Assembly (NCBI GenBank): GCA_947085985.1
Contig: CAMTYL010000004.1
Coordinates: 150,885 to 214,884, forward strand
From: an uncultured bacterium
GTDB lineage: Bacteria > Patescibacteriota > Minisyncoccia > Phycocordibacterales > Phycocordibacteraceae
DNA length: 64,000 bases
Reading direction: 5' to 3'
Of the stretch, positions 1-64,000 are shown piece by piece (positions within the stretch are counted from its first letter, which is position 1; every line of letters begins with the position of its first letter). The position numbers were made by a program, and so were the translations under genes. Under the pieces are notes generated by a model. It did no database searches, had not been told where the DNA came from, and saw only the letters and a list, made by a program, of their open reading frames with translations.

Positions 1-1850
1 GAAGAATTATTTCTGCTGCTGGAATAAGCGAGCTACCAACTGCCGGCCAGGCACAGGGAGCGCTTGATCGTCCGTACACCACGGCAACGATGCTCATTAT
101 GCTTTCCATACTTGTAACCATCACCGCGGTGGTTCTACTTGCTGCGGCAATCATGCTCGTTATTCGCGTGGTGGTGCTCTCCCTTCTTATGGTCACGTCG
201 CCTATTGGGTTTGCCGGCATGGCCATACCTGCGCTAAACGGAATTGCGAAAGACTGGTGGCATCAATTATTGAACCAATCGTTCTTTGCTCCTCTTTATT
301 TGCTTATGGTTTTTATAAGCCTCAAGCTTCTCGACGGTCTTAATGGTGAAGGGTCGAGAGCATCTGTTACTGCCGCAATCACGGGAGACATCTCGAGTGG
401 CGGAACGACAGCCGGGAACATGCAGGTGCTTGTGGTGTATGCGGTTGTGATTGGATTTATGGTGGCATCTCTTATGATTGCGAAAAAGATGGGCGCTGCA
501 GGAGCTGGGTTCGCAACAAACGCGGCCAGTGCGGTGGTGTACGGCTCTCTTGCGCGCGCAACTAATTTTGCTGCCGGTGGCGCCACCAAGGGGGCGCTTC
601 AGCTCGCCAGAAAGTATGGTGGTCAGAATACTGTCAGAGCCGCGAATGTTGCCCATAGCTTTGTGCGCGGCTCAAATATTGATATGCGTCGCATGGCTGG
701 CATGGGGGCGCTACTGGGTGTGGCAGGGGCAACTACTGGTGCGAAACCGGCCGAGCACGCAACCTTTGCTGAAATGTCGCATCAAGCGGGTGATATTCGT
801 GACGGAAAAATGATGGACAAGCTCAAGCGGCAAGCGGACGCGGATGAACGCACATACCGACTCAACCAGGTACACGGAGATACCCCGCTCAAGGACGAGC
901 AGAAGCGTGACCTGGCACTCATTACCGAAGAGAAGGAGCTCGCGGCACTGCACGGAATCAAGAGTGGAGTGGCCAGCCTTGCTCGCGCACTGTCTCCTGA
1001 GCAATTCAAGAAACTTATGGAGGGTAAGGAGTTGGGTGATGGGGAGAAAGAGAAGTTGCGCAACGCCCGCCTGGGCATAATTCCAGATCAAATGGCAAGA
1101 ATTGAGAAAGGTAAGTCACCAACCGCAACAGTAGACGAGAAAGAGGACGCTAAGAAAGCGAAGCAAGAGCTCCGGAGCATGTCTGGGTACGACCTTGGTC
1201 AGCTTGGCCGGTCGTCCGAGCACGGTGACTTGTTAAAAGACGAGAAGCTTGCAGCCCTAATTAGCGACGATCAAGCTGAGGGTCTTCAAAAGAATGACAA
1301 TTTAACAGTGACACAGAAGCAGAGTGCTAAAAATGCCCGCAAGGCTCGATTTAATGCTGCTAACGCGAAGACCACAATCGACGCAATGAGTAGAGAGCAG
1401 ATTAATAAACTCGATCAAGACACCGTTGCCGATGACAACGTATTGCCGCACATTAAGCCTGATCACTTGGTGGCCATGATGGACGACAACCGATATGACG
1501 CAACCCAGAAGGCTAAAATAGAGAATGAGCTCAAGAGAAAGTTTGACTTCACTAATGCGGCCGCAACACTCTCAACGATGAGCCCTGGTAAGGTTGCGGA
1601 ATTAAGCGGGGCCATCCTTACACAGCCACATGTGGCAGCGCTGCTTGATGATGGCCACCTAGAGAAAATTCAAAAGGCAGGAAATCTCTCCGGCCCTGAG
1701 CGCGCCGCTATAGGCACACACATACAAAGTGTGCTTGCCAGCCCTGGTAGTCCGCGGGCCGCACAATTCATGGGATACCTAAAGGCAGACCCACGTAACG
1801 CTTCTTATTGGGGAGTTACACTACCAACAAGAAGAACAACCACACCTTAA
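1..1850 (+). CDS. VirB6/TrbL-like type IV secretion membrane protein, 5' end outside window
   Basis: Frame is open from position 3. Several N-terminal TM helices (LLAAAIMLVIRVVVLSLLMVTSPIGFAG...) are followed by a long hydrophilic K/E/D-rich tail. Sits at the head of a VirB3/VirB4 cluster. Confidence 0.5.
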   Translation, partial: RIISAAGISELPTAGQAQGALDRPYTTATMLIMLSILVTITAVVLLAAAIMLVIRVVVLSLLMVTSPIGFAGMAIPALNGIAKDWWHQLLNQSFFAPLYLLMVFISLKLLDGLNGEGSRASVTAAITGDISSGGTTAGNMQVLVVYAVVIGFMVASLMIAKKMGAAGAGFATNAASAVVYGSLARATNFAAGGATKGALQLARKYGGQNTVRAANVAHSFVRGSNIDMRRMAGMGALLGVAGATTGAKPAEHATFAEMSHQAGDIRDGKMMDKLKRQADADERTYRLNQVHGDTPLKDEQKRDLALITEEKELAALHGIKSGVASLARALSPEQFKKLMEGKELGDGEKEKLRNARLGIIPDQMARIEKGKSPTATVDEKEDAKKAKQELRSMSGYDLGQLGRSSEHGDLLKDEKLAALISDDQAEGLQKNDNLTVTQKQSAKNARKARFNAANAKTTIDAMSREQINKLDQDTVADDNVLPHIKPDHLVAMMDDNRYDATQKAKIENELKRKFDFTNAAATLSTMSPGKVAELSGAILTQPHVAALLDDGHLEKIQKAGNLSGPERAAIGTHIQSVLASPGSPRAAQFMGYLKADPRNASYWGVTLPTRRTTTP

Positions 1851-2656
1851 TGGAATACACTGACGAACAAATCATTGCTGCTATAGATGCCGCGCCGGTG
1901 CCGGTGCAGGAGACGCTTCGTAGCTCAGACACGAACAAAGCGTTGGCTGATATTGGGGCTGCGCACAATCTCCACATAGACCAGATTGGTGATTTAGCAG
2001 AAATTAACAGAAATCTTCTCGTTGGTCTTGTGGCGCCAGCTGAGATGTATGGAGAACTTGTTGAGATTGGAGTATCTGCTGACGAAGCGCGCCAGATAAT
2101 GTCTGAAATTAACACTAAAATCTTTGTTCCTTTGAGGGAGAAAATGCGGAGTTCTACTGAAGACTCGCCGACAACTGCTCCAGCGCCGCTTCCAAAGCCA
2201 GCGCCAGTATCGCAAGCACAGCCGTTACCGCAGTACCCCGCAGCACCTCTTCAACAAGAACACGTCACCCGTCCCTTGTCTGGTTTGGCGCCACAGGTTG
2301 CTCCACCAGCACTGCTGTCGCCCGCTCCCCACACGCAAGTGTTTACACCAGCAAGCGGGTGGCCGGGTGCTCCGGCAGGGAACTGGCAACCGGCGGCCGC
2401 GGTACACGTGTATGTTCCGGGCCCAGCACCTGTACACCCTCAAATGGTGGCGCCTGCCACACCTCCTGCTCAACAACCAATTTACACACCCGCCTCTGTA
2501 GAGGAACTTCCTATCCAACCAACACGCCAACCTGAACAGGTGGTACGAACCGTACGTCCGATTCCAGCACCTCCTCCTAATTTGCCGGGCACAACGCCAG
2601 AGCGACCCCTAGAGAAGAACTACGTAGCAGATCCGTATCGCGAGCAGCCGCTTTAG
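1850..2656 (+). CDS. hypothetical protein with Pro/Ala/Gln-rich C-terminal half
   Basis: ATG overlaps the upstream stop (TAATG). Structured N-terminus (MEYTDEQIIAAIDAAPVPVQ...) then a P-rich low-complexity tail. Confidence 0.45.
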   Translation: MEYTDEQIIAAIDAAPVPVQETLRSSDTNKALADIGAAHNLHIDQIGDLAEINRNLLVGLVAPAEMYGELVEIGVSADEARQIMSEINTKIFVPLREKMRSSTEDSPTTAPAPLPKPAPVSQAQPLPQYPAAPLQQEHVTRPLSGLAPQVAPPALLSPAPHTQVFTPASGWPGAPAGNWQPAAAVHVYVPGPAPVHPQMVAPATPPAQQPIYTPASVEELPIQPTRQPEQVVRTVRPIPAPPPNLPGTTPERPLEKNYVADPYREQPL

Positions 2657-2691
2657 TTTGGTGATTATTCGTTCTCTGATACGCTATACAC

Positions 2692-3126
2692 ATGTCTGAA
2701 AACCCTCCTCGCAATGAGTCCGGCCCCAATTCACCAGCTGAAGCCGCGCCGACACCTTCTTTAGAAGAGACCGGGGAGCGCAACGCAGTCCCGCCAACTC
2801 CAGAAGCACCGGCGCAAGCAATTGCTGAAAGACGCGAACGTTTGGCTCGCACAGCCGTGGAAGCGACACCTAACCAAGCCCCCGCGCAACCAGCAGTAGC
2901 TGCAACTGTCCCGGTAGCTCCTACTAGGGGACCTTTTGGGAAAATCATCCATGGCACGGGCCGAGTAATGGGTAAGGGTTTTAAGATGGGCGCTGGTTTT
3001 CTTCATGGTTTTTTTGGATACATATTTGTACATATGATTTGGCACGGACTTAAGAATCTTCCTTCCTTTGGGGGAGGGGGTGGTGGCTCAAAACCAAGTG
3101 GCGGAGGGGGAGGTGGTCATCACTAA
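2692..3126 (+). CDS. hypothetical small protein with Gly-rich C-terminus
   Basis: ATG at 2692. Hydrophobic segment FLHGFFGYIFVHMIWHG followed by GGGGGGSKPSGGGGGGHH. Confidence 0.4.
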   Translation: MSENPPRNESGPNSPAEAAPTPSLEETGERNAVPPTPEAPAQAIAERRERLARTAVEATPNQAPAQPAVAATVPVAPTRGPFGKIIHGTGRVMGKGFKMGAGFLHGFFGYIFVHMIWHGLKNLPSFGGGGGGSKPSGGGGGGHH

Positions 3127-3173
3127 TTGTTTCTGTGCATAGTTCGTAGTGCCAGCTGGTATACTACGAAGTA

Positions 3174-3602
3174 ATGGAGTACCAAGTACCGCAATTCATT
3201 GAAGTAGAGGACAAGATTTTTGGTCCGTTCACTCTTAAACAGTTTATTTACGTTGCTGGTGGTGTTGGCATATGTGCAATATGTATTCTCTACGTACCCA
3301 TGCCGTTTGGCATTGTGCTTGCCATCCCGTTTGCAGCACTCTCGGCCGCTCTTGCGTTCTATAAGGTAAACAATAAGAGCTTTGTGGAAGTGCTTGAGTC
3401 TGGTTTCAAGTTTTATACCACCGATCGCTTGTACCTGTGGAAGAAGGAGCCGAAGACGGGCAAGGCCGTGGAGCAGGGACCAAGCGTCGCCGCAAGGGCA
3501 CCAGAGCGCGCAGAGCTTCAGAATCTCTCTCGTAGTCGTCTACACGACTTGGCGTGGTCGCTTGATGTGAAGGACACTGGCGCAAATAACGACAACAAAT
3601 AA
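3174..3602 (+). CDS. VirB3/PrgI-like small T4SS membrane protein
   Basis: 142 aa with two adjacent TM helices (YVAGGVGICAICILYVPMPFGIVLAIPFAALSAALAF). Lies directly upstream of VirB4. TGGTATACT extended -10 box 9 nt upstream of the ATG. Confidence 0.45.
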   Translation: MEYQVPQFIEVEDKIFGPFTLKQFIYVAGGVGICAICILYVPMPFGIVLAIPFAALSAALAFYKVNNKSFVEVLESGFKFYTTDRLYLWKKEPKTGKAVEQGPSVAARAPERAELQNLSRSRLHDLAWSLDVKDTGANNDNK

Positions 3603-3604
3603 TC

Positions 3605-4222
3605 ATGCCCCAGTCCAAAGCAACACAGGCATTTGTGCCGGTAAAGGAAGTGCGAAATGGTGTCGTCATCCTTAAAGATGGCGGCTACCGCGGCATTCTC
3701 ATGTGTTCTTCTATCAACTTTGCCCTAAAGTCTGAAGACGAGCAGAAGGCAATCATTGGCGGGTTCCAGAACTTTCTAAATACCCTGGATTTTTCTGTTG
3801 AAATCGTGGTGCACTCTCGCAAAATGGATATCCGTCCCTACCTAGTGATGCTTGAGGGGCGCATGGACTCACAGAGCAATGAGCTGATGCGTCTCCAGTT
3901 GCGTGAGTACATCCAGTTTGTGCGTGGCTTTATGGACTCTACAAGCATCATGACGAAGTTGTTCTACATCGTGGTGCCGTATTCGCCAGCTCCAGCAAAA
4001 GCAGTTGCGGGCGCCGTGTCTATGCTTAGCCGCGGGCAGGGGAGTGGTTCAGGAGACACGTTTGAAGACGACCGTGTGCAGCTAGAGCAGCGCATGGCAC
4101 TTGCTGCCGGCGGGCTCACGTCCGCAGGACTTCGCGCAGTACCGCTTGGTACTGAAGAAATTATTGAACTTTTGTATCGCTCATTTAATTTGGGGGAGCT
4201 GGAGAGCCCAATCAGACTATAA
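3605..4222 (+). CDS. VirB4/TraE-family ATPase, N-terminal domain encoded as a separate ORF
   Basis: FVPVKEVRNGVVILKDGGYRGILMCSSINFALKSEDEQKAIIGGFQNFLNTLDFSVEIVVHSRKMD resembles the PrgJ/TrsE-type VirB4 N-terminal domain. Ends at an in-frame stop 142 bp before the ATPase ORF. Confidence 0.55.
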   Translation: MPQSKATQAFVPVKEVRNGVVILKDGGYRGILMCSSINFALKSEDEQKAIIGGFQNFLNTLDFSVEIVVHSRKMDIRPYLVMLEGRMDSQSNELMRLQLREYIQFVRGFMDSTSIMTKLFYIVVPYSPAPAKAVAGAVSMLSRGQGSGSGDTFEDDRVQLEQRMALAAGGLTSAGLRAVPLGTEEIIELLYRSFNLGELESPIRL

Positions 4223-4364
4223 TGGTATGAGTATGTCTAAAAATCCCATCTACGTCGTTGCGGGTCCCCACTCATCGCTCCGCCGTATGCTTGATACGTC
4301 TCCGCTCTTCGTGTCCCCACGCCTAGTATCTGGGGCTTTTTTGACGCACTCTATACTTTAAACT

Positions 4365-6179
4365 ATGGCACTTCTTGATTTCCTCGGTAGAAACAACAAA
4401 GACGAAACCCCCAGTATCACACCGGTGTTGCCGCGTGATATTTACGCGGAGGGAGCACTAGACTTAGCTGACGCAATTGCGCCCGCTGCACTTAAAGTAA
4501 GCGCTAGAGAGATTGAACTCGGTGAGAAGTTTTCTCGCACGTTCTACACCATATCCTACCCACGCTTTTTAGCTGATGGATGGTTCACGCCCGTCATCAA
4601 CCTAGACCGGGTGTTTGATGTTGGTATTTTTATTCACCCCATAGACACAGGGTCTGCGCTTCGTGGATTCCAGCGCAAGGTGGCTGAAGTAGAGAGTCAG
4701 ATTGAGGACCGTGCAGAGAAGGGGCTGGTACGCGACCCGCTTCTTGATACCGCGTACCAAGACCTAGAAACACTTCGGGACCAGCTACAGCAGGCTCAGG
4801 AGCACCTCTTTGAGGTAGGCTTGTACATCACCATCTACGGCGACACTAAGGAAGAGTTGGACAAAATTGAAGGGGAGTTGCGCAGCATCCTTGATTCAAA
4901 ACTTATATACACAAAACCAGCGCTCTTCCAGCAGGAGCAGGGGTTCCGCTCAACTCTTCCTCTTGCACTTGACCAGCTAGAGGTACACAGCAAACTGAAC
5001 TCATCGCCGCTTTCCTCCATTTTTCCGTTTGTTTCTTTTGACCTCACAAGCGACACGGGTATTCTCTACGGCATCAACCGACATAACTCATCGCTCATTC
5101 TTTTTGACCGGTTCTCCATGGAGAACTACAACTCGGTGGTGTTCGCTAAGTCTGGTTCTGGTAAGTCGTATGCAGTGAAGCTAGAGGTTCTGCGCTCCCT
5201 TATGTTTGGGACAGATGTCATTGTTATTGACCCAGAGCGTGAGTATGAAGACCTTGCGAGCGCCACTGGTGGCCGCACGTTCAATATCTCGCTTTCCTCC
5301 GAACACCACATCAATCCTTTTGACTTGCCTCCCGTAAAAGAGGACGAGGAGCCCGCCGACATTCTTCGCTCAAACATCATTAACTTGGTAGGGCTGTTCC
5401 GCATTATGCTCGGGGGACTTACCCCAGAAGAGGACGCGATTGTGGACAGAGCTATTACCGAGACCTATGCGCTGAAGGACATTACCGGTGACAACGACTT
5501 TACGGGCGTGGAGCCGCCCCTGCTCTCTGATTTTGAACAGATTCTTTCTGGCATGGAGGGGTCACAATCTCTCGTGACACGCCTTTCTAAATACACACAT
5601 GGCACGTGGTCTGGCTTTTTGAACCAGCCAACCAACGTGGACATCAACAAGCAGTTTATTGTCTTCTCGGTGCGCGATATGGAGGACGAGCTGAAGCCGG
5701 TGGCAATGTACATCATCACGCACTTTATTTGGAACGCGGTGCGTCATGAGCTGAAGAAGCGCCTTCTCGTGATTGACGAGGCGTGGTGGATGATGAAGTC
5801 GGACGACACTGCCTCCTTCCTCTACAGCCTGGCAAAGCGTGGCCGCAAATATTACCTAGGGCTTGCAACCATCACTCAAGACGTTGAAGACTTCTTGAAG
5901 AGCCCCTATGGAAGACCAATTCTTTCAAACTCATCTATTCAGCTACTCTTGAAGCAATCACCAACCACTATCAATGTTCTGCAGGAAACATTCAACCTAA
6001 CGGACGAGGAGAAGTTCTTGCTCCTTGAATCGGGAGTAGGGGAGGGGCTCTTTTTTGCGGGACTTAAACACGTTGCCATTAAAATTGTGGCTTCGTACAC
6101 GGAGGACCAAATAATTACTTCTGACCCTTCTCAGATGCTCGCCATTAAACAGGAAAAGAGTCGGCTTGAGGCTGCATAG
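4365..6179 (+). CDS. virB4: VirB4/TraC/TrsE-type conjugal transfer ATPase, C-terminal ATPase portion
   Basis: Walker A VVFAKSGSGKSYAVKLEV and Walker B LLVIDEAWWMM. 604 aa. Different frame from the N-terminal ORF, with its own TATACT box 6 nt before the ATG. Confidence 0.85.
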   Translation: MALLDFLGRNNKDETPSITPVLPRDIYAEGALDLADAIAPAALKVSAREIELGEKFSRTFYTISYPRFLADGWFTPVINLDRVFDVGIFIHPIDTGSALRGFQRKVAEVESQIEDRAEKGLVRDPLLDTAYQDLETLRDQLQQAQEHLFEVGLYITIYGDTKEELDKIEGELRSILDSKLIYTKPALFQQEQGFRSTLPLALDQLEVHSKLNSSPLSSIFPFVSFDLTSDTGILYGINRHNSSLILFDRFSMENYNSVVFAKSGSGKSYAVKLEVLRSLMFGTDVIVIDPEREYEDLASATGGRTFNISLSSEHHINPFDLPPVKEDEEPADILRSNIINLVGLFRIMLGGLTPEEDAIVDRAITETYALKDITGDNDFTGVEPPLLSDFEQILSGMEGSQSLVTRLSKYTHGTWSGFLNQPTNVDINKQFIVFSVRDMEDELKPVAMYIITHFIWNAVRHELKKRLLVIDEAWWMMKSDDTASFLYSLAKRGRKYYLGLATITQDVEDFLKSPYGRPILSNSSIQLLLKQSPTTINVLQETFNLTDEEKFLLLESGVGEGLFFAGLKHVAIKIVASYTEDQIITSDPSQMLAIKQEKSRLEAA

Positions 6180-6191
6180 GGCCTCACTACA

Positions 6192-6731
6192 ATGGCATAC
6201 GACGGAGATCCAGCAGAATATTTACGCGCACTGGACACTCACCGCGAGCGCCAGGCGGAGCACCACGCTCGGGTTTTTGCCTCTATCGCAGAGCTTTACA
6301 GCAGCAAGGGTGAGCAGTTTGGGGACGAGGAGGCAAAGCAACTGCTTGGTGAGGGCAAGAAACCAACGATACCGGACTTTCCCGTACTTATCTTTGGACT
6401 AGCTGCGGTAAAGGATGCGCTGGACGTGCTGGACCTCACTATTGTGGGCACTATTGTTGTGTTCTTTTTTTCCGTCATTATTGCGATTATTCTGGCTATT
6501 TGGACGTTCGGGAAGATAAGTGGGGGGTGGTGGAAGAAGGCCCTCATTAAAAAAATTCTCGTCCGCTACGGAATTTGTATCGCTATTGAGCTGATCCCTT
6601 TTGTACAAATGGTCCCGACCACCATGGTGTTTGTTCTCCTTGCCCACTATCACGAGACAAAAATTGCAAAGTTATTTAATGAAGCCTTGGAGCGCATACA
6701 CCGAGGCGGCATTGCTCGAAGAGGGTCCTAG
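6192..6731 (+). CDS. small integral membrane protein, T4SS-associated
   Basis: 179 aa with hydrophobic helices (IVGTIVVFFFSVIIAIILAIWTF; GICIAIELIPFVQMVPTTMVFVLLAHY). Confidence 0.4.
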   Translation: MAYDGDPAEYLRALDTHRERQAEHHARVFASIAELYSSKGEQFGDEEAKQLLGEGKKPTIPDFPVLIFGLAAVKDALDVLDLTIVGTIVVFFFSVIIAIILAIWTFGKISGGWWKKALIKKILVRYGICIAIELIPFVQMVPTTMVFVLLAHYHETKIAKLFNEALERIHRGGIARRGS

Positions 6732-6783
6732 TGTTCAGTTGCTTGGTGTGGGCCCGTACCCACTTGAGCGGTATACTGTGTCT

Positions 6784-7776
6784 ATGTTTAGGCCTGGAGT
6801 TGTCCTTGTATTATTTCTGGTACTGCTAACACAGACGACTGTGGCGCACGCCCAGTTTTCGTCAGAAGAGAATCCTATAAATAGTATCCTTACTCCAACC
6901 TACCCGCGCCCGTATCAGACCGCTATTGTGAGTCCACGAAGTAGCCTGATTGATTTGTCTGCAAGTACAGTGGTGATTTCTGTAAACGGTACCGTAATTC
7001 AACGGGGCAGTGGTACGCAGGGCGCCGCTTTTCGTATTGGGGGCCCGGGTGAGACGACGACTGTTGTGGTGACGGTCACCGCTCCGGGAGGGAAAGTGTA
7101 CACCGACACCATCACTGTGCGCCCTGCAGATGTGGCGCTTGTGGTAGAGCCCGCGACTACCGTTCATCCCTTTTACAAGGGACTTCCGCTTGTTGCTCCT
7201 GAGGGGCGTGTTCGGCTGGTTGCCGTGCCGGACCTACGGAGCTCTGCGTCAACCAGCATAGACCCTAGTAAACTGGTGTATACCTGGAAGCTTGGGGAGC
7301 GGGTCCTTACTGACGCCTCGGGCATAGGCCGCTCGGTACTTGTCGCCACAGCACCTATTAAGTATCGCGACGCTACTATATCGCTCCTCGTGACGAGCCA
7401 AGACTCTAGCGTGGTGGCACAAGCATCGACTGTCATAGAGCCGAGTGACGCCATTGTTCGTATGTACCCATACGACCCGCTACTTGGACCAAACTATGAT
7501 CTGGCCTTAGAAAATGAATACACGCTAAACGCGACCGAGGGCACACTTAGGGCTATTCCGTACTTCTTTTCTTCTTCTCCGACGATAGAGTGGAGTGTTG
7601 GTGGGGTGCCGCAAAGCGCGCAGCGTGATATCACCGTGCGGGCAACCGGCTCGGGGCGGGGGGCAACCGCGCTTGAGGTGAGGGCACGCATAACCGGAAC
7701 CCCGAACATTGCTACCAACAGATCCTTGCTTCGATTCGGCGAAAGTGTGTCACCATTTAGTATCTTCGGCTTCTAG
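6784..7776 (+). CDS. secreted protein with repeated beta-rich domains
   Basis: Signal peptide MFRPGVVLVLFLVLLTQTTVAHA begins at ATG 6784. Repetitive T/V/S-rich domains. Confidence 0.5.
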   Translation: MFRPGVVLVLFLVLLTQTTVAHAQFSSEENPINSILTPTYPRPYQTAIVSPRSSLIDLSASTVVISVNGTVIQRGSGTQGAAFRIGGPGETTTVVVTVTAPGGKVYTDTITVRPADVALVVEPATTVHPFYKGLPLVAPEGRVRLVAVPDLRSSASTSIDPSKLVYTWKLGERVLTDASGIGRSVLVATAPIKYRDATISLLVTSQDSSVVAQASTVIEPSDAIVRMYPYDPLLGPNYDLALENEYTLNATEGTLRAIPYFFSSSPTIEWSVGGVPQSAQRDITVRATGSGRGATALEVRARITGTPNIATNRSLLRFGESVSPFSIFGF

Positions 7777-7780
7777 ACAT

Positions 7781-8635
7781 ATGCGAACACTACTCATACT
7801 TGTACTCTTGCTTGCGGTCACGGTGCCTTTTGTGGTGCTTGCTGAGCCTACAGACCCGGACAGGCCTGCCTTTGTTCCCCTCACCAGTATTCCTGGTATT
7901 GAAAGTGCTGGAAATGCAGACTCTCTGCCAGATTTTCTAAACAGTCTCTACCGTCTGGCGATTGGCCTGGCCGCAGTGCTGGCCGTGCTTCAAATTGTGC
8001 GTGCGGGCATTATGTATATGGGCGGAGACTCAGTGACGGAGAAGAAAGAGGCGAAAAGTCTCATTGCTTTGTCTATTGGTGGGTTAATTCTGATTCTTTC
8101 TCCCGTCGTTGTTTTTTCAGTCATAAACCCAGATATTCTGAGCCTTAAAATAAACGCTATTGGGGAGCTTAAACAAACCGAATTCGAAAGATACAAACAA
8201 GGCCAGGAAATTGGAGCGCGCACCGAGACATTGCTTTGGACAAATTCTTCACTTGCTCGCAGCGCTGCCGAAACAAAGTGTACGGCCGATGGTGGCGACA
8301 AGCTGGCATACGTTTGTAAGAAGCCGGATGGCACTACCCGGACCTTGGCCGCAAACCAAACGTGCGCCGCAGGAGAGATAACTACAAGTTTTTGCTACAA
8401 GACTGGAGGCACTGGTGGTGGCTCCGACAGCGAAACACAGAAGATGTGCGAGAAATATCATCGACAGATTGCGCCTTCTCCTGGATCGTGCTCTAAGCTT
8501 GCAGGCGAGGACTGGGCCTCAATTAATTCGGCCTGTTGCTTTGATGTAAAAACCGGCCAGCAGTGTTGCGGAAAAATAAAAGTTTCTCCAAACGAGCCTC
8601 CGCCCACTGGCCCCAACGTCAACCAACAGCAGTAG
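7781..8635 (+). CDS. VirB2/TrbC-like pilin candidate with Cys-rich C-terminal extension
   Basis: Signal peptide MRTLLILVLLLAVTVPFVVLA, then two hydrophobic helices separated by a short loop (LAIGLAAVLAVLQIVRAGIMYM...SLIALSIGGLILILSPVVVFSV), then a 130-aa tail with 12 Cys. Confidence 0.4.
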   Translation: MRTLLILVLLLAVTVPFVVLAEPTDPDRPAFVPLTSIPGIESAGNADSLPDFLNSLYRLAIGLAAVLAVLQIVRAGIMYMGGDSVTEKKEAKSLIALSIGGLILILSPVVVFSVINPDILSLKINAIGELKQTEFERYKQGQEIGARTETLLWTNSSLARSAAETKCTADGGDKLAYVCKKPDGTTRTLAANQTCAAGEITTSFCYKTGGTGGGSDSETQKMCEKYHRQIAPSPGSCSKLAGEDWASINSACCFDVKTGQQCCGKIKVSPNEPPPTGPNVNQQQ

Positions 8636-8637
8636 CC

Positions 8638-9843
8638 ATGAACAAGCGCACACTTATTATCGGGGCTAGCGTTGTCGTCGTTTTGGGAATTCTTGTCGCT
8701 GGATATTTTATGTTTTTCTCTGGTAGTGATGGTCCTGGTGCTACCCCCAATCCCTTTGTTGGGGCGGGGGACCGCGAGCCCGGGAATAATGATGTTCCCA
8801 CAGGTTCGGTTGAGGGGGCTGGCACGATTGTCGCACCCCGTCTCATGAAAATAACTGATGGTCCTGTGGCACACGGGGCTTTGGCAATGCAGATTAGTGT
8901 TCCGGGTCTTTCCACATCTACCCCGGCGCTGGAAGACACTGAGGTTCGCTATATTGAACGACAAAGTGGCAACGTGTATGCGTTCCGTCTTCATGACCGC
9001 ACCCTTACTCGCATAAGCAACAAAACCTTACCTGGAATTATTGATGCTTCGTGGTTCCCGGACGGCTCGCGTGCGCTCGCCCGGTTTGTATCAAACGAGG
9101 CCGGGGTTGATAGGGTGGCGACATATGCACTTCCCACAAATGGTACTGAGGGGTACTTTCTAGAGTCAGATTTAGCGTCTGTTGGTGTTTATGCTTCGTC
9201 TAGCATCTACGTTCTTACGTCTGGCTCAGCTGGGTCTGCGGCCAGCGTTATTGCTCCTGGAAGTGGGGCGGTGACCACGCTTTTTACCACACCTCTTTCT
9301 GCAGTAACCACTGTCCCTTTTGGTCGTAGCGACTTTGTGGTTACTACCAAACCTTCTCAGACGATAGACGGGTATTCGTTTATGTATTCATCCAGCTCTG
9401 GAACACTTTCTCGTCTTCTTGGTCCGCATGCCGGACTTTCAACACTTCCTGACCCCACGGGAAAATACGTTCTCTTCAGCTACATATATCGCGGTAAGGT
9501 GTTGCTCGCGGTCACTGATGTTGCTACAAGAACAGTGACGCAGCTTCCGGTAGCCACACTTGCAGAGAAGTGCACGTGGGCACCTGATGGTCTGTCGCTT
9601 TACTGCGGTGTGCCGTCGACCCTCTCCACCGATCTCCCAGACGCGTGGTACCAGGGCGCCAAGCACTTTACTGACCGCCTTTGGAGCATAGACCTTGGTA
9701 CACGCTTGGCCACTCTTATGATTGACCCGCTTGCGGTGGCAGATGTGTCTATTGATATGGTGGCGCTCACGGTAGACCCAGTAGAGGACGCTATTATTTT
9801 CACCAACAAAACAGATGGTTCGCTGTGGGCGTATGACTTCTAG
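8638..9843 (+). CDS. membrane-anchored beta-propeller-like protein (TolB/WD40-like repeats)
   Basis: N-terminal TM anchor LIIGASVVVVLGILVAGYFMFF. Repeated motifs such as WFPDGSRALA and KYVLFSYIYRGKVLLAVTD. Confidence 0.5.
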   Translation: MNKRTLIIGASVVVVLGILVAGYFMFFSGSDGPGATPNPFVGAGDREPGNNDVPTGSVEGAGTIVAPRLMKITDGPVAHGALAMQISVPGLSTSTPALEDTEVRYIERQSGNVYAFRLHDRTLTRISNKTLPGIIDASWFPDGSRALARFVSNEAGVDRVATYALPTNGTEGYFLESDLASVGVYASSSIYVLTSGSAGSAASVIAPGSGAVTTLFTTPLSAVTTVPFGRSDFVVTTKPSQTIDGYSFMYSSSSGTLSRLLGPHAGLSTLPDPTGKYVLFSYIYRGKVLLAVTDVATRTVTQLPVATLAEKCTWAPDGLSLYCGVPSTLSTDLPDAWYQGAKHFTDRLWSIDLGTRLATLMIDPLAVADVSIDMVALTVDPVEDAIIFTNKTDGSLWAYDF

Positions 9844-9848
9844 AGCGT

Positions 9849-9884
9849 AAAGAAAACGGCCCGTGTATGCGGGCCGTTTTCTTT
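9849..9884. terminator. bidirectional intrinsic terminator
   Basis: Perfect inverted repeat AAAGAAAACGGCCCG-tgtatg-CGGGCCGTTTTCTTT between convergent genes. Confidence 0.7.
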
Positions 9885-10617
9885 ACAGGGTGACTGCTTG
9901 TTTTGGGGTTTCGCCGAGGGACCTGCGTACAAAGTACTCTTGGATAATGCCAAATATATTACTGGTGATGAAATAAATCGCGATTGCACCTGAAGTGTAG
10001 GCCAGAAAGGCCATGATGAGGGGGAAGACGTAGCGCATTTGCAGTGTCATGGCGCGCGATATGTCTGCCTGCATAGACTTGTCTTCCTTTCCGGGTGCTG
10101 CGGGAATTGCGTAAAGTGCAAGTAAGTACTGAGTGATGCCAGTGAGCAGCGCTAGGGTGATACTGGTGCCCGTGATAGTGATGACTCCTAGAAATAGTGG
10201 AGACACGAACGCTGGTACGGCCACAAATGAGTAGAGGAGGGAGGGGTCTACCACCAAAAGCTCCTTGTTATGAAAGACCCAGAAGAGCGTAATAATAATT
10301 GGAAGCTGTATAAGTAGCGTCAAAATGCTGGCAAACGGGTTAACGCCGTGCTTTTTATACAAAGCCATCATTGCACGCGCTTGTTCTTCTTTGTTGTCTT
10401 TGAGTTTCTCCCGCAGCTTCTTCATTTCTGGCTCTATACCCTTCATTGCACGAGCTGTCTTTTGCGCAGCAAAGGATAGCGGCATGATGATGAGGCGCAC
10501 CACTATAGTCACCAGGACCACCGCAAGACCAATGTCTGCTCCTGGAATTATGTCTACCAAGAACATCAACAAGTTATAAATTGGCGTATAGAGAACGGTG
10601 TGAAAGAAAGCAATCAT
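9883..10617 (-). CDS. yidC: membrane protein insertase YidC/Oxa1 (short form)
   Basis: 244 aa multi-TM protein with KKLREKLKD and a hydrophobic core. Lies in the conserved rpmH-rnpA-yidC order. Confidence 0.85.
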   Translation of the reverse strand: MIAFFHTVLYTPIYNLLMFLVDIIPGADIGLAVVLVTIVVRLIIMPLSFAAQKTARAMKGIEPEMKKLREKLKDNKEEQARAMMALYKKHGVNPFASILTLLIQLPIIITLFWVFHNKELLVVDPSLLYSFVAVPAFVSPLFLGVITITGTSITLALLTGITQYLLALYAIPAAPGKEDKSMQADISRAMTLQMRYVFPLIMAFLAYTSGAIAIYFITSNIFGIIQEYFVRRSLGETPKQAVTL

Positions 10618-10628
10618 GTGTGTAGAGT

Positions 10629-10955
10629 TTACCTTAGGCGAGAGTGTGGAGGAAGCTGTTGAAGAAGCTCTGTAATTTCAGTTTTTATTGAGTCAAAGGA
10701 AAGGGTGTTGCTTCCGCTGCGAGCGTACACAATTACCGAGTATCCGTTCTTGCAATGGGGCCCTATTATTTCTAGGACGCGTCGCTTCAGGCGACTGCGC
10801 CCAACCGACGTCTTTTCGGTCTTTTTAGATACCACAACAGCACAGCCGATTTGACCTGGCTGTGCTGTTATTGAGAAGTGCGGCGAAACAAGCCGTACGC
10901 CCTTTTTAGGGTTAGAGATTGCTGCCCGAGACAACCGCAAGCGGCGGGGAAGCAT
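10629..10955 (-). CDS. rnpA: ribonuclease P protein component
   Basis: 108 aa with RLKRRVLE motif. Immediately downstream of rpmH. Confidence 0.8.
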   Translation of the reverse strand: MLPRRLRLSRAAISNPKKGVRLVSPHFSITAQPGQIGCAVVVSKKTEKTSVGRSRLKRRVLEIIGPHCKNGYSVIVYARSGSNTLSFDSIKTEITELLQQLPPHSRLR

Positions 10956-10963
10956 AAAACGGC

Positions 10964-11101
10964 TTAAACAGTGAGTTTTGCGCGACCCTTGCGGCGGCGT
11001 GCAAGCAGGACACTGCGTCCGCCTGGGGTTTTTGAACGTGCACGAAACCCGTGTGTTCGGGCGCGCTTTCGCTTCTTTGGTTGGTAGGTGCGCTTTGGCA
11101 T
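10964..11101 (-). CDS. rpmH: 50S ribosomal protein L34
   Basis: Hand-translated from the minus strand: [45 protein letters not shown] (45 aa). Absent from the ORF track because it is under 60 aa. Confidence 0.8.
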
Positions 11102-11267
11102 ATGTGTGTGGATACTATCAGCTTCACTGTATTTGGGCAAGGATGTCGGGCACTTCCACCCACGAGCAGGGAGGGTATACTAGTGCACACATGGGCAGCT
11201 TTTTGTGCTGATTGGCACAACCGAAAGAGTGTTGCCTGGTGTAATTATCAGTTTTGTTCCGTACCAC

Positions 11268-12641
11268 ATGTCTACACTAACGGGGGGCGCCAGCAGGCTA
11301 GAGCCTAAAGAGTTGTGGGAACAGGTGCTGACACAGGTTGAACTTTCAGTGTCGCCGGCAAATTTTAATACATGGTTTCGGGAGTCCTCCATTGTAAAGG
11401 TAGAAGAGGGAATTGTGTTTGTTGGTGTACCTAGTCAGTTTTTTCGCGACTGGTATCTAAAGAAATTTCACTCGCTTCTCCTTAAAATAATTCGTGGCAT
11501 TTCGTACGAGTACCGGAACATTGAGTATCAGATTGTTAAAGATGACCGCCGCAAGCCCAAAACAGAGCGTCGCCAGCCGACTCAGCAGGTGGCCGAGCTG
11601 CCGCTTGATGATTTTTATATAAACAAGAGCGACAACCTAAATCCACGGTACACCTTTGAGTCTTTTGTGGTTGGTGGCTTTAACGAGCTGGCATATACCG
11701 CTGCGCAGGCTGCTATAAAGCGGCCAGGTATAACCTACAACCCGTTCTTTATTTACGGAGAAACAGGGCGCGGAAAGACGCACCTTATCCAAGCAATTGG
11801 AAACCAGTTCAAGAGAATGTACCCAAACCGAAAGGTGTTCTACCTAACGTCAGAAAAGTTTGGAACAGACTACACTGACTCTCTTCAACAGGGAACTGCT
11901 AACCGTTTTAAGGAAAAATATCGCCAGTTTGATTTGCTCATCATGGACGATGTGCAGTTCCTTTCTAAGAAGGAAAAGATGCAGGAGGAGCTGTTCCATC
12001 TCTTTAACGCCTTCCACGACAACAATAAACAAGTAATTTTCTCCTCAGACCGTCCGCCGGTAGCTATTCCTGATATTGCAGAGCGTCTGCGCGGCAGGTT
12101 TGCGAGCGGAATGGCAGTGGATATTGGTGAGCCCGACATGGAAAGCCGTATGGCAATCGTCCGAAAAAAGGCGGCTGTTCATGGCGTTAACCTTTCCGAC
12201 GAGGTAGTGGAACACATAGCAACGTCTATTTCTGGTTCTATTCGCGAACTTGAAGGTGTTATTAACTCTGTAGTGTGCCACACACAGGTTAAAGGCACCC
12301 CGCCAGACCTAGCAGAGGTGCGTCAGTCCCTGCGCTCTTTCGCACGTCCTCAAAAGACTGTGTCCGTGAAGCATGTTGTTTCTAAGGTTGCTGAGTATTA
12401 CGGTATCGATGAAGAGAGTATTTACGAAAAGACGCGTAGGAGGGAAGTGGTTCGTCCTCGCCAGGTGATTATGTATCTACTTCGCGAAGACTTTAGTGTT
12501 TCGTATCCGAACATAGGCTCTAAGCTTGGTGGCCGCGACCACACTACCGTCATTCATTCGTGCGAGAAGGTGAAGCGAGAGATTCTAGAGAACCACGAAC
12601 TGGCAAAGGAGATTGCTGAAATACGAACCCTTTTGGTCTAA
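11268..12641 (+). CDS. dnaA: chromosomal replication initiator DnaA
   Basis: Walker A GETGRGKTHLIQAIGN and C-terminal DNA-binding segment GSKLGGRDHTTVIHSCEKV. Alternative GTG start at 11205. Confidence 0.9.
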   Translation: MSTLTGGASRLEPKELWEQVLTQVELSVSPANFNTWFRESSIVKVEEGIVFVGVPSQFFRDWYLKKFHSLLLKIIRGISYEYRNIEYQIVKDDRRKPKTERRQPTQQVAELPLDDFYINKSDNLNPRYTFESFVVGGFNELAYTAAQAAIKRPGITYNPFFIYGETGRGKTHLIQAIGNQFKRMYPNRKVFYLTSEKFGTDYTDSLQQGTANRFKEKYRQFDLLIMDDVQFLSKKEKMQEELFHLFNAFHDNNKQVIFSSDRPPVAIPDIAERLRGRFASGMAVDIGEPDMESRMAIVRKKAAVHGVNLSDEVVEHIATSISGSIRELEGVINSVVCHTQVKGTPPDLAEVRQSLRSFARPQKTVSVKHVVSKVAEYYGIDEESIYEKTRRREVVRPRQVIMYLLREDFSVSYPNIGSKLGGRDHTTVIHSCEKVKREILENHELAKEIAEIRTLLV

Positions 12642-12877
12642 TTGTTGATAACTCTGTGGATATTCTATGAAAAACTGCCGACTTATTCTGGGGAAAACAT
12701 GTGGGGAAGCCTCGCTTGGCAGGGGGTTGTGTGGAGATAGAAAAAAAGTAGTCCACAGCTGTGCGCCTAGTACCCCTACTTTCTCACCAGGATGTACAAT
12801 GAAGGGGAAGGAAAGTATGGCTTCTTGTCTAGGTCGTAGACGTTATCCCCGCTATCAACACCCCTAATAATAGTCGT
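12642..12877. promoter_or_regulatory. candidate oriC: DnaA-box cluster plus AT-rich unwinding region between dnaA and dnaN
   Basis: TGTGGATAT (12653), TGTGGGGAA, TGTGGAGAT, GTCCACA and TTATCCCCG. AT-rich stretch AATAATAGTCGTATGATCATTATTTTAGATAAAAAAG just before dnaN. Confidence 0.5.
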
Positions 12878-13978
12878 ATGATCATTATTTTAGATAAAAA
12901 AGAGTTCGCAGACGGGGTAGCGAGTGTTGCCAAGTTTGCACAGCGCACATCAGCAAGTCTCCCAGTACTTTCAGGGATAGCAATCATCGCAGGAGACGAT
13001 GGAATTAAACTGCGCGCTACTAATCTAGAGACAGGAATAGACCTTGCTCTCACAGGAACTATCAAAGAGCCAGGAGTGGTTGCCCTGCCAGCAACAGTAC
13101 TGAGAGAGATAACCGCATCAATTTCTGGAAACGGCCCCCTTACCCTGGAACAGTCTGGAAGCACTGTCGTCGTCACCTCGGGGACAGGCACCAGCACACT
13201 TAAAACGCTCGCCTACGAAGACTTCCCGGTACTTCCGCTCCCCGAGTCTCCGAAAGCAACCTTCACGCTCCCAGGGGCAATTTTGCGCTCTTTAATTACG
13301 TCGGTTGCAGCCTACGCGTCCACCTCTACCGTGAGACCAGAGCTTTCTAGCGTGTACCTTTCAGTAGAGGGTGGGGTAATTACCGCAGTTGCTACCGACT
13401 CTTTCCGATTAGCTGAGAAGAAAATTAACCTCTCAAATTCCGTTACGCCCTGCACCTTCCTTATTCCAGCAAAAAACGCGCAGGATATTGTGCAGGTTCT
13501 ACCAGATACTGATATTCAGATCTCACTAGATGACCACCAGTGTGTATTTACCTGGAAGGGAGGACTCGTCACCACAAGACTGGTGGCTGCTACGTACCCA
13601 GACTACGCACAAATTATTCCAAAGGCAGCAACGGGTGAAGCGGTCGTATTAAAGAAAGACTTTGAAGCAGCGCTCAGACGAACGGCAGTATTTTCAGACG
13701 CGTTTCAAAAAATACGCCTAGGACTTTCGCCAGAGGATAAAAAAATAACCCTGCGTTCCCAAAACACAGAAGTGGGGGAGTCGCTGGAAAGTATTTCAGG
13801 AAACCTAAGTGGTGAAGGGGCGGAGCTATCATTTAATCACCGGTACCTTTCAACCCCACTGGCACACATTGGAAGTGAGAGCGTCACCTTATCGCTCTCT
13901 GGAATTGGACGCGCAATGATAATGCGCGGAACCGGCGACCCATCATTCTTGTATCTGGTGATGCCAATGAACCAATAA
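12878..13978 (+). CDS. dnaN: DNA polymerase III beta sliding clamp
   Basis: 366 aa in three-domain clamp pattern. Position directly after dnaA. Confidence 0.9.
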   Translation: MIIILDKKEFADGVASVAKFAQRTSASLPVLSGIAIIAGDDGIKLRATNLETGIDLALTGTIKEPGVVALPATVLREITASISGNGPLTLEQSGSTVVVTSGTGTSTLKTLAYEDFPVLPLPESPKATFTLPGAILRSLITSVAAYASTSTVRPELSSVYLSVEGGVITAVATDSFRLAEKKINLSNSVTPCTFLIPAKNAQDIVQVLPDTDIQISLDDHQCVFTWKGGLVTTRLVAATYPDYAQIIPKAATGEAVVLKKDFEAALRRTAVFSDAFQKIRLGLSPEDKKITLRSQNTEVGESLESISGNLSGEGAELSFNHRYLSTPLAHIGSESVTLSLSGIGRAMIMRGTGDPSFLYLVMPMNQ

Positions 13979-13979
13979 G

Positions 13980-14012
13980 AAGTAAAAGAGCCCTGTCCAG
14001 GCTCTTTTACTT
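13980..14012. terminator. bidirectional intrinsic terminator
   Basis: AAGTAAAAGAGCC-ctgtcca-GGCTCTTTTACTT between dnaN and the convergent PBP gene. Confidence 0.7.
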
Positions 14013-14013
14013 C

Positions 14014-16218
14014 TTATTGGTTCTCTACGCCGCGTAGATCCTGCAGCTCTCCCTGAGCAGGGGATGTTGTTGATACGGTATTTGGCTGCTGCACCACAGC
14101 AGTGCCCCCGGCGGCCCAAAATGTAACCGGGTACTCCCAGTGATAATACTGAGGGTCAGAGGCTGGGTTGCTCGGCGCTCCTCCGCGAGGATTATTTTTG
14201 TTCGTCCAGTGCAAAAGGCTGTGTGAGACACGAGAGCCATCCGGAAGGGTAAGTGTTCCAATACCACGCAGTGCAGGAGGGAGGTTCTCAGGAATAGCTG
14301 GTGGTTCATTGAAGTATTCCTTTGGCATCTTCGCAATAGCTACCAACATAAACTCACGCCACATAGGAGCAACAATATACCCAGCAATCTCCTTTACCAT
14401 CGGAGTGTTGTTATTGTTTCCAGCCCACACACCAACCGCAATCGTTGGGGTATATCCAACAGTCCACGCGTCTCGGGACTCGTTCGTAGTACCCGTTTTA
14501 GCAGCCACATCGTAATCAGGGAAAAAGAACGGGTTCTCTGGAGGATACTCTGGCTGGCGCGCCTGGTTGTCGGACATCATAGCCGAAACGCCGCGCGCCA
14601 CCTCAGCGTCTAATACCTGCTGTGGTGAAGCGGTGAATCGTTCGAGCACACTGCCGCGCTTGTCACGAATTTCTAGAATACCCGTCGGGGGATTGCGAAC
14701 ACCATCGTTGGCTAGCACACCAAACGCACCAGTGATTTCAAGCAGCTTCACTTCAGCCGCACCAAGCGCAAGAGAGAGTCCATATTCCTTTGCCGAACCA
14801 AGCGTGGTGATACCCACCGCCTGACCAAGCGCCAGCACATTATCCATGCCAGCCAAATACAATGCTTTCACCGCTGGAATGTTTATAGACTGCGCCAGTG
14901 CGGTGGTGAAGGTCATTTGGCCACGAAACTTGTCGTCGTAGTTTGATGGGGCATAGCACGGATAGGTGTTGTTGTAGATATCAGTAGCGGAACATGCGGT
15001 TGAAAATTGTGTGGGAACATCAAATATTGCTGTTTGCGTGGTGTAGCCCTTCTTTAGGGCTGCGGCATACACAAATGGCTTAAACGCAGAGCCCGGCTGA
15101 CGCTTCGCAAGGGTTGCGTTGAAGTTTCCATCAATCTCCGTATCAAAATAATCACGAGACCCAACCATTGAGAGAATCTGTCCTGTCTTAGGGTCAATCG
15201 CCACAAGCGCAGCATTACTTGCATTAAAGCGTGACTGATTAGAGAGAGCGTGACGATTCACAATCGTCTCGGCTTCGTGCTGCAGGTCCGCGTCCAGAGT
15301 CGTAATGACCGTTAGTCCTTGAGTGGCGACGTCAGAACCATACTTGCGTTCCAACTGCTGCTCTATGAAGAACACAAAATGAGGAGCAAGAATAGAATTG
15401 TTCTGCTGGCGGCTAAAAACAACCCGTTCCGCTTTTGCTTCAATAAACTCTTTCTCAGTTATATATCCAAGCGCTCGCATACGAGAGAGCACAATGTCCT
15501 TACGCTCGTCTAGGGCGGCACGGTTGTTGCCATACGGAGAGTAGTACGTCGGAAGCTGGGGAATGGCGGCCAGGTAGGCCGCCTCAGCAACAGTGAGCGA
15601 GTTAGCGCTTTTGCCGTAGAACGCCTTACTAGCTACCTCCGCACCATAGAGCGTCCCACCATAGGGGGTCACGTTGAAATAAAACTCCAGAATCTGAGCC
15701 TTCGTATATTTTTGCTCAAGCTTAATAGCAAGAATGACCTCTTGCACCTTGCGAGTAATGCTCTTCTGTCCAGTAAGAATAGTGTTCTTTACCACCTGCT
15801 GGGTAATGGTAGAACCGCCTTGGGCAAAAGAACGAGTGGTAATGTCAGCAATAATTGCTCGCGCAATACCGCGGAACGAAATACCCACATGCGAGTAAAA
15901 CGTAGAATCCTCAATAGCAAGGGTCGCCTTCTGTAGGTTTACCGACACTTCGCTAAGCGGAATGATGTTTCGGCGAACATCGTGGTTTAGGTCATACAAA
16001 ACAGTTTTTCCTGTTCGGTCATAAATCTTAGTAGACTGAGCCACCTTACGGGAATCGAAGTTATTCAGGTCCGGTATGGGGCGCATAGCCACAACCAGCA
16101 CCGCAATGCCCGCCGCCACAAACAAAAGACCCGCGAAAATAAACGCAACTCGAAGGTACGGGTGGGGGTTTTCCAGATGCTTCCGCAAAGCTGGCTTTTT
16201 ACGCTTAGGGCGCGGCAT
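14014..16218 (-). CDS. class A penicillin-binding protein (transglycosylase/transpeptidase)
   Basis: GT51 motifs (EDSTFYSHVGISFRGIARA; QGGSTITQQVVKN) and transpeptidase SAFKP and KTGT motifs. N-terminal TM anchor. Confidence 0.9.
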   Translation of the reverse strand: MPRPKRKKPALRKHLENPHPYLRVAFIFAGLLFVAAGIAVLVVAMRPIPDLNNFDSRKVAQSTKIYDRTGKTVLYDLNHDVRRNIIPLSEVSVNLQKATLAIEDSTFYSHVGISFRGIARAIIADITTRSFAQGGSTITQQVVKNTILTGQKSITRKVQEVILAIKLEQKYTKAQILEFYFNVTPYGGTLYGAEVASKAFYGKSANSLTVAEAAYLAAIPQLPTYYSPYGNNRAALDERKDIVLSRMRALGYITEKEFIEAKAERVVFSRQQNNSILAPHFVFFIEQQLERKYGSDVATQGLTVITTLDADLQHEAETIVNRHALSNQSRFNASNAALVAIDPKTGQILSMVGSRDYFDTEIDGNFNATLAKRQPGSAFKPFVYAAALKKGYTTQTAIFDVPTQFSTACSATDIYNNTYPCYAPSNYDDKFRGQMTFTTALAQSINIPAVKALYLAGMDNVLALGQAVGITTLGSAKEYGLSLALGAAEVKLLEITGAFGVLANDGVRNPPTGILEIRDKRGSVLERFTASPQQVLDAEVARGVSAMMSDNQARQPEYPPENPFFFPDYDVAAKTGTTNESRDAWTVGYTPTIAVGVWAGNNNNTPMVKEIAGYIVAPMWREFMLVAIAKMPKEYFNEPPAIPENLPPALRGIGTLTLPDGSRVSHSLLHWTNKNNPRGGAPSNPASDPQYYHWEYPVTFWAAGGTAVVQQPNTVSTTSPAQGELQDLRGVENQ

Positions 16219-16239
16219 ATGTAGGCGTATGCTAACATA

Positions 16240-16264
16240 AAAGCGGTCCGTACTGGACCGCTTT
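16240..16264. terminator. intrinsic terminator hairpin
   Basis: AAAGCGGTCC-gtact-GGACCGCTTT. Confidence 0.55.
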
Positions 16265-16274
16265 CGTGAAAAGA

Positions 16275-16406
16275 TTAGTAGGATTCTGCTTCCTCTTCCT
16301 CCTCGTCCGCACCAACCTCATCCTCTTCAACACCCTCGTCTTCGTCTTCAGGAATGTCGGTTAGGACTTCGTCGTCAAGATTCTGGAAATCGTCTTCGTA
16401 CAGCAT
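16275..16406 (-). CDS. candidate 43-aa extremely acidic small protein
   Basis: Hand-translated: MLYEDDFQNLDDEVLTDIPEDEDEGVEEDEVGADEEEEEAESY. Lies between ruvC and a terminator. Weak RBS. Confidence 0.25.
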   Translation of the reverse strand: MLYEDDFQNLDDEVLTDIPEDEDEGVEEDEVGADEEEEEAESY

Positions 16407-16493
16407 GATGCGTAACGTTAGGTAAATTATGAATACTCCCCACAGACAGAGAGTATCACCATAATAAGAGCACAGGCTTGCTTTGCAAGGGGA

Positions 16494-16982
16494 CTACCGC
16501 GGCCGTGTGGACAGTGCGGCGATGCCAAGAGCGATAGCATCAAACTCATCATCTAATCGTTTGCGCAAAGGAAGGGAGACAAGTTTGGGTACCATAACCA
16601 TAACTGCCTTCTTGTCTGCGTTGCCATACCCCGTGACCGCAAGCTTTACTTGTTGCGGAGAAAATTCAAGCACAGGAACCCCTGCGCGCCCTGCAGCAGC
16701 AAGCACCGCACCGCGCGCCTCTGCCACCCCAATACCTGTCTGCTGGTTCTTGGTAAAAAACAGAGACTCAATCGCAAGCACGGCGGGGGAGTATTCAATA
16801 AGTAAGCGCTCAATCGCATTAAACACAAAAGCAAGTCGCTCTTCTCGCTCGCCCTTTGGTGGCTGCACCACCTCACTCCACAGACACACCGGTTTACTCG
16901 GGTCGCCCTCAATAATAGCCACACCAAGCCGGTCATAGCCGGGGTCTACGGCAAGCACTCGTGTAGGAGGACGTGCACTCAT
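16494..16982 (-). CDS. ruvC: Holliday junction resolvase RuvC
   Basis: RVLAVDPGYDRLGVAIIEGD N-terminus, 162 aa. Confidence 0.9.
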   Translation of the reverse strand: MSARPPTRVLAVDPGYDRLGVAIIEGDPSKPVCLWSEVVQPPKGEREERLAFVFNAIERLLIEYSPAVLAIESLFFTKNQQTGIGVAEARGAVLAAAGRAGVPVLEFSPQQVKLAVTGYGNADKKAVMVMVPKLVSLPLRKRLDDEFDAIALGIAALSTRPR

Positions 16983-17045
16983 ACAGCAACACTAAAACAC
17001 AAACTCGAAACACTACCATATATGGTAGTGTTTCGTTCAGTCCAA

Positions 17046-17606
17046 TTACTCATTGTCTGTGGTCTCATATCCACGCGCGTTCGTGAACACGCGCTGTACG
17101 TCCTCGTGTTCATCAAAAAGGGACAATAGCGAGCCAAAGGTTTCCTCGTCCTTGGGCGACAAGTCTGTGAGTGGTTCGTTTGGAGTAAGGGCCCCGCCGC
17201 CTTGTTTTGAGAAAGCCCACAGTGCACTCCCTTGAGCGCCAAGCTCGTACCCATTCTTAGTGAGCAGGTGCTTTACCTCTGCCGTGGTGCGATTCTTGTT
17301 GTCGGTGAGTGCGTCTACTACCACCGCAACCCCGCCCGGGCCGTACCACTCGTACACCACCTGCTCTAAATTGCCGGCGTCCTTGCTCGTGCCTTTAGCG
17401 ACCGCGCGCTCAATACTGTCTTTTGGCATGTTTATTGCCTTGGCACGCGAAATGGCAGCAGCAAGGGACGAGGAGGAGAGGTTGCCCGCAGCCTTTTTTG
17501 ATTCTAAGGTGATGAGTTTTGCAAAACGCGAGAACTCGCGACTCTTGGCCGCGTCCGACGCGCCCTTCTGCCGCTTAATTTGTGACCATTTGTTGTGTCC
17601 GCTCAT
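17046..17606 (-). CDS. yebC: YebC/PmpR-family transcriptional regulator
   Basis: MSGHNKWSQIKRQKGASDAAKS N-terminus. Conserved ruvC-yebC-ruvB neighbourhood. Confidence 0.85.
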   Translation of the reverse strand: MSGHNKWSQIKRQKGASDAAKSREFSRFAKLITLESKKAAGNLSSSSLAAAISRAKAINMPKDSIERAVAKGTSKDAGNLEQVVYEWYGPGGVAVVVDALTDNKNRTTAEVKHLLTKNGYELGAQGSALWAFSKQGGGALTPNEPLTDLSPKDEETFGSLLSLFDEHEDVQRVFTNARGYETTDNE

Positions 17607-17624
17607 TTAAAGAGTATACAAAAC

Positions 17625-18632
17625 CTAGACCAAATACTCACGGCCTTTTTGGGTGAGCATGCGCCCGCGAGGGGAGCGCTCAATGAAGCCAAGGCGAAGC
17701 AGGAAGGGCTCGTACACGGTCTCCACTGTGTCAGGGTCTTCGTGAAGCGCACTTGCGAGTGCGCGGATTCCAGCCGGACCACCCTTAAACGAGTCGCGAA
17801 GCGTGGTGAGATATCGTTGGTCGTCCTTAGTAAGGCCGAGAACATCAATACCAAACAGCTCGCAGGCAGCGTCAGCAACATCACCCGAAAGTGGTAATTC
17901 ATGTACTTCGCCATAATCGCGCACTCGCTTCAAAAGAGCGTTAGCGACACGTGGCGTTGCGCGGCTGCGCGTAGCAACACGGTCAATAACTTCCTCTGGT
18001 GCAGACAGAGAGAGCACCTCGGCTGATCGACGGATGATGCTGCGCAAGTCGTCCTCAGTATAAAAATCAAGCTGGTACACACCACCACCAAAGCGAGAGC
18101 GAAGTGGGGGAGAGAGCTGGGCCATACGAGTAGTTGCGCCCACAAGCGTGAATGGAGGCAGGGCAAGCTCCACGGTGCGGGCAGAGGGCCCCTTACCAAG
18201 GACTAAATCAAGGGAGCCTGACTCAAGTGCGGGGTAGAGCAGCTCCTCAATCTTGTGGGAGAGCTGGTGAATCTCATCAATAAAGAGCACAGTGCCTGGC
18301 TCTAGGTTAGTGAGAATGGCAGCCAAGTCGCCTGCGCGCTCAATAGCAACTCCGGAGGTGGTCTTTAGTGGGGCGTCCAGCGACGCGGCTACCAGGTGGG
18401 CGAGGGTTGTCTTGCCAACTCCCGGAGGTCCATAAAAAAGAATGTGTTCCGGCATACCGCCGCGCTTCTTTGCGGCCTCAAGCACTATCTGCACGTTGGA
18501 TTTTACGTGTGCCTGGCCCACATAGTCGTCCCAGAGAGAGGGGCGCAGCGCCGCGTCCAGGGATTGGTCGCGAATAGGGCTTGCCTCGCTGTTAGTCTGG
18601 AGAAGCGGGGAGTCGCTGGGGGTGCTTGACAT
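17625..18632 (-). CDS. ruvB: Holliday junction branch-migration helicase RuvB
   Basis: GPPGVGKTTLAHLVA and VLFIDEIHQL motifs. ATG at 18632 gives 335 aa. The ORF-track N-terminal extension was rejected. Confidence 0.9.
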   Translation of the reverse strand: MSSTPSDSPLLQTNSEASPIRDQSLDAALRPSLWDDYVGQAHVKSNVQIVLEAAKKRGGMPEHILFYGPPGVGKTTLAHLVAASLDAPLKTTSGVAIERAGDLAAILTNLEPGTVLFIDEIHQLSHKIEELLYPALESGSLDLVLGKGPSARTVELALPPFTLVGATTRMAQLSPPLRSRFGGGVYQLDFYTEDDLRSIIRRSAEVLSLSAPEEVIDRVATRSRATPRVANALLKRVRDYGEVHELPLSGDVADAACELFGIDVLGLTKDDQRYLTTLRDSFKGGPAGIRALASALHEDPDTVETVYEPFLLRLGFIERSPRGRMLTQKGREYLV

Positions 18633-19006
18633 AAAAATGGTCTGTGCTAGTATTCTAGCATACGTGGGAAAGGCCCGAGAGACACCGTCTCTACAGGCCT
18701 TTCTTGTTGAAAAAACGCTAATACGGGCCTTGCGCAAAGCATACCGCTTCGCACGAGGTCTTAGGCGTTTTTCCTTTGACATCCTACACACAACCCTCTA
18801 GGCAAGGCTTGACGGCTTCAGAGCGTTTCCCCAAGGACCTTCTGGTTCCCACCTCGTAGTGGGCGCGCTGGGAGAATCCCCAGGTGTCTCGTTCACCTTT
18901 CGTTTACGAAAGGAGTGCCTGGAGGGTTGTGTGCGGGATGTTTTTGTTTTCTGTACACTAGTAGACGTGGGTGTCATGGTGGCGCCCACACAACAGGAGA
19001 GCAGTA

Positions 19007-19294
19007 ATGCTTAATCTGACGGTTGCGGTCCCTGTACCGCTTGTACTTTTCATTAGCGTACTCGCTTTAGCCGTTATCGGCTATGTGAGGACGAAAGAAA
19101 CCGAGGCCCGCATGTTGTGGGTCACGATCGGATTTTGTGAGGTCATACTCGCACTCATCTGCTTCGTGGGCATTGATGCCCTGTTCCACAGAAACCTGAC
19201 CATCGTCTGGTTCGTGGTGCCTATCACGTTTTCTTTCATCTCCTTACTTGCCCTTCTGGGCAGCAGTCTCCTTATGGTGAAGGGAAAACTGTAA
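19007..19294 (+). CDS. small membrane protein
   Basis: AGGAGA RBS 9 nt before ATG 19007. Three hydrophobic helices. Confidence 0.4.
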   Translation: MLNLTVAVPVPLVLFISVLALAVIGYVRTKETEARMLWVTIGFCEVILALICFVGIDALFHRNLTIVWFVVPITFSFISLLALLGSSLLMVKGKL

Positions 19295-19371
19295 AAGCGA
19301 GTTCCACTACCTGTGGCCCTCGATGTATGTACCCTCATCGAGGGCCATTACTATTTGTGTATACTTGGAGC

Positions 19372-19554
19372 ATGAACGCCCCGCATATTTCTGCAGCCTA
19401 TACGAAAGCAGCCGACCACATTCTGGCCCAGGTGCGCGAAGAAGTTGCAGCCATAACAGCTGCAGCCCGCGCCATTTCACAAGAGGCAAAAAAGGAGAAA
19501 GAGAGCAGCGCTCTCGCTGCTCTGCGCGCAAAACTATTTGATACACGGCCATGA
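19372..19554 (+). CDS. small hypothetical protein
   Basis: ATG 19372. Ala-rich helical sequence. Stop overlaps the next start (ATGA). Confidence 0.3.
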   Translation: MNAPHISAAYTKAADHILAQVREEVAAITAAARAISQEAKKEKESSALAALRAKLFDTRP

Positions 19555-20159
19555 ACGGAGCGCACGAACATCTGCCGCCGGTAGCGAAAGCAGAAAGAGA
19601 ATTAGTGGGTGGCAGCGAGGAGCGCGTACACAATGAGCACGAGCTCGTTGCAGCAAGCCTGAATGCTAAGCTTGCGCTTAACGAAGCAATGCAAGCGGCA
19701 CCAGGACGCGCAGAAGAATTGGAAGTTCTGCGCAAGAGACTTGACTCACTCATTACAGATGCGAACGAGGCACTTAAGACGCTTGGGGCAGTAGCGGCCG
19801 TTGGTGACGTGCTTGAGGGTGCGCGCACAAAAAGTACTGAGCAGTCGGGACTGGTTGACCCCCAAACACTTGTGGAGAACCCCGACAAGGCTGAACAGCT
19901 TCTCGAGGGCGTAATTGCGATTACTGAGAACGTGTCTGACGACCCAGCACATCGTGCACTCTCAAACGAGGCGAAAGCAGCGCTCGCAGAGATTCCCCGC
20001 ACAAAGCAGACGGGCAGAAGGCTGGCACTTACTATTGCCGAGCGTGTTGCGAAAATATGCCTAGACCTGGCTGGTCTTGGTGCCGTAAGTCACGCGCTAG
20101 ACCTGATTGAAGACTGTACGCGAGTATTTATGGAGAATCGGCGCGCAGCCACCGCTTAG
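19551..20159 (+). CDS. hypothetical alpha-helical protein
   Basis: 202 aa, E/A/L-rich. Translationally coupled to the upstream small ORF. Confidence 0.4.
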   Translation: MNGAHEHLPPVAKAERELVGGSEERVHNEHELVAASLNAKLALNEAMQAAPGRAEELEVLRKRLDSLITDANEALKTLGAVAAVGDVLEGARTKSTEQSGLVDPQTLVENPDKAEQLLEGVIAITENVSDDPAHRALSNEAKAALAEIPRTKQTGRRLALTIAERVAKICLDLAGLGAVSHALDLIEDCTRVFMENRRAATA

Positions 20160-21856
20160 TCGCGCGGCACGTCCACCACCTTGAAGACCTCTTCAAGCGA
20201 CGTCTCGCCACTGATTGCTTTCAACACACCCTCTTGTGCCATGGTGAGGTAGCCCTGACGACGCACTGATTTTGCAATGTCACTCTCGCTTGGGTTGTCG
20301 CGAAGGAAGGTGCCCAACTCTTCGTCCATAAATATTGCCTCATGTACGCCGACGCGTCCTTTGTATCCCGTCTCGTCCTCTGACTTCGGGTCCGGTACCC
20401 ACACCATATCTATAGAAGCCGGTAGAAGACTCTTGTCTTCTACCGTAGAGAGCACGCGCTCCATGAGTGTCTTCTCTTCGTCCGTTGCGGGCACTTGCTT
20501 GCGCGCGTTTGGGTCAAGGGTTCGCACCAAACGTTGCGCCATCGCAACCGAGACCGCAGAGGCAAAGGTTTTTGGATCAAGCCCAAGGTCTACCAAGCGA
20601 GGGAAGGTACCCGCTGCGTTGTTGGTGTGGAGTGTTGAAAACACGAAGTGTCCGGTGAGTGCTGCCTGTACCGCCACTTGCGCCACTTCAGCGTCGCGGA
20701 TTTCTCCCACCATGATTACGTCCGGGTCCTGGCGAAGTACCGAGCGCAGTCCGGAGGCAAACGTATAGTCAGTGCCATTTGTTTGAGTCTGCACAATGCC
20801 TGGCAGGTGATACTCAATCGGGTCCTCAATGGTCACAATTTTAATCTCAGGGGTATGGATATGGCGCAGGAACGCGTAGAGGGAGGTGGTCTTTCCGGAA
20901 CCAGTCGGACCAGTCACTACCAACATGCCGTTAGGGCGAGTGATTTCGTCGGTGAGACGCGTCAGTAGTTTCGGGTGAATACCAAGCTTCTCAAACTCAA
21001 CTCCAAGCACAGAGGGGTCAAGTAAGCGAAGCACAAACGATTCACCAAACGCTCCAGGAATAACCGAGGTGCGGATCTCAACGTCGCCAGAAGGTCCTGG
21101 CACCGAGATGCGGCCGTCTTGCGCGCGGTTGGTGACGTTTAGTTTAAGGCCGGACAACAGCTTGATACGGCTTGCGAGCAAGCGGTACGCGTGAGGGTCA
21201 AAGGTATACATGTCGGTAAGCACACCGTCCAGACGCATACGAAGACGAACACCCGTTTCTTCTGGCTCCAAGTGAATGTCAGAGGCACGAAGCGCAAGCG
21301 CGGAGGCCATGATGTCTTCCAACAGTCCCGACACTTTTGCATGCGCGCCATCAGCAAACGCCTTGTCTAGGTGCGCGCGAAGCGCAGACACGGTGGTAAG
21401 TTCGCGGGTGAGTGCCGCCTGAGCCTCGTTTGAAAGGTCAAACACGCCAGAACGACTCACGCTTGCCAGGGAGAGATCCTGATATCGAACCCACGCAGTT
21501 TCTAGGCTTTTCATAGAGACCAGGAACCGCTCCAAAATGAAACCCTGTGCCTCAAGCGCCTGCTCAATCGCAGGCCAATTCTTGTTCTGCGGATTATGAA
21601 TGGCAACCGAGAGGTGGCGGCCACTTTTATCAAACAGAACAACCTCTGCCGCGTGTGCGTCCGCTTCAGGGAGAAGCCGAAGTGCGTCCACATTGATGGG
21701 CATGATGGTGAGGTCGGTGTAGGTGTAGCGGTACTTTTCAGCAAGTATTCGCGCCAAATCCTCCTCCTCCTTTTCGCGCAGGTGCGCCAATTGCTCACTC
21801 TGTGCTTGGTCGTCAAAATGAACCGTCATATATACGTGAATCATAGCACCCAGCAC
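20156..21856 (-). CDS. pilB: type IV pilus assembly / type II secretion ATPase (PilB/GspE family)
   Basis: Walker A VTGPTGSGKTTSLYA, plus TIEDPIEY and MVGEIRD. N-terminal GspE_N-like domain. GTG start at 21856 with in-frame ATGs at 21844 and 21829. Confidence 0.85.
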   Translation of the reverse strand: MLGAMIHVYMTVHFDDQAQSEQLAHLREKEEEDLARILAEKYRYTYTDLTIMPINVDALRLLPEADAHAAEVVLFDKSGRHLSVAIHNPQNKNWPAIEQALEAQGFILERFLVSMKSLETAWVRYQDLSLASVSRSGVFDLSNEAQAALTRELTTVSALRAHLDKAFADGAHAKVSGLLEDIMASALALRASDIHLEPEETGVRLRMRLDGVLTDMYTFDPHAYRLLASRIKLLSGLKLNVTNRAQDGRISVPGPSGDVEIRTSVIPGAFGESFVLRLLDPSVLGVEFEKLGIHPKLLTRLTDEITRPNGMLVVTGPTGSGKTTSLYAFLRHIHTPEIKIVTIEDPIEYHLPGIVQTQTNGTDYTFASGLRSVLRQDPDVIMVGEIRDAEVAQVAVQAALTGHFVFSTLHTNNAAGTFPRLVDLGLDPKTFASAVSVAMAQRLVRTLDPNARKQVPATDEEKTLMERVLSTVEDKSLLPASIDMVWVPDPKSEDETGYKGRVGVHEAIFMDEELGTFLRDNPSESDIAKSVRRQGYLTMAQEGVLKAISGETSLEEVFKVVDVPRD

Positions 21857-21899
21857 CTGCGGGGGTCGGGCGTTGCGTGGGGGCAGGGCACAGTCGCCC

Positions 21900-21928
21900 T
21901 TGACAAAACACCCTTTTGGGTGTAATAT
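21900..21928 (+). promoter_or_regulatory. consensus sigma70-type promoter
   Basis: TTGACA (21900-21905), 17-nt spacer, TAATAT (21923-21928). AAAGGAGG RBS follows before ATG 21998. Confidence 0.6.
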
Positions 21929-21997
21929 GTATATATAAAGTCGCTCTTTCCAGACGAATAGTCAGAAAGGGCTCACGCCGCAAAAAAGGAGGGACGC

Positions 21998-22705
21998 ATG
22001 TCCGCTCGCAAAATCACTGCCGCTCTGTTCGCCTTGGCTCTGTTGGCTCCGGCCACCAGCGTCTTCGCGCAGACGGTACCGGCCGAAGACGGCTGGTACA
22101 GCGCGGGCGACACCGTCACCCGCTCACCGAAACCGTCCTGCGGCAAGATGCCGAAGGACGGGGAATACGAGCCGCTCTTCAAGATGGAGGGCGGCGTGTA
22201 CACTACTTGTCGCTGGTCCTACAAGGGGCCGAAGAAGAAGGCGGTGTATACCGGCTGGGGCTGGTTCCAGTGCTCAATGCAACACTTCATGTCGGTAGAA
22301 GACTGTCGTGCAGGGTTGATGAACTTCGTCACCCCCACACAATACTTCTCGGGCGGATTCCAGCCCGACTACTCCGGTTTCCGGCAGTACGGCGGGTACC
22401 AGCAGCCCTACTACAGTGGCGGCGGGTACCAGCGACCGTACGTCTGCCGCAACCAGGGCGACCCGGCCTGCTACCAAGGCTCGCGTTCGGGCGGCGGCTA
22501 CTATCCGCCACCACCGCCAACGCGCGGGCCTGTCTCTGGACAGCTCTACGTCTGCCGGGGATCGGGTGATCCCGGCTGCTACCAACAGACGCCTTCCGGA
22601 GGCGGATACACTCCGCCCCCGGCGACCCAGAACCCATCTTCCGGTAGCGTATATAGCTGCCAGGGGACGGGGGACCCGAACTGCTACCGGGCTCCGCGCC
22701 AGTAG
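21998..22705 (+). CDS. secreted Gly/Tyr/Cys-rich repeat protein on a GC-rich island
   Basis: Signal peptide MSARKITAALFALALLAPATSVFA. Three C-x3-GDPxCY repeats (VCRNQGDPACYQ, VCRGSGDPGCYQ, SCQGTGDPNCYR). Local GC about 65%. Confidence 0.6.
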   Translation: MSARKITAALFALALLAPATSVFAQTVPAEDGWYSAGDTVTRSPKPSCGKMPKDGEYEPLFKMEGGVYTTCRWSYKGPKKKAVYTGWGWFQCSMQHFMSVEDCRAGLMNFVTPTQYFSGGFQPDYSGFRQYGGYQQPYYSGGGYQRPYVCRNQGDPACYQGSRSGGGYYPPPPPTRGPVSGQLYVCRGSGDPGCYQQTPSGGGYTPPPATQNPSSGSVYSCQGTGDPNCYRAPRQ

Positions 22706-22729
22706 CTCACCCTGACTATCTCGTCGAAT

Positions 22730-22759
22730 CGCGCTCATCCTTCGGGATGGGCGCGTTTT
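22730..22759 (+). terminator. intrinsic terminator
   Basis: CGCGCTCATCC-ttcg-GGATGGGCGCG followed by TTTT. Confidence 0.6.
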
Positions 22760-22822
22760 GATGTCCAATTACTGATCTGTGTGCCAGTTCCGTTGCTATT
22801 TGGGGCGGGGTACAATTAGGGC

Positions 22823-23275
22823 ATGCAACGATTCCTCCCTGACTTAGAAGCGCTTACCAAGGAGGCAAAGACATTTACCGGAACGCTTGTACCAAAAGCG
22901 CGCGGAGCAACCTTGGTGACTCTCTCGGGAGAACTTGGGGCGGGGAAGACATCCTTTGCGCAGGGTGTAGCCGCAGCACTCGGTGTCGCAGGCTCGGTCA
23001 CCAGCCCCACTTTTGTTCTTGAAAAGGTGTACGAGCTGCGAGGTCAGCCATTTTCTAAACTCATTCACATAGATGCGTATCGGCTGGTAAGTGGGGACGA
23101 GTTGCGAGCTCTTGGCTTTGACGAGCTGATGGGCGAGGCCAGCAATCTCGTACTGCTTGAGTGGCCAGAAAAAGTATCGGATCTGCTTCCAGCCCCCGCG
23201 CACCGCATTACACTCACGGTGCCGGAACCAGCAGATAATCCGGCAACCGCCGGGCGAACTATTTCGTATGCCTAA
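22823..23275 (+). CDS. tsaE: tRNA threonylcarbamoyladenosine biosynthesis ATPase TsaE
   Basis: LSGELGAGKTSFAQG P-loop and SPTF motif, 150 aa. Confidence 0.8.
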   Translation: MQRFLPDLEALTKEAKTFTGTLVPKARGATLVTLSGELGAGKTSFAQGVAAALGVAGSVTSPTFVLEKVYELRGQPFSKLIHIDAYRLVSGDELRALGFDELMGEASNLVLLEWPEKVSDLLPAPAHRITLTVPEPADNPATAGRTISYA

Positions 23276-25664
23276 GACCGCACCACAGAGAACAAAACGG
23301 CTCGTGCTCCTTGATGCGCACGCCATCATTCATCGTGCGTATCATGCGCTCCCTGATTTCACGGGCCCTGGCGGACAACCAACAGGAGCACTATACGGGC
23401 TCTCAAGCATGTTGCTAAAAATAGCGACCGATTTGCGACCCGACTACATTGTGGCGTGCTACGACTTGCCAAAGCCCACGGTACGTCACGAAGCGTATGA
23501 GGGCTACAAAGGCACCCGAGGAAAATCGGACGACGCACTCATCACGCAACTGCAAAGTTCACGCCAAGTGTTCAAGGCGTTCTCAATCCCAATATACGAG
23601 CGCGAAGGGTTTGAGGCCGACGATGTGCTCGGAACTATTTGCAAAGAGCTTGCAGACGACACAGACACAGAAATCATTATCGCTTCCGGCGACATGGACA
23701 CCATGCAGCTGATAGATCAGGGGCGAGTGTCGGTATATACCCTTAAAAAAGGATTAAACGACACTATTTTGTACGACGAGCACGCGGTGCGGGAGCGCTA
23801 CGGCTTTCCGCCAGAACTTATTGCCGATTACAAGGGGTTGCGCGGCGACCCCTCTGACAGCATCAAGGGCGTGCCAGGGGTGGGGGAGAAGACGGCAACC
23901 GAGCTGATTCAGAAGTTTGGCTCGGTGGAAAACATTTACAAGACAATCAAGAAGAATGAAGCGCTGCTGCTTGAGGCTGGGGTGAAGCCACGCATCATCG
24001 GCCTTCTCAAAGAGCACGAGGAAGACGCACTCTTCTCCAAGATGATGGCAACCATTCGCACCGATGCACCGATTGCGTTTCGGATTCCAAAGGACACGTG
24101 GCGAGACACGATATCGCAGGAGGCAATCTTTGCACTCTTTGATGAGTTTGGGTTTAGAACCCTGCGCGCTCGCGTGCGCACCCTCACTGGGGAAGAAGAC
24201 ATGGAGGACGAGGCGATGCTCGCAGCCCTTGAAGAATCAACTGAAGAGTCGGCAGGGTCTGTTGACCCGGCGCGCTTGAAAGAAGCGAAAGTGATGCTGT
24301 GGCTTTTGTATTCAGAGTTCACGAACCCAGACTACGACGACGTGCTCGGGTTTACCAAAACGCACACCTTTGACGAAGCATACGAGGAACTCGGGCGACG
24401 CCTCGCTGAAATTCCGACACTGCAGAACCTGTACGACACCATAGAAAAGCCGCTTATACCCATTGTGGACGAGATGGGGCGACACGGTGTGCGCATTGAC
24501 CGTGCGCTTCTAGAAAGACTTCGAAGCGAGTACCAGGAGGAGCTGACCGGCATTGAGAAAAACATTTTCCAGATGGCAGGGCGAGAGTTTAATGTAAGCT
24601 CGCCAAAGCAGTTAGGAGAGGTGTTGTTTGACGAGCTTGAACTCACCGTAAAGGGGCAGAAGAAAACCGCTGGCGGACAGCGCAGTACCAAGGAAACCGA
24701 GCTTGAAAAGATTCGCGACCTGCACCCGATTGTGGACGAGGTGCTCAAGTACAGAGGACTGAAGAAATTGCTCGGCACCTACATTGAAGCAATCCCGCCA
24801 CTTCTGGATAGCGAGGACCGACTTCACGCAGAATTTTTGCAGACAGGCGCAGTGACGGGTCGCATGGCGAGCCAAAACCCTGGGCTGCAAAACATTCCGG
24901 TGCGCACCGAGCAGGGCAGAGCAATCCGTGCAGCCTTTATCCCCACAGAGGGGTACACCCTTGTGGGGCTTGATTACTCACAGATTGAACTTCGTATCGC
25001 GGCGATTCTCTCGGGGGACGAGAAGCTGTGTGAAATTTTCAAGAGCGGACGCGATGTACACACTGAAGTAGCTTCTGCGGTTATGGGAGTTCCTGCGGGC
25101 GAAGTGGATAGAGAGATGCGACGCCGGGCAAAGATCATTAACTTCGGCATCCTCTACGGCATGGGAGTGAACGCGCTCAAGGTACAGCTCGGCACTACCA
25201 TCGGTGAGGCACAGCAATACCTGGAGGATTATTTCTCCACGTTCTCTCGCCTCAAGGAATACCTGGAAGAGACAAAGGGATACGCGCGCAAGCACGGATA
25301 CACGGAAACTATGTTTGGCCGCCGCCGCCAGTTCCCAGAAATGAAGTCGCCGCTGCCATATGTGCGCGCACAAGCAGAGCGCATGGCTATAAACGCGCCG
25401 ATACAGGGCACTCAGTCAGACGTGATTAAAGCGGCCATGGTGCGCGTAGACGAATGGCTCCGAGAAATAGGTGCGCGAGAAGACGTACACCTCATGTTGC
25501 AGGTGCACGACGAGTTGGTGTACGAAGTAAAAAACGAGCGAGTAGAAGAGATTGCGCGTGGGATTGAGGACATTATGGAAGGGGTGCTCACTGACGAGCA
25601 AAGAAAAGACGTGCCGATTTTGGCGGAGTGGAAGGCTGGACCGAACTGGGGAGCAATGGAATAA
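23268..25664 (+). CDS. polA: DNA polymerase I
   Basis: 5'-3' exonuclease N-terminus (RLVLLDAHAIIHRAYHAL). Polymerase motifs (DYSQIELRI; KIINFGILYGMG; QVHDELVYE). ATG 23268 overlaps the tsaE end. Confidence 0.9.
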   Translation: MPKTAPQRTKRLVLLDAHAIIHRAYHALPDFTGPGGQPTGALYGLSSMLLKIATDLRPDYIVACYDLPKPTVRHEAYEGYKGTRGKSDDALITQLQSSRQVFKAFSIPIYEREGFEADDVLGTICKELADDTDTEIIIASGDMDTMQLIDQGRVSVYTLKKGLNDTILYDEHAVRERYGFPPELIADYKGLRGDPSDSIKGVPGVGEKTATELIQKFGSVENIYKTIKKNEALLLEAGVKPRIIGLLKEHEEDALFSKMMATIRTDAPIAFRIPKDTWRDTISQEAIFALFDEFGFRTLRARVRTLTGEEDMEDEAMLAALEESTEESAGSVDPARLKEAKVMLWLLYSEFTNPDYDDVLGFTKTHTFDEAYEELGRRLAEIPTLQNLYDTIEKPLIPIVDEMGRHGVRIDRALLERLRSEYQEELTGIEKNIFQMAGREFNVSSPKQLGEVLFDELELTVKGQKKTAGGQRSTKETELEKIRDLHPIVDEVLKYRGLKKLLGTYIEAIPPLLDSEDRLHAEFLQTGAVTGRMASQNPGLQNIPVRTEQGRAIRAAFIPTEGYTLVGLDYSQIELRIAAILSGDEKLCEIFKSGRDVHTEVASAVMGVPAGEVDREMRRRAKIINFGILYGMGVNALKVQLGTTIGEAQQYLEDYFSTFSRLKEYLEETKGYARKHGYTETMFGRRRQFPEMKSPLPYVRAQAERMAINAPIQGTQSDVIKAAMVRVDEWLREIGAREDVHLMLQVHDELVYEVKNERVEEIARGIEDIMEGVLTDEQRKDVPILAEWKAGPNWGAME

Positions 25665-25808
25665 CCAGGCAAAAATGTTCGGATACGTCGTTGCGGGCCC
25701 CAAGGAGCTCATGCGCCGTACTATATGTACGTCTTATTAGTTCCTTCTCCCGCGCCTCGTCTGCGAGCATTTTTGCTCTGGTTAGAGTGATGTAGGTATA
25801 CTAATCGG

Positions 25809-26468
25809 GTGATTTATCTTTTCTGTGGAAGCGACACGAATAAGGTTCGGGCCAAGGCCTTTCAGTGGGTAGAGGCTGCGCGCAGTAAGGCGCCAGACGC
25901 GGTGTATGTGCGACTTACGCCCGAGATGGTGACACCAGAAATGGTGCGCGGCGCGCTCAGTAGTCAGGGACTCTTTTTTTCTAAGTCACTCATCCTTCTA
26001 GACGACCCTTTTTCGCAAAGTGAAACAAGTGAGACGGTACTTGAGCTTCTAGAGGAACTCGCAGCGTCGCAGAATCCCGTTGCCATTCTTGCGCCAAAGC
26101 TTTTGGCCGCGAGAGTGAAAAAGGTAGAAGCAAAAGCAGAGAAGGTATTCAAAATTGATGTTGATAGCGCGCGCCTGCCTGCCGGCAGGCAGGGGTTTAA
26201 TAGTGCGCTCGTAAATGCGCTCGCGAACAAAGACAGCGCAGGGCTGTGGAAAGAATTACATAAAGCGTACCGACAGGGAGACGCGCCCGAACTAGTGCAC
26301 GGACTACTCCACTGGAAAGCACGCGACATGATGCAAAAAGGGAATCCGAAGTGGGGGAAGGACGGAGCGCGTACACTCTCGCGCGAACTGATTGAGTTGG
26401 TGAGCGATTCTAGAAACGGGGACTTGGCGCTTAGGGAGGGGTTGGAGCGGTTTGTGTTAAAAGTGTAG
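25809..26468 (+). CDS. DNA polymerase III delta subunit-like protein (HolA-like)
   Basis: N-terminus IYLFCGSDTNKV resembles HolA. GTG start 13 nt after a TATACT box. Confidence 0.45.
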   Translation: MIYLFCGSDTNKVRAKAFQWVEAARSKAPDAVYVRLTPEMVTPEMVRGALSSQGLFFSKSLILLDDPFSQSETSETVLELLEELAASQNPVAILAPKLLAARVKKVEAKAEKVFKIDVDSARLPAGRQGFNSALVNALANKDSAGLWKELHKAYRQGDAPELVHGLLHWKARDMMQKGNPKWGKDGARTLSRELIELVSDSRNGDLALREGLERFVLKV

Positions 26469-26478
26469 ATATCAGCAC

Positions 26479-26675
26479 GTGCGCCTACCTGGGACGTGAT
26501 TACACTTCTCGCTCCTTACAGGAGCAGTACACCTTGTGGAGATTTTGCTTCATGACTTCGCAAAATCTGCTCACAAGGTCTTCGAGCCCAGGACGCAGGC
26601 TTCCCAAGCCTGCTTAGGCGCACAAATTAAAGAACCGCCAGTGGGGCGGTTCTTTAATTTGTGCGCCTACCTGGG
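26479..26675 (-). repeat. tRNA-3'-associated structured element, Lys copy
   Basis: 15-nt direct repeat GTGCGCCTACCTGGG at 26479-26493 and 26661-26675. 23-bp hairpin GGCGCACAAATTAAAGAACCGCC-agtg-GGGCGGTTCTTTAATTTGTGCGCC overlaps the tRNA 3' end. GCAGGCTT-ccc-AAGCCTGC hairpin. Terminal GTG-TAAT-CAC hairpin. Confidence 0.6.
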
Positions 26676-26734
26676 CTCGAACCAGGGACCGTCTCCTTAA
26701 AAGGGAGCTGCTCTACCAACTGAGCTATAGGCGC
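26662..26734 (-). tRNA. tRNA-Lys (anticodon TTT)
   Basis: Hand-folded cloverleaf: GCGCCTA acceptor, D-arm GCTCAGTTGGTAGAGC, anticodon loop CTTTTAA, T-arm CCTGG-TTCGAGC-CCAGG. Confidence 0.85.
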
Positions 26735-26752
26735 ATGCTCACTGTTATACCG

Positions 26753-27754
26753 CTAATAGGTGTATAGGTCTACGGTTAGCCCATTCTCGTCCAGTAATCT
26801 AATAGCTTCACGCGAGTCTTTCCAGAGCTCTCCGTACCGCATGGTGGAGTCATTCCTGCGGGTTATTTCGGTGCGCCCCAGATAGATGCGCCAGATATCG
26901 CTATAGAAAGATGAGCTGTAGCGATAGTTCTCCACACAACCATTGTACGTGAGGCGTGAGTAGATAAGCGAAAGACAGTTGGCTGAGGTGCGGCTATCTT
27001 CCTGTGGGGTCACACACATGCTCGTATTTCTCACTAAGTTGTAGCAGGCAGTTTCTTTGTACGGGTTTCCGGTGAAGTGCCTATCAAACTCGGACGAAGG
27101 GGAAGGGCAGCGGCGACCAAGAGCAGGAGAGAAACTTTGATTCACTCCCAAATACCCCGTGCACATGTTTTCTGCAAAAGAGCCCCCTATAGGCGATTCT
27201 CCAGTTATCACGTACGCACGCTCACCTGGATACAGCACAATAGGTTCTGAAGCATTAAGTGTGCCACTTGTCGGAAGCTTTGTGCCTTGTGGAATTGTCG
27301 CACTCCTGTCGGTTGCTACAGAGACAAGCTTCCACCCAGTAATGGTTATGGGCTCTGTGGCGCTTGAGGACGCCTGAAGGACAAGGTACTCATGCTGCGG
27401 GTCGGTGGACGAAACATTCCCGCCACTGATAGTCACCAGGCCGCGCTTTGGAGAAGGGGTGCTGAACAGTGCCTGGCGCTTAGACTCTATCTGCAGATTA
27501 CCCAACTGGTACTCAATACTTTGCACACTGCTGCGCACTTCTGCAGAGCGGATACTTGGCAGGCCCCCCGTCACGTTGATGCCACCCTTATACCAATCGG
27601 TGTCACCATAGCCAACTTGAGTCTGTCCAACGCCCGTAACGGGGGTGATGAATGGCCCCGAGAATGAAATAGGATTGCTCGGGCCACCACCAGCAAGCCA
27701 CAAGACAAAGAAAAAGACCATCACTCCGAGAAAAAAGAGGAAGTCGCTTTGCAT
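26753..27754 (-). CDS. secreted/membrane-anchored hypothetical protein
   Basis: N-terminal hydrophobic segment FLFFLGVMVFFFVLWLAGG. 333 aa, Cys-containing C-terminal region. Confidence 0.45.
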   Translation of the reverse strand: MQSDFLFFLGVMVFFFVLWLAGGGPSNPISFSGPFITPVTGVGQTQVGYGDTDWYKGGINVTGGLPSIRSAEVRSSVQSIEYQLGNLQIESKRQALFSTPSPKRGLVTISGGNVSSTDPQHEYLVLQASSSATEPITITGWKLVSVATDRSATIPQGTKLPTSGTLNASEPIVLYPGERAYVITGESPIGGSFAENMCTGYLGVNQSFSPALGRRCPSPSSEFDRHFTGNPYKETACYNLVRNTSMCVTPQEDSRTSANCLSLIYSRLTYNGCVENYRYSSSFYSDIWRIYLGRTEITRRNDSTMRYGELWKDSREAIRLLDENGLTVDLYTY

Positions 27755-27773
27755 AAAAGTATAATACCGCGCC

Positions 27774-29030
27774 CTACTTCATTCGCTTGAGTTCTTCACG
27801 TACTACCTCCGCATCACTCCATGGAGTCCTTTTTCCATTTGCTTCCATGATGTATGGGTCTGTGCCTTTGCCAGTGATAAGCACCGCGTCTCCTGTGCGG
27901 GCAAGCGAAAGGGCAGTGGCAATTGCTTCTCGGCGGTCCATGATAATGCGCGGCTCACGACTCATGCCAGAGGCCATGGCGTCCATAATTGCCTGCGGGT
28001 CTTCGTCGTAGGGGTCTTCGTTTGCAAGGATTACTTCGTCGCAGTGTTCGTCTGCGATTTTACCCATCAGCGGCCGCTTCCAGGTGTCGCGGCCGCCCCC
28101 GGTGTTTCCAAGTACACAAATCTTTCTGCGCTTTCCGTACGCACCGTATAGTGCTGTGAGCGAGTCAGGGGTGTGAGCGTAGTCAACCACCGCAAGAAAA
28201 TCCTGGCCCTCTTCAATTTTTTCAGCGCGTCCTGGAATACGAGTAAGTAAGTGGAGCGCCTCACTACTTTTCTCTAGCGGCACACCAAGCCACGCAGCAG
28301 TCTTAATTGCAGCGAGAGCATTGCGTACAGAAAACTCACCGGGTTGTGGAATATCAAACGACACCCCCTCGTACGTAAACGAAACCGACTCGTTTTGATA
28401 GGAGATATTTGCGGCGTCTCCAATGCTAAACGGCAGCGCTGTTTCTACAGGAAGAGCCAGGTAGGGCTTCGCGTACTCACTGTCACTGTTAGCAATTATC
28501 GCGCGCGGGCGCTTTGTTGAGCGCGCCAGCTCTTCCCCTAGGCGGAACTTCGCGCGCGCGTATGCCTCCATGCTTCCGTGTGACTCAATATGCTCGCGTT
28601 GCAAGTTAGTAAAAATAAGCGCGTCCATAGCAAGGAACAGGTGACGATTCTGGACCGCACCTTCAGAAGTCACTTCAAGCACCGCGTAGCGCGCGCCCTT
28701 ATTTGCAGCGTCAAGCAAAAACTTTTGCAGAAATCCGCGACCAGGCATGGTCATCTTGAATAGGTTTGGGCGCGACTCCTCGTTCACCGCAAAACGGATA
28801 GTGCCGGCCATGGCGGTGGGGTAGTCTGCATGGCGCAAAATAGCAAAGAGCATTTCTGAAACCGAAGACTTTCCCTTGGTGCCCGTGATACCAATCACGG
28901 TTAGCTTTTTCGCAGGGAAGCCGTAGACAAGAGCTGCACCAAACGCCCAGAGCGCATGATAGATACGCATAAGTGCCTGGTGCAGCGAGCGGGGAAGAAG
29001 TGTTGCTAAGAGTGAGCGAAGGAAGTGCAT
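27774..29030 (-). CDS. Mur ligase family protein, MurE-like
   Basis: ATP-binding loop IGITGTKGKSS and DYAHTPDSL motif typical of MurE. Confidence 0.7.
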   Translation of the reverse strand: MHFLRSLLATLLPRSLHQALMRIYHALWAFGAALVYGFPAKKLTVIGITGTKGKSSVSEMLFAILRHADYPTAMAGTIRFAVNEESRPNLFKMTMPGRGFLQKFLLDAANKGARYAVLEVTSEGAVQNRHLFLAMDALIFTNLQREHIESHGSMEAYARAKFRLGEELARSTKRPRAIIANSDSEYAKPYLALPVETALPFSIGDAANISYQNESVSFTYEGVSFDIPQPGEFSVRNALAAIKTAAWLGVPLEKSSEALHLLTRIPGRAEKIEEGQDFLAVVDYAHTPDSLTALYGAYGKRRKICVLGNTGGGRDTWKRPLMGKIADEHCDEVILANEDPYDEDPQAIMDAMASGMSREPRIIMDRREAIATALSLARTGDAVLITGKGTDPYIMEANGKRTPWSDAEVVREELKRMK

Positions 29031-29032
29031 AA

Positions 29033-29587
29033 CTACTTTGATGCGGATGAGAGAGCCGCCTTAAGGCGTGCATCTTTACCAACGGCGGAGCGGGGAATCT
29101 GTCCAAGTGCTCCACGGGCCTCGCGCTCCGTATAGCCGAGTGCAACTAACATATCAAATACGTCCGCGTCGCTTTCATCGTGCCCCTGGTCTCGGCCCCC
29201 AAGCTTCTCAGCAAGTTCTACGATAATTTTCTCCGCAGCTTTCTTTCCAAGGCCGGCAACGCGAGTGAGGTAGTCGAGGTCACGCCCTGCAATCGCGCTC
29301 TCAAGTGAGGCGCGTGGACCACGCCGCATGATTGAAAGCGCGGTCTTTGGTCCTACGTTTGGTACTGAAAGGAGAAGTTCAAAAAAAGCCCGCTCCTCCT
29401 CAATAACAAAGCCGTATAAATCCACCCCGTCCTGTTTAATGGAGAGATAGGTCTTTAAGGTCACCTCGCTGCCGGGAGAAAGCTGTTCCGGAGCAGCCAG
29501 ATGCACAAATACACCCCAGCCAGCCACGTCTACCACCGCACCGACGGTGTCTACTGATAAAACCCTGCCACGAATCTCTCTAATCAT
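29033..29587 (-). CDS. ruvA: Holliday junction DNA helicase subunit RuvA
   Basis: MIREIRGRVLSV... OB-fold N-terminus, helix-hairpin-helix region, 184 aa. Confidence 0.85.
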   Translation of the reverse strand: MIREIRGRVLSVDTVGAVVDVAGWGVFVHLAAPEQLSPGSEVTLKTYLSIKQDGVDLYGFVIEEERAFFELLLSVPNVGPKTALSIMRRGPRASLESAIAGRDLDYLTRVAGLGKKAAEKIIVELAEKLGGRDQGHDESDADVFDMLVALGYTEREARGALGQIPRSAVGKDARLKAALSSASK

Positions 29588-29643
29588 GCCTATATCCTAG
29601 CATTCTTGCATCTGCACCGGATATATCGTACTATCCGTTCTAC

Positions 29644-29907
29644 ATGGCAATCACTTCATCAGCAAAGAAGGCGCACCGAGCTTCCCTTAAGAAGCGCGTA
29701 TATAACGTGCGCCGCAAGCGTGCAGTTACCGACACTACCAAAGCAGTAAAGAAGCTTATGGGGACGGACACCAAGGCAGCAAACGAGTCGCTCAGCGCCG
29801 CATTCAAGGCACTTGATAAGGCAGCAAAGGGAGGCACGATTAAGAAGAACACCGCTGACCGCAAGAAGTCGCGCCTCGCAAAGGCTATCGCTCGCGCAGC
29901 AAAGTAA
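29644..29907 (+). CDS. rpsT: 30S ribosomal protein S20
   Basis: MAITSSAKKAHRASLKKRVYNVRRKRAVT... basic 87-aa protein. Confidence 0.85.
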   Translation: MAITSSAKKAHRASLKKRVYNVRRKRAVTDTTKAVKKLMGTDTKAANESLSAAFKALDKAAKGGTIKKNTADRKKSRLAKAIARAAK

Positions 29908-29911
29908 GAAG

Positions 29912-29937
29912 AAACCCCGGCAAGGCCGGGGTTTTTC
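29912..29937 (+). terminator. intrinsic terminator after rpsT
   Basis: CCCCGGC-aag-GCCGGGG followed by TTTTT. Confidence 0.65.
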
Positions 29938-29949
29938 TTTTATTACTGA

Positions 29950-30139
29950 CTCGGTAGGAACCGGCGAGTACGCCTTTCGGTCACACATAAATCTCTGCTA
30001 AGATTTTGCGCGACCCCCACTCGCCGTCGACACGGCTCCGTGCTTCGATTCCTACACGTGAGCCTCCCAGGCTCACTCGAGAGCACCAAATGAAAACAGC
30101 CCTAACTGGGCTGTTTTCATTTGGTGCTCTCGGTAGGAA
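29950..30139 (-). repeat. tRNA-3'-associated structured element, Arg-GCG copy (element D)
   Basis: 11-nt direct repeat CTCGGTAGGAA at 29950 and 30129. 24-bp hairpin GAGAGCACCAAATGAAAACAGCCC-taact-GGGCTGTTTTCATTTGGTGCTCTC (30079-30131). GAGCCT-ccc-AGGCTC hairpin. Core shares GAATCGAA, GCGAGTGGGGGTCGCG and CGAAAG-GCG-TACT-CGC with the other copies. Confidence 0.6.
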
Positions 30140-30196
30140 TCGAACCTACATTGCATCCTCCGCAAGGATGCGTCCTATCCATTGAACGACGAGAGC
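30125..30196 (-). tRNA. tRNA-Arg (anticodon GCG), CCA encoded
   Basis: Hand-folded: acceptor GCTCTCG/CGAGAGC, anticodon stem CATCC/GGATG with loop TTGCGGA, T-arm GTAGG-TTCGATT-CCTAC, discriminator A then CCA. Confidence 0.75.
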
Positions 30197-30206
30197 GAGT
30201 GAGGCA

Positions 30207-30400
30207 AATAGAAATGTGAACGCAGTTCATGTTTCTATTTCGCCGAGCGAGCTCGTGTACCCCTAACGAGTCTTCGAGTGTACGGGGTACGAGAGCGAGG
30301 TGCTCATTCTGTGCGCCGAACGAGCTTGTGTACCCCCGCGAGTCCTCGAGCAGAGGGGTACGAGAGCCTGGGCTCGCTGACACGTTTTTGACTTTATCCT
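30207..30400. repeat. palindrome plus two tandem ~55-nt structured repeats upstream of tRNA-Arg(GCG)
   Basis: AAATAGAAA...TTTCTATTT palindrome at 30207-30241. Units CGAGCTCGTGTACCCCTAACGAGTCTTCGAGTGTACGGGGTACGAGAGC and CGAGCTTGTGTACCCCCGCGAGTCCTCGAGCAGAGGGGTACGAGAGC, each with a GTACCCC/GGGGTAC stem. Confidence 0.5.
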
Positions 30401-30422
30401 TTCTGAGCACTATTGGCAACTT

Positions 30423-30896
30423 TTACAGGCGGAAGCGATGGATGAGCATGTCAAAGAAAGATTCATCATGTTTACCTTCTTCAACGTGCGCGCTGAAGAA
30501 GTCGTACACCTCTACGGGGTCGTGATCAACAATAGGAACAAGAATGTGGGGGGCAAAAATACGCTTGGTCTTTATGGAGAGAGATGGCGGCCACGCTGGG
30601 TCTGCGTATTCAAGGACCGAGAAGTGGAGCATCTCCTCGTAGGTATATAGAATCTGGTCAACATACAGTCCCTCTTCGGTAATGGTAAATACGTGTCGTG
30701 TCGGAGCGCGCAGTGCCTGAAGGGCAACAGTACCGCTGGCGGCTATCACCACGAGAGCGAGGATGAAATTTCCAAAGAGAATACAGGCAACCACTCCAGC
30801 GACAGCGATAACGCCAAGAGACCAGTACCAGTCGGCACCTTTTTCTTCAAACGTGTATTCCTGTGCTTCCCACTGGTAGAAGACCGTGCGGGCCAT
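30423..30896 (-). CDS. small membrane protein
   Basis: 157 aa with two TM helices (WSLGVIAVAGVVACILFGNFILALVVIAASG). Confidence 0.4.
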   Translation of the reverse strand: MARTVFYQWEAQEYTFEEKGADWYWSLGVIAVAGVVACILFGNFILALVVIAASGTVALQALRAPTRHVFTITEEGLYVDQILYTYEEMLHFSVLEYADPAWPPSLSIKTKRIFAPHILVPIVDHDPVEVYDFFSAHVEEGKHDESFFDMLIHRFRL

Positions 30897-30950
30897 ATAA
30901 ATGTAATACTAGCACTCGTGAGTTGATGTAGATGGAGTAATGCACCAAAA

Positions 30951-30980
30951 GATAAAACCCGCCATGTGGCGGGTTTTATC
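30951..30980. terminator. bidirectional terminator after tRNA-Ser
   Basis: GATAAAACCCGCCA/TGGCGGGTTTTATC perfect palindrome. Confidence 0.65.
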
Positions 30981-30985
30981 TTTTG

Positions 30986-31070
30986 CGGAGGAGGTGGGAT
31001 TCGAACCCACGGAGACTTTCGCCTCGGCGGTTTTCAAGACCGCTCGTTTCGACCACTCACGCACTCCTCC
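30986..31070 (-). tRNA. tRNA-Ser (anticodon TGA)
   Basis: Anticodon loop CTTGAAA, long variable arm CGAGGCGAAAGTCTCCG, T-arm GTGGG-TTCGAAT-CCCAC. Confidence 0.85.
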
Positions 31071-31079
31071 AGAGTGTTT

Positions 31080-31376
31080 TTACGCTTCCGTAGAAGCTGA
31101 TGGTGCTGGTGCCGGTGCGGGAGCAACATGAGAAGCGCTCACGCCTTTATTACGGAACCAGACAAGGTACACAATCTCTGGAATGCCAAGCAGATTCACA
31201 ACAAGCAGAAAGATAAACCAACCGTTCTGCGAGCCGCGCGCTGCGTGCCACAACGCATAGCCCTTAATCGCTACCGTCCATACGACAAACGCCATAAGGA
31301 GAGGAAACGCAAAGGGAAGCGTGAGGAACGACACCATTTCTGGAGCTCCCGGAGCCATGAACCAAGAATTCACCAT
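31080..31376 (-). CDS. small membrane protein
   Basis: 98 aa with two to three TM helices. Ala-Pro repeat at the C-terminus. Confidence 0.4.
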   Translation of the reverse strand: MVNSWFMAPGAPEMVSFLTLPFAFPLLMAFVVWTVAIKGYALWHAARGSQNGWFIFLLVVNLLGIPEIVYLVWFRNKGVSASHVAPAPAPAPSASTEA

Positions 31377-31423
31377 ACCGGGAGACTATAGCACGCCGGC
31401 TGGCTCCCGTGTAGGATTTAGCT

Positions 31424-31837
31424 ATGAGGTACTTGGCAATAGATTTTGGCACCAAGCGTGTGGGGCTTGCGCTCTCCGACGAAGGCGCACACATGGGATT
31501 TCCTCACGGCACACTTCCAAATAACGGACGCCTTATTGATGAGGTGCTAGATTTGGTTGCGCGCAAGGAAGTGGGCGCAGTGGTGATAGGAGAGTCACGC
31601 AATTACGATGGCACTCCGAACCCAGTCGCAAAAGCTGCGAAGGAATTTGGTGCACTTATTGAGCGCAGGCTAGTGGGCATGCCGGTCTACTTTGAACCAG
31701 AGACGCTTACCACCCAAGAAGCCCGTAGAAATTTTGAAGGGGTGCGCGAGCCGGGGAGTGGGGGCGCGCACGTCGACGCGTCAGCCGCTGCACTTATTTT
31801 GACCAGCTACTTAGATAGACTACACAACCATGGATAA
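31424..31837 (+). CDS. ruvX: Holliday-junction-resolvase-like nuclease YqgF/RuvX
   Basis: MRYLAIDFGTKRVGLALSD N-terminus. Confidence 0.8.
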   Translation: MRYLAIDFGTKRVGLALSDEGAHMGFPHGTLPNNGRLIDEVLDLVARKEVGAVVIGESRNYDGTPNPVAKAAKEFGALIERRLVGMPVYFEPETLTTQEARRNFEGVREPGSGGAHVDASAAALILTSYLDRLHNHG

Positions 31838-32213
31838 TTCCGAAGAACCAGTTCTTGAAGAGGTATCAGTGCAAGAGGAGCCGCGCATCAGTATTGATGA
31901 CCTTGCAAAAGTAGAAGTGAAAATTGGAACCGTACTCTCGGCGGAGCAGGTACCAGAGACAGACAAATTGCTAAAGCTCTCCGTTGAATTTGGAGAGGAG
32001 CAAGGAGCACGGCAAATCGTGTCGGGCATTAACGAGTATGTCTCGTCCCCCGAAGAGCTGGTTGGTAAGCAGCTTGCCTTTGTCACGAATTTAAAGCCGC
32101 GCACCATCAAAGGACTTGAAAGCAACGGCATGTTGTTTGCGGTAGGGAACAAGGAGACGTTTGCGTTTCTCACCCCAAGCAAGGAGGTGCCCCCTGGCAC
32201 AAGCGCGCACTAG
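31830..32213 (+). CDS. tRNA-binding domain protein (CsaA/Trbp111-like)
   Basis: DLAKVEVKIGTVLSAEQVPETDKLLKLSVEFGEE pattern of the OB-fold tRNA-binding domain. Confidence 0.7.
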   Translation: MDNSEEPVLEEVSVQEEPRISIDDLAKVEVKIGTVLSAEQVPETDKLLKLSVEFGEEQGARQIVSGINEYVSSPEELVGKQLAFVTNLKPRTIKGLESNGMLFAVGNKETFAFLTPSKEVPPGTSAH

Positions 32214-32278
32214 TTTTACACGACAGTGAAGAGAAGCCGGTCAGCGACCGGCGAGGGAGGCGGTATACTACGAATATA

Positions 32279-33382
32279 ATGTCGGACAGTCTTTTGACCC
32301 GTATAGCACGTACAGAGTTCGCGCCACCGCGGTATCTCTCGCTTACTGCGGCTGGTATAGATATTTCAACCAGCGGAATAAAGGCCGCAGTTCTTGCAGA
32401 ACGTATACACGGCCTTGAGTTAGTGAAATTTGCAGAACACCTATTACCTGCAGGTGCGGTGGTGGGTGGTGAGATAGCGGATCCAAAAGCCGTCATTGAA
32501 GCAGTGCAGACCATCGTCAAAAAGAACAATATCAAGTTTGCAAACATCGCACTTTCGGAATCCCGCAGCTATTTGTTTGAAGCAGTGCTAGAGGGTAACC
32601 ACGAGCAGGCCACCTCTAAAGAGCTCCGCAGCCTTACGGAGTCACACTTAGATGAATACGTGCCCTTGCCGCCAGCAGATGTTGCGTTTGATGTCGCGCT
32701 CACTGCAACAACAAAGGACACCACCACGGTGGTGGGCGTGGGGTATGCACGACGAGTGATAGACGAATCGCTCGCAACGCTAGACGACGTCGGCATCACC
32801 ACGCGCGCGATTGAAAGCGAAATATTTTCAATTGCACGCGCGCTTATTCCCCATGACAGCACCGAGACGGTACTCATCATTGATATAGGAAAGACCACCA
32901 CAAAGTTAGCGGTGGTAACGGGGCAAACCCCACGATTTGCGACAACACTAGATATTGGAGGAGACTCGCTCACGCAGGCAGTGATGAAGCACTTTGGTGT
33001 AAGTGAAGAGGAAGCAAAGAAAGTAAAGGCGGAGAAGGGCTTGGTAAGCGAGGGCGGCAAGGACGAGTACATGTCTTCTATGCTCCTCACGGTTTCAGCA
33101 ATTCGCGACGAAATTAGTCACCGCCTTGAGTACTGGCAGGGGAGGGCGCAGATGGGAACTGCACACGAACCAGTTACTCGTGTCATCCTAACGGGCGGAA
33201 ACGCCACCGTCCGCGGGCTACCAGAGTATTTGGAGACTGCCATTAAGCTCCCGGTGGCACTTGGTGACGTGTTCACCAACCTAGCTTCTCGCGATCATTG
33301 GCTGCCACCCCTTGATTACATGGAGTCGCTCGCGTACGCAACCGCCATTGGTCTTGCACTGCGTGATTTTCACACAACCTAA
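32279..33382 (+). CDS. pilM: type IV pilus assembly protein PilM
   Basis: Actin-like ATPase N-terminus GIDISTSGIKAAVL. 367 aa. Followed by pilN/pilO-like genes. Confidence 0.75.
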   Translation: MSDSLLTRIARTEFAPPRYLSLTAAGIDISTSGIKAAVLAERIHGLELVKFAEHLLPAGAVVGGEIADPKAVIEAVQTIVKKNNIKFANIALSESRSYLFEAVLEGNHEQATSKELRSLTESHLDEYVPLPPADVAFDVALTATTKDTTTVVGVGYARRVIDESLATLDDVGITTRAIESEIFSIARALIPHDSTETVLIIDIGKTTTKLAVVTGQTPRFATTLDIGGDSLTQAVMKHFGVSEEEAKKVKAEKGLVSEGGKDEYMSSMLLTVSAIRDEISHRLEYWQGRAQMGTAHEPVTRVILTGGNATVRGLPEYLETAIKLPVALGDVFTNLASRDHWLPPLDYMESLAYATAIGLALRDFHTT

Positions 33383-33385
33383 GCC

Positions 33386-33931
33386 ATGAACCTGCTCCCC
33401 GACAGTAGAAAGAAGCGTCTCGCACAACTCTATCTGGTGAGGCTAAGTGTGGTGAGCGCCGCACTCCTCGCGGCGGTGGGCGTAATTCACGCTGCGCTCT
33501 CCATTCCTTCACTTGTGTACGCACATCAGCTGGTGACCGACCGCACACAGACACTCTCCAGTCTTGGTGAGCAGCTGGCAGGAGCGGAGGATAAGCAGGT
33601 TGGAGAGCGTGTAGCGCACCTGGCTACTTCTGCCACAGCGCTCACGGGAAGCACACAAGGAGTGGCAGTGAGCAGCTTACTTCGCGCGCTCACTCAGATT
33701 GATCATCCGGGAGTTTCAATTACAGGCATGTCGTTTACTCGCGCACAGGCCCCGGATGCACACCGGCTTACTATTTCTGGAAAGGCAATAGGAAGAGGAG
33801 CACTACGCTCATATGCGACTGCACTTGGAACGCTTTCGTACGTAAAGACTGTTGATTTGCCCGTCAGTGCGTATGCAAAGGAAAGTGATATTGATTTCTC
33901 GCTTACGCTCATAGGTACCCTCACGCCATGA
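33386..33931 (+). CDS. PilN-like pilus assembly protein
   Basis: Single N-terminal TM helix (LSVVSAALLAAVGVIHAAL) with coiled-coil. Position after pilM. Confidence 0.5.
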   Translation: MNLLPDSRKKRLAQLYLVRLSVVSAALLAAVGVIHAALSIPSLVYAHQLVTDRTQTLSSLGEQLAGAEDKQVGERVAHLATSATALTGSTQGVAVSSLLRALTQIDHPGVSITGMSFTRAQAPDAHRLTISGKAIGRGALRSYATALGTLSYVKTVDLPVSAYAKESDIDFSLTLIGTLTP

Positions 33932-34458
33932 ACCGCCCCCTCTTACTTCACGCGCTCGTTGCTCTAGCCTTACTAGTAATTGCACTTAGTGCAGTGGTTG
34001 GCACGTCGATCGTGCTTGTAAGTACGGAAAAGGAGGCGGACCGTCTCGCAGCACAGATTGAAGAGAAGCAGGCAGAAATGCTCCGTGTGGCCGCAGCAAA
34101 GGCAGCGCTCCCGCTACTGGTAGAGGCTGAAGGAAAACTCGCAAAGCACAGCTTGCAAACAAGCGACATAGTCCCGTTTCTGGAAGAACTTGAGAGGCTG
34201 GGTAGGGTGCAGGGAGCAGACGTTGAAGTACTGTCAGTAACGGGAGGGCAAGGAAATCCTGCTCAACGTTTTTCACTCTCTCTCAAGGTGTCTGGCTCCT
34301 ACGACGCAGTGGCGCGCACCATTGGACGCATTGAATACGGACCGTACGACACTCAACTCACCACGCTCACTATTGATAGCGGCTTCGCAGAAGGATCAAA
34401 GAACAGGACATGGACTGCAGCGGCTGTTTTCTCAATAGGCGCCAGCGCCACCAACTAG
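33928..34458 (+). CDS. PilO-like pilus assembly protein
   Basis: N-terminal TM helix plus coiled-coil (AAQIEEKQAEMLRVAAAKAAL). Overlapping start with the upstream gene. Confidence 0.5.
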   Translation: MNRPLLLHALVALALLVIALSAVVGTSIVLVSTEKEADRLAAQIEEKQAEMLRVAAAKAALPLLVEAEGKLAKHSLQTSDIVPFLEELERLGRVQGADVEVLSVTGGQGNPAQRFSLSLKVSGSYDAVARTIGRIEYGPYDTQLTTLTIDSGFAEGSKNRTWTAAAVFSIGASATN

Positions 34459-34459
34459 T

Positions 34460-34765
34460 ATGAAAAAATTATTTCCCTCACTACACACGGTTAAAGAGCT
34501 GTTTAAGGTACGGACGCACACGCACCCCGCGCGCGATTGGTTTGTGTTGCTTGGTCTCACTGCACTCCTAATAGGCCTAAGTATTGGTTGGAATGTATGG
34601 AGGTACCTTTCAGTTACCAGCACTCCTGCAACAGAGAGCGAGACAGTGGCAATACCTGAGTTTGATACGAGTGCCGTGGACGCTGTGGAGAAGGTGTTTG
34701 AAGAACGCGCCGCTGAAGCGCGTCGCTACCAGGACACCTATCGTTTCGTTGACCCAAGCCGATAA
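34460..34765 (+). CDS. small membrane protein in the pilMNO cluster
   Basis: 101 aa with one TM helix (FVLLGLTALLIGLSIGWNVW). Confidence 0.35.
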   Translation: MKKLFPSLHTVKELFKVRTHTHPARDWFVLLGLTALLIGLSIGWNVWRYLSVTSTPATESETVAIPEFDTSAVDAVEKVFEERAAEARRYQDTYRFVDPSR

Positions 34766-34784
34766 CCTGGGCTACTGTAGAGGA

Positions 34785-34856
34785 GCCCCCATAGCTCAAT
34801 GGATAGAGCAGGAGACTTCTAAGCTCTTGATGTAGGTTCGATTCCTGCTGGGGGCA
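34785..34856 (+). tRNA. tRNA-Arg (anticodon TCT)
   Basis: Acceptor GCCCCCA/TGGGGGC, D-arm GCTCAATGGATAGAGC, anticodon loop CTTCTAA, T-arm GTAGG-TTCGATT-CCTGC. Confidence 0.85.
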
Positions 34857-35043
34857 CAAAAATGAAAAACTAAGACGGCGTCTTAGTTTTTCTATTTTTT
34901 GTAGGCACCAGCAGGAATCGAAAGCCGGAGCGATACGCGAGCAGCAGCGAGCGTCGCGAGGTGGGGTCGCGTGCATTTGCGAGTGACGACGAGCAAATAA
35001 CAGGTGACCGAAAGTGGTACTCCACGGTTCCTGCTCCAGGCAC
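34857..35043 (+). repeat. tRNA-3'-associated structured element, Arg-TCT copy (element A)
   Basis: AAAATGAAAAACTAAGACG hairpin overlaps the tRNA 3' end. Core has GAATCGAAAGCCGGAGCGAT, GCGAGGTGGGGTCGCG, GCGAGTGACGACGAG and CGAAAG-TGG-TACT-CCA-CGG. Ends with a degenerate copy of the tRNA 3' end (TTCCTGCTCCAGGCAC). Confidence 0.6.
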
Positions 35044-35052
35044 ATAAACACG

Positions 35053-35080
35053 AAAAGGACCGGCAACGGCCGGTCCTTTT
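35053..35080. terminator. bidirectional terminator after tRNA-Val
   Basis: AAAAGGACCGGC-aac-GCCGGTCCTTTT. Confidence 0.65.
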
Positions 35081-35089
35081 CTGTGCGGG

Positions 35090-35162
35090 TGGGCGATAGA
35101 GGACTCGAACCTCTGACCATTCCGGTGTAAACGGAGTGCTCTACCAACTGAGCTAATCGCCC
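35090..35162 (-). tRNA. tRNA-Val (anticodon TAC)
   Basis: Acceptor GGGCGAT, D-arm GCTCAGTTGGTAGAGC, anticodon loop TTTACAC, T-arm AGAGG-TTCGAGT-CCTCT. Confidence 0.85.
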
Positions 35163-35235
35163 GCAGGAGAACAATACCGCAGGTATGAAATTTTGGAAAG
35201 CAACCAACGTCGGCTATGCTTGGTTCTTATAGACT

Positions 35236-35514
35236 ATGAACGAGCGCATAGAGGCAAAGGTTAGTGGCCGAGTGCAAATGGTGATGTATCGCGATTTTGC
35301 TACACGCAAAGCGCGTGGGCTGCGCCTCGTGGGGGAAGTGCAAAACCTACCTGACAAAACGGTGCGCGTGGTCGCCGAAGGACCGAAAGAGAAACTGGTT
35401 GTGTACACACAAAAGCTGAACAAGGGCTCATTACTCTCGCACGTGACAAACGTAGAGGTCTCGTGGCTACCTGCGCAGGGAACACACACTACCTTTTCAA
35501 TTAACTATGACTAA
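35236..35514 (+). CDS. acyP: acylphosphatase
   Basis: VSGRVQMVMYRDFATRKARGLRLVGEVQNLPDKTVRVVAEG matches the acylphosphatase signatures. Confidence 0.8.
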   Translation: MNERIEAKVSGRVQMVMYRDFATRKARGLRLVGEVQNLPDKTVRVVAEGPKEKLVVYTQKLNKGSLLSHVTNVEVSWLPAQGTHTTFSINYD

Positions 35515-36196
35515 AGGCGAGGTACCGAAGGCTATCGGGGTGATTCTTGATGGTAACCGCCGCTGGGCGAGGGAGCAGGGCCTACCTCCGTTTGAAGGTC
35601 ACCGTGAAGGTTCCGAGCGAGTAAAAGATCTGGTGCGGTGGGCGCGAGAAGTTGGTATCGGAACAGTGTATATTTATGCATTTTCAACAGAAAACTGGAA
35701 CCGAGCAGAAGAAGAAGTCAGTTATCTCATGAAGCTGATGGCAAAATTCTTTTCCGAGGGGATTGTGGATGAAATAGAAAAGGAAGACGGCAGGGTTGTT
35801 TTCTTGGGCGACCGGGGCCGCATACCGCCGGAGCTTGTTTATGAGATGGAACGCGCCGAGGAGCGGACGCGTAATGGAAAGGGTGGGACGCTTGCGGTCT
35901 GTTTGTCATACGGAGGACGTGCGGAAATTGTGGCGGCAGCAAACAAGCTCATTCGGGAAGGGAAAGAAATTGAGAGCGAAGAGGAATTTTCGCGAGCATT
36001 ATGGAGTGCGGACCTTCCTGATCCAGACCTCATCATTCGCACGAGTGGGGAGCAGCGCCTCTCAGGGTTTCTCACCTGGCAGTCAGTGTATAGCGAGCTG
36101 TTTTTTACCGACACCAAGTGGCCAGCGTTCACTAAGGAGGAATTCCTTTCTATCCTTGAGGAGTACAGTGCGCGAGAGCGCCGTAAAGGAAAATAG
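35507..36196 (+). CDS. uppS: isoprenyl transferase (undecaprenyl-diphosphate synthase)
   Basis: AIGVILDGNRRWAREQGL and FSTENWNR motifs. Confidence 0.85.
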   Translation: MTKGEVPKAIGVILDGNRRWAREQGLPPFEGHREGSERVKDLVRWAREVGIGTVYIYAFSTENWNRAEEEVSYLMKLMAKFFSEGIVDEIEKEDGRVVFLGDRGRIPPELVYEMERAEERTRNGKGGTLAVCLSYGGRAEIVAAANKLIREGKEIESEEEFSRALWSADLPDPDLIIRTSGEQRLSGFLTWQSVYSELFFTDTKWPAFTKEEFLSILEEYSARERRKGK

Positions 36197-36218
36197 GTAT
36201 CTGTGATAGGGTGAGCTC

Positions 36219-36959
36219 ATGAACCCTGAAATCCTCTATGAGGACGACAATATTGTCGCTATCAATAAGCCGGCGGGCACCATGACGCACCCAGATGGGC
36301 ACACCTCCGACGAAACGGTGAGTGATTGGTTTGCGCGTGCGTACCCAGCTTCACGCGAGGTAGGGGAGACGCAGCGCCTACCTGACGGCACGGAGATAGC
36401 GCGCCCTGGCGTAGTGCATCGTCTTGATCGCGACACGTCGGGTGTGTTGATTTTAGTAAAGACTCCTGAGGCTCACGTGTTCTATAAGGCAGCATTCCAA
36501 GAGCGGCTCACCAAGAAGACGTATCTTGCGGTGGTGTACGGCACGCTAAAAGAAGAGAAGGGAACCATTGAGTTTGCTATTGGCCGTTCTCGAAAGGATT
36601 TCCGCCTACGTTCCGCACAGCCAAAGGCGCGCGGCACGCTGCGGGAGGCCATCACGCACTACGAGGTTATAGATAGTATCGGCACGCATTCGCTCGTGAA
36701 AGTAATGCCAGAAACGGGCAGAACGCATCAAATCCGTGTCCACCTGAAAGCACTCCATCATCCGGTTGTCTGCGATCCGCTGTACGCGATTGGAAAACCG
36801 TGTGATTTGGGGACCTCGCGACTGGCCCTTCATGCAGTGAGCCTGGTCCTACCACTCCCAGAAGGAGGCACTGTTCGCGTACAAGCACCAGTCCCGGGCG
36901 ATCTTGCCAACGCCATTTCGGTCTTTCCAGAAGCCGCGTCAGTTATTGCCTCATTCTAG
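36219..36959 (+). CDS. RluA-family pseudouridine synthase
   Basis: RPGVVHRLDRDTSGVLILVKT catalytic Asp motif and HQIRVHL. Confidence 0.8.
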   Translation: MNPEILYEDDNIVAINKPAGTMTHPDGHTSDETVSDWFARAYPASREVGETQRLPDGTEIARPGVVHRLDRDTSGVLILVKTPEAHVFYKAAFQERLTKKTYLAVVYGTLKEEKGTIEFAIGRSRKDFRLRSAQPKARGTLREAITHYEVIDSIGTHSLVKVMPETGRTHQIRVHLKALHHPVVCDPLYAIGKPCDLGTSRLALHAVSLVLPLPEGGTVRVQAPVPGDLANAISVFPEAASVIASF

Positions 36960-36983
36960 GCCGCATGGTAGAGTGCGCGAATC

Positions 36984-37493
36984 ATGCATACCGTAATCAC
37001 CCCCGTACCAACCAATGAACGAGCCAGTCTCGGCATTCGTTCCGGCGACACCGTTCGCGTCCACCAGAAGGTGGTAGAGAAGGGTAAGACCCGTCTCCAG
37101 GTATTTGAGGGCCTTGTTATTGCCGTTAAGCACGGCACAGAGCCAGGAGCTACCTTTACCGTACGCGCCACCCTATCAGGTGTTGGTGTAGAGAAGATTT
37201 TCCCTCTATACAGCCCAGTTATTGATAAGATTGAGATCACCAAGCGCTCTAAGGTTCGCCGTGCAAAGCTCTACTTCATCCGTGAGAAGGTTGCTCGCGA
37301 GGTACGTCGCCAGCTTCGCAACATGCGCATGGTGAAGATCTCCACCGATGACTTCAAGAAGGAGGAGGCTCCTATCGTTGAGGAGACTGTAGAAGAGGCA
37401 ACTGAAGCTCCTGAGGTAGTGGTTGAGGCTACTGAGACCGAGGAGGTGGCTGCCGCGACCGAAACTACTGAGGAAGAGAAGAAGGACGCGTAA
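36984..37493 (+). CDS. rplS: 50S ribosomal protein L19 with acidic C-terminal extension
   Basis: [27 protein letters not shown]19 core. E/T-rich tail. Confidence 0.9.
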
Positions 37494-37514
37494 TACGCCC
37501 CAGCATATTTGTAA

Positions 37515-37556
37515 AAAATGAGCCGGCCCGCTATAGTAAGCGGGCCGGCTCATTTT
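37515..37556 (+). terminator. intrinsic terminator after rplS
   Basis: AAAATGAGCCGGCCCGC-tatagta-AGCGGGCCGGCTCATTTT. Confidence 0.7.
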
Positions 37557-37571
37557 GAGCTCGTATGCCAT

Positions 37572-37656
37572 GCCCAGGTGGTGAAATTGGTATACACGCA
37601 TCCTTGAGGTGGATGTGGCTTCGGCTGTGGAGGTTCAAGTCCTCTCCTGGGCACCA
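37572..37656 (+). tRNA. tRNA-Leu (anticodon GAG), CCA encoded
   Basis: Anticodon loop TTGAGGT, long variable arm TGGCTTCGGCTGT, T-arm GGAGG-TTCAAGT-CCTCT, acceptor GCCCAGG/CCTGGGC. Confidence 0.85.
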
Positions 37657-37852
37657 AATGAAAAAACGCCTTCGGGCGTTTTTTCATTTGGTGCCCAGGA
37701 AGCAGGGTGTCTGCACACCCTGCAGGAGGACTTGAAAGCCGGAGCGATGCTTTGCTCAGCAGAGCAAAGCCGCGAGGCGGGGCTGCGACCGAGCCGAGTG
37801 ACGACGAGGCGAGAGTTGTAGCCAAAAGCGTAATCGCGTGTCCTCTCCTGGG
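37653..37852 (+). repeat. tRNA-3'-associated structured element, Leu copy (element B)
   Basis: 25-bp hairpin CCTGGGCACCAAATGAAAAAACGCC-ttcg-GGCGTTTTTTCATTTGGTGCCCAGG. GCAGGGTG-tctgca-CACCCTGC hairpin. Core carries GGAGGACTTGAAAGCCGGAGCGAT, GCGAGGCGGGG, GAGTGACGACGAG and AAAGCG-TAAT-CGC. Direct repeat GTCCTCTCCTGGGC at 37639 and 37839, exactly 200 bp apart. Confidence 0.65.
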
Positions 37853-37898
37853 CCGCATTTCATCATTTTCCGAAAAACGTGCTATAACGCATCTACAT

Positions 37899-37972
37899 GG
37901 CGGCTATAGTTTAGTGGTAAAACTCAGGTTTGTGGAGCCTGTATCGAGAGTTCGATTCTCTCTAGCCGCCCA
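37899..37972 (+). tRNA. tRNA-His (anticodon GTG) with G-1
   Basis: G-1 followed by GCGGCTA acceptor and discriminator C. Anticodon loop TTGTGGA. T-arm GAGAG-TTCGATT-CTCTC. Confidence 0.85.
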
Positions 37973-38175
37973 GATATGAAAACCGCCTTTGGCGGCTTTT
38001 TCATATCTGGGCGGCTAAGCAGGTAATCTGCATTACCTGCGAGAGAGAATCGAACGCCGGAGCATGTTTCTCTCAGTAGAGAGAAACAGCGAGGCGGTGC
38101 CCAGAGCAAGCCGAGTGACGACGAGGCGCAGACTCGCGGGCGAAAGTGGTAATCCACGTTTCTCTCTAGCCGCCC
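37973..38175 (+). repeat. tRNA-3'-associated structured element, His copy (element C)
   Basis: Hairpin TAGCCGCCCAGATATGAAAACCGCC-tttg-GCGGCTTTTTCATATCTGGGCGGCTA. GCAGGTAAT-ctgc-ATTACCTGC hairpin. Core carries GAGAGAGAATCGAACGCCGGAGC, GCGAGGCGGTG, GAGTGACGACGAG and CGAAAG-TGG-TAAT-CCA-CG. 17-nt direct repeat TTCTCTCTAGCCGCCCA at 37956 and 38159. Confidence 0.65.
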
Positions 38176-38286
38176 AAATCAGCCAACCCAGAAGTGAATA
38201 CTTCCGGGTTGTTGCTGTTTGCAGAAGCTAGCTTGTCTTTTGGTCTGGTTGCACATACCATTCCCTTCGGAAAAGGGGGTATCAAC

Positions 38287-38859
38287 ATGTACAAAGTTTT
38301 TGCAGGGTTCAAGGTTCCCGAAATCTTGAACCCGTTTGCGGAAAATATCGACCGACTCGTGGTGGTACACGGCGGACCTGTCGTGCGGCGTAAACACCCA
38401 CTACACGTCACCGTCATGGCGCCACGAACCGTACGAGATCAGCAGCGCCATGAGCTCGAAGCGTTTGCACAGGAGTTCAATACTGACTACGGAAATGTGC
38501 CGTGTCGTATTGCGTCCCTTCAGCGCTACGAGCACCGCAGCAAGAAGTTCTTTGTTGCAAGTCTCACGGGGCAGCAATTGAGCGACACCATTGATCACTT
38601 TCACCACGAGCTGCATAGGAGATTTTCCTTCACACGGCGTCAACATGAGGGAACAAAGCCTCACATAACGCTGGTCAGCTCCAAGCACACGCGAAGGCAA
38701 GAGGTGTTTGACCGCGTGGTCAGTGCCGCTCACAGTATTGAGTACCCGCGAGAGCCTCTCCGTCTCCCGCACATCGTTCTTCATGTCCACAAGGAGGGAA
38801 CAGAATTACCGCACGTTTCGCCGCCACCAGGTGAACCGCACGCTGGGTGGCAGCCATAG
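38287..38859 (+). CDS. 2H phosphoesterase superfamily protein (LigT / 2'-5' RNA ligase-like)
   Basis: Two H-x-T/S-x motifs (HVTVM; HITLVS) at the expected spacing. AAGGGGG RBS before ATG 38287. Confidence 0.6.
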   Translation: MYKVFAGFKVPEILNPFAENIDRLVVVHGGPVVRRKHPLHVTVMAPRTVRDQQRHELEAFAQEFNTDYGNVPCRIASLQRYEHRSKKFFVASLTGQQLSDTIDHFHHELHRRFSFTRRQHEGTKPHITLVSSKHTRRQEVFDRVVSAAHSIEYPREPLRLPHIVLHVHKEGTELPHVSPPPGEPHAGWQP

Positions 38860-38918
38860 CGAGTCGGAGAAGGGAGGGTCGCATGACCCTCCCTTGTCAC
38901 TTTGGTATACTCACTTCC

Positions 38919-39338
38919 ATGAAATCATTCATTAAAGAATTTAAGACATTCGCCCTTAGAGGAAACGCCATAGATTTGGCAATCGGAGTCGTGATTGGTG
39001 CGGCGTTCAACGCCGTCACTACCTCCTTGGTGGCTAACATCATGACCCCACCCCTCTCCCTCCTGACCAGGGGTATAAATTTCAGTGATTTGGCAGTTAG
39101 TATTCCTGGTACTGATGCTCACATTCAGTACGGACTCTTTATCCAGGCGGTCATATCTTTTGTTATCACCGCATTCGCGCTCTTCTTGCTCGTGCACGGC
39201 ATGAACAAATTGGCAGCGGCGGCAAAGAGGGAACAGGAAGAGGGAACGGCACCACCACCCCCAAAGAGCCCAGAATTAGAGGTGCTTGAAGAGATTCGTG
39301 ACGCACTCAAAGCGCCAGAAAAGGAAATTAACATCTAA
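38919..39338 (+). CDS. mscL: large-conductance mechanosensitive channel
   Basis: MKSFIKEFKTFALRGNAIDLAIGVVIGAAF N-terminus, 139 aa. TGGTATACT box 7 nt before the ATG. Confidence 0.85.
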   Translation: MKSFIKEFKTFALRGNAIDLAIGVVIGAAFNAVTTSLVANIMTPPLSLLTRGINFSDLAVSIPGTDAHIQYGLFIQAVISFVITAFALFLLVHGMNKLAAAAKREQEEGTAPPPPKSPELEVLEEIRDALKAPEKEINI

Positions 39339-39341
39339 TGC

Positions 39342-40004
39342 ATGAAGCAACTGTTTGCGCTCACCACGATACTAGTAGTTGTGGGCATTGGCGGTTTTCT
39401 ATATAGAAACGCCCTTGAGCGACCAATCACGGTTGGGGAAGGTGAGGGAGCTTGTACAAAAGAAGCGAAGCTTTGCCCTGACGGAAGCGCAGTCGGACGA
39501 ACAGGGCCCACGTGCTCCTTTGCCTCGTGCGCACTACCGAATGCTGAGGACGCCACCATCGGCATTTCTTTTGTCATTCCTGCTGGATACGCGCAAAAGC
39601 CAGACACTGTCGCCTCCGACCAAACACTCCGCTGGGTGCTTGAAAAGCCTCTCAATCAAGATGAGAGCCACTCCATCATCATTCGTCACTACACCACTGC
39701 GCCAGACGAAGACCCTAATGTACTTATTAGAAGGCACTCAGTTCTTGAGCCTAAGGGAGAAGCACCAGAGTCCATGGCCCTCTACGAGATCGCGAACCTG
39801 GGTAGATACGAGTTCCGCTCCATAACATTAGAGCGGTTTGAAGGCATCGTGCGCACCGCCTACTTTTTAGTGCGAGACCAAGACGTACTGCAGTTTGAAG
39901 TTGTAGAGCGTGGCGTTGATTGGACGAACCCTGACCTGGTAATTACTGCGCTTCCTGAACACAAAGCACTACTTTCCTTGCTCACCACACTCCAATCAAA
40001 CTAG
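39342..40004 (+). CDS. membrane-anchored hypothetical protein
   Basis: N-terminal TM helix LFALTTILVVVGIGGFLY, then a Cys-containing extracytoplasmic domain. Confidence 0.4.
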   Translation: MKQLFALTTILVVVGIGGFLYRNALERPITVGEGEGACTKEAKLCPDGSAVGRTGPTCSFASCALPNAEDATIGISFVIPAGYAQKPDTVASDQTLRWVLEKPLNQDESHSIIIRHYTTAPDEDPNVLIRRHSVLEPKGEAPESMALYEIANLGRYEFRSITLERFEGIVRTAYFLVRDQDVLQFEVVERGVDWTNPDLVITALPEHKALLSLLTTLQSN

Positions 40005-40008
40005 ACGG

Positions 40009-40779
40009 TTACTCAAGCAAAAGCAGTAGAGCCATTACCAAGATACCTACTCCAATAGCAATAAGCTGGGTGAACGATTTCTTAATACCCGAAGTTTTAT
40101 GAAGCTCCGGTATCAAGTCCGAGCCGGCTATGTAAATAAACATTCCTGCCGAAAAAGCTGCAATGAGTGGAGCGGCGCTCTCAAAAAAGCTTGCAAGCAC
40201 AAACGCAAGACCAACTCCCACAAAGGCAGAAACTGCAGAGAAGAGGTTCATGATGAGCGCCTGTGTGCGTGAGAATCCCGCGTGCACCAAGAGTGCAAAG
40301 TCTCCAATCTCTTGCGGAATCTCATGAAGAAGAATTGCTGCGGTCGTGGCGATACCAACAGCGGGGGAGACCATAAAGGCCGCACCAATAGCAACACCGT
40401 CAATCAGGTTGTGCATGCCGTCTGATACCAGCACCAGGTGTCCTAGGGGGTGAATGCGAGCATGTTCGGCAGCATCAAGCGGCTCGTCCGCGTGTACGTG
40501 ATGCCAGTGGAGAAATTTCTCTAATACAAAAAACGTGAAGAACCCCGTGAGAACCAGTAGGGATACTGCAAGGGCACTCTCTGCCTCCGCAAATGCCTCT
40601 GGCAAAAGGTGAATGAATGCATCTCCGAGCAGGGCACCGGCTGCAATAGAAATAAGAATAAAAAGCACACGTCGCAAGCGCGCCTCGTTCCAGGCAAGAG
40701 TGACAATACCAAGAAGCGAAACAGAGCTCACGAGGGCGACGGCAACCACTGCTGGAATGAGGTATGTGAGTGTATCCAT
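40009..40779 (-). CDS. zupT: ZIP-family zinc transporter (ZupT-like)
   Basis: HNLIDGVAIGAAF and LHEIPQEIGDFA motifs. ATG 40779 gives 257 aa. The ORF-track N-terminal extension was rejected. Confidence 0.8.
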   Translation of the reverse strand: MDTLTYLIPAVVAVALVSSVSLLGIVTLAWNEARLRRVLFILISIAAGALLGDAFIHLLPEAFAEAESALAVSLLVLTGFFTFFVLEKFLHWHHVHADEPLDAAEHARIHPLGHLVLVSDGMHNLIDGVAIGAAFMVSPAVGIATTAAILLHEIPQEIGDFALLVHAGFSRTQALIMNLFSAVSAFVGVGLAFVLASFFESAAPLIAAFSAGMFIYIAGSDLIPELHKTSGIKKSFTQLIAIGVGILVMALLLLLE

Positions 40780-40861
40780 ATCGTGTACCGTACAAGACAA
40801 TATAATTAGATGCAAATCATTCGCAGGTGGAAAAGTTACCTTCTTCGCGTATGATGGGGGA

Positions 40862-41287
40862 GTGAAAACAGCACCACCACAAACGGAACTGCAGCTACTT
40901 AAGACTGCGGGGCTGCGCGCCACGACGCAACGCGTTGCGCTCCTGCACGTACTTTCGCGCGCCACAAAGCCTCAATCAGTAGAGGCGCTTACGCGTTCGC
41001 TGCGAGGGGAATTGGACATGGCAACCGCATATCGCACGCTCAGTACTTTTGTAGAGGCTGGTTTTGTGCGACAAGTAGAGCTTTCAGCGGGTAAGGCGTT
41101 TTACGAGATAGCAGGAGAGCACCACCATCATGTGGTGTGCACTACCTGTAATCGAATTGAGGATGTGGACGTGTGCCTGCCGGACGCTCTTTCTAGTACG
41201 GCACGCAAGTCATCGGGCTTCGCGTCCATACGTGAACACACCCTAGAATTTTTTGGTACGTGTAAGCGATGTGCACGCGCGGTATGA
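40862..41287 (+). CDS. zur: Fur-family metalloregulator, likely Zur
   Basis: TTQRVALLHVL winged helix. HHHHVVCTTCNRIEDVD and CKRCA metal sites. Start is probably GTG 40862 since there is no in-frame ATG. Divergent from zupT. Confidence 0.7.
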   Translation: MKTAPPQTELQLLKTAGLRATTQRVALLHVLSRATKPQSVEALTRSLRGELDMATAYRTLSTFVEAGFVRQVELSAGKAFYEIAGEHHHHVVCTTCNRIEDVDVCLPDALSSTARKSSGFASIREHTLEFFGTCKRCARAV

Positions 41288-42411
41288 GCAAAATCATACT
41301 CTCGCTCCTCGTAGCTTTCTCAGTTCTCGCTCCCGTGGTGGCGGTAGCGCAGTCACTTACGCCCGACACTGAAACATTTGAAAGAGCTCGAGTCATATCA
41401 GTGGGAATGGAATCTGTGGCGCAGCTTCCTGGCACTGACACGACCGCAAAGACACAAGAAATTACCGTCAGGGTGCTCTCAGGTGCGGACAAGGGGGAGG
41501 AAGTAACGTTTGTGAATGATTTCACTCAACTGTCTGTTGGGGACGAATTCTTTTTGCGTCACGAAGTGAGCGCGAGCGAGGGGAGAGAGTATTACGCCGT
41601 GGCCGATCCGTATCGTCTACATGTGCTCATCGCACTACTAATCATATTTATTGTGTTGACCGTGCTGGTTGGCGGTAAACAGGGTGTGCGGGGACTCCTC
41701 TCGCTCGCAGGAAGCATGTTTCTCATCATGTATGTGCTACTTCCAGGAATTTCAGCAGGGCACTCGCCAATGGTGGTAGCGATTGGAACCGCATCTCTGA
41801 TTATCATTGCCGGCTCCTACGTGACACATGGAATTAATCGCACCACTACTGCAGCCGTACTCGGAATGATTATTACGGTGGTGATTACGGGCATTGCTGC
41901 CTGGTATACCGTCACTCTTGCACACCTATCAGGGTACGCCTCCGAGGAGGTGACATACGTCTTCTTTCAGTTTAACGGCACCATAGACCTGGTCGGTCTG
42001 TTGCTCGGCGGAATCCTCATCGGTCTTCTTGGGGTGCTGTATGACAGCGCCATTGGTCAGGCGGTTGCCGTAGAAGAGTTGATGCGCGCAGGCAAGGAAC
42101 TCTCTCCCGCACATGTGTTTGGTAGAGCTATGCGTATGGGGCGCGAACACATTGGCGCGCTCGTAAACACGCTTGCTATTGCGTACGTGGGCGCCGCGCT
42201 CCCGCTCCTCTTGCTGCTTGAGAAGGCTTCAGCATCTTTTGCATATCTGGTAAACGCTGAAGTTCTAGCAACGGAAATTATTCGCATCTTGATAGGGAGT
42301 ATCGGGCTCATTTTGGCTGTTCCTATAACAACAGCCATCGCCGTGCTTATTCTTGGTACCTATGGCATTCCTGAAAGAAAAGCGCCCGCCCACCGTCATA
42401 CGCATGAGTGA
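41284..42411 (+). CDS. YibE/F-family membrane protein
   Basis: Signal and periplasmic N-domain, then multiple TM helices. ATGA overlap with the zur stop. Confidence 0.65.
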   Translation: MSKIILSLLVAFSVLAPVVAVAQSLTPDTETFERARVISVGMESVAQLPGTDTTAKTQEITVRVLSGADKGEEVTFVNDFTQLSVGDEFFLRHEVSASEGREYYAVADPYRLHVLIALLIIFIVLTVLVGGKQGVRGLLSLAGSMFLIMYVLLPGISAGHSPMVVAIGTASLIIIAGSYVTHGINRTTTAAVLGMIITVVITGIAAWYTVTLAHLSGYASEEVTYVFFQFNGTIDLVGLLLGGILIGLLGVLYDSAIGQAVAVEELMRAGKELSPAHVFGRAMRMGREHIGALVNTLAIAYVGAALPLLLLLEKASASFAYLVNAEVLATEIIRILIGSIGLILAVPITTAIAVLILGTYGIPERKAPAHRHTHE

Positions 42412-42465
42412 TATACTTGAGATATCCCGCCTTTTTGGCGAATTTAAGAATAAAACTATCGTTGT

Positions 42466-43257
42466 ATGACAGATTTCTTGGCAAACAAGAACGTGCGCTA
42501 CGCAGTACTTAGTGTACTCGTACTTCTCTCACTTTTTCTAGCAGCCGCCACCTGGGACGCGCTTTTTGGTCGCGACCAGTTTGAGCCTACGAATGTGGTG
42601 ACCGTAGAGGGGACGGGCGAAGTGTTTCTCGTGCCGGACGTTGCTCAGATAACGTTTAGTGTCACTGAATCCGCAGCCTCTGTGAAGGCTGCACAAGAGG
42701 CAGCAACTAAAAAGACTGATGCCGCTGTAGAAGCAATAAAGGGTCTTGGCGTTGATGATAAGGACGTAAAGACCCTAAGCTACAATGTCTCACCAAAGTA
42801 TGAGTACAATCAGCCGTGTCGCCCAGGTATGGCGTGTCCTGGCATGGTCTATGGCTCTTCACGCATTGTTGGATACGAAGTATCACAAACCATTGAGGTT
42901 CGCGTAAAGGATACGGCAAAGGCAAGCGAGGCACTCGCAGCGCTTGGCGAAATTGGTGTGCAGAATATCTACGGGCCAAACTTTATGGTTGACGACGAGG
43001 ACGCCGCGCGCGCCGAGGCTCGCGGGAAAGCCATTGAGGAAGCTCGCGCCAAAGCAAAAGTGCTTGCCAAGCAGCTTGGCGTATCGCTTGGCGAAGTGAT
43101 CAGCTACTCAGAGGGTAGCATGTACCCTCAGCCGATGATGTATAGCGCCGTTGCCAAGGGTGGCATGATGGACACTCGTATGGAGGCAGCGCCGTCACTT
43201 CCAACTGGCGAGAACAAGACAACAGTCACGGTCTCTATTACGTACGAGATTCGCTAG
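42466..43257 (+). CDS. SIMPL-domain (DUF541/BP26-like) periplasmic protein
   Basis: N-terminal anchor, then a domain with VAQITFSV...EVRVKD pattern typical of SIMPL. Confidence 0.7.
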   Translation: MTDFLANKNVRYAVLSVLVLLSLFLAAATWDALFGRDQFEPTNVVTVEGTGEVFLVPDVAQITFSVTESAASVKAAQEAATKKTDAAVEAIKGLGVDDKDVKTLSYNVSPKYEYNQPCRPGMACPGMVYGSSRIVGYEVSQTIEVRVKDTAKASEALAALGEIGVQNIYGPNFMVDDEDAARAEARGKAIEEARAKAKVLAKQLGVSLGEVISYSEGSMYPQPMMYSAVAKGGMMDTRMEAAPSLPTGENKTTVTVSITYEIR

Positions 43258-43272
43258 GGAATAAGAACAGTT

Positions 43273-43306
43273 ACGCAAAAACCTCCCAGCAGGGAGGTTT
43301 TTGCGT
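43273..43306 (+). terminator. intrinsic terminator
   Basis: ACGCAAAAACCTCCC-agca-GGGAGGTTTTTGCGT. Confidence 0.7.
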
Positions 43307-43396
43307 TATTGACACTTTGGGGGAGTGCGGTATCATATTCACTACATAAAGGCCCGCAGGGCTTTTTTATTTACGAGACGAAATAACTCCAGAGCT

Positions 43397-43585
43397 ATGC
43401 GCGCATTCATCAGCTATCTCAAGAACGTACAGGGCGAGTTGAAGCACGTGGTGTGGCCAAAGCGCAACACGGCAATTATTCACACCGCCATCATCATTTT
43501 GATCTCGGCGTTTGTGGCACTCTACATTGCGGGTCTGGACTACGTGTTCACGAGCGTGGTGAATCGTCTTGTTTCGGGCTATTAG
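43397..43585 (+). CDS. secE: preprotein translocase subunit SecE
   Basis: MRAFISYLKNVQGELKHVVWPKRNTAIIHTAIIILISAFVALYIAGLD: 62-aa single-TM protein directly upstream of nusG. Confidence 0.75.
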   Translation: MRAFISYLKNVQGELKHVVWPKRNTAIIHTAIIILISAFVALYIAGLDYVFTSVVNRLVSGY

Positions 43586-43604
43586 TCGGTAATACAACTC
43601 TAGT

Positions 43605-44174
43605 ATGGACACAAAGACCGCACCCCACTTTTCAGAAGAGGCAGAGAACAGCGAGCCACGCTGGTACACCATTCACACCTACGCAGGATATGAGAATGCC
43701 GTTGAGCGCAACCTAAAGCAGCGCATTGAGAGTCTTGGTATGGAGCACAAAATCTTTGAGGTGGTCGTTCCTACCGAGAAGAAGATTCGCGTAAAGGCAG
43801 GGAAGCGCATCGTAGAGGAAGAGAAGATTTACCCGGGCTACATCCTCGTAAAGATGATTGTGGACGAGGACTCATGGTTCGTGGTGCGCAACACGCCCCG
43901 TGTGACTGGGTTCGTAGGAAGCGGCACGACACCGGTGCCAATGGAAGAGAGTGAGGTCACAACGCTTATGAAGCGTATGGGCCAAGAGGCGCCAAAGCAC
44001 CGCATCGACCTCGTGAAGGACGACCCAGTAGCTATCGTTGATGGACCGTTTAAGGATCTCGAGGGCAAGATTGGAGAAATTGACGAGGATCGCGGAAAGG
44101 TAAAGGTGCTTGTAGCTATGTTCGGCCGCGAGACCCCAGTAGAGTTAGATTTCCTGCAAATTAGGAAATTGTAA
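43605..44174 (+). CDS. nusG: transcription termination/antitermination factor NusG
   Basis: NGN domain (WYTIHTYAGYENAV) and KOW domain (GPFKDLEGKIGEID). Confidence 0.9.
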   Translation: MDTKTAPHFSEEAENSEPRWYTIHTYAGYENAVERNLKQRIESLGMEHKIFEVVVPTEKKIRVKAGKRIVEEEKIYPGYILVKMIVDEDSWFVVRNTPRVTGFVGSGTTPVPMEESEVTTLMKRMGQEAPKHRIDLVKDDPVAIVDGPFKDLEGKIGEIDEDRGKVKVLVAMFGRETPVELDFLQIRKL

Positions 44175-44204
44175 TCCATTTATGGATTACTAATTTTCTT
44201 ACTT

Positions 44205-44239
44205 ATAAATGTGGCGAGCATTCCCCGCGCCACATTTAT
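44205..44239 (+). terminator. hairpin/terminator between nusG and rplK
   Basis: ATAAATGTGGCG...CGCCACATTTAT 12-bp stem. Preceded by palindrome GTAATCCAT-tt-ATGGATTAC at 44171-44190. Confidence 0.5.
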
Positions 44240-44257
44240 GTTAGGAAATAGGACGCA

Positions 44258-44286
44258 TTGACCCAAAGCATTATTTAGGATACATT
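44258..44286 (+). promoter_or_regulatory. candidate sigma70 promoter for rplK
   Basis: TTGACC, 17-nt spacer, TACATT. ATG at 44295. Confidence 0.45.
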
Positions 44287-44294
44287 CCACACAC

Positions 44295-44714
44295 ATGGCA
44301 AAAGCAGTTAAAAAAATCAAACTCCAAATCCCAGGCGGCAAGGCTACTCCAGCTCCGCCTATTGGTACCGTGCTTGGACCTGCCGGTGTGAACATTGGTG
44401 ACTTCGTCAACAAGTTCAACGAGGCAACCAAGGACAAGCCAGGCATCATTATTCCGGTTGAAATGACCGTGTACGATGACCGCACCTTCACCTTCATCAT
44501 GAAGGTGTCTCCGATGCCTCGTCTTATTTTGAAGGCGCTTGGCGTTGAGAAGGGTTCTGGAAAGGCTCCGCTTGCACGTGTCGGTACACTCTCACGCGCT
44601 CAGGTTCGTGAGATCGCCGAGACTAAGATGCCAGACCTTACTGCAAATAGCATTGAGGCAGCAGAGCGCATGGTAGAGGGCACGGCCCGCTCCATGGGCG
44701 TGGAGGTAAAGTAA
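44295..44714 (+). CDS. rplK: 50S ribosomal protein L11
   Basis: [34 protein letters not shown]... Confidence 0.9.
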
Positions 44715-44764
44715 GGATGCTTAAACAAAAAACTGCAGGGCAAGCCCTGCGGTTTTTTGTATTT

Positions 44765-45262
44765 CTACGGACGCTCAAGCACCACCCAGTCGTAGGAAAT
44801 TCCATTTTCCTCCCGCGTCTCTCGCGACAATTCATTCGTGAAGTCACTGTAGTCAGGGAAGGTGACGCTACCTGCTGTGGCATCGTCCACAAGCGTAAGA
44901 TACAGGCGACTGGCGAAGGGGAGTGCTGCTCGGTATAACTCTCCACCACCAATTATAAAGATTTCATTGCTGCCTTCGGCTTCTTTTGCGTAGGAGAGTG
45001 CTTCAGGAAATGAGTATGCGGTTTGTGCCCCCTTCGCTTCGTACCAGCCGCTCCTTGTCACTACGAAGTTGGCGCGCCCTGGCAGCGGGCGAAACTTCTC
45101 TGGAAGAGACTCCCATGTTTTGCGGCCCATGATTACGGGGTGCCCCTTGGTAATCTCTTTAAAATGCGCGAGGTCGCCCGGAAGATGCCAGGGCAGATCA
45201 GTGCCGGTACCAATAACGCGGTCGTGTCCGAGGGCTGCAATAAGACTGATGCGAGGGTTCAT
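44765..45262 (-). CDS. folA: dihydrofolate reductase
   Basis: ISLIAALGHDRVIG, PWHLPGDLAHFKEIT and GRKTWESLP motifs. Confidence 0.85.
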   Translation of the reverse strand: MNPRISLIAALGHDRVIGTGTDLPWHLPGDLAHFKEITKGHPVIMGRKTWESLPEKFRPLPGRANFVVTRSGWYEAKGAQTAYSFPEALSYAKEAEGSNEIFIIGGGELYRAALPFASRLYLTLVDDATAGSVTFPDYSDFTNELSRETREENGISYDWVVLERP

Positions 45263-45264
45263 AG

Positions 45265-45729
45265 CTAGAGCGTATCAGACGCTGGCATTCGTGCACGAGT
45301 CTCGTGTACTGAAAGAGTACCGTCTTTGCGTGAGACAACGCATACGACGTCCACAGGTTCGTCCCAGGGCTTGCGGGCAAGTGGGGTGGGGGAGAGTTGA
45401 TCGTCAAAACAAAACCCGATGCGTAGCCACTCTACTGGAGCCACTGCCAGGAAGCGGTCGTACCATCCGCCGCCCTGACCAAGGCGAGTACCAAGCACAT
45501 CAAACCTGCGCCCTGGCAGCAATATGGCAGCAGGAAGCTCGCCTAGGGTGGCGCAGGCGCGTGCAGCTTCCTCAGACGGGTTAAGAGACGCGCGTGGTGC
45601 TATTTTGTGTTGTGTAGCAGTCTTCGGCAAATTGAAAAGGAGCTCAAAATCTACCTCCGTGCGGAGTGGTTGATACGTTACAAAGGCTCCAAAAGGGGCA
45701 AGAAAAGCAAATTCCAATTTTCTATTCAT
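45265..45729 (-). CDS. 5-formyltetrahydrofolate cyclo-ligase family protein
   Basis: GQGGGWYDRFL signature. Confidence 0.7.
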   Translation of the reverse strand: MNRKLEFAFLAPFGAFVTYQPLRTEVDFELLFNLPKTATQHKIAPRASLNPSEEAARACATLGELPAAILLPGRRFDVLGTRLGQGGGWYDRFLAVAPVEWLRIGFCFDDQLSPTPLARKPWDEPVDVVCVVSRKDGTLSVHETRARMPASDTL

Positions 45730-45750
45730 GTGCCGTATACTAACAATACT

Positions 45751-46419
45751 ATGGCAATAAACGCTGGAATTTTTGGAGACGGCACCAATCTAAAGGACCG
45801 GTATATTCCTGACCAAAAGAAGCTAGCTAGTCAGGTGAAGCATTGGAAAGAGCTTGGGTTGCGGGTGGTGCTTACCTCCGGAACATATGATCTGTTCCAC
45901 GTCGGGCACGCGGAGTATTTGGAGCAGGCGAAAAAGCAGGGAGATCTGCTCATCGTTGGTGTTGATAGTGATGCGAAGGTGCGGGAACGCAAGGGTCCAC
46001 ATCGTCCAGTAGTGCCAGAAGGGGAGCGAGTTAAGATTTTGTCGCATCTCCGACACGTAGATGCAATAACCTTAAAGCCACCAAAAGAGAAAGCGAACGC
46101 ACTTATAAAGTTGATCAGGCCAGATGTGTTGGTACTCTCGAAAAGTACAAAGCACAAGAAAGAGGATATAGAAGAAAAGAAAAAGTATTGCGGCAAGGTT
46201 GTACTTCTTCCACCTCAAGCCGAGACCTCAACAAGTGCTAAGGTCCGTCTCCTGCACACTAGTGGAGCCGGTAAGTTTGCCGAAGAAATCACTCCGAAGC
46301 TCTCTTCCATGGTTGAGCAGAAACTTGCCCACAGCTCCAAACAACTCGCCCAGGCAATCGCGAGCGATATTCCACGGCTGATTGAAGAGACGTTGCGAGC
46401 AATAGAGAAAAAGAAGTAG
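45751..46419 (+). CDS. cytidylyltransferase-like nucleotidyltransferase (TagD/RfaE-domain-II-like)
   Basis: VLTSGTYDLFHVGHAEYLEQAKKQGDLLIVGVDSD (HxGH motif). Confidence 0.6.
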   Translation: MAINAGIFGDGTNLKDRYIPDQKKLASQVKHWKELGLRVVLTSGTYDLFHVGHAEYLEQAKKQGDLLIVGVDSDAKVRERKGPHRPVVPEGERVKILSHLRHVDAITLKPPKEKANALIKLIRPDVLVLSKSTKHKKEDIEEKKKYCGKVVLLPPQAETSTSAKVRLLHTSGAGKFAEEITPKLSSMVEQKLAHSSKQLAQAIASDIPRLIEETLRAIEKKK

Positions 46420-46421
46420 TC

Positions 46422-47252
46422 ATGCAGACCCTTATTGCTTATGTACCTGTTCTGCATGAGGGATACAGGAAGTTCTTTGAATCGGTAGAGGGAGAGAGGA
46501 GGTTATTCATACTAGATTCGTCACTCATAACCGAATTTTCAGAGCTCCGAAAAGAAATACGAGAACTCAAACCGGAACTGATGGTACAAGCCATTGAGGC
46601 GCTCGGCATTTTTTCAAGTGTTGAATTGCTGGATGCCAAAAATGCAATTGAGATGAACGAAGCCGGTGTGGAAATCATCATGCCAGACGAAGAGGTGGCA
46701 AGAAAACTCACGGAAACGTACTTCTCACGCGCATCTGTAGAATACCGCCCAATATTCTTGCGCTGGGACAAACACAATTCTCTGCAAGAGAGACCGGTTG
46801 TGCCAGACGAATACATTACGAGGGAGACCCTCCATCGGAAGTTAATGGATACTGCAGAAGCAGAAGCAAAAAAGAGCTCAGATAATTGGCGACATGTTGG
46901 CGGCCTTGTTAGCCGGGATGGGGTAGTGTTGTTGCAGTCTCATAACACGCACCTCCCAAGCGAGCACACTCCGTACGTTAACGGGGATCCACGCAATAAT
47001 TTTCATAAAGGGGACCACATAGAGTTCTCTTCAGCACTCCATGCAGAAGCGGGATTGATTTCTGAGGCGGCAAGACGGGGAATTGCACTTGAAGGCTGCG
47101 ACATGTATGTAACTGTCTTTCCGTGTCCTCCCTGCGCCAAGTTAATAGCAAACGCAGGGATAAAAAATCTGTACTGCGGAGGCGGATATGGAGTACTCGA
47201 CGGTGAAGAGGTGCTAAAAAGTGCAGGAGTGAGTATACGGTACGTTGAATAA
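46422..47252 (+). CDS. dCMP deaminase with N-terminal extension
   Basis: C-terminal HAEAGLI...PCPPCAKLIANAGI zinc-binding deaminase motifs. Confidence 0.7.
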   Translation: MQTLIAYVPVLHEGYRKFFESVEGERRLFILDSSLITEFSELRKEIRELKPELMVQAIEALGIFSSVELLDAKNAIEMNEAGVEIIMPDEEVARKLTETYFSRASVEYRPIFLRWDKHNSLQERPVVPDEYITRETLHRKLMDTAEAEAKKSSDNWRHVGGLVSRDGVVLLQSHNTHLPSEHTPYVNGDPRNNFHKGDHIEFSSALHAEAGLISEAARRGIALEGCDMYVTVFPCPPCAKLIANAGIKNLYCGGGYGVLDGEEVLKSAGVSIRYVE

Positions 47253-47260
47253 ACGGAGCC

Positions 47261-47707
47261 CTATCCGAGTTTTACGCGAACGGATTCGTGGTCTGGGGCT
47301 TCAACATCCCCCATAAGAAGATGGGCGTGTAAGTGCGCAACACTGCTTCCTGTGTATTTACTTTCACCAAAGCGCATAAAGAATGAGCCGCCCGGGATAG
47401 AAAAATGTTTTGTGGCCCATGACATAAGCGCGAACAAATCCCCAGTCTCTGTGGCAGTGAGCAAGGAAGGGTCCTCAATATGTGTTGGTTTATATACAAA
47501 AATGAAGTGATACTTCGTTCCTGCATACGGACTCATGTTCTCGGTGAAGTACCAGTAGTCAGTCTCCTTAAGAACTGGCTTTGGGTGATATGTAGAAAAA
47601 TACTCCTTGCAGAAAGGGCAAACCCCGTCCTGCTGGATTTGCTCCATTAGCTTTCTCTGTTCCTCGGTGCGTGCGTTCCCTATATTGAGCAGATGCGCCT
47701 TGCTCAT
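47261..47707 (-). CDS. HIT-family hydrolase
   Basis: HLHAHLL histidine triad. Confidence 0.75.
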   Translation of the reverse strand: MSKAHLLNIGNARTEEQRKLMEQIQQDGVCPFCKEYFSTYHPKPVLKETDYWYFTENMSPYAGTKYHFIFVYKPTHIEDPSLLTATETGDLFALMSWATKHFSIPGGSFFMRFGESKYTGSSVAHLHAHLLMGDVEAPDHESVRVKLG

Positions 47708-48588
47708 ACAGCGACAGGAATACCCTTAATTGGGTCGTGTGGCTCGTAGTCCGACAACTCGAAGTCGTCGGCGCGGTACGCAAAGACATCGTCTTTTTTG
47801 TTTACCATCGTAACTGTTGGAAGCCGTCGTGGCTCGCGCGCAAGCATTTCTTCCATCAAGGGAATCTGGTCAACATAGATGTGGGCGTCCGAAACACTGT
47901 GAACAAATTCATATGGCTCTGTTCCAGTCGCGTGAGCAATCATCATGAGTAGTGCCGCATACTGCACCATGTTGGATGGTACTCCAACAGGAAAGTCTGC
48001 CGAGCGCTGGAACATGTGGAGGGTCAGTTTGTTATTGATGATGCGTAAATGGATCCATCCATGACAAGGAGCAACAACTACTTTTTGTTGCTTTCCTTCA
48101 CCTCGAATTATGTACTGTGGAATCCAAGGAGAGATAAAGTGTGTTCGGAGGTGTGGGAACTCAATCATCTGCTCAATAATGTTCTGAATCTGGTTGTACG
48201 GCACTCCTTCTGCGGTGGGGAAATCGTGGAATGCGGCGCCATACGAACCTGGCCCCAAGTCACCCACATCTAAACCGCGCTTCGCGGCCTTCTCAGGAGT
48301 TCCCCAGGGTGTCCAAAATTTACAACCGAAAGCCTCAAGCTCTTCGAGTGTGCGTGCGCCGTTTATGAAAGCGCAGATTTCTCCAATTGAACCTTTCCAG
48401 AACCCTTTAATGCTCCGCTCAGTAATCATGGGGAACCCATTCTCAAGCTTGAAGTGCATTGGCGGTGGAGCAATCACTGTGAGTGCGTCCACTCCTTGCT
48501 GGCTTTTCACCACCTCGCCATTCTCCAAAATGTATCGAATACGGTCACGATACTGAGTGTCTGGTGCGCGCTCCGAGAATGGTTTCAT
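47704..48588 (-). CDS. thyA: thymidylate synthase
   Basis: PCHGWIHLRI, LHMFQRSADFPVGVPSNMVQYA motifs. ATG at 48588 gives 294 aa. The longer ORF-track form is antisense to dut. Confidence 0.9.
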   Translation of the reverse strand: MKPFSERAPDTQYRDRIRYILENGEVVKSQQGVDALTVIAPPPMHFKLENGFPMITERSIKGFWKGSIGEICAFINGARTLEELEAFGCKFWTPWGTPEKAAKRGLDVGDLGPGSYGAAFHDFPTAEGVPYNQIQNIIEQMIEFPHLRTHFISPWIPQYIIRGEGKQQKVVVAPCHGWIHLRIINNKLTLHMFQRSADFPVGVPSNMVQYAALLMMIAHATGTEPYEFVHSVSDAHIYVDQIPLMEEMLAREPRRLPTVTMVNKKDDVFAYRADDFELSDYEPHDPIKGIPVAV

Positions 48589-48642
48589 GAGGTAAATAGT
48601 AGCATCTGTGAGGGGTTGTGGCAGGGGTGGTAGAATCTCGGT

Positions 48643-49074
48643 ATGAAGGTCCAGATACGACGAAGTGACAAGGAGGTTGCGCTCCCAGAATATAAGACTT
48701 CCGGAGCTGCTGCTATGGACTGTGCTGTGCGAGAGGACGTGGTTATAGCACCTCGAAGCATTGGATACGCCCCACTTAATTTCTCGCTTAAGCCACCGCC
48801 CGGCCATTTCGTTATGATGGCCGCAAGAAGTTCTTTGCATAAGCGAGGGCTTATGATGGCAAACGGTGTAGCCATTTTTGACGAGGACTACTGTGGAGAC
48901 GAGGACGAATTTAAGGTGATTTTCTATAATTTTACTGACGAAGCAGTGGAGATTAAAAAGGGGGAACGAGTTACTCAAATAATGGTGATTCCCGTTGAGC
49001 GGACTGAGTTAGAAGAAGTTGGGTCGCTTGGAAGTCCTGCGCGAGGAGGAATTGGTTCTACCGGAAACACCTAA
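48643..49074 (+). CDS. dut: dUTP diphosphatase
   Basis: SGAAAMDCAV, RSSLHKRG and GDEDEF dUTPase motifs. Confidence 0.85.
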   Translation: MKVQIRRSDKEVALPEYKTSGAAAMDCAVREDVVIAPRSIGYAPLNFSLKPPPGHFVMMAARSSLHKRGLMMANGVAIFDEDYCGDEDEFKVIFYNFTDEAVEIKKGERVTQIMVIPVERTELEEVGSLGSPARGGIGSTGNT

Positions 49075-49138
49075 GAACGAAACGGCTTATGAGATAAGAA
49101 CTGGTCGACCCATATTCCACCACTTAACCCCACATCCT

Positions 49139-50404
49139 ATGGATTACTACGCACACATCAAAAAAGAGGACAGCGACGTATACGATGCAATTGTCGGAGA
49201 AGAGAAACGCCAGGCAGAAGGTCTGGAACTTATTCCAAGTGAGAACTATGTATCAAGCGCAGTGCGCGAGGCGATGGCAAGTGTGCTCACCAATAAATAC
49301 TCGGAAGGGTACCCAGGCAAGCGTTACTACGGCGGGCAAGAGTTTACCGACCAAGTAGAGCGTATCGCTATAGCGCGCGCCTGTGAGCTCTTTGGTGCGA
49401 AGTTTGCAAACGTGCAGCCACTTGGAGGAGCCAACGCAAACATTGCCACCTACATGGCACTCCTTGGGCCGGGGGACACAATTTTGGGCATGGACCTCTC
49501 CCATGGCGGACACCTCACCCATGGGCACCCGGTGACCTACATTAGCAAAATCTTCAACTTCATCCGCTACAAGATGAAGGATATTGAGACGGGCGAAATT
49601 GATTACGGCGAGCTGCGTGAGACCGCGCTTCGAGAGCGACCAAAGGTAATTCTTGCTGGATTCTCTGCGTACCCACGCGAGCTTGATTGGAAGCGTATCG
49701 CTGATATTGCACACGAGGTGGACGCACTTGCGGTTGCAGACGTGGCGCATATCGCAGGACTTATCGCAGGGGGCGCTGCAGAGAATCCCTTTACGCACGG
49801 CTTTGATGTAATGACCACCACCACCCACAAGACGCTGCGTGGTCCACGTGGCGGCATGATACTTGTGCGCGAAAGCGAGGAGATTGCGAAGAAAATTGAT
49901 AAAGCGGTATTCCCAGGACTCCAGGGTGGTCCGCACATGCACCAGATTGCTGCAAAGGCCATCGCTTTTAGAGAAGCGCTTCAACCGTCTTTTAAGGACT
50001 ACGCGCAGCAGGTAGTAAAGAACGCTGCGGCCATGGCAGGAGTATTCACCGAAGGAGGCGTGCGCCTTATCACTGGCGGCACGAGCAATCACCTTATCCT
50101 GGCTGATGTGTGGGGCTCACTCCAGATTTCCGGGCACGACGCAGAGACACTGCTGGATAGAGCGGGCATTACTCTTAACAAAAACACGATTGCAGACGAC
50201 ACGCGAAAGCCACTAGACCCGTCCGGCATCCGCTTTGGAACACCAGCGATGACGACCAGAGGACTAAACGAAGAAGACTCGCGCGAAGTGGCTCGCATCA
50301 TGCTGGAGGTACTTCAAAAGCGCGACGACGAAACGGTGGCAAAAGCCAGCGAACGCGTCAAAGCGCTCGCGCACAAGTACCCAGTGCCAGAATCATTTCT
50401 ATAG
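49139..50404 (+). CDS. glyA: serine hydroxymethyltransferase
   Basis: LIPSENYVSSAVREA and the PLP-lysine segment TTTTHKTLRGPRGG. Confidence 0.9.
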   Translation: MDYYAHIKKEDSDVYDAIVGEEKRQAEGLELIPSENYVSSAVREAMASVLTNKYSEGYPGKRYYGGQEFTDQVERIAIARACELFGAKFANVQPLGGANANIATYMALLGPGDTILGMDLSHGGHLTHGHPVTYISKIFNFIRYKMKDIETGEIDYGELRETALRERPKVILAGFSAYPRELDWKRIADIAHEVDALAVADVAHIAGLIAGGAAENPFTHGFDVMTTTTHKTLRGPRGGMILVRESEEIAKKIDKAVFPGLQGGPHMHQIAAKAIAFREALQPSFKDYAQQVVKNAAAMAGVFTEGGVRLITGGTSNHLILADVWGSLQISGHDAETLLDRAGITLNKNTIADDTRKPLDPSGIRFGTPAMTTRGLNEEDSREVARIMLEVLQKRDDETVAKASERVKALAHKYPVPESFL

Positions 50405-50406
50405 AC

Positions 50407-50997
50407 ATGGAAGAAATAGAAATTAAATTCCTGGACATAGAAAAGGAAAAGCTCGAGGCGCAGCTTAAAGAAATAGGAGCAGAGAAGGTGGGTGTGTATC
50501 ACTATCGCAGGGTTATCTTTGATCACTCTGATTTCAGACTTGATAAAACATCCGCGTTTCTTAGACTTCGTGATGAAGGGGAGAAAACTACGTTGGCCTT
50601 CAAGCAGAGACTTGGGGTTGTGGCCGACAGTCTTGCTGGGGACGATGACGGAATGTACGAAAAGGAGGTGGTAGTTAGCGACTTTGATGCGACAAGAGAG
50701 ATACTACTGCGCACTGGACTCGTAGAGAAGATGTACCAAGAAAATTACCGTACACGATATGTTCTTGATGGGGTTGAGTACGACATAGACGAGTGGCCAC
50801 TACTACCGGCGTATCTTGAAATTGAAGGTCAAGACTGGGAGCAGGTGTACGCTGCAGCTGCAGCTCTCGGGTTAAGAAAAGAAGACGCCAAGAAATTCAC
50901 AGCAAATCAAGTGTATAAGCTTAGTGGCCTTGATGACCGAAACTATTCAAAACTCACATTTGATGAGCAGATACTGAAGACAGAGAACTTGTTTTAG
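50407..50997 (+). CDS. CYTH-domain protein (triphosphatase/class IV adenylate cyclase fold)
   Basis: EIEIKFL N-terminal signature, 196 aa. Confidence 0.7.
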   Translation: MEEIEIKFLDIEKEKLEAQLKEIGAEKVGVYHYRRVIFDHSDFRLDKTSAFLRLRDEGEKTTLAFKQRLGVVADSLAGDDDGMYEKEVVVSDFDATREILLRTGLVEKMYQENYRTRYVLDGVEYDIDEWPLLPAYLEIEGQDWEQVYAAAAALGLRKEDAKKFTANQVYKLSGLDDRNYSKLTFDEQILKTENLF

Positions 50998-51017
50998 TTT
51001 TCTGCTACTATCGCGGT

Positions 51018-52718
51018 ATGGAAGACGCTATTAGAAAGGCTACAGAAACGGCGCTCGCTGAAGCGGGTGCTGAGAGCGTGACCTTTGCCGTTGAATGGCC
51101 AGCAGACCTCGCCCACGGTGACTACGCCGTGAATGCTGCTATGGCAGCCGCTAAGGGGCTTGGCAAGAATCCTCGCGAGTTGGCCGAGGCTCTCGCGCCA
51201 ACTATTGCGCGCGAGCTTGGTGCGCTTGCGGCAAGTGTAGAAGTGGCAGGACCTGGGTTCATAAATATTCGTCTATCAGCTTCTGCAGTCGCAGAGAGTC
51301 TCGTTGGCGCAACGGACAGTACGTGGGGAACGGGTACTGCGCGCGTGGCAGAGAAGATTGCATTTGAGTATTCGTGCCCGAATCCATTTAAGGAAATGCA
51401 CATCGGGCACCTGATGAGCACCGTCATTGGTGAGGCATGCTCGCGCATTATTGAGAGTCAGGGCGCGCGCGTCCTTCGCGACACATACGGGGGCGATGTT
51501 GGCCCACACGTGGCAAAGGCCATCTGGGCTCTTCAGAAGAAAGGAATTACTGAGCCCTCCACGGCGCGTGAGCTTGGAGATGCGTACACGCACGGTTCTC
51601 GTTCGTATGAAGAAAGCGAGACCGCAAAGATTGAAATTGATGCGCTCAACACCAGACTCTACCAAACACTCGCAAAAGATGAGGCGGAGCGAACGAGCGA
51701 GGACCGTGAGTTGCTAGAGCTGTGGCGCCACGGACGTGATGTTTCCTACGACGCGCACAAGAGCGTTTGGAAGTTGCTTGGAACAGAGTTTGATTACATC
51801 CTGCACGAAAGCGACACAACCCCAATCGGTATGCGGGTGGTGAATGACGGTCTTGCTAAGGGAGTGTTCGCAGAGAGTGAGGGTGCAGTGATTTATCGCG
51901 GAGAAGAGAAGGGTCTCCACACGCTCGTATTTATTACGAGCCGTGGCACGCCTACCTACGAAACAAAAGAAATGGGTCTTGCGTTTATGAAGGAGGAACA
52001 GTTGGGGCCGCTCGACCACTCCTACATCATGACTGCCGCAGAGCAGTCCGGACACTTTGCAGTATTTCTTGCAGCTCTTGAAGAAGTGGCACCAGAGCTG
52101 GCCCGCCACACCTATCACATGCCACACGGGTTCCTGCGCCTTACTACCGGCAAGATGTCGTCGCGCGAGGGAAGTGTCATTACTGCAAAGGAATTTCTTG
52201 AGGGACTTATTGAAAAGGCGAGCGAGCGAAACCCTGACCCGCTCATCAGTACACAGGTAGCAGTGGGTGCTGCGAAGTATTTGATACTGCGCCAAGCGCC
52301 AGGAGGGGACGTCATCTTTGATGTGGAGAAGTCACTGTCGCTTGATGGCGACTCGGGGCCATACCTGCAGTACGCACTTGTGCGCGCAAAGAGCATCCTC
52401 GCACAAGTCTCAACGAAGAATTCAGGAATGGGAAACACTACCATATATGGTAGTAATTCTGATGGTGAGATTGAAGTGCTTGCAAGAATGATTGCTCGAT
52501 TCCCGGAAGTGGTGCGCCGAGCGGAAGCACTTCAGGCACCGCATGCAATAACCCAATATCTCACTCAGCTCGCGAGCGAGTGGAACTCGTACTACGCGTC
52601 AGGAAAAATTATTGGAAGCACGGACGAGGAGAACAAGATTGCTCTCGTGAAAGCATTTGCAAGAACGATGGAGAACGGGCTCACGCTTCTTGGAATCCCA
52701 GCACCAGAGAGAATGTAG
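51018..52718 (+). CDS. argS: arginine--tRNA ligase
   Basis: HIGH motif (MHIGHLMSTVIG), KMSSR segment and C-terminal DALR anticodon-binding domain. Confidence 0.9.
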   Translation: MEDAIRKATETALAEAGAESVTFAVEWPADLAHGDYAVNAAMAAAKGLGKNPRELAEALAPTIARELGALAASVEVAGPGFINIRLSASAVAESLVGATDSTWGTGTARVAEKIAFEYSCPNPFKEMHIGHLMSTVIGEACSRIIESQGARVLRDTYGGDVGPHVAKAIWALQKKGITEPSTARELGDAYTHGSRSYEESETAKIEIDALNTRLYQTLAKDEAERTSEDRELLELWRHGRDVSYDAHKSVWKLLGTEFDYILHESDTTPIGMRVVNDGLAKGVFAESEGAVIYRGEEKGLHTLVFITSRGTPTYETKEMGLAFMKEEQLGPLDHSYIMTAAEQSGHFAVFLAALEEVAPELARHTYHMPHGFLRLTTGKMSSREGSVITAKEFLEGLIEKASERNPDPLISTQVAVGAAKYLILRQAPGGDVIFDVEKSLSLDGDSGPYLQYALVRAKSILAQVSTKNSGMGNTTIYGSNSDGEIEVLARMIARFPEVVRRAEALQAPHAITQYLTQLASEWNSYYASGKIIGSTDEENKIALVKAFARTMENGLTLLGIPAPERM

Positions 52719-52753
52719 GGTTGCAAATTCTTGAATACGTGCTACTATTAATT

Positions 52754-52981
52754 ATGCCGCGATTAACCGCGGTGTTCTTAATTGAGGGGGACATTTTGTC
52801 CGAGAGCTACGAAGACCAGCCGCACGGCAACACGAACCCGCGTCGGCGTGAGCCCACGCACAAGGGCCATGCTCAGAAGACGCTTGAGATGATCGCGCGC
52901 AATTCGGGTGGACGGCCCAAGCCGACCGCCGCGCAACAGCGTCTGCTGTTCGGCGAGTTCAGCTCGCTTCGTCGTCGCTAG
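52754..52981 (+). CDS. small hypothetical protein on GC-rich island 2 (ORF1)
   Basis: 75 aa. ATG 4 nt after a TACTAT box (leaderless-type). Basic C-terminus. Confidence 0.3.
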   Translation: MPRLTAVFLIEGDILSESYEDQPHGNTNPRRREPTHKGHAQKTLEMIARNSGGRPKPTAAQQRLLFGEFSSLRRR

Positions 52982-52998
52982 CGACAGGAGGAAGTCCA

Positions 52999-53235
52999 AT
53001 GGAACGACTTTGTTCACCCGAAGCGGTGGAACAACAAATTCGTTCCATTGGCTTCCCGGTCGCTCTTCATGCGGACGGGCCGAGCGGCATGACCGATCGG
53101 TACTACATCCGCAACGAAGAGTGCCTTCACGAACAAATCCTGCACGCCCTTGCGGCGGCAGAAAAAGACAAAGCGAACGGAGTCCTCGTACTCCCGTTCC
53201 CAAACTCCCGGCGGATGCCGGCCAGGCCTCCATAG
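52999..53235 (+). CDS. small hypothetical protein on GC-rich island 2 (ORF2)
   Basis: 78 aa. Strong AGGAGG RBS 8 nt upstream. Stop lies inside a terminator hairpin. Confidence 0.35.
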   Translation: MERLCSPEAVEQQIRSIGFPVALHADGPSGMTDRYYIRNEECLHEQILHALAAAEKDKANGVLVLPFPNSRRMPARPP

Positions 53236-53250
53236 TGGGGCCTGTTTCAT
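53222..53250 (+). terminator. intrinsic terminator
   Basis: CAGGCC-tccatagtgg-GGCCTG followed by TTTCATTTT. Confidence 0.55.
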
Positions 53251-53282
53251 TTTAGGTAGTAAAACGCTAGGATAGAGAAATC

Positions 53283-56200
53283 ATGGCCGAACAAGAGAAA
53301 TCAGAGCTTGTTGCAAGAGAAGAGGCAATACTCGCTTTTTGGAACAAAGAGCAGATTTTTGAGAAGACACTCACCAAGCCCGCGCCGAAGGGAGATTTTG
53401 TATTTTATGAGGGCCCACCAACTGCAAACGGGCGCCCTGGTATCCACCACCTAGAACCACGATCATTCAAGGACGCGCTTCCGCGCTACAAAACTATGCG
53501 TGGCTATCGTGTGCCGCGTCGCGCGGGGTGGGATACGCACGGTCTCCCGGTTGAGCTTGAGGTAGAGAAACAACTTGGCTTCAAGGGTAAGCAAGATATT
53601 GAGACGTACGGCATTGCGGCCTTCAACAAGAAGTGCCGCGAGAGCGTGCTGACCTATATTGATGAGTGGAAGGCGTTCACTGAGCGCATCGGCTACTGGG
53701 TAAACTTCAACACTGCCTACTTTACGTACAACGCTCCCTACATGGAGTCCCTGTGGAACATCATGAAGAAGGTAGACACTGATGGCAGGCTCTACAAGGA
53801 CTACAAAGTACTGCCGTGGTGTGTGAAGTGCGGGACAGCACTTTCTAGTCACGAACTCGCCCAAGGGTACGAGGATGTAAAGGATTTGTCGCTCACGGTG
53901 AAGTTCAAAGTGGTAGGTGAGGAGAATACCTACTTCCTCGCATGGACCACGACGCCGTGGACTCTGCCTGGGAATGTGGGGCTCGCGGTGGGGAAGGATG
54001 TTGTGTACGGAAAGTACACGAATAACGGAGAGACTGTCATTATTGCAAAAGCATTGGAGCGAAAGCTCGGTGAAGGGTGGGTGCTTGCTGAGGAAGTCGC
54101 TGGTAGTGAGCTTGTTGGAAAATCGTACGAGCCACTCTACCCATTTGCAAAGGACATTGCTGCAAAAACAGAAGTAGAAAAGTTTGCGAATGCATACAAA
54201 GTGTACGCGGCAGATTTCGTAACCACCGAAGACGGGACGGGTATCGTACACACCGCCGTCATGTACGGACAAGAAGATTTTGATTTGGGACAAAAGGTTG
54301 GTCTGCCAAAGGTGCACCTGGTAGCACCAGACGGCACCTTCGTACAAGGCACGGGAATGTTTGAAGGGAAGTCAGTCATTGATGCGGAAACAAATGTTGA
54401 GGTATTGAAGGACCTGCAGGCCCGCGGACTCTACTTCTCTAAGGAGAGTTACAACCACTCCTACCCACACTGTTGGCGCAGCAAGAACCGCCTCATCTAC
54501 TACGCACGCGATTCGTGGTACATCCGCATGCAGGATTTGCGCGATACGCTCATTGCGGAGAACAAGAAGATTAATTGGGAGCCCGCGCACATTCGTGACG
54601 GGCGAATGGGCGAGTGGCTTTCTAATGTAAAGGACTGGGCTATTAGTCGTGAGCGCTACTGGGGTACGCCGCTTCCCGTATGGCGAAGTGAAAATGGAGA
54701 AGAACAGCTGGTGATTGGTTCGGTAGAAGAGTTAAAGAAGTATACGAAGCGAAGCGGAAATCGGTACGTGGCTATGCGCCACGGGGAATCAGAGAACAAT
54801 GTCGCAAACATTGTGGACTGCACTAACGAGAAGAAGTGGCCGCTGACACAGAAGGGTCACGAGCAGGTACGCTCTGCCGCCGTTTCACTCAAAGAAAAGG
54901 GAATTGAACTGATTTACGCATCTCCGTTTGAGCGCGCACAAGAAACGGCGCGCGTAGTAGCGGCTGAGCTCGGTCTTTCCTTAGAAAGTATCGTCACTGA
55001 CGAGCGTATAAAGGAAATAAATGCAGGAACCCTTTGTGATAAATCACTAGACGAATTCCTAGCGTACCGTAAGGTGCATGCGTACGAAGAGCCGCTGCCG
55101 GGAGGCGAGAGTCATCTAGACGCGAAGCGTCGCTTTGGTGCTTTCTTGTACGACCTGGAGGAACAGCACGCGAACAAAACCATACTGATTGTCACGCACG
55201 GTATTGGGCTTGAGATGTTCATGCCGGTCATTGCGGGAAGTGATGCGCGCGCTACCCAGGCAATGGTAGAGAACGACCTGCCGGTAAATGCAGAAGTGCG
55301 CGAGCTTGATTTCGTGCCACTGCCACATAACGACGACTACGAGCTTGATCTGCACCGCCCATATATTGATGATGTAGTGCTCGTAAGTGAGAAGGGAACC
55401 AAGCTTCGCCGTGTAAAGGAGGTAATGGATGTCTGGTTTGACTCAGGCGCCATGCCCTTTGCACAGGCTCACTATCCGTTCGCAAAAGAGGCGCCAGCAT
55501 TTCCTGCCGACTTTATTTCAGAGGCTATTGATCAGACGCGTGGCTGGTTCTACACACTGCTTGCCGTTTCTGTATTGATGGGGAAGGGGACGCCATACCG
55601 AAACGTAATTTGTCTCGGACACTTGCTTGATGAGAAGGGAAAGAAGATGAGTAAGTCTTTGGGGAACGTCATTGTTCCAGCGGACGCTATTGCAACGTAT
55701 GGTGTGGATACGCTGCGCTTCTGGATGTACTACGTCAATCAGCCTGGCGACTCAAAGAACTTTGACGATAAGACCGTGCGCGAAGCCGCTCGTGTTATCT
55801 CGTGGCTAGATAACAGCGCCAAATTCTACGAACTCTTTGCAGCAGGAAGTCAGTCATCACAAAAGACCGCACTTGATGAATGGATGCTCGCGCGCACTAA
55901 TCAAACAGTGAAGACTGTAACGGAGGCCATGGACCGCTATGACCTCTACACAGCGTCGCGCACCATCGCGCTCTTGCTGGAAGATGTCTCGCAGTGGTAC
56001 GTGCGCCGTATTCGCGATAGAGCGCGCGACGGTGATGCTGCTGCACTTTCCACACTCCGCGAAACACTCAAGACCTGTGCTCTTCTCATTGCGCCACTTG
56101 CTCCGTTTGTGGCAGAAGATGTGTACCGAATTGTAAAGAGTACAGAGGACGCAGAGAGTGTGCATCTAGCTAACTGGCCTGAGGTACAGGCGGGTATCTT

Positions 56201-56627
56201 TGACGTACTTACTGGTAAGGGAAAGAAAGAAGCGGCACTTATAGAAGAAATGGTGCGCGTGCGCACGCTTACGTCAGAGGCACTGATGCTTCGCCAAAAA
56301 GCTGGAGCTAAGGTGCGGCAGCCGCTCGCATCACTTTCAATTGTTGGCGAACTTTCGCTGGAGATGCAAAGAATACTCGCAGACGAGCTTAATGTGAAGG
56401 AAATACGAACCGGTGCGAAGGAGCTCGCGCTTGATACGGTCCTTACCCCAGAACTTATTAAAGAGGGAGATGAGCGCACTCTTGCGCGAGCAGTTGCAGA
56501 GGCACGCAAAAGTGAGGGGTATGCACAGAAGGACCAGGTGAAGGTAGAGATGCGTGAGGACGGTGCGCACAGTGCAGAGATATCCAGTGGGGTGGTGAAG
56601 TTTTCTCTAATACGCGATGCGGCATAA
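53283..56627 (+). CDS. ileS: isoleucine--tRNA ligase carrying an inserted histidine-phosphatase (PGM-like) domain
   Basis: HIGH ([11 protein letters not shown]), editing-domain [19 protein letters not shown] and KMSKSLGN motifs. About 190 extra residues (494-680) have RHGESENN and IVTHG motifs. Confidence 0.9.
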
Positions 56628-57144
56628 GTACGTCACGCGAGCGGTGGTACTTGGTCGCGGTGCGGCTCGCGAGTCTGGGCTCATGCTCACGCTCCTGACC
56701 GAGGACTTCGGATTGGTGAGAGCAAAAGCCGAGGGTCTGCGAAAGCCTGGTGCAAAATTAGCGGGTGCGCTGCAAACACTCTGTGAGAGTGATGTCACCT
56801 TGGTGCGCGGCAAAGAAGGGTGGCGCCTTACGGGTGCTCTCTTGGTAGAGAATAGATTTCACACACTAGACAGTGATGCACGCGCCTGTGCAGCACGTAT
56901 TGCTTCACTGTTCCTGCGCTTGATGCCGGAGGGTCCGCAGGATGCGGGGTTTTTCAGTTTGTACCGCAGATTCCTCACAGATTTGGTGGGAGCACCCTCA
57001 GTAGAGCGAGACACTATAGAATGCAGAGCAGCGCTTGAGTTACTCATGCTCTTGGGGCTTGATACAGGGACTGATACGGTAAAGCTTGCGCGAAACGATA
57101 TGGTTGTTCGCATCAATAAAGGAATCGCCGCGTCAGGACTCTAG
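56617..57144 (+). CDS. recO: DNA repair protein RecO (short form)
   Basis: N-terminal OB-fold [36 protein letters not shown]. 175 aa. Confidence 0.65.
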
Positions 57145-57175
57145 AACACGTCGGTGCGCTATACTGGTGTGGTAT

Positions 57176-59068
57176 ATGCCACCGAATGCACCCAAGGAGA
57201 ACAGCAGCGCGCTTGAGGAGCTGCGTCAAAAGCTCTACGCAACGGATGCGCCACAGAGCTTCCCAGAGCAAGCCATACACGCACCCTCAGTGCACCAGGG
57301 TAGCGTAGAGGAGACCACTGCCTGGGCAGCCGAGGTGCCGAAAAGGAAAGTGGCCTGGTCGGTGATGTTTCTTTTTGGTGCAATCGGGGTATTTGTATTG
57401 GCGCTTGCCATAGCTGCGTATTTCCTCGTATTTGGTGGCGGCGCCGTATCCACTGACAATGTTGAGATTACGGTGGCACCTATTCCATCACTACGTAGTG
57501 GCGATGTCGCGCCTCTTTTGGTAACGATTAAAAACAATAACCCAACGCCAATGGTTGGTGCGGTACTCTCCGCGTCGTTTCCTGAGACAGCGCGTTCTGC
57601 AGATGACCATACAATTCCGTATCCCCGATATGAAGACATGGTGGGGGATATAGCACCAGGGGCCGCGATTACGCGCACGGTGCGCGTGGTGCTCTCGGGT
57701 GCCGAGGGAGATGTGTTCAGTATCCCCCTAAAGGTGGAGTACAAAACAGAAGGCTCCAATGCCACATTCGTGAAAGATGATAGTCACGATGTCACCATCA
57801 CCTCCTCGCCCCTGTCGGTGCGCGTAGTTGCTCCAGTGCAAGCAACAGCAGGACAGGACATCACGCTACAAGTATTTATCCGCTCAGACGCTCCGACCGC
57901 GCTTGAAAATATCGTGGTATTTGCTGAATACCCGTTTGGTTTCATTCCGGCAAAAACAGGACTCTCAACAACGCTCTTTGATGTGGGCACCATTTCCCCT
58001 GGACAGGAGGTTTCCGTGAATGTGCAGGGAACATTGTCCGGAGAGGACATGGACGAACGAGTCTTTCGGTTTAAGGTGGGTACCCGCGGAGCGCAGGGAG
58101 CGCTTGGTGTTACCTACGCGTTTGGGCAGGGAAGTGTAGGACTGTCCAACCCATTCCTCGCTACTACGTTTGCCGTGAACGGGAACCGCGGGACGGATTT
58201 GGTGGTGCCAGTGGGTGAGTCAAACTCGGTAAGTGTGGAGTGGGTTAATAGTTTGCCTCAAGAGCTTACCGATGCTCGCATAACAGTGAAGCTTGCCGGA
58301 GACGTACTTGACCCGTCGTCCGTGGTAGTTGCTGGAGGCTTCTACCGCTCAGTGGACCAGACAATCATTTTTGGGCGAGAAACAAATGCTACGCTCGCTC
58401 GTCTTACTTCGGGCACAAAGGGCTCCGGGTCCTTCACCTTCAGGACAAAACAGATTGACTCTATTCGTGCACTTCGCAATCCAACCATTGCCGCAACGGT
58501 GACGGTGTCAGGGCGAAGTAGTAAGGATGGAAACACACCCGTATTGAATACAGCCACCATAAACCGCACCATTCAGATAGGTACTGATTTAGGCTTCAAC
58601 TCGTACTCTTCGCGAACAACAGGGCCGTTTACAAACACAGGTCCTGTTCCACCGAAAGCCAACACGGAAAGCACCTACACCATATTTTTTGACTTTACCT
58701 CAACCGTTAATTCCGTAGCAGGTGCCACCGCAAAGGGAGTGCTTCCGCCGTATGTCAGGTTTGTGGGCGCCACGAGCCCAAACGATGGTTCAATCACCTT
58801 TGACGAGAACACCAGAACGGTAACGTGGGCAGCAGGAGAAGTGACCGCCGGAACCACAAGCGCCGCGCCGAAGCGGGGTGCGTTCCAGGTTGCACTCTTG
58901 CCAAGCTTCTCCCAACAGGGTACAAGTCCAATACTGATGTCCTTCGTCTCGTACAGTGCGACTGACCGTTTTACCAAGCGTCTGCTTGAGGGGCGGGGCC
59001 AGGATGTGTCTACCCAGACACTGCGCGACCCTGGCTTTGTAAGTGCGCAGGGAGAAGTAGCACGATAA
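57176..59068 (+). CDS. large membrane-anchored surface protein with repeated beta domains (DUF11/CARDB-like)
   Basis: TM anchor WSVMFLFGAIGVFVLALAIAAYFLVF after a short cytoplasmic N-terminus. Repetitive T/S/V-rich Ig-like segments. Confidence 0.5.
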   Translation: MPPNAPKENSSALEELRQKLYATDAPQSFPEQAIHAPSVHQGSVEETTAWAAEVPKRKVAWSVMFLFGAIGVFVLALAIAAYFLVFGGGAVSTDNVEITVAPIPSLRSGDVAPLLVTIKNNNPTPMVGAVLSASFPETARSADDHTIPYPRYEDMVGDIAPGAAITRTVRVVLSGAEGDVFSIPLKVEYKTEGSNATFVKDDSHDVTITSSPLSVRVVAPVQATAGQDITLQVFIRSDAPTALENIVVFAEYPFGFIPAKTGLSTTLFDVGTISPGQEVSVNVQGTLSGEDMDERVFRFKVGTRGAQGALGVTYAFGQGSVGLSNPFLATTFAVNGNRGTDLVVPVGESNSVSVEWVNSLPQELTDARITVKLAGDVLDPSSVVVAGGFYRSVDQTIIFGRETNATLARLTSGTKGSGSFTFRTKQIDSIRALRNPTIAATVTVSGRSSKDGNTPVLNTATINRTIQIGTDLGFNSYSSRTTGPFTNTGPVPPKANTESTYTIFFDFTSTVNSVAGATAKGVLPPYVRFVGATSPNDGSITFDENTRTVTWAAGEVTAGTTSAAPKRGAFQVALLPSFSQQGTSPILMSFVSYSATDRFTKRLLEGRGQDVSTQTLRDPGFVSAQGEVAR

Positions 59069-59078
59069 CCAGAACACC

Positions 59079-60416
59079 ATGTCCAAGAAAATAGAATCTT
59101 TAGAGCCTATCGTTTCCCTCGCAAAGCGTCGCGGTTTCATATACCCGGGCTCCGATATTTATGGCGGCTTGGCAGGAACGTTTGACTACGGCCCCCTTGG
59201 CGTCGCGCTAAAGGACAATGTAAAGAAAATCTGGTGGCGTATGTTTGTTGAGACGCGCGACGACATGTACGGTGTAGACGCTGCTATTTTAATGAATCCA
59301 AAAGTGTGGGAAGCATCTGGTCACGTATCAGGATTCTCTGACCCTCTAGTTGAATGTTCAAATTGTAAGAAGCGCTTCCGTGCCGACCACCTGGAAAATG
59401 CAGACACCTGTCCTGCCTGCCAAAAGAAGGGAACCCTTGGAGAAGCCCGCCAATTCAACATGATGTTTGCTACAAAGGCGGGTGCCATGGAGGACGAGTC
59501 CGCCACAGTGTATCTGCGTCCAGAAACCGCAGCAGGCATGTTTGTGAACTTCAAGAATGTAATTGATTCGTTCCACCCAAAGCTGCCGTTTGGACTAGGG
59601 CAAATTGGAAAAGCATTTCGCAATGAAATAGCCCCGCGTGATTTCATTTTCCGTCTGCGCGAGCTGGAGCAAATGGAAGTGGAGTATTTTGTGCGCGAAA
59701 GCGACTGGGAGCGCGCGTTTGCTGAATGGCAGGAGAAAATGCACGAATTTGCACGCGCAATTGGCCTTCCCGGCGAGGCGCTTCACGAGCTTGAAGTAGA
59801 GTCGCAAGACTTGGCGCACTACTCAAAGCGCACCATTGATTTTGAGTTCGACTATCCATTTGGGCGCAAAGAGCTCTGGGGTCTTGCATACCGCACGGAC
59901 TTTGACCTCCTGGCCCACGAGAAAGGCTCAACGGTAAGCCTCAACTACCTTGATGAAGAATCAGGAGAACGATTTACACCGCACGTGATAGAACCATCGC
60001 TTGGTGTGGACCGCACCGTGCTCGCGATACTTTCAAGCGCATACTGCGAAGACGAGCTTGGTGGGGAAGTGAGAAGCTATTTGAAGCTCGCGCCGTCAGT
60101 GGCGCCTGTCAAGGCAATGGTGTCGCCCCTTCTCAAGAACAAGCCAGAACTTGTAGAGAAGGCAAAAGAGGTGAGAAAGAAGCTGCAGACGGTACACCCA
60201 GCTATTGCGTGGGACGACAACGGAAATATTGGCAAGCGATACCGAAGACAGGACGAAATTGGCACGCCATTTTGTATTACCGTTGACTTTGACACCCTTG
60301 GTGAGAAACCAGAGCTTCTAAACACCGTTACGCTTCGCCACCGCGACACTGGAGAGCAGGAGCGGCTTACTGTGGACGAGGTAGTGGAGCGAATTCGTCA
60401 GGCGAGCGTATACTAA
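59079..60416 (+). CDS. glyQS: glycine--tRNA ligase (dimeric class II type)
   Basis: RGFIYPGSDIYGGLAGTFDYGPLG and RPETAAGMFVNF motifs. 445 aa. Confidence 0.85.
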   Translation: MSKKIESLEPIVSLAKRRGFIYPGSDIYGGLAGTFDYGPLGVALKDNVKKIWWRMFVETRDDMYGVDAAILMNPKVWEASGHVSGFSDPLVECSNCKKRFRADHLENADTCPACQKKGTLGEARQFNMMFATKAGAMEDESATVYLRPETAAGMFVNFKNVIDSFHPKLPFGLGQIGKAFRNEIAPRDFIFRLRELEQMEVEYFVRESDWERAFAEWQEKMHEFARAIGLPGEALHELEVESQDLAHYSKRTIDFEFDYPFGRKELWGLAYRTDFDLLAHEKGSTVSLNYLDEESGERFTPHVIEPSLGVDRTVLAILSSAYCEDELGGEVRSYLKLAPSVAPVKAMVSPLLKNKPELVEKAKEVRKKLQTVHPAIAWDDNGNIGKRYRRQDEIGTPFCITVDFDTLGEKPELLNTVTLRHRDTGEQERLTVDEVVERIRQASVY

Positions 60417-60420
60417 AGAC

Positions 60421-61479
60421 ATGAGCACCGAGACGCGCATTGCTATCACAACCGGCACCTTCCTACGGGCTATTTTGATCGGTGGGCTTGCGTACGCGGC
60501 GTGGATTCTGCGGGACCTATTCTTGCTTGTGCTCACGGCGATAGTTATCGCCTCGGCAATCGAGCCTGGGGTGGCATTTTTTGTAAAGCGTCGGATTCCG
60601 CGCGCTATCGCCGTGCTCGGTATGTATGGCATGGTGTTCGGGTCATTATTTGCCGTTACGTATTTGTTCTTGCCTCCTGTACTAAACGATGCGCAGACAT
60701 TCCTACAGGCTGCTCCTGAATACCTAGATACGCTCCATGTGCCAGCCTCGCTCACCAATATCACTGACGCTGCGCATGACGCAACGTCCAATCAGTCGCA
60801 GTCCATCTTTGAAACTATCCTCTCATTCCAGTCTGCATTCTCTGATACGTCTGGCGGAACGGTGCGCGTGCTCTCCACGTTCTTTGGTGGTATCTTCGCT
60901 CTTCTGCTGGTGATTGTGTTGTCTTTCTACTTTGCACTGCAGGAGACTGGTGTGGACGACTTCCTCCGTCTTATCACCCCCGCTAAGCACGAGGAGTATG
61001 TGGTGAATCTGTGGGTGCGCGCAAAGAAAAAGATTGGACAATGGATGCAGGGCCAGTTGCTCCTGTCACTTTTGGTGGGAATCATTGTGTATCTCGGTCT
61101 CCTTATTCTGGGAGTACCGTACGCACTTTTCTTGGCGGTCGCGGCAGCACTTTTGGACCTTATTCCGCTGTTCGGTTCATTCCTTGCAGGAATTCTCGGC
61201 GTGGTAGTCGCTTTCTCTTCCGGTGGTTTCACCCTCGCGCTTATCGTGGCGGGCCTCTATTTCATTGTGAATCAGTTTGAGGCGCACCTTATCTATCCAT
61301 TAGTAGTGAACAAGGTGGTGGGTATACCTCCGCTTCTCGTGATTCTCTCACTCATTATTGGAGGAAGTCTTGCGGGCTTCCTCGGTATCCTGCTTTCTAT
61401 TCCTATTGCAGCTGGACTTCGTGAGTTCTTGAATGACTTTGATAAGTCTAAGCAGCGCGCACGAGACCTGGTGCTGTAG
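60421..61479 (+). CDS. AI-2E family transporter (PerM/UPF0118)
   Basis: Eight predicted TM helices. Conserved C-terminal LLSIPIAAGLREF. Confidence 0.75.
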   Translation: MSTETRIAITTGTFLRAILIGGLAYAAWILRDLFLLVLTAIVIASAIEPGVAFFVKRRIPRAIAVLGMYGMVFGSLFAVTYLFLPPVLNDAQTFLQAAPEYLDTLHVPASLTNITDAAHDATSNQSQSIFETILSFQSAFSDTSGGTVRVLSTFFGGIFALLLVIVLSFYFALQETGVDDFLRLITPAKHEEYVVNLWVRAKKKIGQWMQGQLLLSLLVGIIVYLGLLILGVPYALFLAVAAALLDLIPLFGSFLAGILGVVVAFSSGGFTLALIVAGLYFIVNQFEAHLIYPLVVNKVVGIPPLLVILSLIIGGSLAGFLGILLSIPIAAGLREFLNDFDKSKQRARDLVL

Positions 61480-61490
61480 CAAACAAGCCT

Positions 61491-62930
61491 ATGGCAAGGT
61501 ACCTCACAACCACACTCCCGTATGTAAACGACGAACCGCATCTGGGCTTTGCACTTGAGAGTGTGTACGCAGATGTGCTCGCGCGCGCGTGGCGCTTGGC
61601 AGGAGAAGACGTCTTTTTTTCAACAGGCACCGACGAACACGGGCAAAAAATATTTGAAGCCGCACAGAAGAAGGGACAACATGTGCAAGAGTATGTAGAT
61701 TTCTATGCTTCAAGAGTTGAAGGACTAAAAGACGTACTTGCTCTCACGCCAGACAACTTTATTCGCACCTCAAGTGAGGCGCACAAACAAGCCGCGCAGG
61801 AGATGTGGCGACGCTGCGACGCTGCAGGAGACATATATAAGAAAGCCTATTCTGGTACGTACTGTGTTGGGTGCGAGGCGTACAAAACCGAAAAGGATTT
61901 GACTCCAGAGGGCACCTGCGAACTGCACCCAAGCACACCCGTCCAAATCATTGAAGAAGAGAACTACTTTTTTCGTCTCTCAAAGTACCAGCAGGACCTA
62001 GAAGAGTATCTTTCGCACGAAGGGGTAATTATTCCTGAGTGGCGCCGTCAGGAAGCACTCAATTTTGTACGAGGCGGACTAGAGGATTTCAGCATCTCTC
62101 GCTCTAAAGAAAAACTGACTTGGGGGATTTCTGTGCCTGGAGACGATGAGCAAGTGATGTATGTCTGGTTTGACGCGCTTACCGACTACATTTCAACACT
62201 AGGCTGGCCAGAGGACGCGCAGGGGAACTATAAGAAATTCTGGGAAGAGGGAAGCACCGTGCAGGTGGCAGGGAAGGACCAGGTGCGGTTCCAGTCAGTT
62301 ATGTGGCAGGCCATGCTTATGTCCGCACAGATTAAGACTACCGACCAGGTGTTCTATCACGGCTTCATCAACTCAAACGGGCAACGTATGAGCAAGTCCA
62401 CCGGCAACGTTATTAGCCCGTACGAGCTGGTAGAGAAGTATGGGGTGGACGCGACCCGCTACTTGCTCCTTCGTCACGTGCATCCAACCGAAGACTCCGA
62501 CATAACCTGGGAGCGACTAGATGAGTGGTACACCGCTCACTTGGTGAACGGACTTGGGAACTTGGTATCGCGCGTAATGAAGCTTGCGCAGGAACATTTG
62601 CCAGGCCCAGTGTCACTGGTTGATTTGGGTCACACCATAGACCCTACATTTTTTACGCGTCTTGAAGCATTCTCATTCCAGGAGGCCATGAATGAAATTT
62701 TTGCTCTTGTTGGAGAGGGGGACGAGTTCATGACAAGAGAGGAGCCGTTCAAAAAAATTAAGGTAGAGGATACAGAAGGCATTGCACGAGCTGATATTGC
62801 AAAGCTTGTGAGCGATGTTGCACGCATCGCCCTATATCTTGCGCCGTTCATGCCGAGCACGAGTGTGCGGATATTAGACGCAGTACATACAAACACCAAG
62901 CCTGAAAACCTTTTCCCGCGCCTTCCATAA
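61491..62930 (+). CDS. metG: methionine--tRNA ligase
   Basis: PYVNDEPHLGF (HIGH-region variant), zinc knuckle CVGCEAY...CELHPS and QRMSKSTGN. Confidence 0.85.
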   Translation: MARYLTTTLPYVNDEPHLGFALESVYADVLARAWRLAGEDVFFSTGTDEHGQKIFEAAQKKGQHVQEYVDFYASRVEGLKDVLALTPDNFIRTSSEAHKQAAQEMWRRCDAAGDIYKKAYSGTYCVGCEAYKTEKDLTPEGTCELHPSTPVQIIEEENYFFRLSKYQQDLEEYLSHEGVIIPEWRRQEALNFVRGGLEDFSISRSKEKLTWGISVPGDDEQVMYVWFDALTDYISTLGWPEDAQGNYKKFWEEGSTVQVAGKDQVRFQSVMWQAMLMSAQIKTTDQVFYHGFINSNGQRMSKSTGNVISPYELVEKYGVDATRYLLLRHVHPTEDSDITWERLDEWYTAHLVNGLGNLVSRVMKLAQEHLPGPVSLVDLGHTIDPTFFTRLEAFSFQEAMNEIFALVGEGDEFMTREEPFKKIKVEDTEGIARADIAKLVSDVARIALYLAPFMPSTSVRILDAVHTNTKPENLFPRLP

Positions 62931-62932
62931 GC

Positions 62933-63724
62933 ATGAAATACTTTGACGCGCACTGTCATATCCAATTTCCCATGTTTGACGAAGACCGGGAAGCACTTGC
63001 TCTGCGAATGGAGCAGGAAGCATTCGGTGGGGTCGTTGTCGGAGTAGACCGAACCTCTAGCGAGCAAGCAGTTGCACTCGCTGAAACACATCCGCACTTG
63101 TGGGCTGCTGTTGGATTGCATCCAAACTACACTGAAAAGCAGGCGTTTGAGGTGGATGCATTCAAGCTACTGGCCATGCATGAGAAGGTGGTCGCGATTG
63201 GAGAATGCGGACTAGATAACTTTCGCCCAGAGAATCCCCACGAGACACGCGCTACGCAACGAGCGGTGTTTGAGCAACACATTCGTCTAGCGATTGAGGT
63301 TGATAAACCACTCATGATTCATGCGCGCCCCACAAAGGGAACGCAGGATGCTTACCAGGATTTGATTGAAATACTCACGTCGTACAAGAAAGAGCATGGA
63401 GAGCGTCTGCGCGGCGACATCCACTTCTTTGTGGGTGGGGTAGAGGAGGCTCGAGCACTTATTGACTTGGACTTCACTCTGTCGTTTACCGCGGTGCTCA
63501 CTTTTACCCACGATTATGATGACGTGGTGCGGTTTGCACCAATCACGCACCTGCTGTCAGAGACCGACGCTCCGTATGTGGCGCCCGTCTCTCGTCGCGG
63601 GCAGAGAAATGACCCATTTTCAGTTCGCGACGTCGTACAGGCTATGGCCGCGATACGTGGCGAGGACGAAGAGCTGGTACGGCAGACGGTACTCAGTAAT
63701 GCCAAGCGCCTCTTCAAGCTATAG
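62933..63724 (+). CDS. tatD: TatD-family metal-dependent deoxyribonuclease
   Basis: FDAHCHIQF, IGECGLD and IHAR motifs. Conserved metG-tatD adjacency. Confidence 0.85.
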   Translation: MKYFDAHCHIQFPMFDEDREALALRMEQEAFGGVVVGVDRTSSEQAVALAETHPHLWAAVGLHPNYTEKQAFEVDAFKLLAMHEKVVAIGECGLDNFRPENPHETRATQRAVFEQHIRLAIEVDKPLMIHARPTKGTQDAYQDLIEILTSYKKEHGERLRGDIHFFVGGVEEARALIDLDFTLSFTAVLTFTHDYDDVVRFAPITHLLSETDAPYVAPVSRRGQRNDPFSVRDVVQAMAAIRGEDEELVRQTVLSNAKRLFKL

Positions 63725-63782
63725 CAAGCAAATAGAGGGGTTTATTGCCGAGAGCGCTCCCGCGTGGTACAGTTCGCCCGTT

Positions 63783-64000
63783 ATGAAAAAAGAATTCGAT
63801 AACGGTGCCGAGAGCACCGAGCTAGAGACGGAGGCGGGATATAACGAGTCCCGCGTGTACGAACTCGGCTTCCACCTCGACCCTGAGCTTCCTCAGGAAG
63901 AGGCGAAAAAAACGTACCAGGTACTTCGCGACATTGTGTCAGGAGCAGGAGACATTATTGCTGAAGGCCAGCCACAGAAGGTGCAGCTTGCCTACACTAT
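63783..64000 (+). CDS. rpsF: 30S ribosomal protein S6, 3' end outside window
   Basis: Hand-translated open frame: MKKEFDNGAESTELETEAGYNESRVYELGFHLDPELPQEEAKKTYQVLRDIVSGAGDIIAEGQPQKVQLAYT. The YE..F...P pattern matches S6. Confidence 0.55.
   Translation, partial: MKKEFDNGAESTELETEAGYNESRVYELGFHLDPELPQEEAKKTYQVLRDIVSGAGDIIAEGQPQKVQLAYT

Follow-up and report, generated by a model that had tools for sequence, protein, structure and literature searches.

In Bacillus subtilis, the hbs mRNA carries a 14-bp interaction between its 5'UTR and 3'UTR that modulates access of RNase Y (PMC5737220; Braun, Durand and Condon 2017). The gene that we describe here lies in a 64-kb stretch of DNA (the window, to which all positions refer) and resembles hbs in several respects: both are short monocistronic mRNAs with a structured leader and a strong Shine-Dalgarno (SD) sequence, hbs encoding a small and abundant product, and in both a helix (about 14 bp in hbs, 13-16 bp as predicted here) joins the 5'UTR to the 3'UTR beside the terminator. 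One feature that would place our gene with hbs, complementarity of at least 13 bp between leader and 3'UTR that recurs in orthologues, is present: the two are complementary in 8 of 11 lineages. The two systems also differ: they share no sequence relationship and belong to different phyla, the leader partner here is the loop of a hairpin, the CDS here is also hyper-structured and GC3-rich, and the role of the helix is one that we infer. If the pairing between leader loop and 3'UTR is confirmed, the hbs-type idea of a closed mRNA would reach a distant phylum.

For the encoded protein, a useful comparison is with hypervariable, mosaic proteins that are secreted or exposed at the surface and are encoded at fixed loci (pilin or adhesin alleles, polymorphic secreted effectors of symbionts and pathogens): there too, rapid divergence of the mature region and trading of modules between lineages go together with well-kept flanks and export signal. 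Our protein has no homology to such families, its variation lies between lineages, and we found no silent cassettes, DGR or repeat-mediated switching machinery in the window; DGR-type diversification in particular is rejected, as no part of the gene recurs in the 64 kb and RT-like neighbors are absent from every locus. Gly/Tyr-rich adhesive or structural proteins (mussel foot, coat or wall proteins) resemble the tail of the protein by composition only; here the tail is joined to a small folded module, and its C-x3-GDP-x-C loops are without a counterpart that we could find. Sec-dependent class II bacteriocins are likewise small, secreted, Gly-rich and disulfide-containing products of strongly expressed monocistronic genes, but here an immunity or transporter partner is lacking, as is a match in sequence or fold. 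Saccharibacteria are obligate epibionts, and to our knowledge their host-recognition molecules are largely unknown; our searches of the literature on their secreted, cysteine-rich or highly expressed hypothetical proteins yielded nothing relevant. A conserved, apparently high-output cassette for a fast-evolving mosaic secreted protein is a concrete candidate.

The reading that we favor, and consider probable, is that the studied patch (21890-22760), a GC-rich single-gene unit, is an expression cassette of Candidatus Saccharibacteria that is passed on vertically and confined to one clade, with the expression, product, evolution and function proposed below. All of its features lie on the forward strand. 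It begins with a sigma-70-type promoter at 21900-21928 (-35 TTGACA at 21900-21905, a 17-nt spacer, -10 TAATAT at 21923-21928) that matches 10 of 12 consensus positions, and transcription is predicted to start near 21935. The SD sequence AAGGAGG at 21986-21992 sits 5 nt upstream of the ATG at 21998, and the intrinsic terminator at 22730-22759 consists of an 11-bp GC-rich stem with a TTCG loop (hairpin 22730-22755) followed by TTTT, a short U-tract of 4 U, with a predicted fold of -31.4 kcal/mol (z = -4.95). The earlier note on this DNA had named the promoter, the AAGGAGG ribosome-binding site and a strong TTCG-tetraloop terminator as parts of a self-contained and likely highly expressed unit; these signals are where it had placed them, the unit is monocistronic with its own promoter, strong SD, signal peptide and terminator, and the signals that suggest high expression are kept across lineages. 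TTGACA is exact in all 11, with a spacer of 16-18 nt and a -10 box TAnnnT; AGGAG or GGAGG stands 6-8 nt upstream of every start codon; and a terminator hairpin is found by inspection at the equivalent place in each. The window has a single instance of the pattern CTTGACAAA-N15-18-TANNNT where 0.03 would be expected, and a 5-kb scan gave 3 promoter-like matches against 2.5 expected, so that a lone promoter-like match is not above chance. Conservation of the -35 box, spacing, -10 box and SD over 11 diverged lineages does exceed chance.

Between promoter and SD, the 5'UTR holds a stem-loop at 21943-21972 (stem GCUCUUUC/GAAAGGGC) whose loop contains a box, GACGAATAGTCAG, at 21953-21965. The hairpin is common to the window and to lineage L001 (z = -2.3), and by inspection the stem varies in ways that preserve pairing (for example CUUUC/GAAAG versus CCUUC/GAAGG), while the loop box is unchanged in 9 of the 11 lineages. 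Downstream of the CDS, at 22710-22725, the 3'UTR box CCCTGACTAT(C)TCGTC is complementary to the leader box: in the window the two pair over 13 bp with a 1-nt bulge, plus GGG:CCC, in L001 they form a 15-nt perfect inverted repeat, and in L018 they pair over 16 bp. The box duplex has z of about -2 to -4.7 in 8 of the 11 lineages; among the others, L019 is without the 3' box, and L013 and L025 carry different loops. In an alignment of the eight sequences, pairing holds for 88.8% of cells, where slid registers give 23-44%; one pair covaries (GC four times, AU three times), a second does so weakly, and 13 of 500 shuffles reach the score. Since the 5' box does not vary, it is mainly conserved complementarity that supports the long-range helix. 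The UTRs had no match in Rfam at the gathering threshold (best 20 bits against a threshold of 112), and a search of the whole window at gathering and relaxed thresholds returned only tRNAs, located elsewhere.

The predicted structure extends through the transcript as a whole. Whole-mRNA MFE and centroid folds use the helix between the boxes as the outermost element in all three lineages tested, and whole-transcript fold z-scores are -7.1, -4.4 and -5.6, against -1.1 and +0.2 for neighboring segments of equal length. When the native CDS is compared with permutations of its synonymous codons, z is negative in all 11 lineages (mean -2.7; -5.2 for the window), and the same control on 20 genes gives -0.31 +/- 0.84. 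A closed, tightly folded transcript of this kind would be expected to stabilize the mRNA.

The 708-nt ORF at 21998-22705 encodes a secreted protein of 235 aa. Its signal peptide (aa 1-24, 21998-22069; MSARKITAALFALALLAPATSVFA↓Q) has by inspection a basic n-region, a hydrophobic core and V-F-A at -3 to -1, and the features of a Sec/SPase I signal are seen, again by inspection, in all 12 aligned members; a lipobox Cys or a prepilin G↓F-x-x-x-E motif is absent from the N-termini of these 12. We rejected the idea of a pilin or pseudopilin substrate of the adjacent T2SSE, because the N-terminus carries a classical Sec signal and lacks a G↓F/M-x-x-x-E motif. The signal is followed by an N-module (aa 25-77, 22070-22228) with W33, PKPxC48, G66, C71xW73 and G77, a mid-module (aa 78-123, 22229-22366) with C92 and C103, and a basic Gly/Tyr/Gln/Pro-rich tail (aa 124-235, 22367-22702) with GGGY and PPPP runs. 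Across the family the reading frame is retained, along with the signal peptide and the N-module's Cys, Trp and PKP motifs; C92 and C103 are missing from two members, P0008 and P0016. Within the tail lie three Cys loops of the form Y-x-C-x3-GDP-x-C-Y: YVCRNQGDPACY (aa 148-159, 22439-22474), YVCRGSGDPGCY (aa 184-195, 22547-22582), which is in a 108-nt duplicated unit (family D2, 74 nt, 72% identical), and YSCQGTGDPNCY (aa 219-230, 22652-22687; repeat family D1). By repeat search the DNA repeats are 72% identical at 108-nt spacing; Tandem Repeats Finder reported no array at the loops, which at this identity are too diverged for it. The earlier description of a secreted C-x3-GDPxCY repeat protein, with signal peptide, Gly/Tyr-rich tail and three loops, is therefore borne out, and most family members end in one such loop (C-x3-4-[GN][DH]P-x-C). 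AF2 predicts a confident three-stranded sheet at aa 31-80 and a disordered tail, and the cysteines probably form disulfide bonds. We see nothing in the protein that would anchor it (LPXTG, transmembrane segment, lipobox). Searches of Pfam, NCBIfam and PHROGs gave no family, a sequence-profile search of the PDB gave no relative below E = 1, and neither the full-length nor the N-domain AF2 model found anything below E = 1 with Foldseek against the PDB; Foldseek matches to PilM and STING are noise (TM at most 0.27).

Among 1.84e9 representative proteins we find 11 true relatives, and among 5.8e9 about 14 clusters, all unnamed or annotated 'hypothetical'. A 762-aa protein in the HMMER list (P0011) is an artefact of low-complexity repeats and not a relative. 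No homologue outside a subclade of Candidatus Saccharibacteria was found among the 1.84e9 representative proteins, no relative came from a peptide-pattern scan of JGI metagenomes, and the window holds no paralogue; a pattern of 22 nt from the leader then matched one contig from Hainich groundwater. The site is fixed: in all 11 lineages of Candidatus Saccharibacteria the homologue adjoins the gene of a T2SSE-type ATPase, in the same orientation, with TsaE downstream in all nine lineages whose contig reaches far enough and then PolA where covered, and the flanking proteins are 58-97% identical to those of the window. In the window itself, the divergent neighbor is a T2SSE/PilB-type secretion ATPase (20156-21829, reverse strand; PF00437, E = 1.6e-102), which likely starts at the ATG at 21829, and the downstream neighbor is TsaE (22823-23275, forward strand; PF02367, E = 5.6e-31). 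At the borders of the cassette there is no integrase, tRNA or flanking direct repeat, the nearest tRNA being at 26662.

While the site stays the same, the protein changes quickly. Between the window and L001 it is 54% identical, against 97% for T2SSE, 92% for TsaE and 94% for PolA; its dN of 0.24-0.63 compares with 0.02-0.05 for the neighbors, and in the mature part the nonsynonymous rate is 10-25 times that of the housekeeping neighbors. dS is saturated (about 1.2-2.4 even between the closest lineages), which puts dN/dS above 1, and with it positive selection, beyond a test, while dN/dS is below 1 in every comparison of the mature protein with unsaturated dS. Relaxed constraint on the disordered tail explains part of the divergence. 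The protein is also mosaic, because the N-terminal module has been exchanged between lineages: the N-modules of L001 and L018 are 93% identical in flanks that are 68-79% identical, those of the window and L001 are 45% identical in flanks that are 94-96% identical, N-type and mid-type occur in all four possible combinations, and dS, which is 1.8-2.4 in the flanks, falls to 0.62 in the module. Signal-peptide codons track the phylogeny of the flanks. Horizontal transfer therefore does occur at this locus, as exchange of the N-terminal module between related lineages, and it is allelic recombination inside the clade, not import of a foreign island.

This brings us to composition, where the question is how a gene at an old site comes to look foreign. 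The CDS has a GC content of 0.641 against 0.523 for the whole window, in agreement with the local outlier (about 65% against about 53%) noticed earlier; GC is highest within the CDS, with a peak of 0.687 in the 300-nt interval 22350-22649, and ordinary in the flanks. GC3 is 0.784 against 0.544 +/- 0.053 in 57 ORFs of the window (z about +4.5) and GC2 0.576 against 0.433. Amino-acid content drives about half of the GC excess, and the remainder is a preference for C-ending codons: third-position C is 0.46 against 0.29 with GCG and GTG lowered, and between CDS and flanks TTC stands at 91% versus 33%, GTC at 43% versus 11% and GCC at 43% versus 16%. The bias cannot be shown to match a 'highly expressed gene' codon set, since the only ribosomal-protein gene identified in the window, L19, has an ordinary GC3 of 0.58. 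That excess, in a self-contained unit with its own promoter and terminator, is what a recent acquisition from a higher-GC donor, not yet ameliorated, would leave, and the earlier note had thought the unit probably horizontally acquired. We regard this as highly improbable: the gene occupies the same site and orientation in 11 lineages with diverged flanks (proteins 58-97% identical), its borders are without mobility signatures, no homologue from beyond the clade is among the 1.84e9 representative proteins, and the bias favors C-ending codons where a donor would give a uniform GC shift. The same note had proposed that relatives with the gene at the same site and with native composition would refute its view; the site is indeed the same, which tells against acquisition, and the composition is native in no relative, GC3 being 0.67-0.82 in all lineages against a locus GC of 0.44-0.53. 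As GC3 is high in all relatives, the excess is a long-maintained property of the gene and not a donor signature. GC-biased gene conversion, by which recombination at the mosaic locus would raise GC with no selection on expression or RNA structure, draws on the clear exchange of modules between lineages and on the GC peak inside the recombining CDS, and yet seems unlikely to us: at fourfold sites C goes from 0.23 to 0.44 and G is nearly flat (0.31 to 0.33), with GCG and GTG falling; signal-peptide codons have a GC3 of 0.75, as high as in the rest of the CDS, yet follow the flanks in phylogeny; the UTRs within the conserved tract are not GC-rich; and the better folding of the native codon order than of its permutations in 11 of 11 lineages is left unexplained. 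If the favored reading of an inherited cassette holds, the locus is a 'GC island' kept by selection on codons and mRNA folding, and composition-based calls of horizontal transfer deserve caution.

Two further alternatives concern the boxes and the product. The boxes may act as DNA bound by a protein and not as RNA partners; they would then be operators, or what is left of the terminal inverted repeats of an ancient insertion. The box is partly palindromic (CAGAC-N5-GTCAG), two sites that share one binding protein would covary too, and the 5' box stays unchanged even in lineages whose 3' box gains bulges, which suggests constraint beyond pairing. On the other hand, the centre, which is not palindromic (GAATA versus TATTC), reads as the reverse complement in 8 of 8 lineages, both boxes lie between promoter and terminator and so within the transcript, a G-U pair preserves pairing in one lineage, the helix is outermost in the folds described above, and elsewhere in the 64 kb the box occurs only at chance level; we give DNA sites about the same small chance as gene conversion. 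Slightly less probable still is that the product is a secreted antimicrobial, a Sec-dependent bacteriocin-like toxin whose mosaic modules reflect arms races over target or immunity. A small, basic, Gly-rich, disulfide-looped product with a Sec signal, apparently strong expression and modular shuffling would suit such a toxin, as would one non-significant structural match (laterosporulin10, E = 6.7). Immunity, transporter or modification genes are, however, adjacent in no lineage, the neighbors being T2SSE, TsaE and PolA, and sequence and fold searches found no likeness to known bacteriocin families.

Returning to the inherited cassette, we propose that the near-consensus promoter would produce a leader of about 62 nt with its stem-loop and strong SD, followed by the 708-nt CDS, which is rich in C-ending codons and folds far tighter than amino-acid sequence and codon usage require. 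Because the box just 5' of the terminator can pair with the leader loop, we predict a transcript whose two ends are joined, and these features combined may give a long-lived, heavily translated mRNA; high expression is suggested by the same signals. Sec would export the product and cleavage after VFA would leave about 211 aa of mature protein: first a small beta-sheet module that contains a disulfide, then a second Cys pair, then the disordered basic Gly/Tyr/Pro-rich tail ending in one to three 7-residue disulfide loops (C-x3-GDP-x-C). The mature part diverges fast, with modules shuffled between lineages, under expression signals that are almost frozen, and the variable N-module might set specificity at the interface of epibiont and host or of epibiont and phage. 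With low confidence, we take the product to be a binding or specificity protein of these epibionts, abundant and located outside the cell or at its wall; a binding or adhesin role is a guess, as there is no relative in fold or sequence and no functionally linked neighbor. A bolder version, which we find rather unlikely, is a massively produced, secreted and disulfide-looped determinant of host or phage specificity, new for environmental Saccharibacteria, with an exchangeable N-module that sets the partner, made from an mRNA that is end-closed and hyper-structured through synonymous C-ending codons; if true, no mRNA-stability design of this kind would have been reported before from the Candidate Phyla Radiation, and the existence of an ancient, non-imported GC island would be explained.

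Extra open frames run on the forward strand at 21916-22569 (217 aa) and 22416-22715 (99 aa) and on the reverse strand at 22274-22768 (164 aa) and 22329-22637 (102 aa). They arise on both strands because the sense strand avoids TTA, CTA and TCA, which supports the earlier view of them as a compositional artefact, and we reject the antisense 164-aa ORF as a true gene on the same ground. A non-coding RNA is rejected too, given the conserved ORF, SD, signal peptide and N-module Cys/Trp/PKP motifs and the dN/dS below 1 in the mature protein. For the genetics of Patescibacteria, which is only emerging, a strong expression cassette could be made from the frozen promoter, leader and terminator.

The secreted-protein gene, a 235-aa ORF at window 21998-22705 (+) that we call X, forms a monocistronic cassette that is ancient and fixed at its site, and its expression signals are close to consensus. 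Every feature that the earlier note had listed from the sequence is present. The -35 box TTGACA (21900-21905, +) is separated by a 17-nt spacer from the -10 box TAATAT (21923-21928, +), and the ribosome-binding site AAGGAGG (21986-21992) lies 5 nt ahead of the ATG. By inspection, the N-terminus of the product, MSARKITAALFALALLAPATSVFA/QT, is a classical Sec signal; the low-complexity tail, with abundant Gly, Tyr, Gln and Pro, holds three Y-x-C-x3-GDP-x-C-Y loops; and the terminator, 24 nt past the stop codon, consists of an 11-bp stem capped by a TTCG loop and then TTTT (z = -4.95). Among the 11 lineages of a Candidatus Saccharibacteria subclade that carry an X homologue beside a T2SSE-type ATPase gene, the -35 box is identical throughout, the spacer measures 16-18 nt, the -10 box reads TAnnnT, and AGGAG stands 6-8 nt ahead of the start codon in all 11. 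Promoter, leader and signal-peptide codons are almost identical between the window and the related locus L001. The reading of these signals as a likely highly expressed unit stands, and we infer that expression of X is very high and stable. Consistent with this, the gene sits some 9 kb downstream of dnaA, on the strand along which cumulative GC skew rises. From about 6 kb onwards that rise is nearly continuous to the window end, which places X close to the origin and in the direction of replication. The origin neighbourhood itself (11205-18791) holds dnaA, dnaN, a class A PBP gene, ruvC, yebC and ruvB, which were assigned by matching the window to L002, an annotated locus.

What did not survive is the proposal that the cassette was probably acquired horizontally. 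Comparison of synteny finds a homologue at the same site in diverged relatives, which, as regards the site, is the outcome that the earlier note itself had named as speaking against acquisition. Every family member with a fetchable contig adjoins the divergent T2SSE-type ATPase gene (20156..21829, -, in the window); TsaE (22823..23275, +) comes after X in the nine lineages whose contig reaches downstream, followed by PolA where the contig extends. One lineage, L025, has one additional small membrane ORF in between and the same ATPase N-terminus. This arrangement is shared by lineages whose T2SSE N-termini are 58-95% identical and whose synonymous sites are saturated even in the closest pairs (dS 1.2-1.4), and the borders of X in the window show no tRNA, integrase or direct repeat.

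The GC-rich island is real: the ORF is 64.1% GC, with a peak of 68.7% in a 300-nt window, against 52.3% for the window as a whole. It is also not peculiar to this genome, as GC3 of X is 0.67-0.82 in all 11 lineages while the remainder of each contig is 0.44-0.53 GC, and the gene has thus had, and kept, its raised GC for a long time. In the window, GC1 of X (0.564) is under the ORF mean (0.602); GC2 (0.576, ORF mean 0.433) is high because of the Gly, Pro, Ala, Ser and Cys content; and GC3 reaches 0.784 against an ORF mean of 0.544 +/- 0.053. With six orthologues pooled, third-position C is 0.46 compared with 0.29 in the flanking genes, and third-position G 0.34 compared with 0.28. C at fourfold sites is 0.23 in the flanks and 0.44 in X, whereas G is almost level (0.31 and 0.33). 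The share of TTC goes from 33% to 91%, of GTC from 11% to 43%, of GCC from 16% to 43% and of TCC from 14% to 37%, and GCG and GTG are lower in X than in the flanks. The GC excess is thus a preference for C-ending codons, specific to this gene, and not a uniform GC drive. Such a preference argues against the signature of a donor genome, and with the fixed site it leads us to reject X as an imported foreign island; it also argues against simple GC-biased gene conversion, which is a weak explanation of the excess. The one ribosomal-protein gene recognised in the window, L19, is unremarkable in GC3, so the C-ending codons of X are not demonstrable as the organism's 'optimal' set. Long stop-free frames do run across the segment on both strands; the antisense ones (22274-22768, -, and its equivalents in relatives, up to 233 aa in L010) are long across orthologues because the sense strand avoids TTA, CTA and TCA, and we found in them neither a start signal nor conservation supporting a gene.

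Horizontal exchange does take place at this locus, as allelic swapping of modules inside the clade. Between the window and L001, protein identity is 97% for T2SSE, 92% for TsaE and 94% for PolA, against 54% for X. Nonsynonymous divergence is 0.24-0.63 in the modules of X against 0.02-0.05 in the flanks. The mid-module follows the flanks, whereas identity of the N-module contradicts their phylogeny: L001 and L018 are 93% identical in the N-module and 68-79% in the flanks, while the window, with flanks 94-96% identical to those of L001, shares only 45% of its N-module with that locus and 75% and 71% with L019 and L015 (flanks about 67-79%). DNA identity between L001 and L018 climbs to 83-93% only over codons 27-77, and the dS of this N-module, 0.62, is well below the 1.8-2.4 of the flanks. 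Each of two N-types is found with each of two mid-types (window A1, L001 B1, L018 B2, L015 A2), and the family protein P0015 is another mixture; it is this conflict with the flanks, together with the full set of combinations, that points to exchange within the clade. The 64-kb window contains no DGR-like template and no X paralogue. Over the signal-peptide codons (21998-22069), dS between the window and L001 or L010 is 0.17-0.29 against 1.2-1.4 in the flanks, a figure from only 24 codons, which could reflect nucleotide-level constraint (translation initiation, RNA structure) or recent homogenisation.

The X mRNA appears unusually structured and closed at its ends. The predicted leader hairpin (21943-21972, +) carries GACGAATAGTCAG in its loop, and the reverse complement of this 5' box sits just ahead of the terminator. 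The match is perfect over 15 nt in L001 and spans 16 bp in L018; in the window it has 13 bp and a bulge of one base. Duplex energies clearly beat shuffles in most of the eight two-box lineages (z down to -4.7). L019 (4421-4470) keeps the 5' loop box and has no 3' box. In L013 (7930-8000, 8481-8530) and L025 (690-744, 1150-1200) the leader loops are shorter and of another sequence, and their 3'UTR complements cover only 6 nt (TCGGTG/CACCGA and CGTCAG/CTGACG), which could be compensatory replacements or chance matches. In the 8-sequence alignment, pairing occupies 88.8% of the cells of the 16-pair helix, while slid registers give 23-44%; one pair covaries (GC x4, AU x3), and the covariation score is matched by only 13 of 500 shuffles, which is suggestive and not conclusive. 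In folds of the entire predicted transcripts of the window, L001 and L018, the box helix is the outermost element in MFE and centroid alike, with z of -7.1, -4.4 and -5.6, compared with -1.1 and +0.2 for pieces of neighbouring genes of equal length. Under a stricter control, with amino-acid sequence and codon usage fixed and synonymous codons permuted, the native coding sequence is stabler than its permutations in all 11 lineages (z -1.1 to -5.2, mean -2.7), against -0.31 +/- 0.84 for 20 other window genes. The predicted fold is thus exceptionally stable, with conserved 5'-3' complementarity. An Rfam search gave no family match; the nearest known parallel is the B. subtilis hbs mRNA, where a 14-bp 5'/3'-UTR interaction limits RNase Y access (PMC5737220). 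That the two boxes are instead protein-binding DNA sites seems to us unlikely. Among the control genes, an unannotated 221-aa ORF (38194-38859), with no NCBIfam match, alone folds markedly better than its permutations (z = -2.6).

The product of X is a Sec-type secreted, Cys-containing orphan that combines fast evolution with module exchange. Pfam, NCBIfam and PHROGs searches gave no matching family. A word-indexed search of 5.8 billion clusters returned only the protein itself and one relative (54% identical), a HMMER run against all 1.84 billion representatives gave 11 genuine relatives (134-189 aa), and a profile of the N-terminal and middle modules brought the family to about 14 clusters, all singletons or doubletons, unnamed or annotated 'hypothetical protein'. 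Sources include Polish wastewater and river metagenomes (SRP286056; PMC9405806) and contigs bearing Hainich groundwater names. Common to all members are the signal peptide, a conserved module (W33, PKPxC48, G66, C71xW73, G77, with C92 and C103 as a rule) and a tail that is rich in Tyr, Gly and Pro and closes with a C-x3-4-[GN][DH]P-x-C loop, present once in most members, twice in P0004 and three times in the window protein. With the shallow family alignment, AlphaFold2 predicts residues 31-80 as a confident three-stranded sheet (pLDDT 85-95) and the tail as disordered; in the model covering the N-terminal plus middle modules, pLDDT averages 75.5, and Foldseek against the PDB gave no match below E = 1 for the X models. 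The cysteines would probably be disulfide-bonded, and the protein may serve in binding or specificity outside the cell, at an epibiont-host or phage interface; a bacteriocin is distinctly improbable, as partner genes are lacking. The cassette would be a new pairing of two things of known kind, a hypervariable secreted-protein locus and a closed mRNA like that of hbs, found here in an orphan family from a phylum that is little studied. Its evolutionary and RNA signals, entirely computational and drawn from a tiny family, are clear and testable.

A conserved GGTACAATTAG lies upstream of the tsaE start (22808-22825), at the same position in the nine loci that reach tsaE; its TACAAT ends 6 nt ahead of the ATG in the window and slightly more in some loci, with no visible SD in the upstream region. 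It looks like the -10 box of a leaderless or near-leaderless mRNA, quite unlike X with its long leader and SD. On the other side, the ATG at 21829 that probably starts T2SSE has TGCTATGAT (21827-21848, -), a perfect extended -10 (TGnTAtgAT), 10 nt ahead of it. Several relatives keep the element as (a/g)GTGCTAT(g/t)AT, which points to a very short leader for the ATPase gene too. Three small ORFs without a recorded Pfam match occupy 18971-20159, upstream of the ATPase gene and on the opposite strand. One encodes a membrane protein, called at 95 aa in L002 (its longest ORF in the window is 107 aa), another a 75-aa protein, and the third a 202-aa protein rich in Ala and Glu. Among the loci whose contigs extend to that side, about half have all three, and others have some of them. 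Further away (32279-34458), pilM, for type IV pilus assembly, is followed by unannotated ORFs of 181 and 176 aa, placed where pilN and pilO would be expected; the window therefore has pilus machinery separate from the T2SSE gene beside X.

Follow-up and report, generated by a model that had tools for sequence, protein, structure and literature searches.

The 3' flank of a tRNA-Lys gene holds a modular, tRNA-matched cassette with a core of a second conserved class

The window, a 64,000-nt stretch of DNA from an uncultured bacterium, contains seven tRNA genes. Since tRNA-Lys(UUU) lies on the minus strand, the 182-bp unit described here is its 3' flank (Table 1). The genes adjoining the unit are housekeeping genes, and no plausible open reading frame was found within its 182 bp. 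The last 15 nt of the tRNA gene, which comprise the 3' strand of the T-stem, the 3' strand of the acceptor stem, the discriminator, and one extra base, recur at the far end of the unit as a direct repeat that we call X. Between the two copies, the tRNA-sense strand carries two arms antisense to the 3' part of the tRNA and a series of hairpins, for a total of five local hairpins and two long-range helices (P1 and P3). The linkers are short (one A ahead of P2, GU ahead of the anti-T arm, and GU ahead of the distal repeat), and no terminator follows the repeat. A sequence-only reading of the locus had listed the 15-nt repeat, hairpins, an inverted T-arm copy, and GTG-TAAT-CAC, and all of these were found in place, with two corrections. 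The strand of the tRNA had been left unmentioned. The hairpin that contains the inverted GTGCGCCTA has a stem of 25 bp and not 23 bp, and the three hairpins listed exist within a set of five local ones, of which GCTCC-TGTAA-GGAGC (positions 26511 to 26525) had been overlooked.

Table 1. Features of the tRNA-Lys unit and positions of its sister units in the window (R1, canonical-core covariance model)
Feature	Position	Strand	Evidence or remark
tRNA-Lys(UUU) gene	26661-26734	minus	ARAGORN; Rfam tRNA, 68.3 bits
Repeat X, copy 1 (last 15 nt of the tRNA-Lys gene)	26661-26675	minus	
Direct repeat GTGCGCCTACCTGGG	26479-26493 and 26661-26675		Repeat search; 15/15 identical, spacing 182
25-bp hairpin	26615-26639 / 26645-26669	minus	Repeat search; arms 100% complementary, 5-nt loop
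Inverted GTGCGCCTA inside the 25-bp hairpin	26615-26623		
Anti-acceptor arm, GUGCGCCUA on the tRNA-sense strand (5' strand of helix P1)	26615-26623	minus	
P2 hairpin, GCAGGCTT-ccc-AAGCCTGC; tRNA-sense GCAGGCUU GGG AAGCCUGC	26595-26613	minus	Between both antisense arms
Anti-T arm, CCUGGGCUCGAA (5' strand of helix P3)	26581-26592	minus	Repeat search
Long imperfect hairpin of the type L core	26532-26578; arms 26532-26548 / 26560-26578	minus	
UACUG + GCUCC-UGUAA-GGAGC hairpin, type L signature	26511-26530	minus	
GUG-UAAU-CAC small hairpin	26496-26505	minus	Directly ahead of the repeat
Distal repeat, X copy 2, CCCAGGUAGGCGCAC (3' strands of P3 and P1)	26479-26493	minus	Repeat search; fold
Unit behind tRNA-Arg(GCG)	29950-30121	minus	R1, 25.3 bits (weak, 29978-30044)
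Unit behind tRNA-Arg(UCU)	34858-35043	plus	Canonical core 34922-35009; R1, 78.7 bits
Unit behind tRNA-Leu(GAG)	37657-37853	plus	Canonical core 37736-37824; R1, 89.7 bits
Unit behind tRNA-His	37972-38176	plus	Canonical core 38054-38142; R1, 74.6 bits

The 25-bp hairpin has a GC-rich center with A-rich and U-rich flanks and by eye looks like a bidirectional terminator. A consensus terminator scan did not call it, as its U-rich segment is part of the extended 25-bp stem; the same scan called the equivalent hairpins of two sister units (Arg-UCU and His) as well as native terminators. The outer 9 bp of the stem join the acceptor 3' strand of the tRNA to the anti-acceptor arm, and repeat search and the minimum free energy (MFE) fold gave this arm two possible partners, the tRNA's own 3' strand or the distal repeat. 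The anti-T arm is a perfect complement of the T-loop and the T-stem 3' strand (12/12 against positions 26670 to 26681).

Folded as RNA from the anti-acceptor arm to the repeat, the unit had an MFE of -73 kcal/mol, compared with -47.8 +/- 3.9 for shuffled sequences (z, -6.5). In the MFE fold of the tRNA-sense strand, both antisense arms pair with the distal repeat and close a three-way junction, in which P1 is formed over 9 bp by the anti-acceptor arm and the repeat, P2 is the local hairpin, and P3 is formed over 6 bp by the anti-T arm and the repeat and encloses three hairpins. The same P1-P2-P3 junction around three hairpins was predicted for the His and Leu units (z, -8.3 and -6.4, respectively). 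As modeled, the closed junction would imitate the acceptor and T-stem helices as stacked in the resident tRNA, the core taking the place of the T-loop.

Five of the seven window tRNAs (Lys, Arg-GCG, Arg-UCU, Leu, and His) carry a unit, and tRNA-Ser and tRNA-Val are followed by a terminator only. By eye, the Arg(GCG), Arg(UCU), Leu(GAG), and His units share a periphery that consists of a hairpin, the anti-acceptor arm and P2, the anti-T arm, a core, a small hairpin with a GUAAU or GUACU loop, and a repeat of the tRNA's own 3' strand. The exception is Arg(UCU), from which the anti-acceptor arm and P2 are absent; this unit thus has no P1 or P2, and the acceptor part of its repeat mismatches the tRNA. 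The GUG-UAAU-CAC hairpin of the Lys unit is common to all four other copies. These four contain what we term the canonical core (GCCGGAGC..GCGAGGCGG..GAGUGACGACGAG), which in Arg(GCG) is reduced and lacks the GAGUGACGACGAG loop.

The canonical core is laid out as GCCGGAGC, a variable hairpin (P4), GCGAGGCGG, and a long helix (P5/P6) capped by the loop CGAGUGACGACGAG. Searching one genome per species, we found this pattern at 69 genome loci, nearly all from Patescibacteria, with the core present, nearly always behind a tRNA, in about 60 Patescibacteria genomes; the lineages represented were Saccharibacteria, Kaiser-, Nomura-, Woese-, Uhr-, Komeili-, and Zambryskibacteria, and Paceibacterota. 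A few short, high-GC matches look like chance, and the pattern had no match in viral contigs. About 50 of the 69 loci have a same-strand tRNA gene of one of many isotypes 35 to 100 nt upstream. Repeats at these loci reach 22 nt, from T-loop position 56 through the CCA end, and often start exactly 14 nt past GACGACGAG; an antisense copy of the T-loop and T-stem lies directly 5' of CCGGAGC. We aligned 62 canonical cores (alignment A3) and built the covariance model R1 from them. Compensatory change was strong in P4 and in the pairs closing P6, covarying pairs of the core include 27:34 (30 double changes) and 73:88 (38), and GCCGGAGC, GCGAGG, and GAGUGACGACGAG were invariant, with tandem G.A/A.G arrangements. 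Compared with a kink-turn, the CCGGAGC/GCGAGG part has the tandem G.A/A.G pairs between Watson-Crick pairs, in agreement with both alignment and fold, but its bulge is a single G rather than three nucleotides. Across the 69 loci, R1 recovered 80 copies, several of them in tandem.

The Lys unit lacks the CCGGAGC/GCGAGG part, and an unfiltered R1 scan of the window gave no match at positions 26479 to 26675, in line with the earlier remark that its core differs from the other four. Its core belongs to a second conserved, covarying class ("type L") and is not a decayed canonical core. The type L layout is an anti-T-loop UYGAA, a long hairpin, UACUG-stem-UGUAA-stem, and then the repeat of the tRNA 3' strand, and the exact motif occupies positions 26512 to 26530 of the Lys unit. 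The sequence TACTGCTCCTGTRAGGAG also occurs in three other fetched loci, besides a near-identical copy of the Lys locus (L002). In L041, the unit stands behind tRNA-Trp and has a core almost identical to that of Lys, and its anti-acceptor arm, its anti-T arm, and its repeat all match tRNA-Trp; a type L variant stands behind tRNA-Leu in L021. A metagenome scan found at least 120 type L loci. Among the matches listed, 75 of 123 motif instances had a same-strand tRNA 86 to 220 nt upstream, these tRNAs represented at least 34 anticodons, and the median lengths of the repeat and of the antisense match were both 12 nt. Matches of the type L motif in viral contigs were limited to a chance one in coding sequence and a hairpin between tRNAs, and a phage origin was rejected.

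Covariation supports the type L class directly. Across 70 homologues (alignment A5), the base of the long hairpin covaries, with pair 23:82 being AU in 45 and CG in 19 and pair 30:73 being GC in 32 and CG in 29. In variants recognized by architecture only, the UGUAA loop is constant and its stem changes (GCUCC/GGAGC, GACCA/UGGUC, GAAAC/GUUUC, GGUUC/GAACC, and GGCGA/UCGCC). The Lys unit scores 73 bits with the type L model R2, a value given by construction since the window copy is in the R2 seed. The Lys unit had previously been taken for a divergent family member in which architecture and not core sequence is conserved. Family membership holds, as its periphery is common to the other four copies and the same closed junction is predicted. 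The periphery is indeed conserved, but so is the Lys core as a member of the second class, and the conservation and covariation of type L do not support regarding it as diverged, unconstrained filler.

In both classes the sense strand folds more stably, in 60 of 61 canonical cores (mean difference, -10 kcal/mol) and in 62 of 70 type L cores (mean difference, -3.4 kcal/mol), and the common P5 helix GGUCGCGAC:GUUGUGACC requires two G.U pairs. Based on these two observations, we conclude that the functional strand is the tRNA-sense strand, as RNA or, less likely, as single-stranded DNA.

Taken across all fetched loci, the unit is a modular cassette of about 150 to 200 nt in the 3' flank of tRNA genes of Patescibacteria (CPR bacteria). 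Reading in the tRNA sense, its order is X, a hairpin, often the anti-acceptor arm and P2, the anti-T arm, a three-hairpin core, and the second X. A GCA...UGC hairpin stands at the place of P2 in most family members (L041, L012, L045, L062, and the type L loci). With minimum lengths of 10 nt for the repeat of the 3' end and 8 nt for the antisense copy, we found this architecture downstream of 81 of 253 tRNAs and, as a control, upstream of 0 of 253, so the combination of repeat and antisense copy at the Lys locus is not due to chance. Neither the architecture nor a core was found at 113 of the 253, and units were always co-oriented with their tRNA.

The periphery and both cores are conserved, and the two core classes are interchangeable on the one shared periphery. 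Only 3 of 48 canonical cores and 10 of 73 type L cores had a nearest neighbor with the same anticodon, and pairs of cores that are 92 to 98% identical occur at different tRNAs, with arms matched to each. The clearest example comes from a single MAG, in which the units behind tRNA-Leu-GAG (L012) and tRNA-Lys-CUU (L045) share about 95% identity outside the anti-T arm and the repeat, which in each unit fit that unit's own tRNA; the similarity extends from just past the tRNA hairpin, via P2 and the core, to a 37-nt hairpin beyond the repeat. Re-matching of the arms thus outpaces the divergence of the cores. The antisense arms complement the T-stem 3' strand, often with imperfections of 1 to 2 nt. 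Repeats are usually perfect, also where they are unpaired, and extend beyond the paired part into the gene's own trailer; they measure between 4 and more than 20 nt, and they begin variably at position 56, at position 57, or where the T-stem 3' strand starts. Because the repeat usually copies the gene's own trailer and not the mature CCA end, we conclude that it is made at the DNA or precursor level.

In a "type B" subgroup, the core directly follows the hairpin, and the end of the hairpin 3' arm has two complements: the core's short 3' arm, CCACA, with which it pairs, and the generic tRNA end GCACA. In compact copies, a short hairpin without a U-tract separates the tRNA from the core and the terminator lies beyond the repeat, which implies cotranscription. 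The evidence on cotranscription is mixed overall, as the window copies have a terminator-like hairpin ahead of the unit body; if such hairpins terminate, transcription of the body would need read-through.

Several observations point to insertional behavior. We fetched orthologous loci through homologues of the neighboring 333-aa protein. In L197 and L202 (73% and 70% protein identity, respectively), the next gene comes immediately after tRNA-Lys and the unit is absent, and in L199 (66%) the tRNA is followed by 116 nt of unrelated or decayed sequence. A conserved gene leader downstream of tRNA-Lys, the explanation that would have undone the family assignment, is thus absent from all three, as is the unit. 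Likewise, in L197 and L198, tRNA-Arg(GCG) is directly followed by the native terminator that it has in common with the S20 gene, and the window cassette lies exactly between ...GAGCACCA (the CCA end) and AAAAGAAAAACCCC (the native terminator). Three or more units with different cores follow one intron-containing tRNA in L071, type L and canonical units are mixed behind tRNA-Trp in L041, and we also found nested units (L028 and L072), units repeated perfectly in tandem every 179 nt or about 161 nt (L108 and L117), and truncated and interrupted copies. In L049, from a close relative, a 56-nt insertion lies within the invariant loop, and the His core and anti-T arm come after the native flank, whereas in the window that flank follows the repeat. 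Two insertions in all were seen in the invariant GAGUGACGACGAG loop. One unit (L050) immediately follows the stop codon of a protein gene, rplL; the repeat of this unit consists of the final 18 nt of rplL, which its 5' arm complements in part.

No mobility gene accompanies the units. Transposase, integrase, and reverse transcriptase genes were not enriched beside about 190 loci, and none lay inside the unit; clustering of 3,613 ORFs from these loci yielded housekeeping families only. Copies share no constant terminal inverted repeats and no target duplication of fixed length. Separately, a 96-aa ORF called beside the tRNA-Lys locus in L196 is an example of a spurious ORF.

With Rfam 15, only the tRNA exceeded its gathering score at the Lys locus, and permissive scans (E <= 10) of positions 26400 to 26760 and 37560 to 38260 added only meaningless matches to microRNA hairpins. 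No other Rfam family matched, self-cleaving ribozymes, group I and group II introns, T-box, tmRNA, and RNase P included. A full-text literature search found no description of either core class. The family is therefore apparently undescribed and comprises two structured-RNA families absent from Rfam 15. Several specific identities were considered and rejected. GAAA and UGACGA look like a hammerhead by eye, but position C3 and stem II do not fit, and the permissive Rfam scans returned nothing for hammerhead, twister, or other ribozymes or for group I introns. A T-loop intron with the repeat as its 3' exon is contradicted by the upstream copy, which completes a normal tRNA, and by the distal copy, which is sometimes unable to pair with the 5' strand (Arg-UCU). 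Retro-copying of the mature tRNA 3' end finds no support in the distribution of CCA, which was present in the repeat only in 7 cases, in the gene only in 3, and concordant in 45. The unit is not a degenerate duplicated tRNA, as P2 is unrelated to the D or anticodon arms, and the anti-T arm is not a copy of the T-stem 5' strand, as it complements the 3' strand where the T-stem has G.U. Descent of each element lineage with one tRNA, whether vertically or by transfer to the same site, is at odds with core similarity that is almost independent of anticodon.

Comparison with known systems revealed partial likenesses. Folded single-stranded attachment sites, namely CTXphi attP(+) with XerCD and integron attC with IntI, also use inverted target-like arms to form a stem that mimics the target, and they leave behind the topology X - spacer - anti-X - core - X. 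They share with the units the order of target copy, loop, inverted arm, cargo, and target copy, as well as tandem cassette arrays and a strand-specific structure kept by covariation. They differ in that the units have no linked IntI/Xer-type recombinase, no fixed crossover, and no gene, and attC is the reverse of the units, in which the arms vary with the local tRNA and the central part is conserved. The arm sequences of attC and CTXphi (R''/R' GTTRRRY and dif-like XerC/XerD sites) were not found in the units, whose arms copy the T-stem and acceptor strand of each tRNA and where the T-loop reads GTTCRA. Guide-RNA elements (group II intron EBS/IBS, IS110 bridge RNA, IS200/605 TnpB omega-RNA, and CAST V-K) likewise combine a conserved scaffold with short target-matching segments and include near-identical scaffolds with different target-matching segments, and the homing crRNA of CAST V-K also targets the 3' region of a tRNA gene. 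Unlike these, the units encode no protein and have none nearby, their scaffold has no match to those RNAs in Rfam 15, they hold mutually pairing sense and antisense copies of the target, and they are only 150 to 200 nt long.

MITEs, REP/BIME, Correia, and RPE elements resemble the units in being small, noncoding, repeated, hairpin-rich, patchy, sometimes nested or in tandem, and intergenic near terminators. In MITEs, however, the terminal inverted repeats are constant and the target duplications short and of fixed length, whereas P3 of the units changes with the target, the duplication is 15 to 22 nt of tRNA, and the interior covaries and is conserved across the superphylum. tRNA-like structures and trailers (the YrlA/Y RNA module, mascRNA, and the 3'ETS-leuZ sponge) share a position in the 3' flank of a tRNA transcript and an equivalent of the acceptor and T-stem helix, and the unit could, like them, be handled by tRNA-processing enzymes; in contrast, the units have no T-loop, D arm, or anticodon arm, their mimic is copied from the neighboring tRNA, and they are patchy and multicopy. 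Each of the closest analogues thus fails at least one defining feature, and we regard the family as small non-autonomous elements with an unusual target-matched, guide-like design, with a real chance that it is something more fundamental.

Our best explanation for the Lys interval, to which we give an even chance of being right, is that it is an intact copy of a non-autonomous, insertional, guide-like cassette. Such a unit would land between the 3' end of a tRNA and its native terminator, with the antisense arms serving as the guide by which the target is picked through base pairing, the perfect repeat representing the duplicated or recombined target, and the conserved cores providing a handle for putative trans-acting machinery. 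By analogy with folded attachment sites, the order X - spacer - anti-X - core - X would match the product left when a small circle that has an X:anti-X stem integrates at chromosomal X. Transcription as the 3' trailer of the tRNA is probable for many copies. Arms might be rewritten by guide-first insertion with later compensation, by exchange of cores between resident arms, or by templated correction of a quasi-palindrome. Weighing against an insertional origin are the lack of enriched mobility genes, of constant terminal inverted repeats, and of a fixed-length target duplication, as well as the absence of the canonical pattern from viral contigs; core nucleotides that are near-invariant across orders could equally fit a cellular RNA function.

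That last observation leads to the main rival, which we consider somewhat unlikely: a resident, cis-acting 3'-trailer RNA that does not move and mimics the acceptor/T helix for tRNA maturation or quality control. It would be cotranscribed with the tRNA, and RNase P, RNase Z, or the CCA-adding enzyme could take it as a substrate or be diverted by it as a decoy; a switch based on arm pairing is conceivable because the arms pair with the tRNA 3' strand or with the repeat. The constant co-orientation with the tRNA, the strand-specific fold with its G.U pairs, the compact copies with a short U-tract-less hairpin ahead of the core and a terminator beyond the repeat, and the invariant core nucleotides in distant lineages all agree with such an RNA, and the fit of the arms to the local tRNA where the rest is 95% identical could reflect selection in cis. 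A resident trailer does not readily explain why orthologous tRNA loci of relatives lack the unit, why 113 of 253 tRNAs have neither architecture nor core and 2 of 7 window tRNAs have no unit, or why tandem, nested, truncated, and interrupted copies and one behind a protein gene (rplL) exist. The terminator-like hairpin ahead of the unit body in the window (called for Arg-UCU and His) and the presence of two unrelated cores on one periphery also argue against it. In an unlikely extension of the guide idea, the cassettes would be programmable guide RNAs (or DNAs), each a scaffold with two antisense arms that recognize the 3' strand of the tRNA gene or precursor, allowing a putative Patescibacteria enzyme either to carry out cassette insertion or to act on the tRNA in processing or repair, with re-targeting through rewritten arms.

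Alternatively, the folded molecule may be single-stranded DNA, with the X:anti-X stem as a hairpin recombination site that mimics the tRNA-gene duplex and allows a host recombinase to integrate imported DNA or a small single-stranded circle. A circle with a folded X:anti-X attachment site would be expected to give the topology X - spacer - anti-X - cargo - X, G.T pairing on one strand would suit folded DNA as well, and tandem arrays of different units at one X and repeats that copy the gene's own trailer instead of the mature CCA end are consistent with this. We nonetheless judge it rather improbable, given that no recombinase is linked to the units, that the repeat start is variable where a crossover point would be fixed, that the tandem sheared G.A motifs and the invariant 13-nt loop are more typical of a protein-binding RNA, and that the arms differ at every tRNA where known folded attachment sites keep fixed recombinase-binding sequences. 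Tyrosine-integrase elements, too, classically leave direct repeats that span a tRNA gene from its T-loop to its 3' end, and the 15- to 22-nt repeats of the tRNA 3' part seen here would suit attL/attR scars left by an integrated prophage or island that was later deleted. At the Lys unit, the 15-nt repeat of the tRNA 3' part is present and a recombinase gene between the repeats is absent. A conserved, covarying 90-nt structure between the repeats at hundreds of loci, an antisense target copy that is always present, the lack of any integrase remnant, and a single architecture at 34 or more tRNAs make such scars highly improbable.

Sense and antisense versions of the neighboring tRNA's 3' strand are present in every copy, with near-identical cores at different tRNAs, a combination for which no known bacterial repeat or guide system accounts. 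With units behind five of the seven window tRNAs, these cassettes would be a substantial, unannotated component of genomes of about a megabase, and they explain many "partial tRNA" repeats and spurious ORF calls beside CPR tRNA genes. The two new families combine clear covariation with a simple genomic rule, in that they stand behind tRNAs. If the arms are guides, the cassette would be a compact, naturally re-programmable targeting module and could represent a new class of RNA-guided recombination or tRNA processing in bacteria with minimal genomes. If the RNA instead serves tRNA maturation, it would mean that organisms with few RNases have an additional, lineage-specific level of tRNA biology.

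Among the window cassettes, the folded units 3′ of tRNA genes, the one behind tRNA-Arg(UCU) departs from the usual order, being without both P1 (the helix between the anti-acceptor arm and the repeat) and P2 (the hairpin between the antisense arms). Its repeat follows the tRNA to the end of the T-stem (TTCCTGCT) and no further; the next bases are CCAGGCAC, which cannot pair with the 5′ strand of tRNA-Arg(UCU), and a GGCAC remnant precedes the anti-T arm. This cassette may have undergone rearrangement, or it may come from another tRNA and be only half converted. Window genes tRNA-Ser(UGA) and tRNA-Val(UAC) carry no cassette and are followed only by hairpins that are long and symmetric and lie between A-rich and U-rich segments; these resemble bidirectional terminators that the tRNA genes share with convergent genes. 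A further hairpin, GCAAAAACCUCCCAGCAGGGAGGUUUUUGCG, gave a weak match to R1, the covariance model of the canonical core, with which it has the CAGCAG loop in common and nothing more; it is probably an ordinary terminator. In two closer relatives (80 to 81% protein identity), tRNA-Lys lies close to the contig end, and the state of its 3′ flank is therefore out of view there.

We also considered the protein genes around the cassettes. A LigT-like protein is the product of the gene immediately downstream of the His cassette; the position of an RNA-end-healing enzyme adjoining two cassettes may be a coincidence. Around the approximately 190 fetched loci, the sole nuclease-like family to stand out was a small YraN/UPF0102-like open reading frame (ORF) with an endonuclease fold, found near cassette-bearing tRNAs in 14 loci, a recurrence that probably represents conserved synteny with a tRNA.

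Coordinates of cassettes, hairpins, and neighboring genes in the window and in loci fetched from other genomes and metagenomes (L numbers)
Feature	Location	Strand	Remarks
Arg-UCU cassette	window 34858-35043	+	without P1 and P2
Hairpins behind tRNA-Ser(UGA) and tRNA-Val(UAC)	window 30940-30985 and 35052-35081		long, symmetric
GCAAAAACCUCCCAGCAGGGAGGUUUUUGCG hairpin	window 43275-43305	+	partial R1 match, P4 (variable hairpin) part, 11.8 bits, E 0.44
LigT-like 2H phosphoesterase/2′-5′ RNA ligase domain protein gene	window 38194-38859	+	Pfam E 1.9e-6
YraN/UPF0102-like ORF, example	L123 1728+
96-aa ORF	L196 3037-3327; L200 3094-3384	opposite	closer relatives; called between LTD-domain gene and tRNA-Lys
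Insertion-bearing canonical cores	L049 2039-2183; L071 2284-2411	+; -
Cassette array	L071 2200-2860	-
CUACUGCUCCUGUAAGGAG hairpin	L074 3990-4020	-	IMG/VR contig, classed as viral
Canonical cassette	L050 about 2900-3030	-	directly after stop codon of ribosomal protein L7/L12-like gene

The GAGUGACGACGAG loop, otherwise invariant in canonical cores, has received two independent insertions, of 56 nt and about 40 nt; the loop itself may be an insertion site or may be tolerant of extensions. In locus L071, three or more cassettes with differing cores form an array. The gene ahead of this array has a tRNA-like 3′ end whose T-loop, GTCAGCA, is unusual, and a group-I-intron-like AAGATATAGTCC element comes before it; neither ARAGORN nor Rfam called this tRNA. 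On the contig classed as viral, the CUACUGCUCCUGUAAGGAG hairpin has a tRNA-like sequence on one side and the gene for tRNA-Ser(ACU) on the other. The small UGUAA hairpin may exist as an independent module. The canonical cassette in L050 carries an 18-nt repeat of the end of the L7/L12-like gene, with one mismatch, and its 5′ arm is partly complementary to that gene end. This copy shows that the cassette architecture is not confined to tRNAs.

Follow-up and report, generated by a model that had tools for sequence, protein, structure and literature searches.

Gene-tail RNA cassettes, a previously undescribed and apparently mobile family of structured RNA modules behind tRNA and ribosomal-protein genes of CPR bacteria

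Class C (IIC) group II introns are structured, multi-copy RNAs that insert right behind intrinsic-terminator hairpins, in sense orientation, and ORF-less derivatives of them are known. The minimal mobile elements of Neisseria are enzyme-less cassettes moved by natural transformation and recombination in conserved flanking genes. Theta (minimal HDV-like) ribozymes adjoin phage tRNAs (PMC10879173), and group II introns are reportedly absent from Patescibacteria (PMC13011429). Here we describe the gene-tail RNA cassettes of CPR (candidate-phyla-radiation) bacteria, a previously undescribed family in which a structured RNA module of ~95-100 nt, apparently mobile, lies behind tRNA and ribosomal-protein genes. 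The cassettes are small and protein-less, and apparently occupy the 3' flank of highly conserved genes (tRNAs, rpsI, rplL, topA) whose transcription is presumably high.

The window (the whole stretch of DNA analysed, 64,000 nucleotides) contains five elements directly 3' of the genes for tRNA-Lys, tRNA-Arg-GCG, tRNA-Arg-TCT, tRNA-Leu and tRNA-His, as the original prediction had placed them (Table 1). The single architecture ascribed to them holds for the frame but not for the cargo. All five share a long hairpin containing the tRNA 3' end, an inverted T-arm, a cargo, a UAMU-loop hairpin and a direct copy; the cargo is a full core in three, reduced in Arg-GCG and different in Lys. The hairpin whose 5' arm is supplied by the tRNA 3' end, the inverted cognate T-arm, the GAAAG-stem-UAMU hairpin and the direct repeat of the tRNA 3' end, each of which had been predicted, were found in 5/5 copies, the acceptor portion of the direct repeat being decayed in both Arg copies. 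Of the five copies only Arg-TCT lacks the predicted small hairpin, whose loop reads CUGC in the Leu and His copies and UGGG(A) in those of Arg-GCG and Lys; the UGGGA form of copy 1 also occurs in homologs L147, L161 and L177. The ATGAAAA motif with its GC clamp is present but not element-specific, being general to this lineage's intrinsic terminators; it is also found in the L19 terminator (~37515-37555), the tRNA-Ser terminator and the terminators at relatives' empty sites.

The Arg-TCT, Leu and His copies carry the predicted core blocks GCCGGAGC, GCGAGGYGG and GAGTGACGACGAG and score 76-93 bits with the covariance model. The Arg-GCG core is reduced: its shortened P2 reads CACGGAGCCGU-GUCG-ACGGCGAGUG, the top of P4 is replaced and GAGUGACGACGA is missing. 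The Lys copy lacks the core blocks; its cargo was not matched by the R1 model and is unrelated to R1, and nhmmer located homologs of it in the same frame in L147, L161 and L177 (two copies). Similarity and folding of the elements are far above chance, with model E-values in the window of 1e-15 to 1e-20 and whole-element fold z-scores of about -12.

Table 1. Features of the five cassette copies, in window coordinates.
Feature	Position	Strand	Evidence
tRNA-Lys(UUU), host of copy 1	26661..26734	-	ARAGORN + Rfam
Copy 1 25-bp hairpin; 5' arm tRNA-Lys 3' end + trailer, 3' arm inverted copy	26615..26669	-	sequence + coordinates
Copy 1 small hairpin AGCAGGCU-UGGGA-AGCCUGCG	26594..26614	-	
Copy 1 inverted tRNA-Lys T-arm, TCGAA at end; 5' strand of closing stem P1	26581..26593	-	
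Copy 1 'type 3' cargo: long hairpin + GCUCCU-GUA-AGGAGC hairpin; distinct from R1 core	26511..26580	-	
Copy 1 P5 hairpin GAGAAG-UG-UAAU-CA-CG, then direct tRNA-Lys 3'-end copy TCCCAGGTAGGCGCAC	26479..26510	-	
tRNA-Arg(GCG), host of copy 2	30122..30196	-	ARAGORN + Rfam
Copy 2 24-bp hairpin incl. tRNA 3' end	30079-30131	-	
Copy 2 small hairpin, UGGG loop	30057-30078	-	
Copy 2 inverted T-arm	30044-30056	-	
Copy 2 reduced R1 core	29975..30044	-	cmsearch 38.3 bits, E = 3.7e-7
Copy 2 P5 hairpin GAAAG-GCG-UACU-CGC-CGG, then direct T-stem + half-acceptor copy TTCCTACCGAGTCAG	29946..29978	-	
tRNA-Arg(UCU), host of copy 3	34785..34857	+	ARAGORN + Rfam
Copy 3 terminator-like hairpin	34855-34901	+	
Copy 3 decayed inverted acceptor, then inverted T-arm AGCAGGAATCGAA (34910-34922)	within 34855..34922	+	
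Copy 3 R1 core (P2, P3, P4)	34922..35013	+	cmsearch 75.9 bits
Copy 3 P5 hairpin	35010-35027	+	
Copy 3 direct copy TTCCTGCTCCAGGCACA	35028-35044	+	
Copy 3 second terminator	35048-35085	+	
tRNA-Leu(GAG), host of copy 4	37572..37656	+	ARAGORN + Rfam
Copy 4 22-bp hairpin/terminator incl. tRNA 3' end	37649-37696	+	
Copy 4 small CUGC-loop hairpin	37700-37723	+	
Copy 4 inverted T-arm AGGAGGACTTGAA	37724-37736	+	
Copy 4 R1 core	37736..37827	+	cmsearch 92.7 bits, E = 7.5e-20
Copy 4 P5 hairpin AAAAG-CG-UAAU-CG-CGUG, then direct copy TCCTCTCCTGGGC	37824..37853	+	
tRNA-His(GUG), host of copy 5	37900..37971	+	ARAGORN + Rfam
Copy 5 25-bp hairpin/terminator incl. tRNA 3' end	37963-38017	+	
Copy 5 small CUGC-loop hairpin	38018-38040	+	
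Copy 5 inverted T-arm GAGAGAGAATCGAA	38041-38054	+	
Copy 5 R1 core	38054..38145	+	cmsearch 86.4 bits
Copy 5 P5 hairpin	38142-38158	+	
Copy 5 direct copy TTTCTCTCTAGCCGCCCA	38159-38176	+	
Copy 5 second terminator	38184-38211	+	
Copy 5 decayed inverted acceptor remnant GCTGTTTGCAGAAGCTAG, probably left by an older insertion	38214-38231	+	

The R1 core (~95 nt) consists of two long hairpins, P2 with a conserved GGA/GA internal loop and an ANYA tetraloop, and P3-P4 with tandem G.A pairs and a GRCG tetraloop. Upstream, usually at a distance of 12-14 nt, stands the CUGC-loop hairpin, and the UAMU-loop hairpin (P5) often follows the core; the same frame can hold other cargos. Loci are ordered as gene end X, hairpin, inverted copy X', core and direct copy of X. 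In the folding model X' and the direct copy pair as stem P1, which would close the RNA, and X' additionally lengthens the upstream terminator hairpin.

Homologs are not confined to the window: the covariance model gave 99 matches in CPR/Patescibacteria loci. Compensatory changes were found in 23 of the 24 pairs, and paired cells made up 94.7% in these matches, compared with 66.8% in shuffled and ~35% in slid alignments; G.U occurs at one pair in 32 sequences. The plus strand folds better in all 76 cores compared (-40.8 vs -29.4 kcal/mol), the fold lies on the host gene's sense strand, and the core junction nucleotides are invariant over several CPR classes. The core matched no Rfam family and no known ribozyme class, and the element was not found in viral contigs. 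The prediction of a new, structured and non-coding family is thus borne out, with homologs spread through CPR/Patescibacteria.

The proposed tie to tRNA genes is not. A tRNA is the upstream gene for 53 of 84 unique cores, with 28 different anticodons represented, and 35/35 matches in 26 genome loci lie just 3' of a tRNA in the same orientation. The same R1 core, however, stands behind rpsI, rplL and topA, flanked each time by inverted and direct copies of that gene's end, which makes the "inverted T-arm" a copy of any sequence that happens to adjoin upstream. Repeat statistics were 25 for X':X against 12 in the control, and 26.7 for X:A2 against 14.1. Nor is it borne out that the tRNA-matching parts are of the element's own design; only the ~95-nt core is the transferable conserved unit.

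Comparison of orthologous sites in relatives (L19 85-93% identical) found those behind tRNA-Arg(UCU), tRNA-Leu and tRNA-His empty, filled, degenerate or holding a remnant, and the insertions are polymorphic among close relatives. The second terminator of copy 3 is similar to that at the empty orthologous site in L123, and the core of copy 5 is identical in L208, while its ortholog in L121 shows compensatory changes in the stems. Units are arrayed in tandem in L056, L060, L100, L161 and L177, and L208 has a nested insertion. Different targets carry cores that are 87-90% identical, values inflated because the retrieval patterns fix ~25 nucleotides, with homology confined to the core; judged from these alignments, cores appear to switch targets. 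In L134 a foreign rpsI 3' fragment accompanies the element. No transposase, integrase or reverse transcriptase was found near the element at 73 loci, where the neighbours are housekeeping genes, so the longer, integrase-carrying version suggested beside the same repeats was not seen there; nor was any truly young insertion with pristine junctions. The element does behave like the non-autonomous mobile element that had been offered as an option.

Our best reading, held with about even confidence, is a non-autonomous mobile cassette carrying a structured RNA that is putatively transcribed through terminator read-through. The RNA would have no promoter of its own and would be produced when transcription passes the upstream terminator. 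The inserted block would bring a replacement gene end and hairpin, so the host gene would stay intact, and the displaced original end would become the distal repeat ahead of the resident terminator; the direct repeat does usually terminate at the tRNA end, with a separate terminator after it. DNA uptake and homologous recombination could suffice for spread between orthologous sites, the gene and its distal copy serving as built-in homology arms. New targets might be reached rarely, by polymerase copy-back or template switching on a single-stranded (RNA, cDNA or ssDNA) intermediate, the new gene end serving as template for X' and X, with catalysis in trans. Against this, many upstream hairpins resemble efficient terminators, which would restrict read-through; simple copy-back leaves unexplained the conserved small hairpin, which in many tRNA-linked copies falls precisely where the inverted acceptor meets the inverted T-stem; and the account does not cover the sharp end of the inverted copy at T54.

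That junction nucleotides are deeply conserved across CPR classes suits a host-useful RNA equally well, and a less probable alternative is a cis-acting module at gene 3' ends that benefits the host, its core being a ribozyme or protein-binding platform. Such a module would process, degrade or terminate read-through RNA, as a fail-safe terminator, 3'-end maturation or quality-control device for tRNAs and ribosomal-protein operons, with X' of read-through transcripts pairing with the upstream gene end or the distal copy. The strongly covarying sense-strand structure, the compensatory changes that maintain stems of orthologous copies and the constant position behind terminators of translation-machinery genes agree with it, and theta ribozymes beside tRNAs offer a precedent (PMC10879173). 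The two pairings modelled for X' are mutually exclusive, so the element could be a switch, and in minimum-free-energy folds the distal copy can displace the tRNA's own 3' strand. However, the element is dispensable at all sites examined, since close relatives have empty sites, and tandem accumulation, remnants and nested insertion resemble selfish DNA. One frame holds different cargos, known ribozyme classes are unmatched, and any closing stem would serve an RNA, so the gene-derived P1 points to an insertion mechanism and not to a function.

It is improbable that the cassette instead moves at the DNA level, much as integron attC sites or Xer-exploiting elements do, with a recombinase of the host or one encoded in trans acting on its folded single strand. 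Core and hairpins would then form the folded recombination site, with crossover in the T-loop at G53|T54, similar to the G|TT of integron core sites. In 40 of 50 tRNA-linked copies the last nucleotide of the inverted copy is indeed the complement of T54, hairpin structure is conserved while sequence varies, folding is strand-specific, cassettes with different cargos stand in tandem, and a terminator swap between the window and L208 and the tandem units of L161 fit circle excision and re-integration at direct repeats. Yet no integrase lies near the 73 loci, protein-gene boundaries share no GTT-like motif, the T-loop matches the integron R-box imperfectly, a DNA mechanism does not need the invariable co-orientation with the upstream gene, and site-specific recombination leaves unexplained dozens of targets per core with perfectly matched flanks. 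Least credible, and very improbable, is the first option of the original prediction, a genuine tRNA-like RNA in which inverted acceptor, small hairpin, inverted T-arm and distal copy form an acceptor/T-arm minihelix that has the core inserted at the T-loop and that tRNA enzymes (RNase P, CCA-adding enzyme, synthetases) would recognise. The small hairpin does take the position of the D and anticodon arms, and about half of the tRNA-linked copies have a distal repeat that reproduces nucleotides 59-73 perfectly, so a 12-16-bp cognate minihelix can form there. But no tRNA-like flanks accompany the core after rpsI, rplL and topA or in the 10/50 tRNA-linked copies classed as 'short', the distal acceptor is frequently lost while the element persists, and the distal copy has no consistent CCA.

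Among known systems, integrative elements and genomic islands that use tyrosine integrases at tRNA or protein-gene 3' ends likewise insert within the 3' part of a gene, bring a replacement end, leave a gene-end direct repeat and accumulate in tandem at one tRNA. The cassette differs in being only ~200 bp, in lacking an integrase, in having one conserved core at >30 different targets, in adding an inverted target copy and in that its conserved part is a sense-strand RNA-type structure. Class C introns share the structured RNA, sense orientation, position behind terminator hairpins and multiple copies; group II introns, however, exceed 600 nt where the cassette core has 95 nt, do not duplicate their target and have domains V/VI, which the cassette lacks, as it lacks any match to group II models. 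Theta ribozymes are also small structured RNAs directly 3' of tRNA genes (PMC10879173), whereas the cassette core has no HDV-like fold or Rfam match, has a terminator-like hairpin between it and the tRNA, also follows protein genes and had no match in viral contigs.

Bacterial MITEs and extragenic palindromes (REP/BIME, Correia, RUP, BOX, Rickettsia palindromic elements) are similarly small, non-coding, multi-copy, non-autonomous and intergenic, often behind genes. Their terminal inverted repeats are element-owned and identical in all copies, whereas the cassette takes its flanking inverted repeat from the neighbouring gene, differently at each target, makes no short fixed-length target duplication and has strong sense-strand RNA covariation. 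Co-transcribed target-primed retroelements (R2, SINEs) may be comparable in dependence on host transcription, fixed orientation, non-autonomy, a structured RNA as the recognised module and variable-length target duplications; unlike them, the cassette family is linked to no reverse transcriptase and has no poly(A) or 3' tail, and nothing in them corresponds to the inverted target copy. The minimal mobile elements of Neisseria resemble the cassettes in lacking enzymes of their own and in moving between genomes via conserved flanking genes, but the right homology arm of the cassette is an internal gene-end copy, and where the Neisseria elements carry genes the cassette carries structured RNA.

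Five of the seven tRNA genes identified in the window by ARAGORN and Rfam carry an element of ~190 nt directly 3' and on the same strand, and all five elements share one frame. This opens with a 22-25-bp hairpin whose 5' arm is the tRNA 3' end plus trailer. It continues with an inverted copy of the gene end that runs on into the acceptor and then the T-stem and T-loop, with a terminal TCGAA, and that is interrupted between acceptor and T-stem by a small hairpin in four of the five. A cargo and the P5 hairpin (GAAAG-stem-UAMU-stem) follow, and the frame closes in every case with the tRNA sequence repeated in direct orientation from the T-loop on. Transcripts of tRNA plus whole element fold with a z of about -12. 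The covariance model of the ~95-nt conserved core (R1) scores 92.7 bits in the Leu element, 86.4 in His, 75.9 in Arg-UCU and 38.3 in Arg-GCG. It finds no match in the Lys element, whose cargo belongs to a second family ("type 3") that has homologues in an identical frame at three loci from other CPR genomes or metagenomes (L147, L161 and L177).

The original prediction had the frame and the positions of the five elements essentially right, and four of its points were corrected. It placed the small hairpin in every copy, and Arg-UCU is without it; it assumed a full core throughout, and the core of Arg-GCG is reduced and the Lys cargo different. The ATGAAAA/GC-clamp, which it read as an element feature, is the usual look of terminators in this lineage, and ATGAAAA was rejected as an element motif as the terminators of L19 and tRNA-Ser have it too, and so do empty sites in relatives. 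Intrinsic terminators of this genome are unusually long, near-perfect palindromes of ~18 bp, made bidirectional by A-tract/T-tract arms, and the tRNA-Ser terminator hairpin begins right after the gene end. Most tRNA genes here (Arg, His, Lys) do not encode the CCA 3' end; the tRNA-Leu gene does.

Positions of element-bearing tRNA genes, terminators, neighbouring features and selected copies at homologous loci
Feature	Sequence	Positions	Strand	Source
tRNA-Lys, element host	window	26661-26734	-	ARAGORN, Rfam
tRNA-Arg-GCG, element host	window	30122-30196	-	ARAGORN, Rfam
tRNA-Arg-UCU, element host	window	34785-34857	+	ARAGORN, Rfam
tRNA-Leu, element host	window	37572-37656	+	ARAGORN, Rfam
tRNA-His, element host	window	37900-37971	+	ARAGORN, Rfam
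Intrinsic terminator	window	30913-30984		
Intrinsic terminator	window	35048-35085		
Intrinsic terminator	window	~37515-37555		
tRNA-His element, terminator exchange	window	38184-38231		
LigT-like gene	window	38194-38859	+	
'Type 2' array	L056	1640-1900	-	
'Type 2' array	L060	6200-6700	-	
'Type 2' array	L100	5930-6075	-	
tRNA-Leu element with insert	L208	571-718	+	
R1 copy behind T-arm/acceptor-like end	L005	2600-2720	+	
R1 copy, possible orphan	L116	1850-2100	+	

The R1 model was built from 29 cores, and a search with it gave 99 matches across 75 sources. Paired cells amount to 94.7% in the 99-match alignment, compared with 66.8% when shuffled and ~35% when slid. Compensatory changes, the check proposed for the structure, were found in 23 of 24 pairs of this alignment, which is itself fitted to the model, and in 18 of 24 pairs in an independent MAFFT/RNAalifold run. 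The core is closed by P1, in which the inverted copy pairs with the direct copy, and contains P2 (GCC-GGA-GC ... GC-GA-GGC, with an ANYA tetraloop), P3 (GGUCGCGG/CCGUGACC) and P4. The 12-nt top of P4, GAGUGACGACGA, consists of tandem G.A pairs, two Watson-Crick pairs and a GRCG tetraloop; its reading as a single-stranded loop was rejected because its variants (e.g. GAGCGACGGCGA, UUGCGGCGGCAA) covary, which makes it a helix extension. In all 76 cores compared the plus strand gives the more stable fold, by a mean of 11.4 kcal/mol over the minus strand, and one core pair is G.U in 32 sequences; the folded strand is thus the sense strand of the upstream gene. A hairpin stands upstream of the core in 67 of 76 elements, mostly ending 12-14 nt before it, with a CUGC loop in 27. 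Kissing of this loop with the P2 loop was rejected, since the two loops show no covariation and that of P2 is an ANYA tetraloop.

Rfam 15 gave no gathering-threshold match besides the seven tRNAs, and a scan of 26300-38400 at E <= 10 met the cores only with chance-level miRNA-type hairpin matches. The concern that a known RNA family might underlie the conserved blocks was therefore not borne out, and tRNA-like RNAs, tmRNA, RNase P, group I/II introns, HDV-like, hammerhead, twister, hatchet and pistol ribozymes and HEARO were rejected at gathering and permissive thresholds.

Directly upstream of 53 of the 84 unique cores is a tRNA gene, with 28 different anticodons represented. Cores also lie directly behind rpsI (S9), rplL (L7/L12) and the zinc-ribbon C-terminus of topoisomerase I (topA), as checked with Pfam, the rpsI target occurring at seven loci in at least three lineages. 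The arrangement at protein genes is unchanged: gene end (X), terminator-like hairpin, inverted copy (X'), core, and a direct copy of X of up to 65 nt in which the stop codon is kept. The elements are thus not tRNA-linked by nature, as had been supposed, and a tRNA-specific design was rejected. In 67 elements the inverted repeat scores 25 and the direct repeat 26.7, against 12 and 14.1 in shuffled controls, and the direct repeat ranges across loci from 4 to ~65 nt depending on the gene. Because the frame recurs at protein genes and the repeat scores exceed the controls, what had been called an inverted cognate T-arm is a copy of whatever stands upstream.

In 40 of 50 tRNA-linked elements, the complement of T54 is the exact endpoint of the inverted copy. 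The distal copy begins between nucleotides 57 and 61; of the 39 scored, about half match the tRNA perfectly from nucleotide 59 to 73. Where shortened, it retains the T-stem part that pairs in P1. A simple staggered-cut model, with the direct repeat reaching the palindrome centre, fits a few loci (L113, L034, L085) but not most, where the repeat stops at the tRNA end and the palindrome centre lies 20-30 nt beyond. Origin of the distal copy from mature tRNA with post-transcriptional CCA was rejected, as one case (L058) is ambiguous and the others match the gene including its trailer. Adenine mutagenesis of the DGR type was rejected because differences in the 65-nt repeat of L178 are not adenine-specific, and an IS91-like GTTC target because it suits the T-loop but not the protein-gene junctions. 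Two R1 copies have less obvious hosts. One, at locus L005, follows a 3' end resembling a T-arm/acceptor (GGTTCGAATCCCTCC) at which ARAGORN calls no tRNA; the upstream gene may be a tRNA with an intron, a type that has been reported from Patescibacteria (PMC13011429). The other, at locus L116, brings a hairpin of its own and is closed by a stem (GAGAGGGAGAUUUGAA / AAAUCU..CUCCCUCUCUCC); it has no recognisable upstream gene and may be an orphan whose host gene is lost or unannotated.

Homologues beyond the window, on which the original prediction depended, are numerous. When 185,579 species genomes were scanned with a composite pattern, ~26 true loci emerged, all in CPR/Patescibacteria (Saccharibacteria, Paceibacteria, Kaiser-, Woese- and Komeilibacteria, Minisyncoccia), and a metagenome scan contributed a further 108; high-GC pattern matches were rejected as chance matches in coding DNA. 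A non-CPR host was also rejected: the single locus labelled Gammaproteobacteria (L106; CAZKGL010000001.1, an 839-kb contig deposited as 'uncultured Gammaproteobacteria') carries proteins annotated as Candidatus Uhrbacteria, which adds that lineage to the family's range, and its taxonomic label is probably wrong. No R1 matches were found in the viral contigs, phage records and plasmids searched, and a phage or plasmid origin was rejected.

L19 homologues place the organism among the Paceibacteria, and syntenic loci found through them in relatives (L19 85-93% identical) show that occupancy varies. The tRNA-Arg(UCU) site is filled in the window and empty in L123-L126, where an ordinary terminator is followed by a convergent tRNA-Val; the tRNA-His site is filled in the window, L121 and L208 and empty in L123 and L125; no degenerate or remnant form was seen at either. 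The tRNA-Leu site holds a full core in the window and L122, a divergent core in L123 and L124 and a core-less remnant in L121, and is empty in L125 and L126. The window and L121 have orthologous His cores in which P3 and P4 are identical and every variable stem differs by compensatory changes. Several further features speak for mobility. Tandem arrays behind a single tRNA, with the distal units more decayed, occur at L056, L060 and L100. A conserved third cargo, 'type 2' (..GGGUCGCCGAGGUGGGGCCGCGAGUACUUAUGAGUAAAGCGAAUUAGUAACUCGGGGCCGCG), forms arrays in the same frame behind tRNA-Trp, upstream of an R1 unit, and at L161 a whole unit is exactly repeated in tandem. The tRNA-Leu element of L208 has a ~55-nt insert inside the P4 top (GAGU^GACGACGA) with a motif, GCGAGCAAAGCGAGUUAGUAA, similar to 'type 2' cargo; from its sequence this looks like nested insertion of another mini-element. 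At L134 a foreign rpsI 3' fragment travels with the element. The His elements of the window and L208 have identical cores and exchanged flanking terminator hairpins, and past the second terminator the window copy retains the decayed remnant of an inverted acceptor, a pattern that suggests recombination between two older filled alleles. Cores at least 92% identical share a target and cores 80-90% identical often have different ones (Val and Pro 0.90, Ala and Gly 0.89, topA and Pro 0.87), identities that are inflated by retrieval with patterns fixing ~25 nt; between copies at different targets, homology does not extend past the borders of the core.

No transposase, integrase or reverse transcriptase was found near the elements in the window or at 73 loci, and the 550 neighbouring ORFs of these loci cluster into housekeeping families only. 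An autonomous version or partner protein adjoining the element was rejected on these grounds, and the longer relatives with an integrase next to the same repeats, which the original prediction had envisaged, did not appear among the 73. A gene for a LigT-like 2H phosphoesterase (2',5' RNA ligase family), an RNA-end-healing enzyme adjoining RNA elements, directly follows the tRNA-His element. It occurs in L125, whose His site is empty, but not in L121, L123 or L208, and is probably unrelated to the element.

The elements thus combine conserved sense-strand RNA structure and strict co-orientation behind terminator-type hairpins of conserved genes with target-derived flanks, insertion polymorphism and target switching. 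We favour a mobile cassette, at about even odds when taken as a whole, and put far less trust in any particular enzymology of its movement. A host-useful cis-acting RNA, acting in 3'-end processing or fail-safe termination, would suit the conservation and the built-in alternative pairings but is at odds with dispensability, arrays and remnants, and we find it rather doubtful. A folded single-stranded DNA recombination cassette is highly unlikely: arrays and the T54 boundary suit it, but it would lack a recombinase and leave co-orientation unexplained. A true tRNA-like RNA is barely credible, being contradicted by the protein-gene copies; the tRNA-like helix is absent behind rpsI, rplL and topA and in 10 of the 50 tRNA-linked copies.

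If the cassette is mobile, its core RNA would arise by terminator read-through, as no promoter-like site precedes the cores. The inserted block would comprise a replacement gene end, hairpin, X' and core, and the displaced resident gene end would form the distal copy with its terminator; the downstream terminator of Arg-UCU resembles that at the empty L123 site. Spread between orthologous sites could use DNA uptake and homologous recombination, with gene and distal copy as arms, which would explain why the most conserved genes are targets. New targets would need a templated step, because a matched inverted copy of 10-45 nt cannot arise by mutation, and the most plausible route may be a single-stranded intermediate, with the terminator hairpin as its 3' end, on which synthesis copies back or switches template. 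Sense-strand structure, strict co-orientation and presumably highly transcribed targets are indirect evidence for a possible target-primed or template-switching retroelement. In its fullest form the proposal is of a mobile RNA element without an enzyme gene, its core released from tRNA or ribosomal-protein read-through transcripts and re-inserted behind terminator hairpins of other heavily transcribed genes, by copy-back/template switching or its own catalysis, each insertion writing inverted and direct target copies. This we think unlikely; if true, bacteria would have their own equivalent of SINE/R2-type or ribozyme-driven mobility, with flanks templated by the target.

Although the genomes of CPR/Patescibacteria are very small and streamlined, most tRNA genes of the window are flanked by this family, which also recurs across the radiation (Paceibacteria, Saccharibacteria, Kaiser-, Woese-, Komeili- and Uhrbacteria). 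If mobile, it spreads in a new way, as a ~100-nt RNA-structured element that encodes no protein and whose target-copied flanks have no counterpart among known transposons, introns and integrative elements; if it serves the host instead, it is a widespread RNA device of a new sort, acting on translation-machinery transcripts at their 3' ends. Either reading offers a concrete, testable handle on the RNA biology and genome dynamics of an uncultivated superphylum. For annotation, distal tRNA fragments and long palindromes can mislead tRNA calling, assembly and binning.

The element shares features with several known systems. Like tRNA-targeting islands it has a direct repeat of the gene 3' end, which follows the core in all five window copies, and a probable replacement gene end by which the gene would be restored; tyrosine-integrase elements carry an integrase, however, whereas these ~200-bp elements have none and housekeeping neighbours. 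MITEs are similarly small and non-coding, but have their own terminal inverted repeats common to all copies and a short target duplication of fixed length, whereas here the flanking inverted repeat is the neighbouring gene end and the duplication varies with the gene. Group IIC introns likewise insert immediately behind a terminator-like stem-loop in the sense orientation, but have domain V/VI and conserved ends, and the 95-nt core has no group II match even at E <= 10. The T-loop GTTCGAN and inverted ATCGAAN, with their boundary at G53|T54, resemble integron R''/R' sites (RYYYAAC/GTTRRRY); the protein-gene targets lack the motif and no integrase is nearby. The core matches no known class of self-cleaving ribozyme in sequence or structure; presumed co-transcription is shared with R2/SINE elements, and position next to tRNAs with theta ribozymes. 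Since a defining feature failed for each family that could be tested, and a literature search found no prior description, we rate the element as a new kind.
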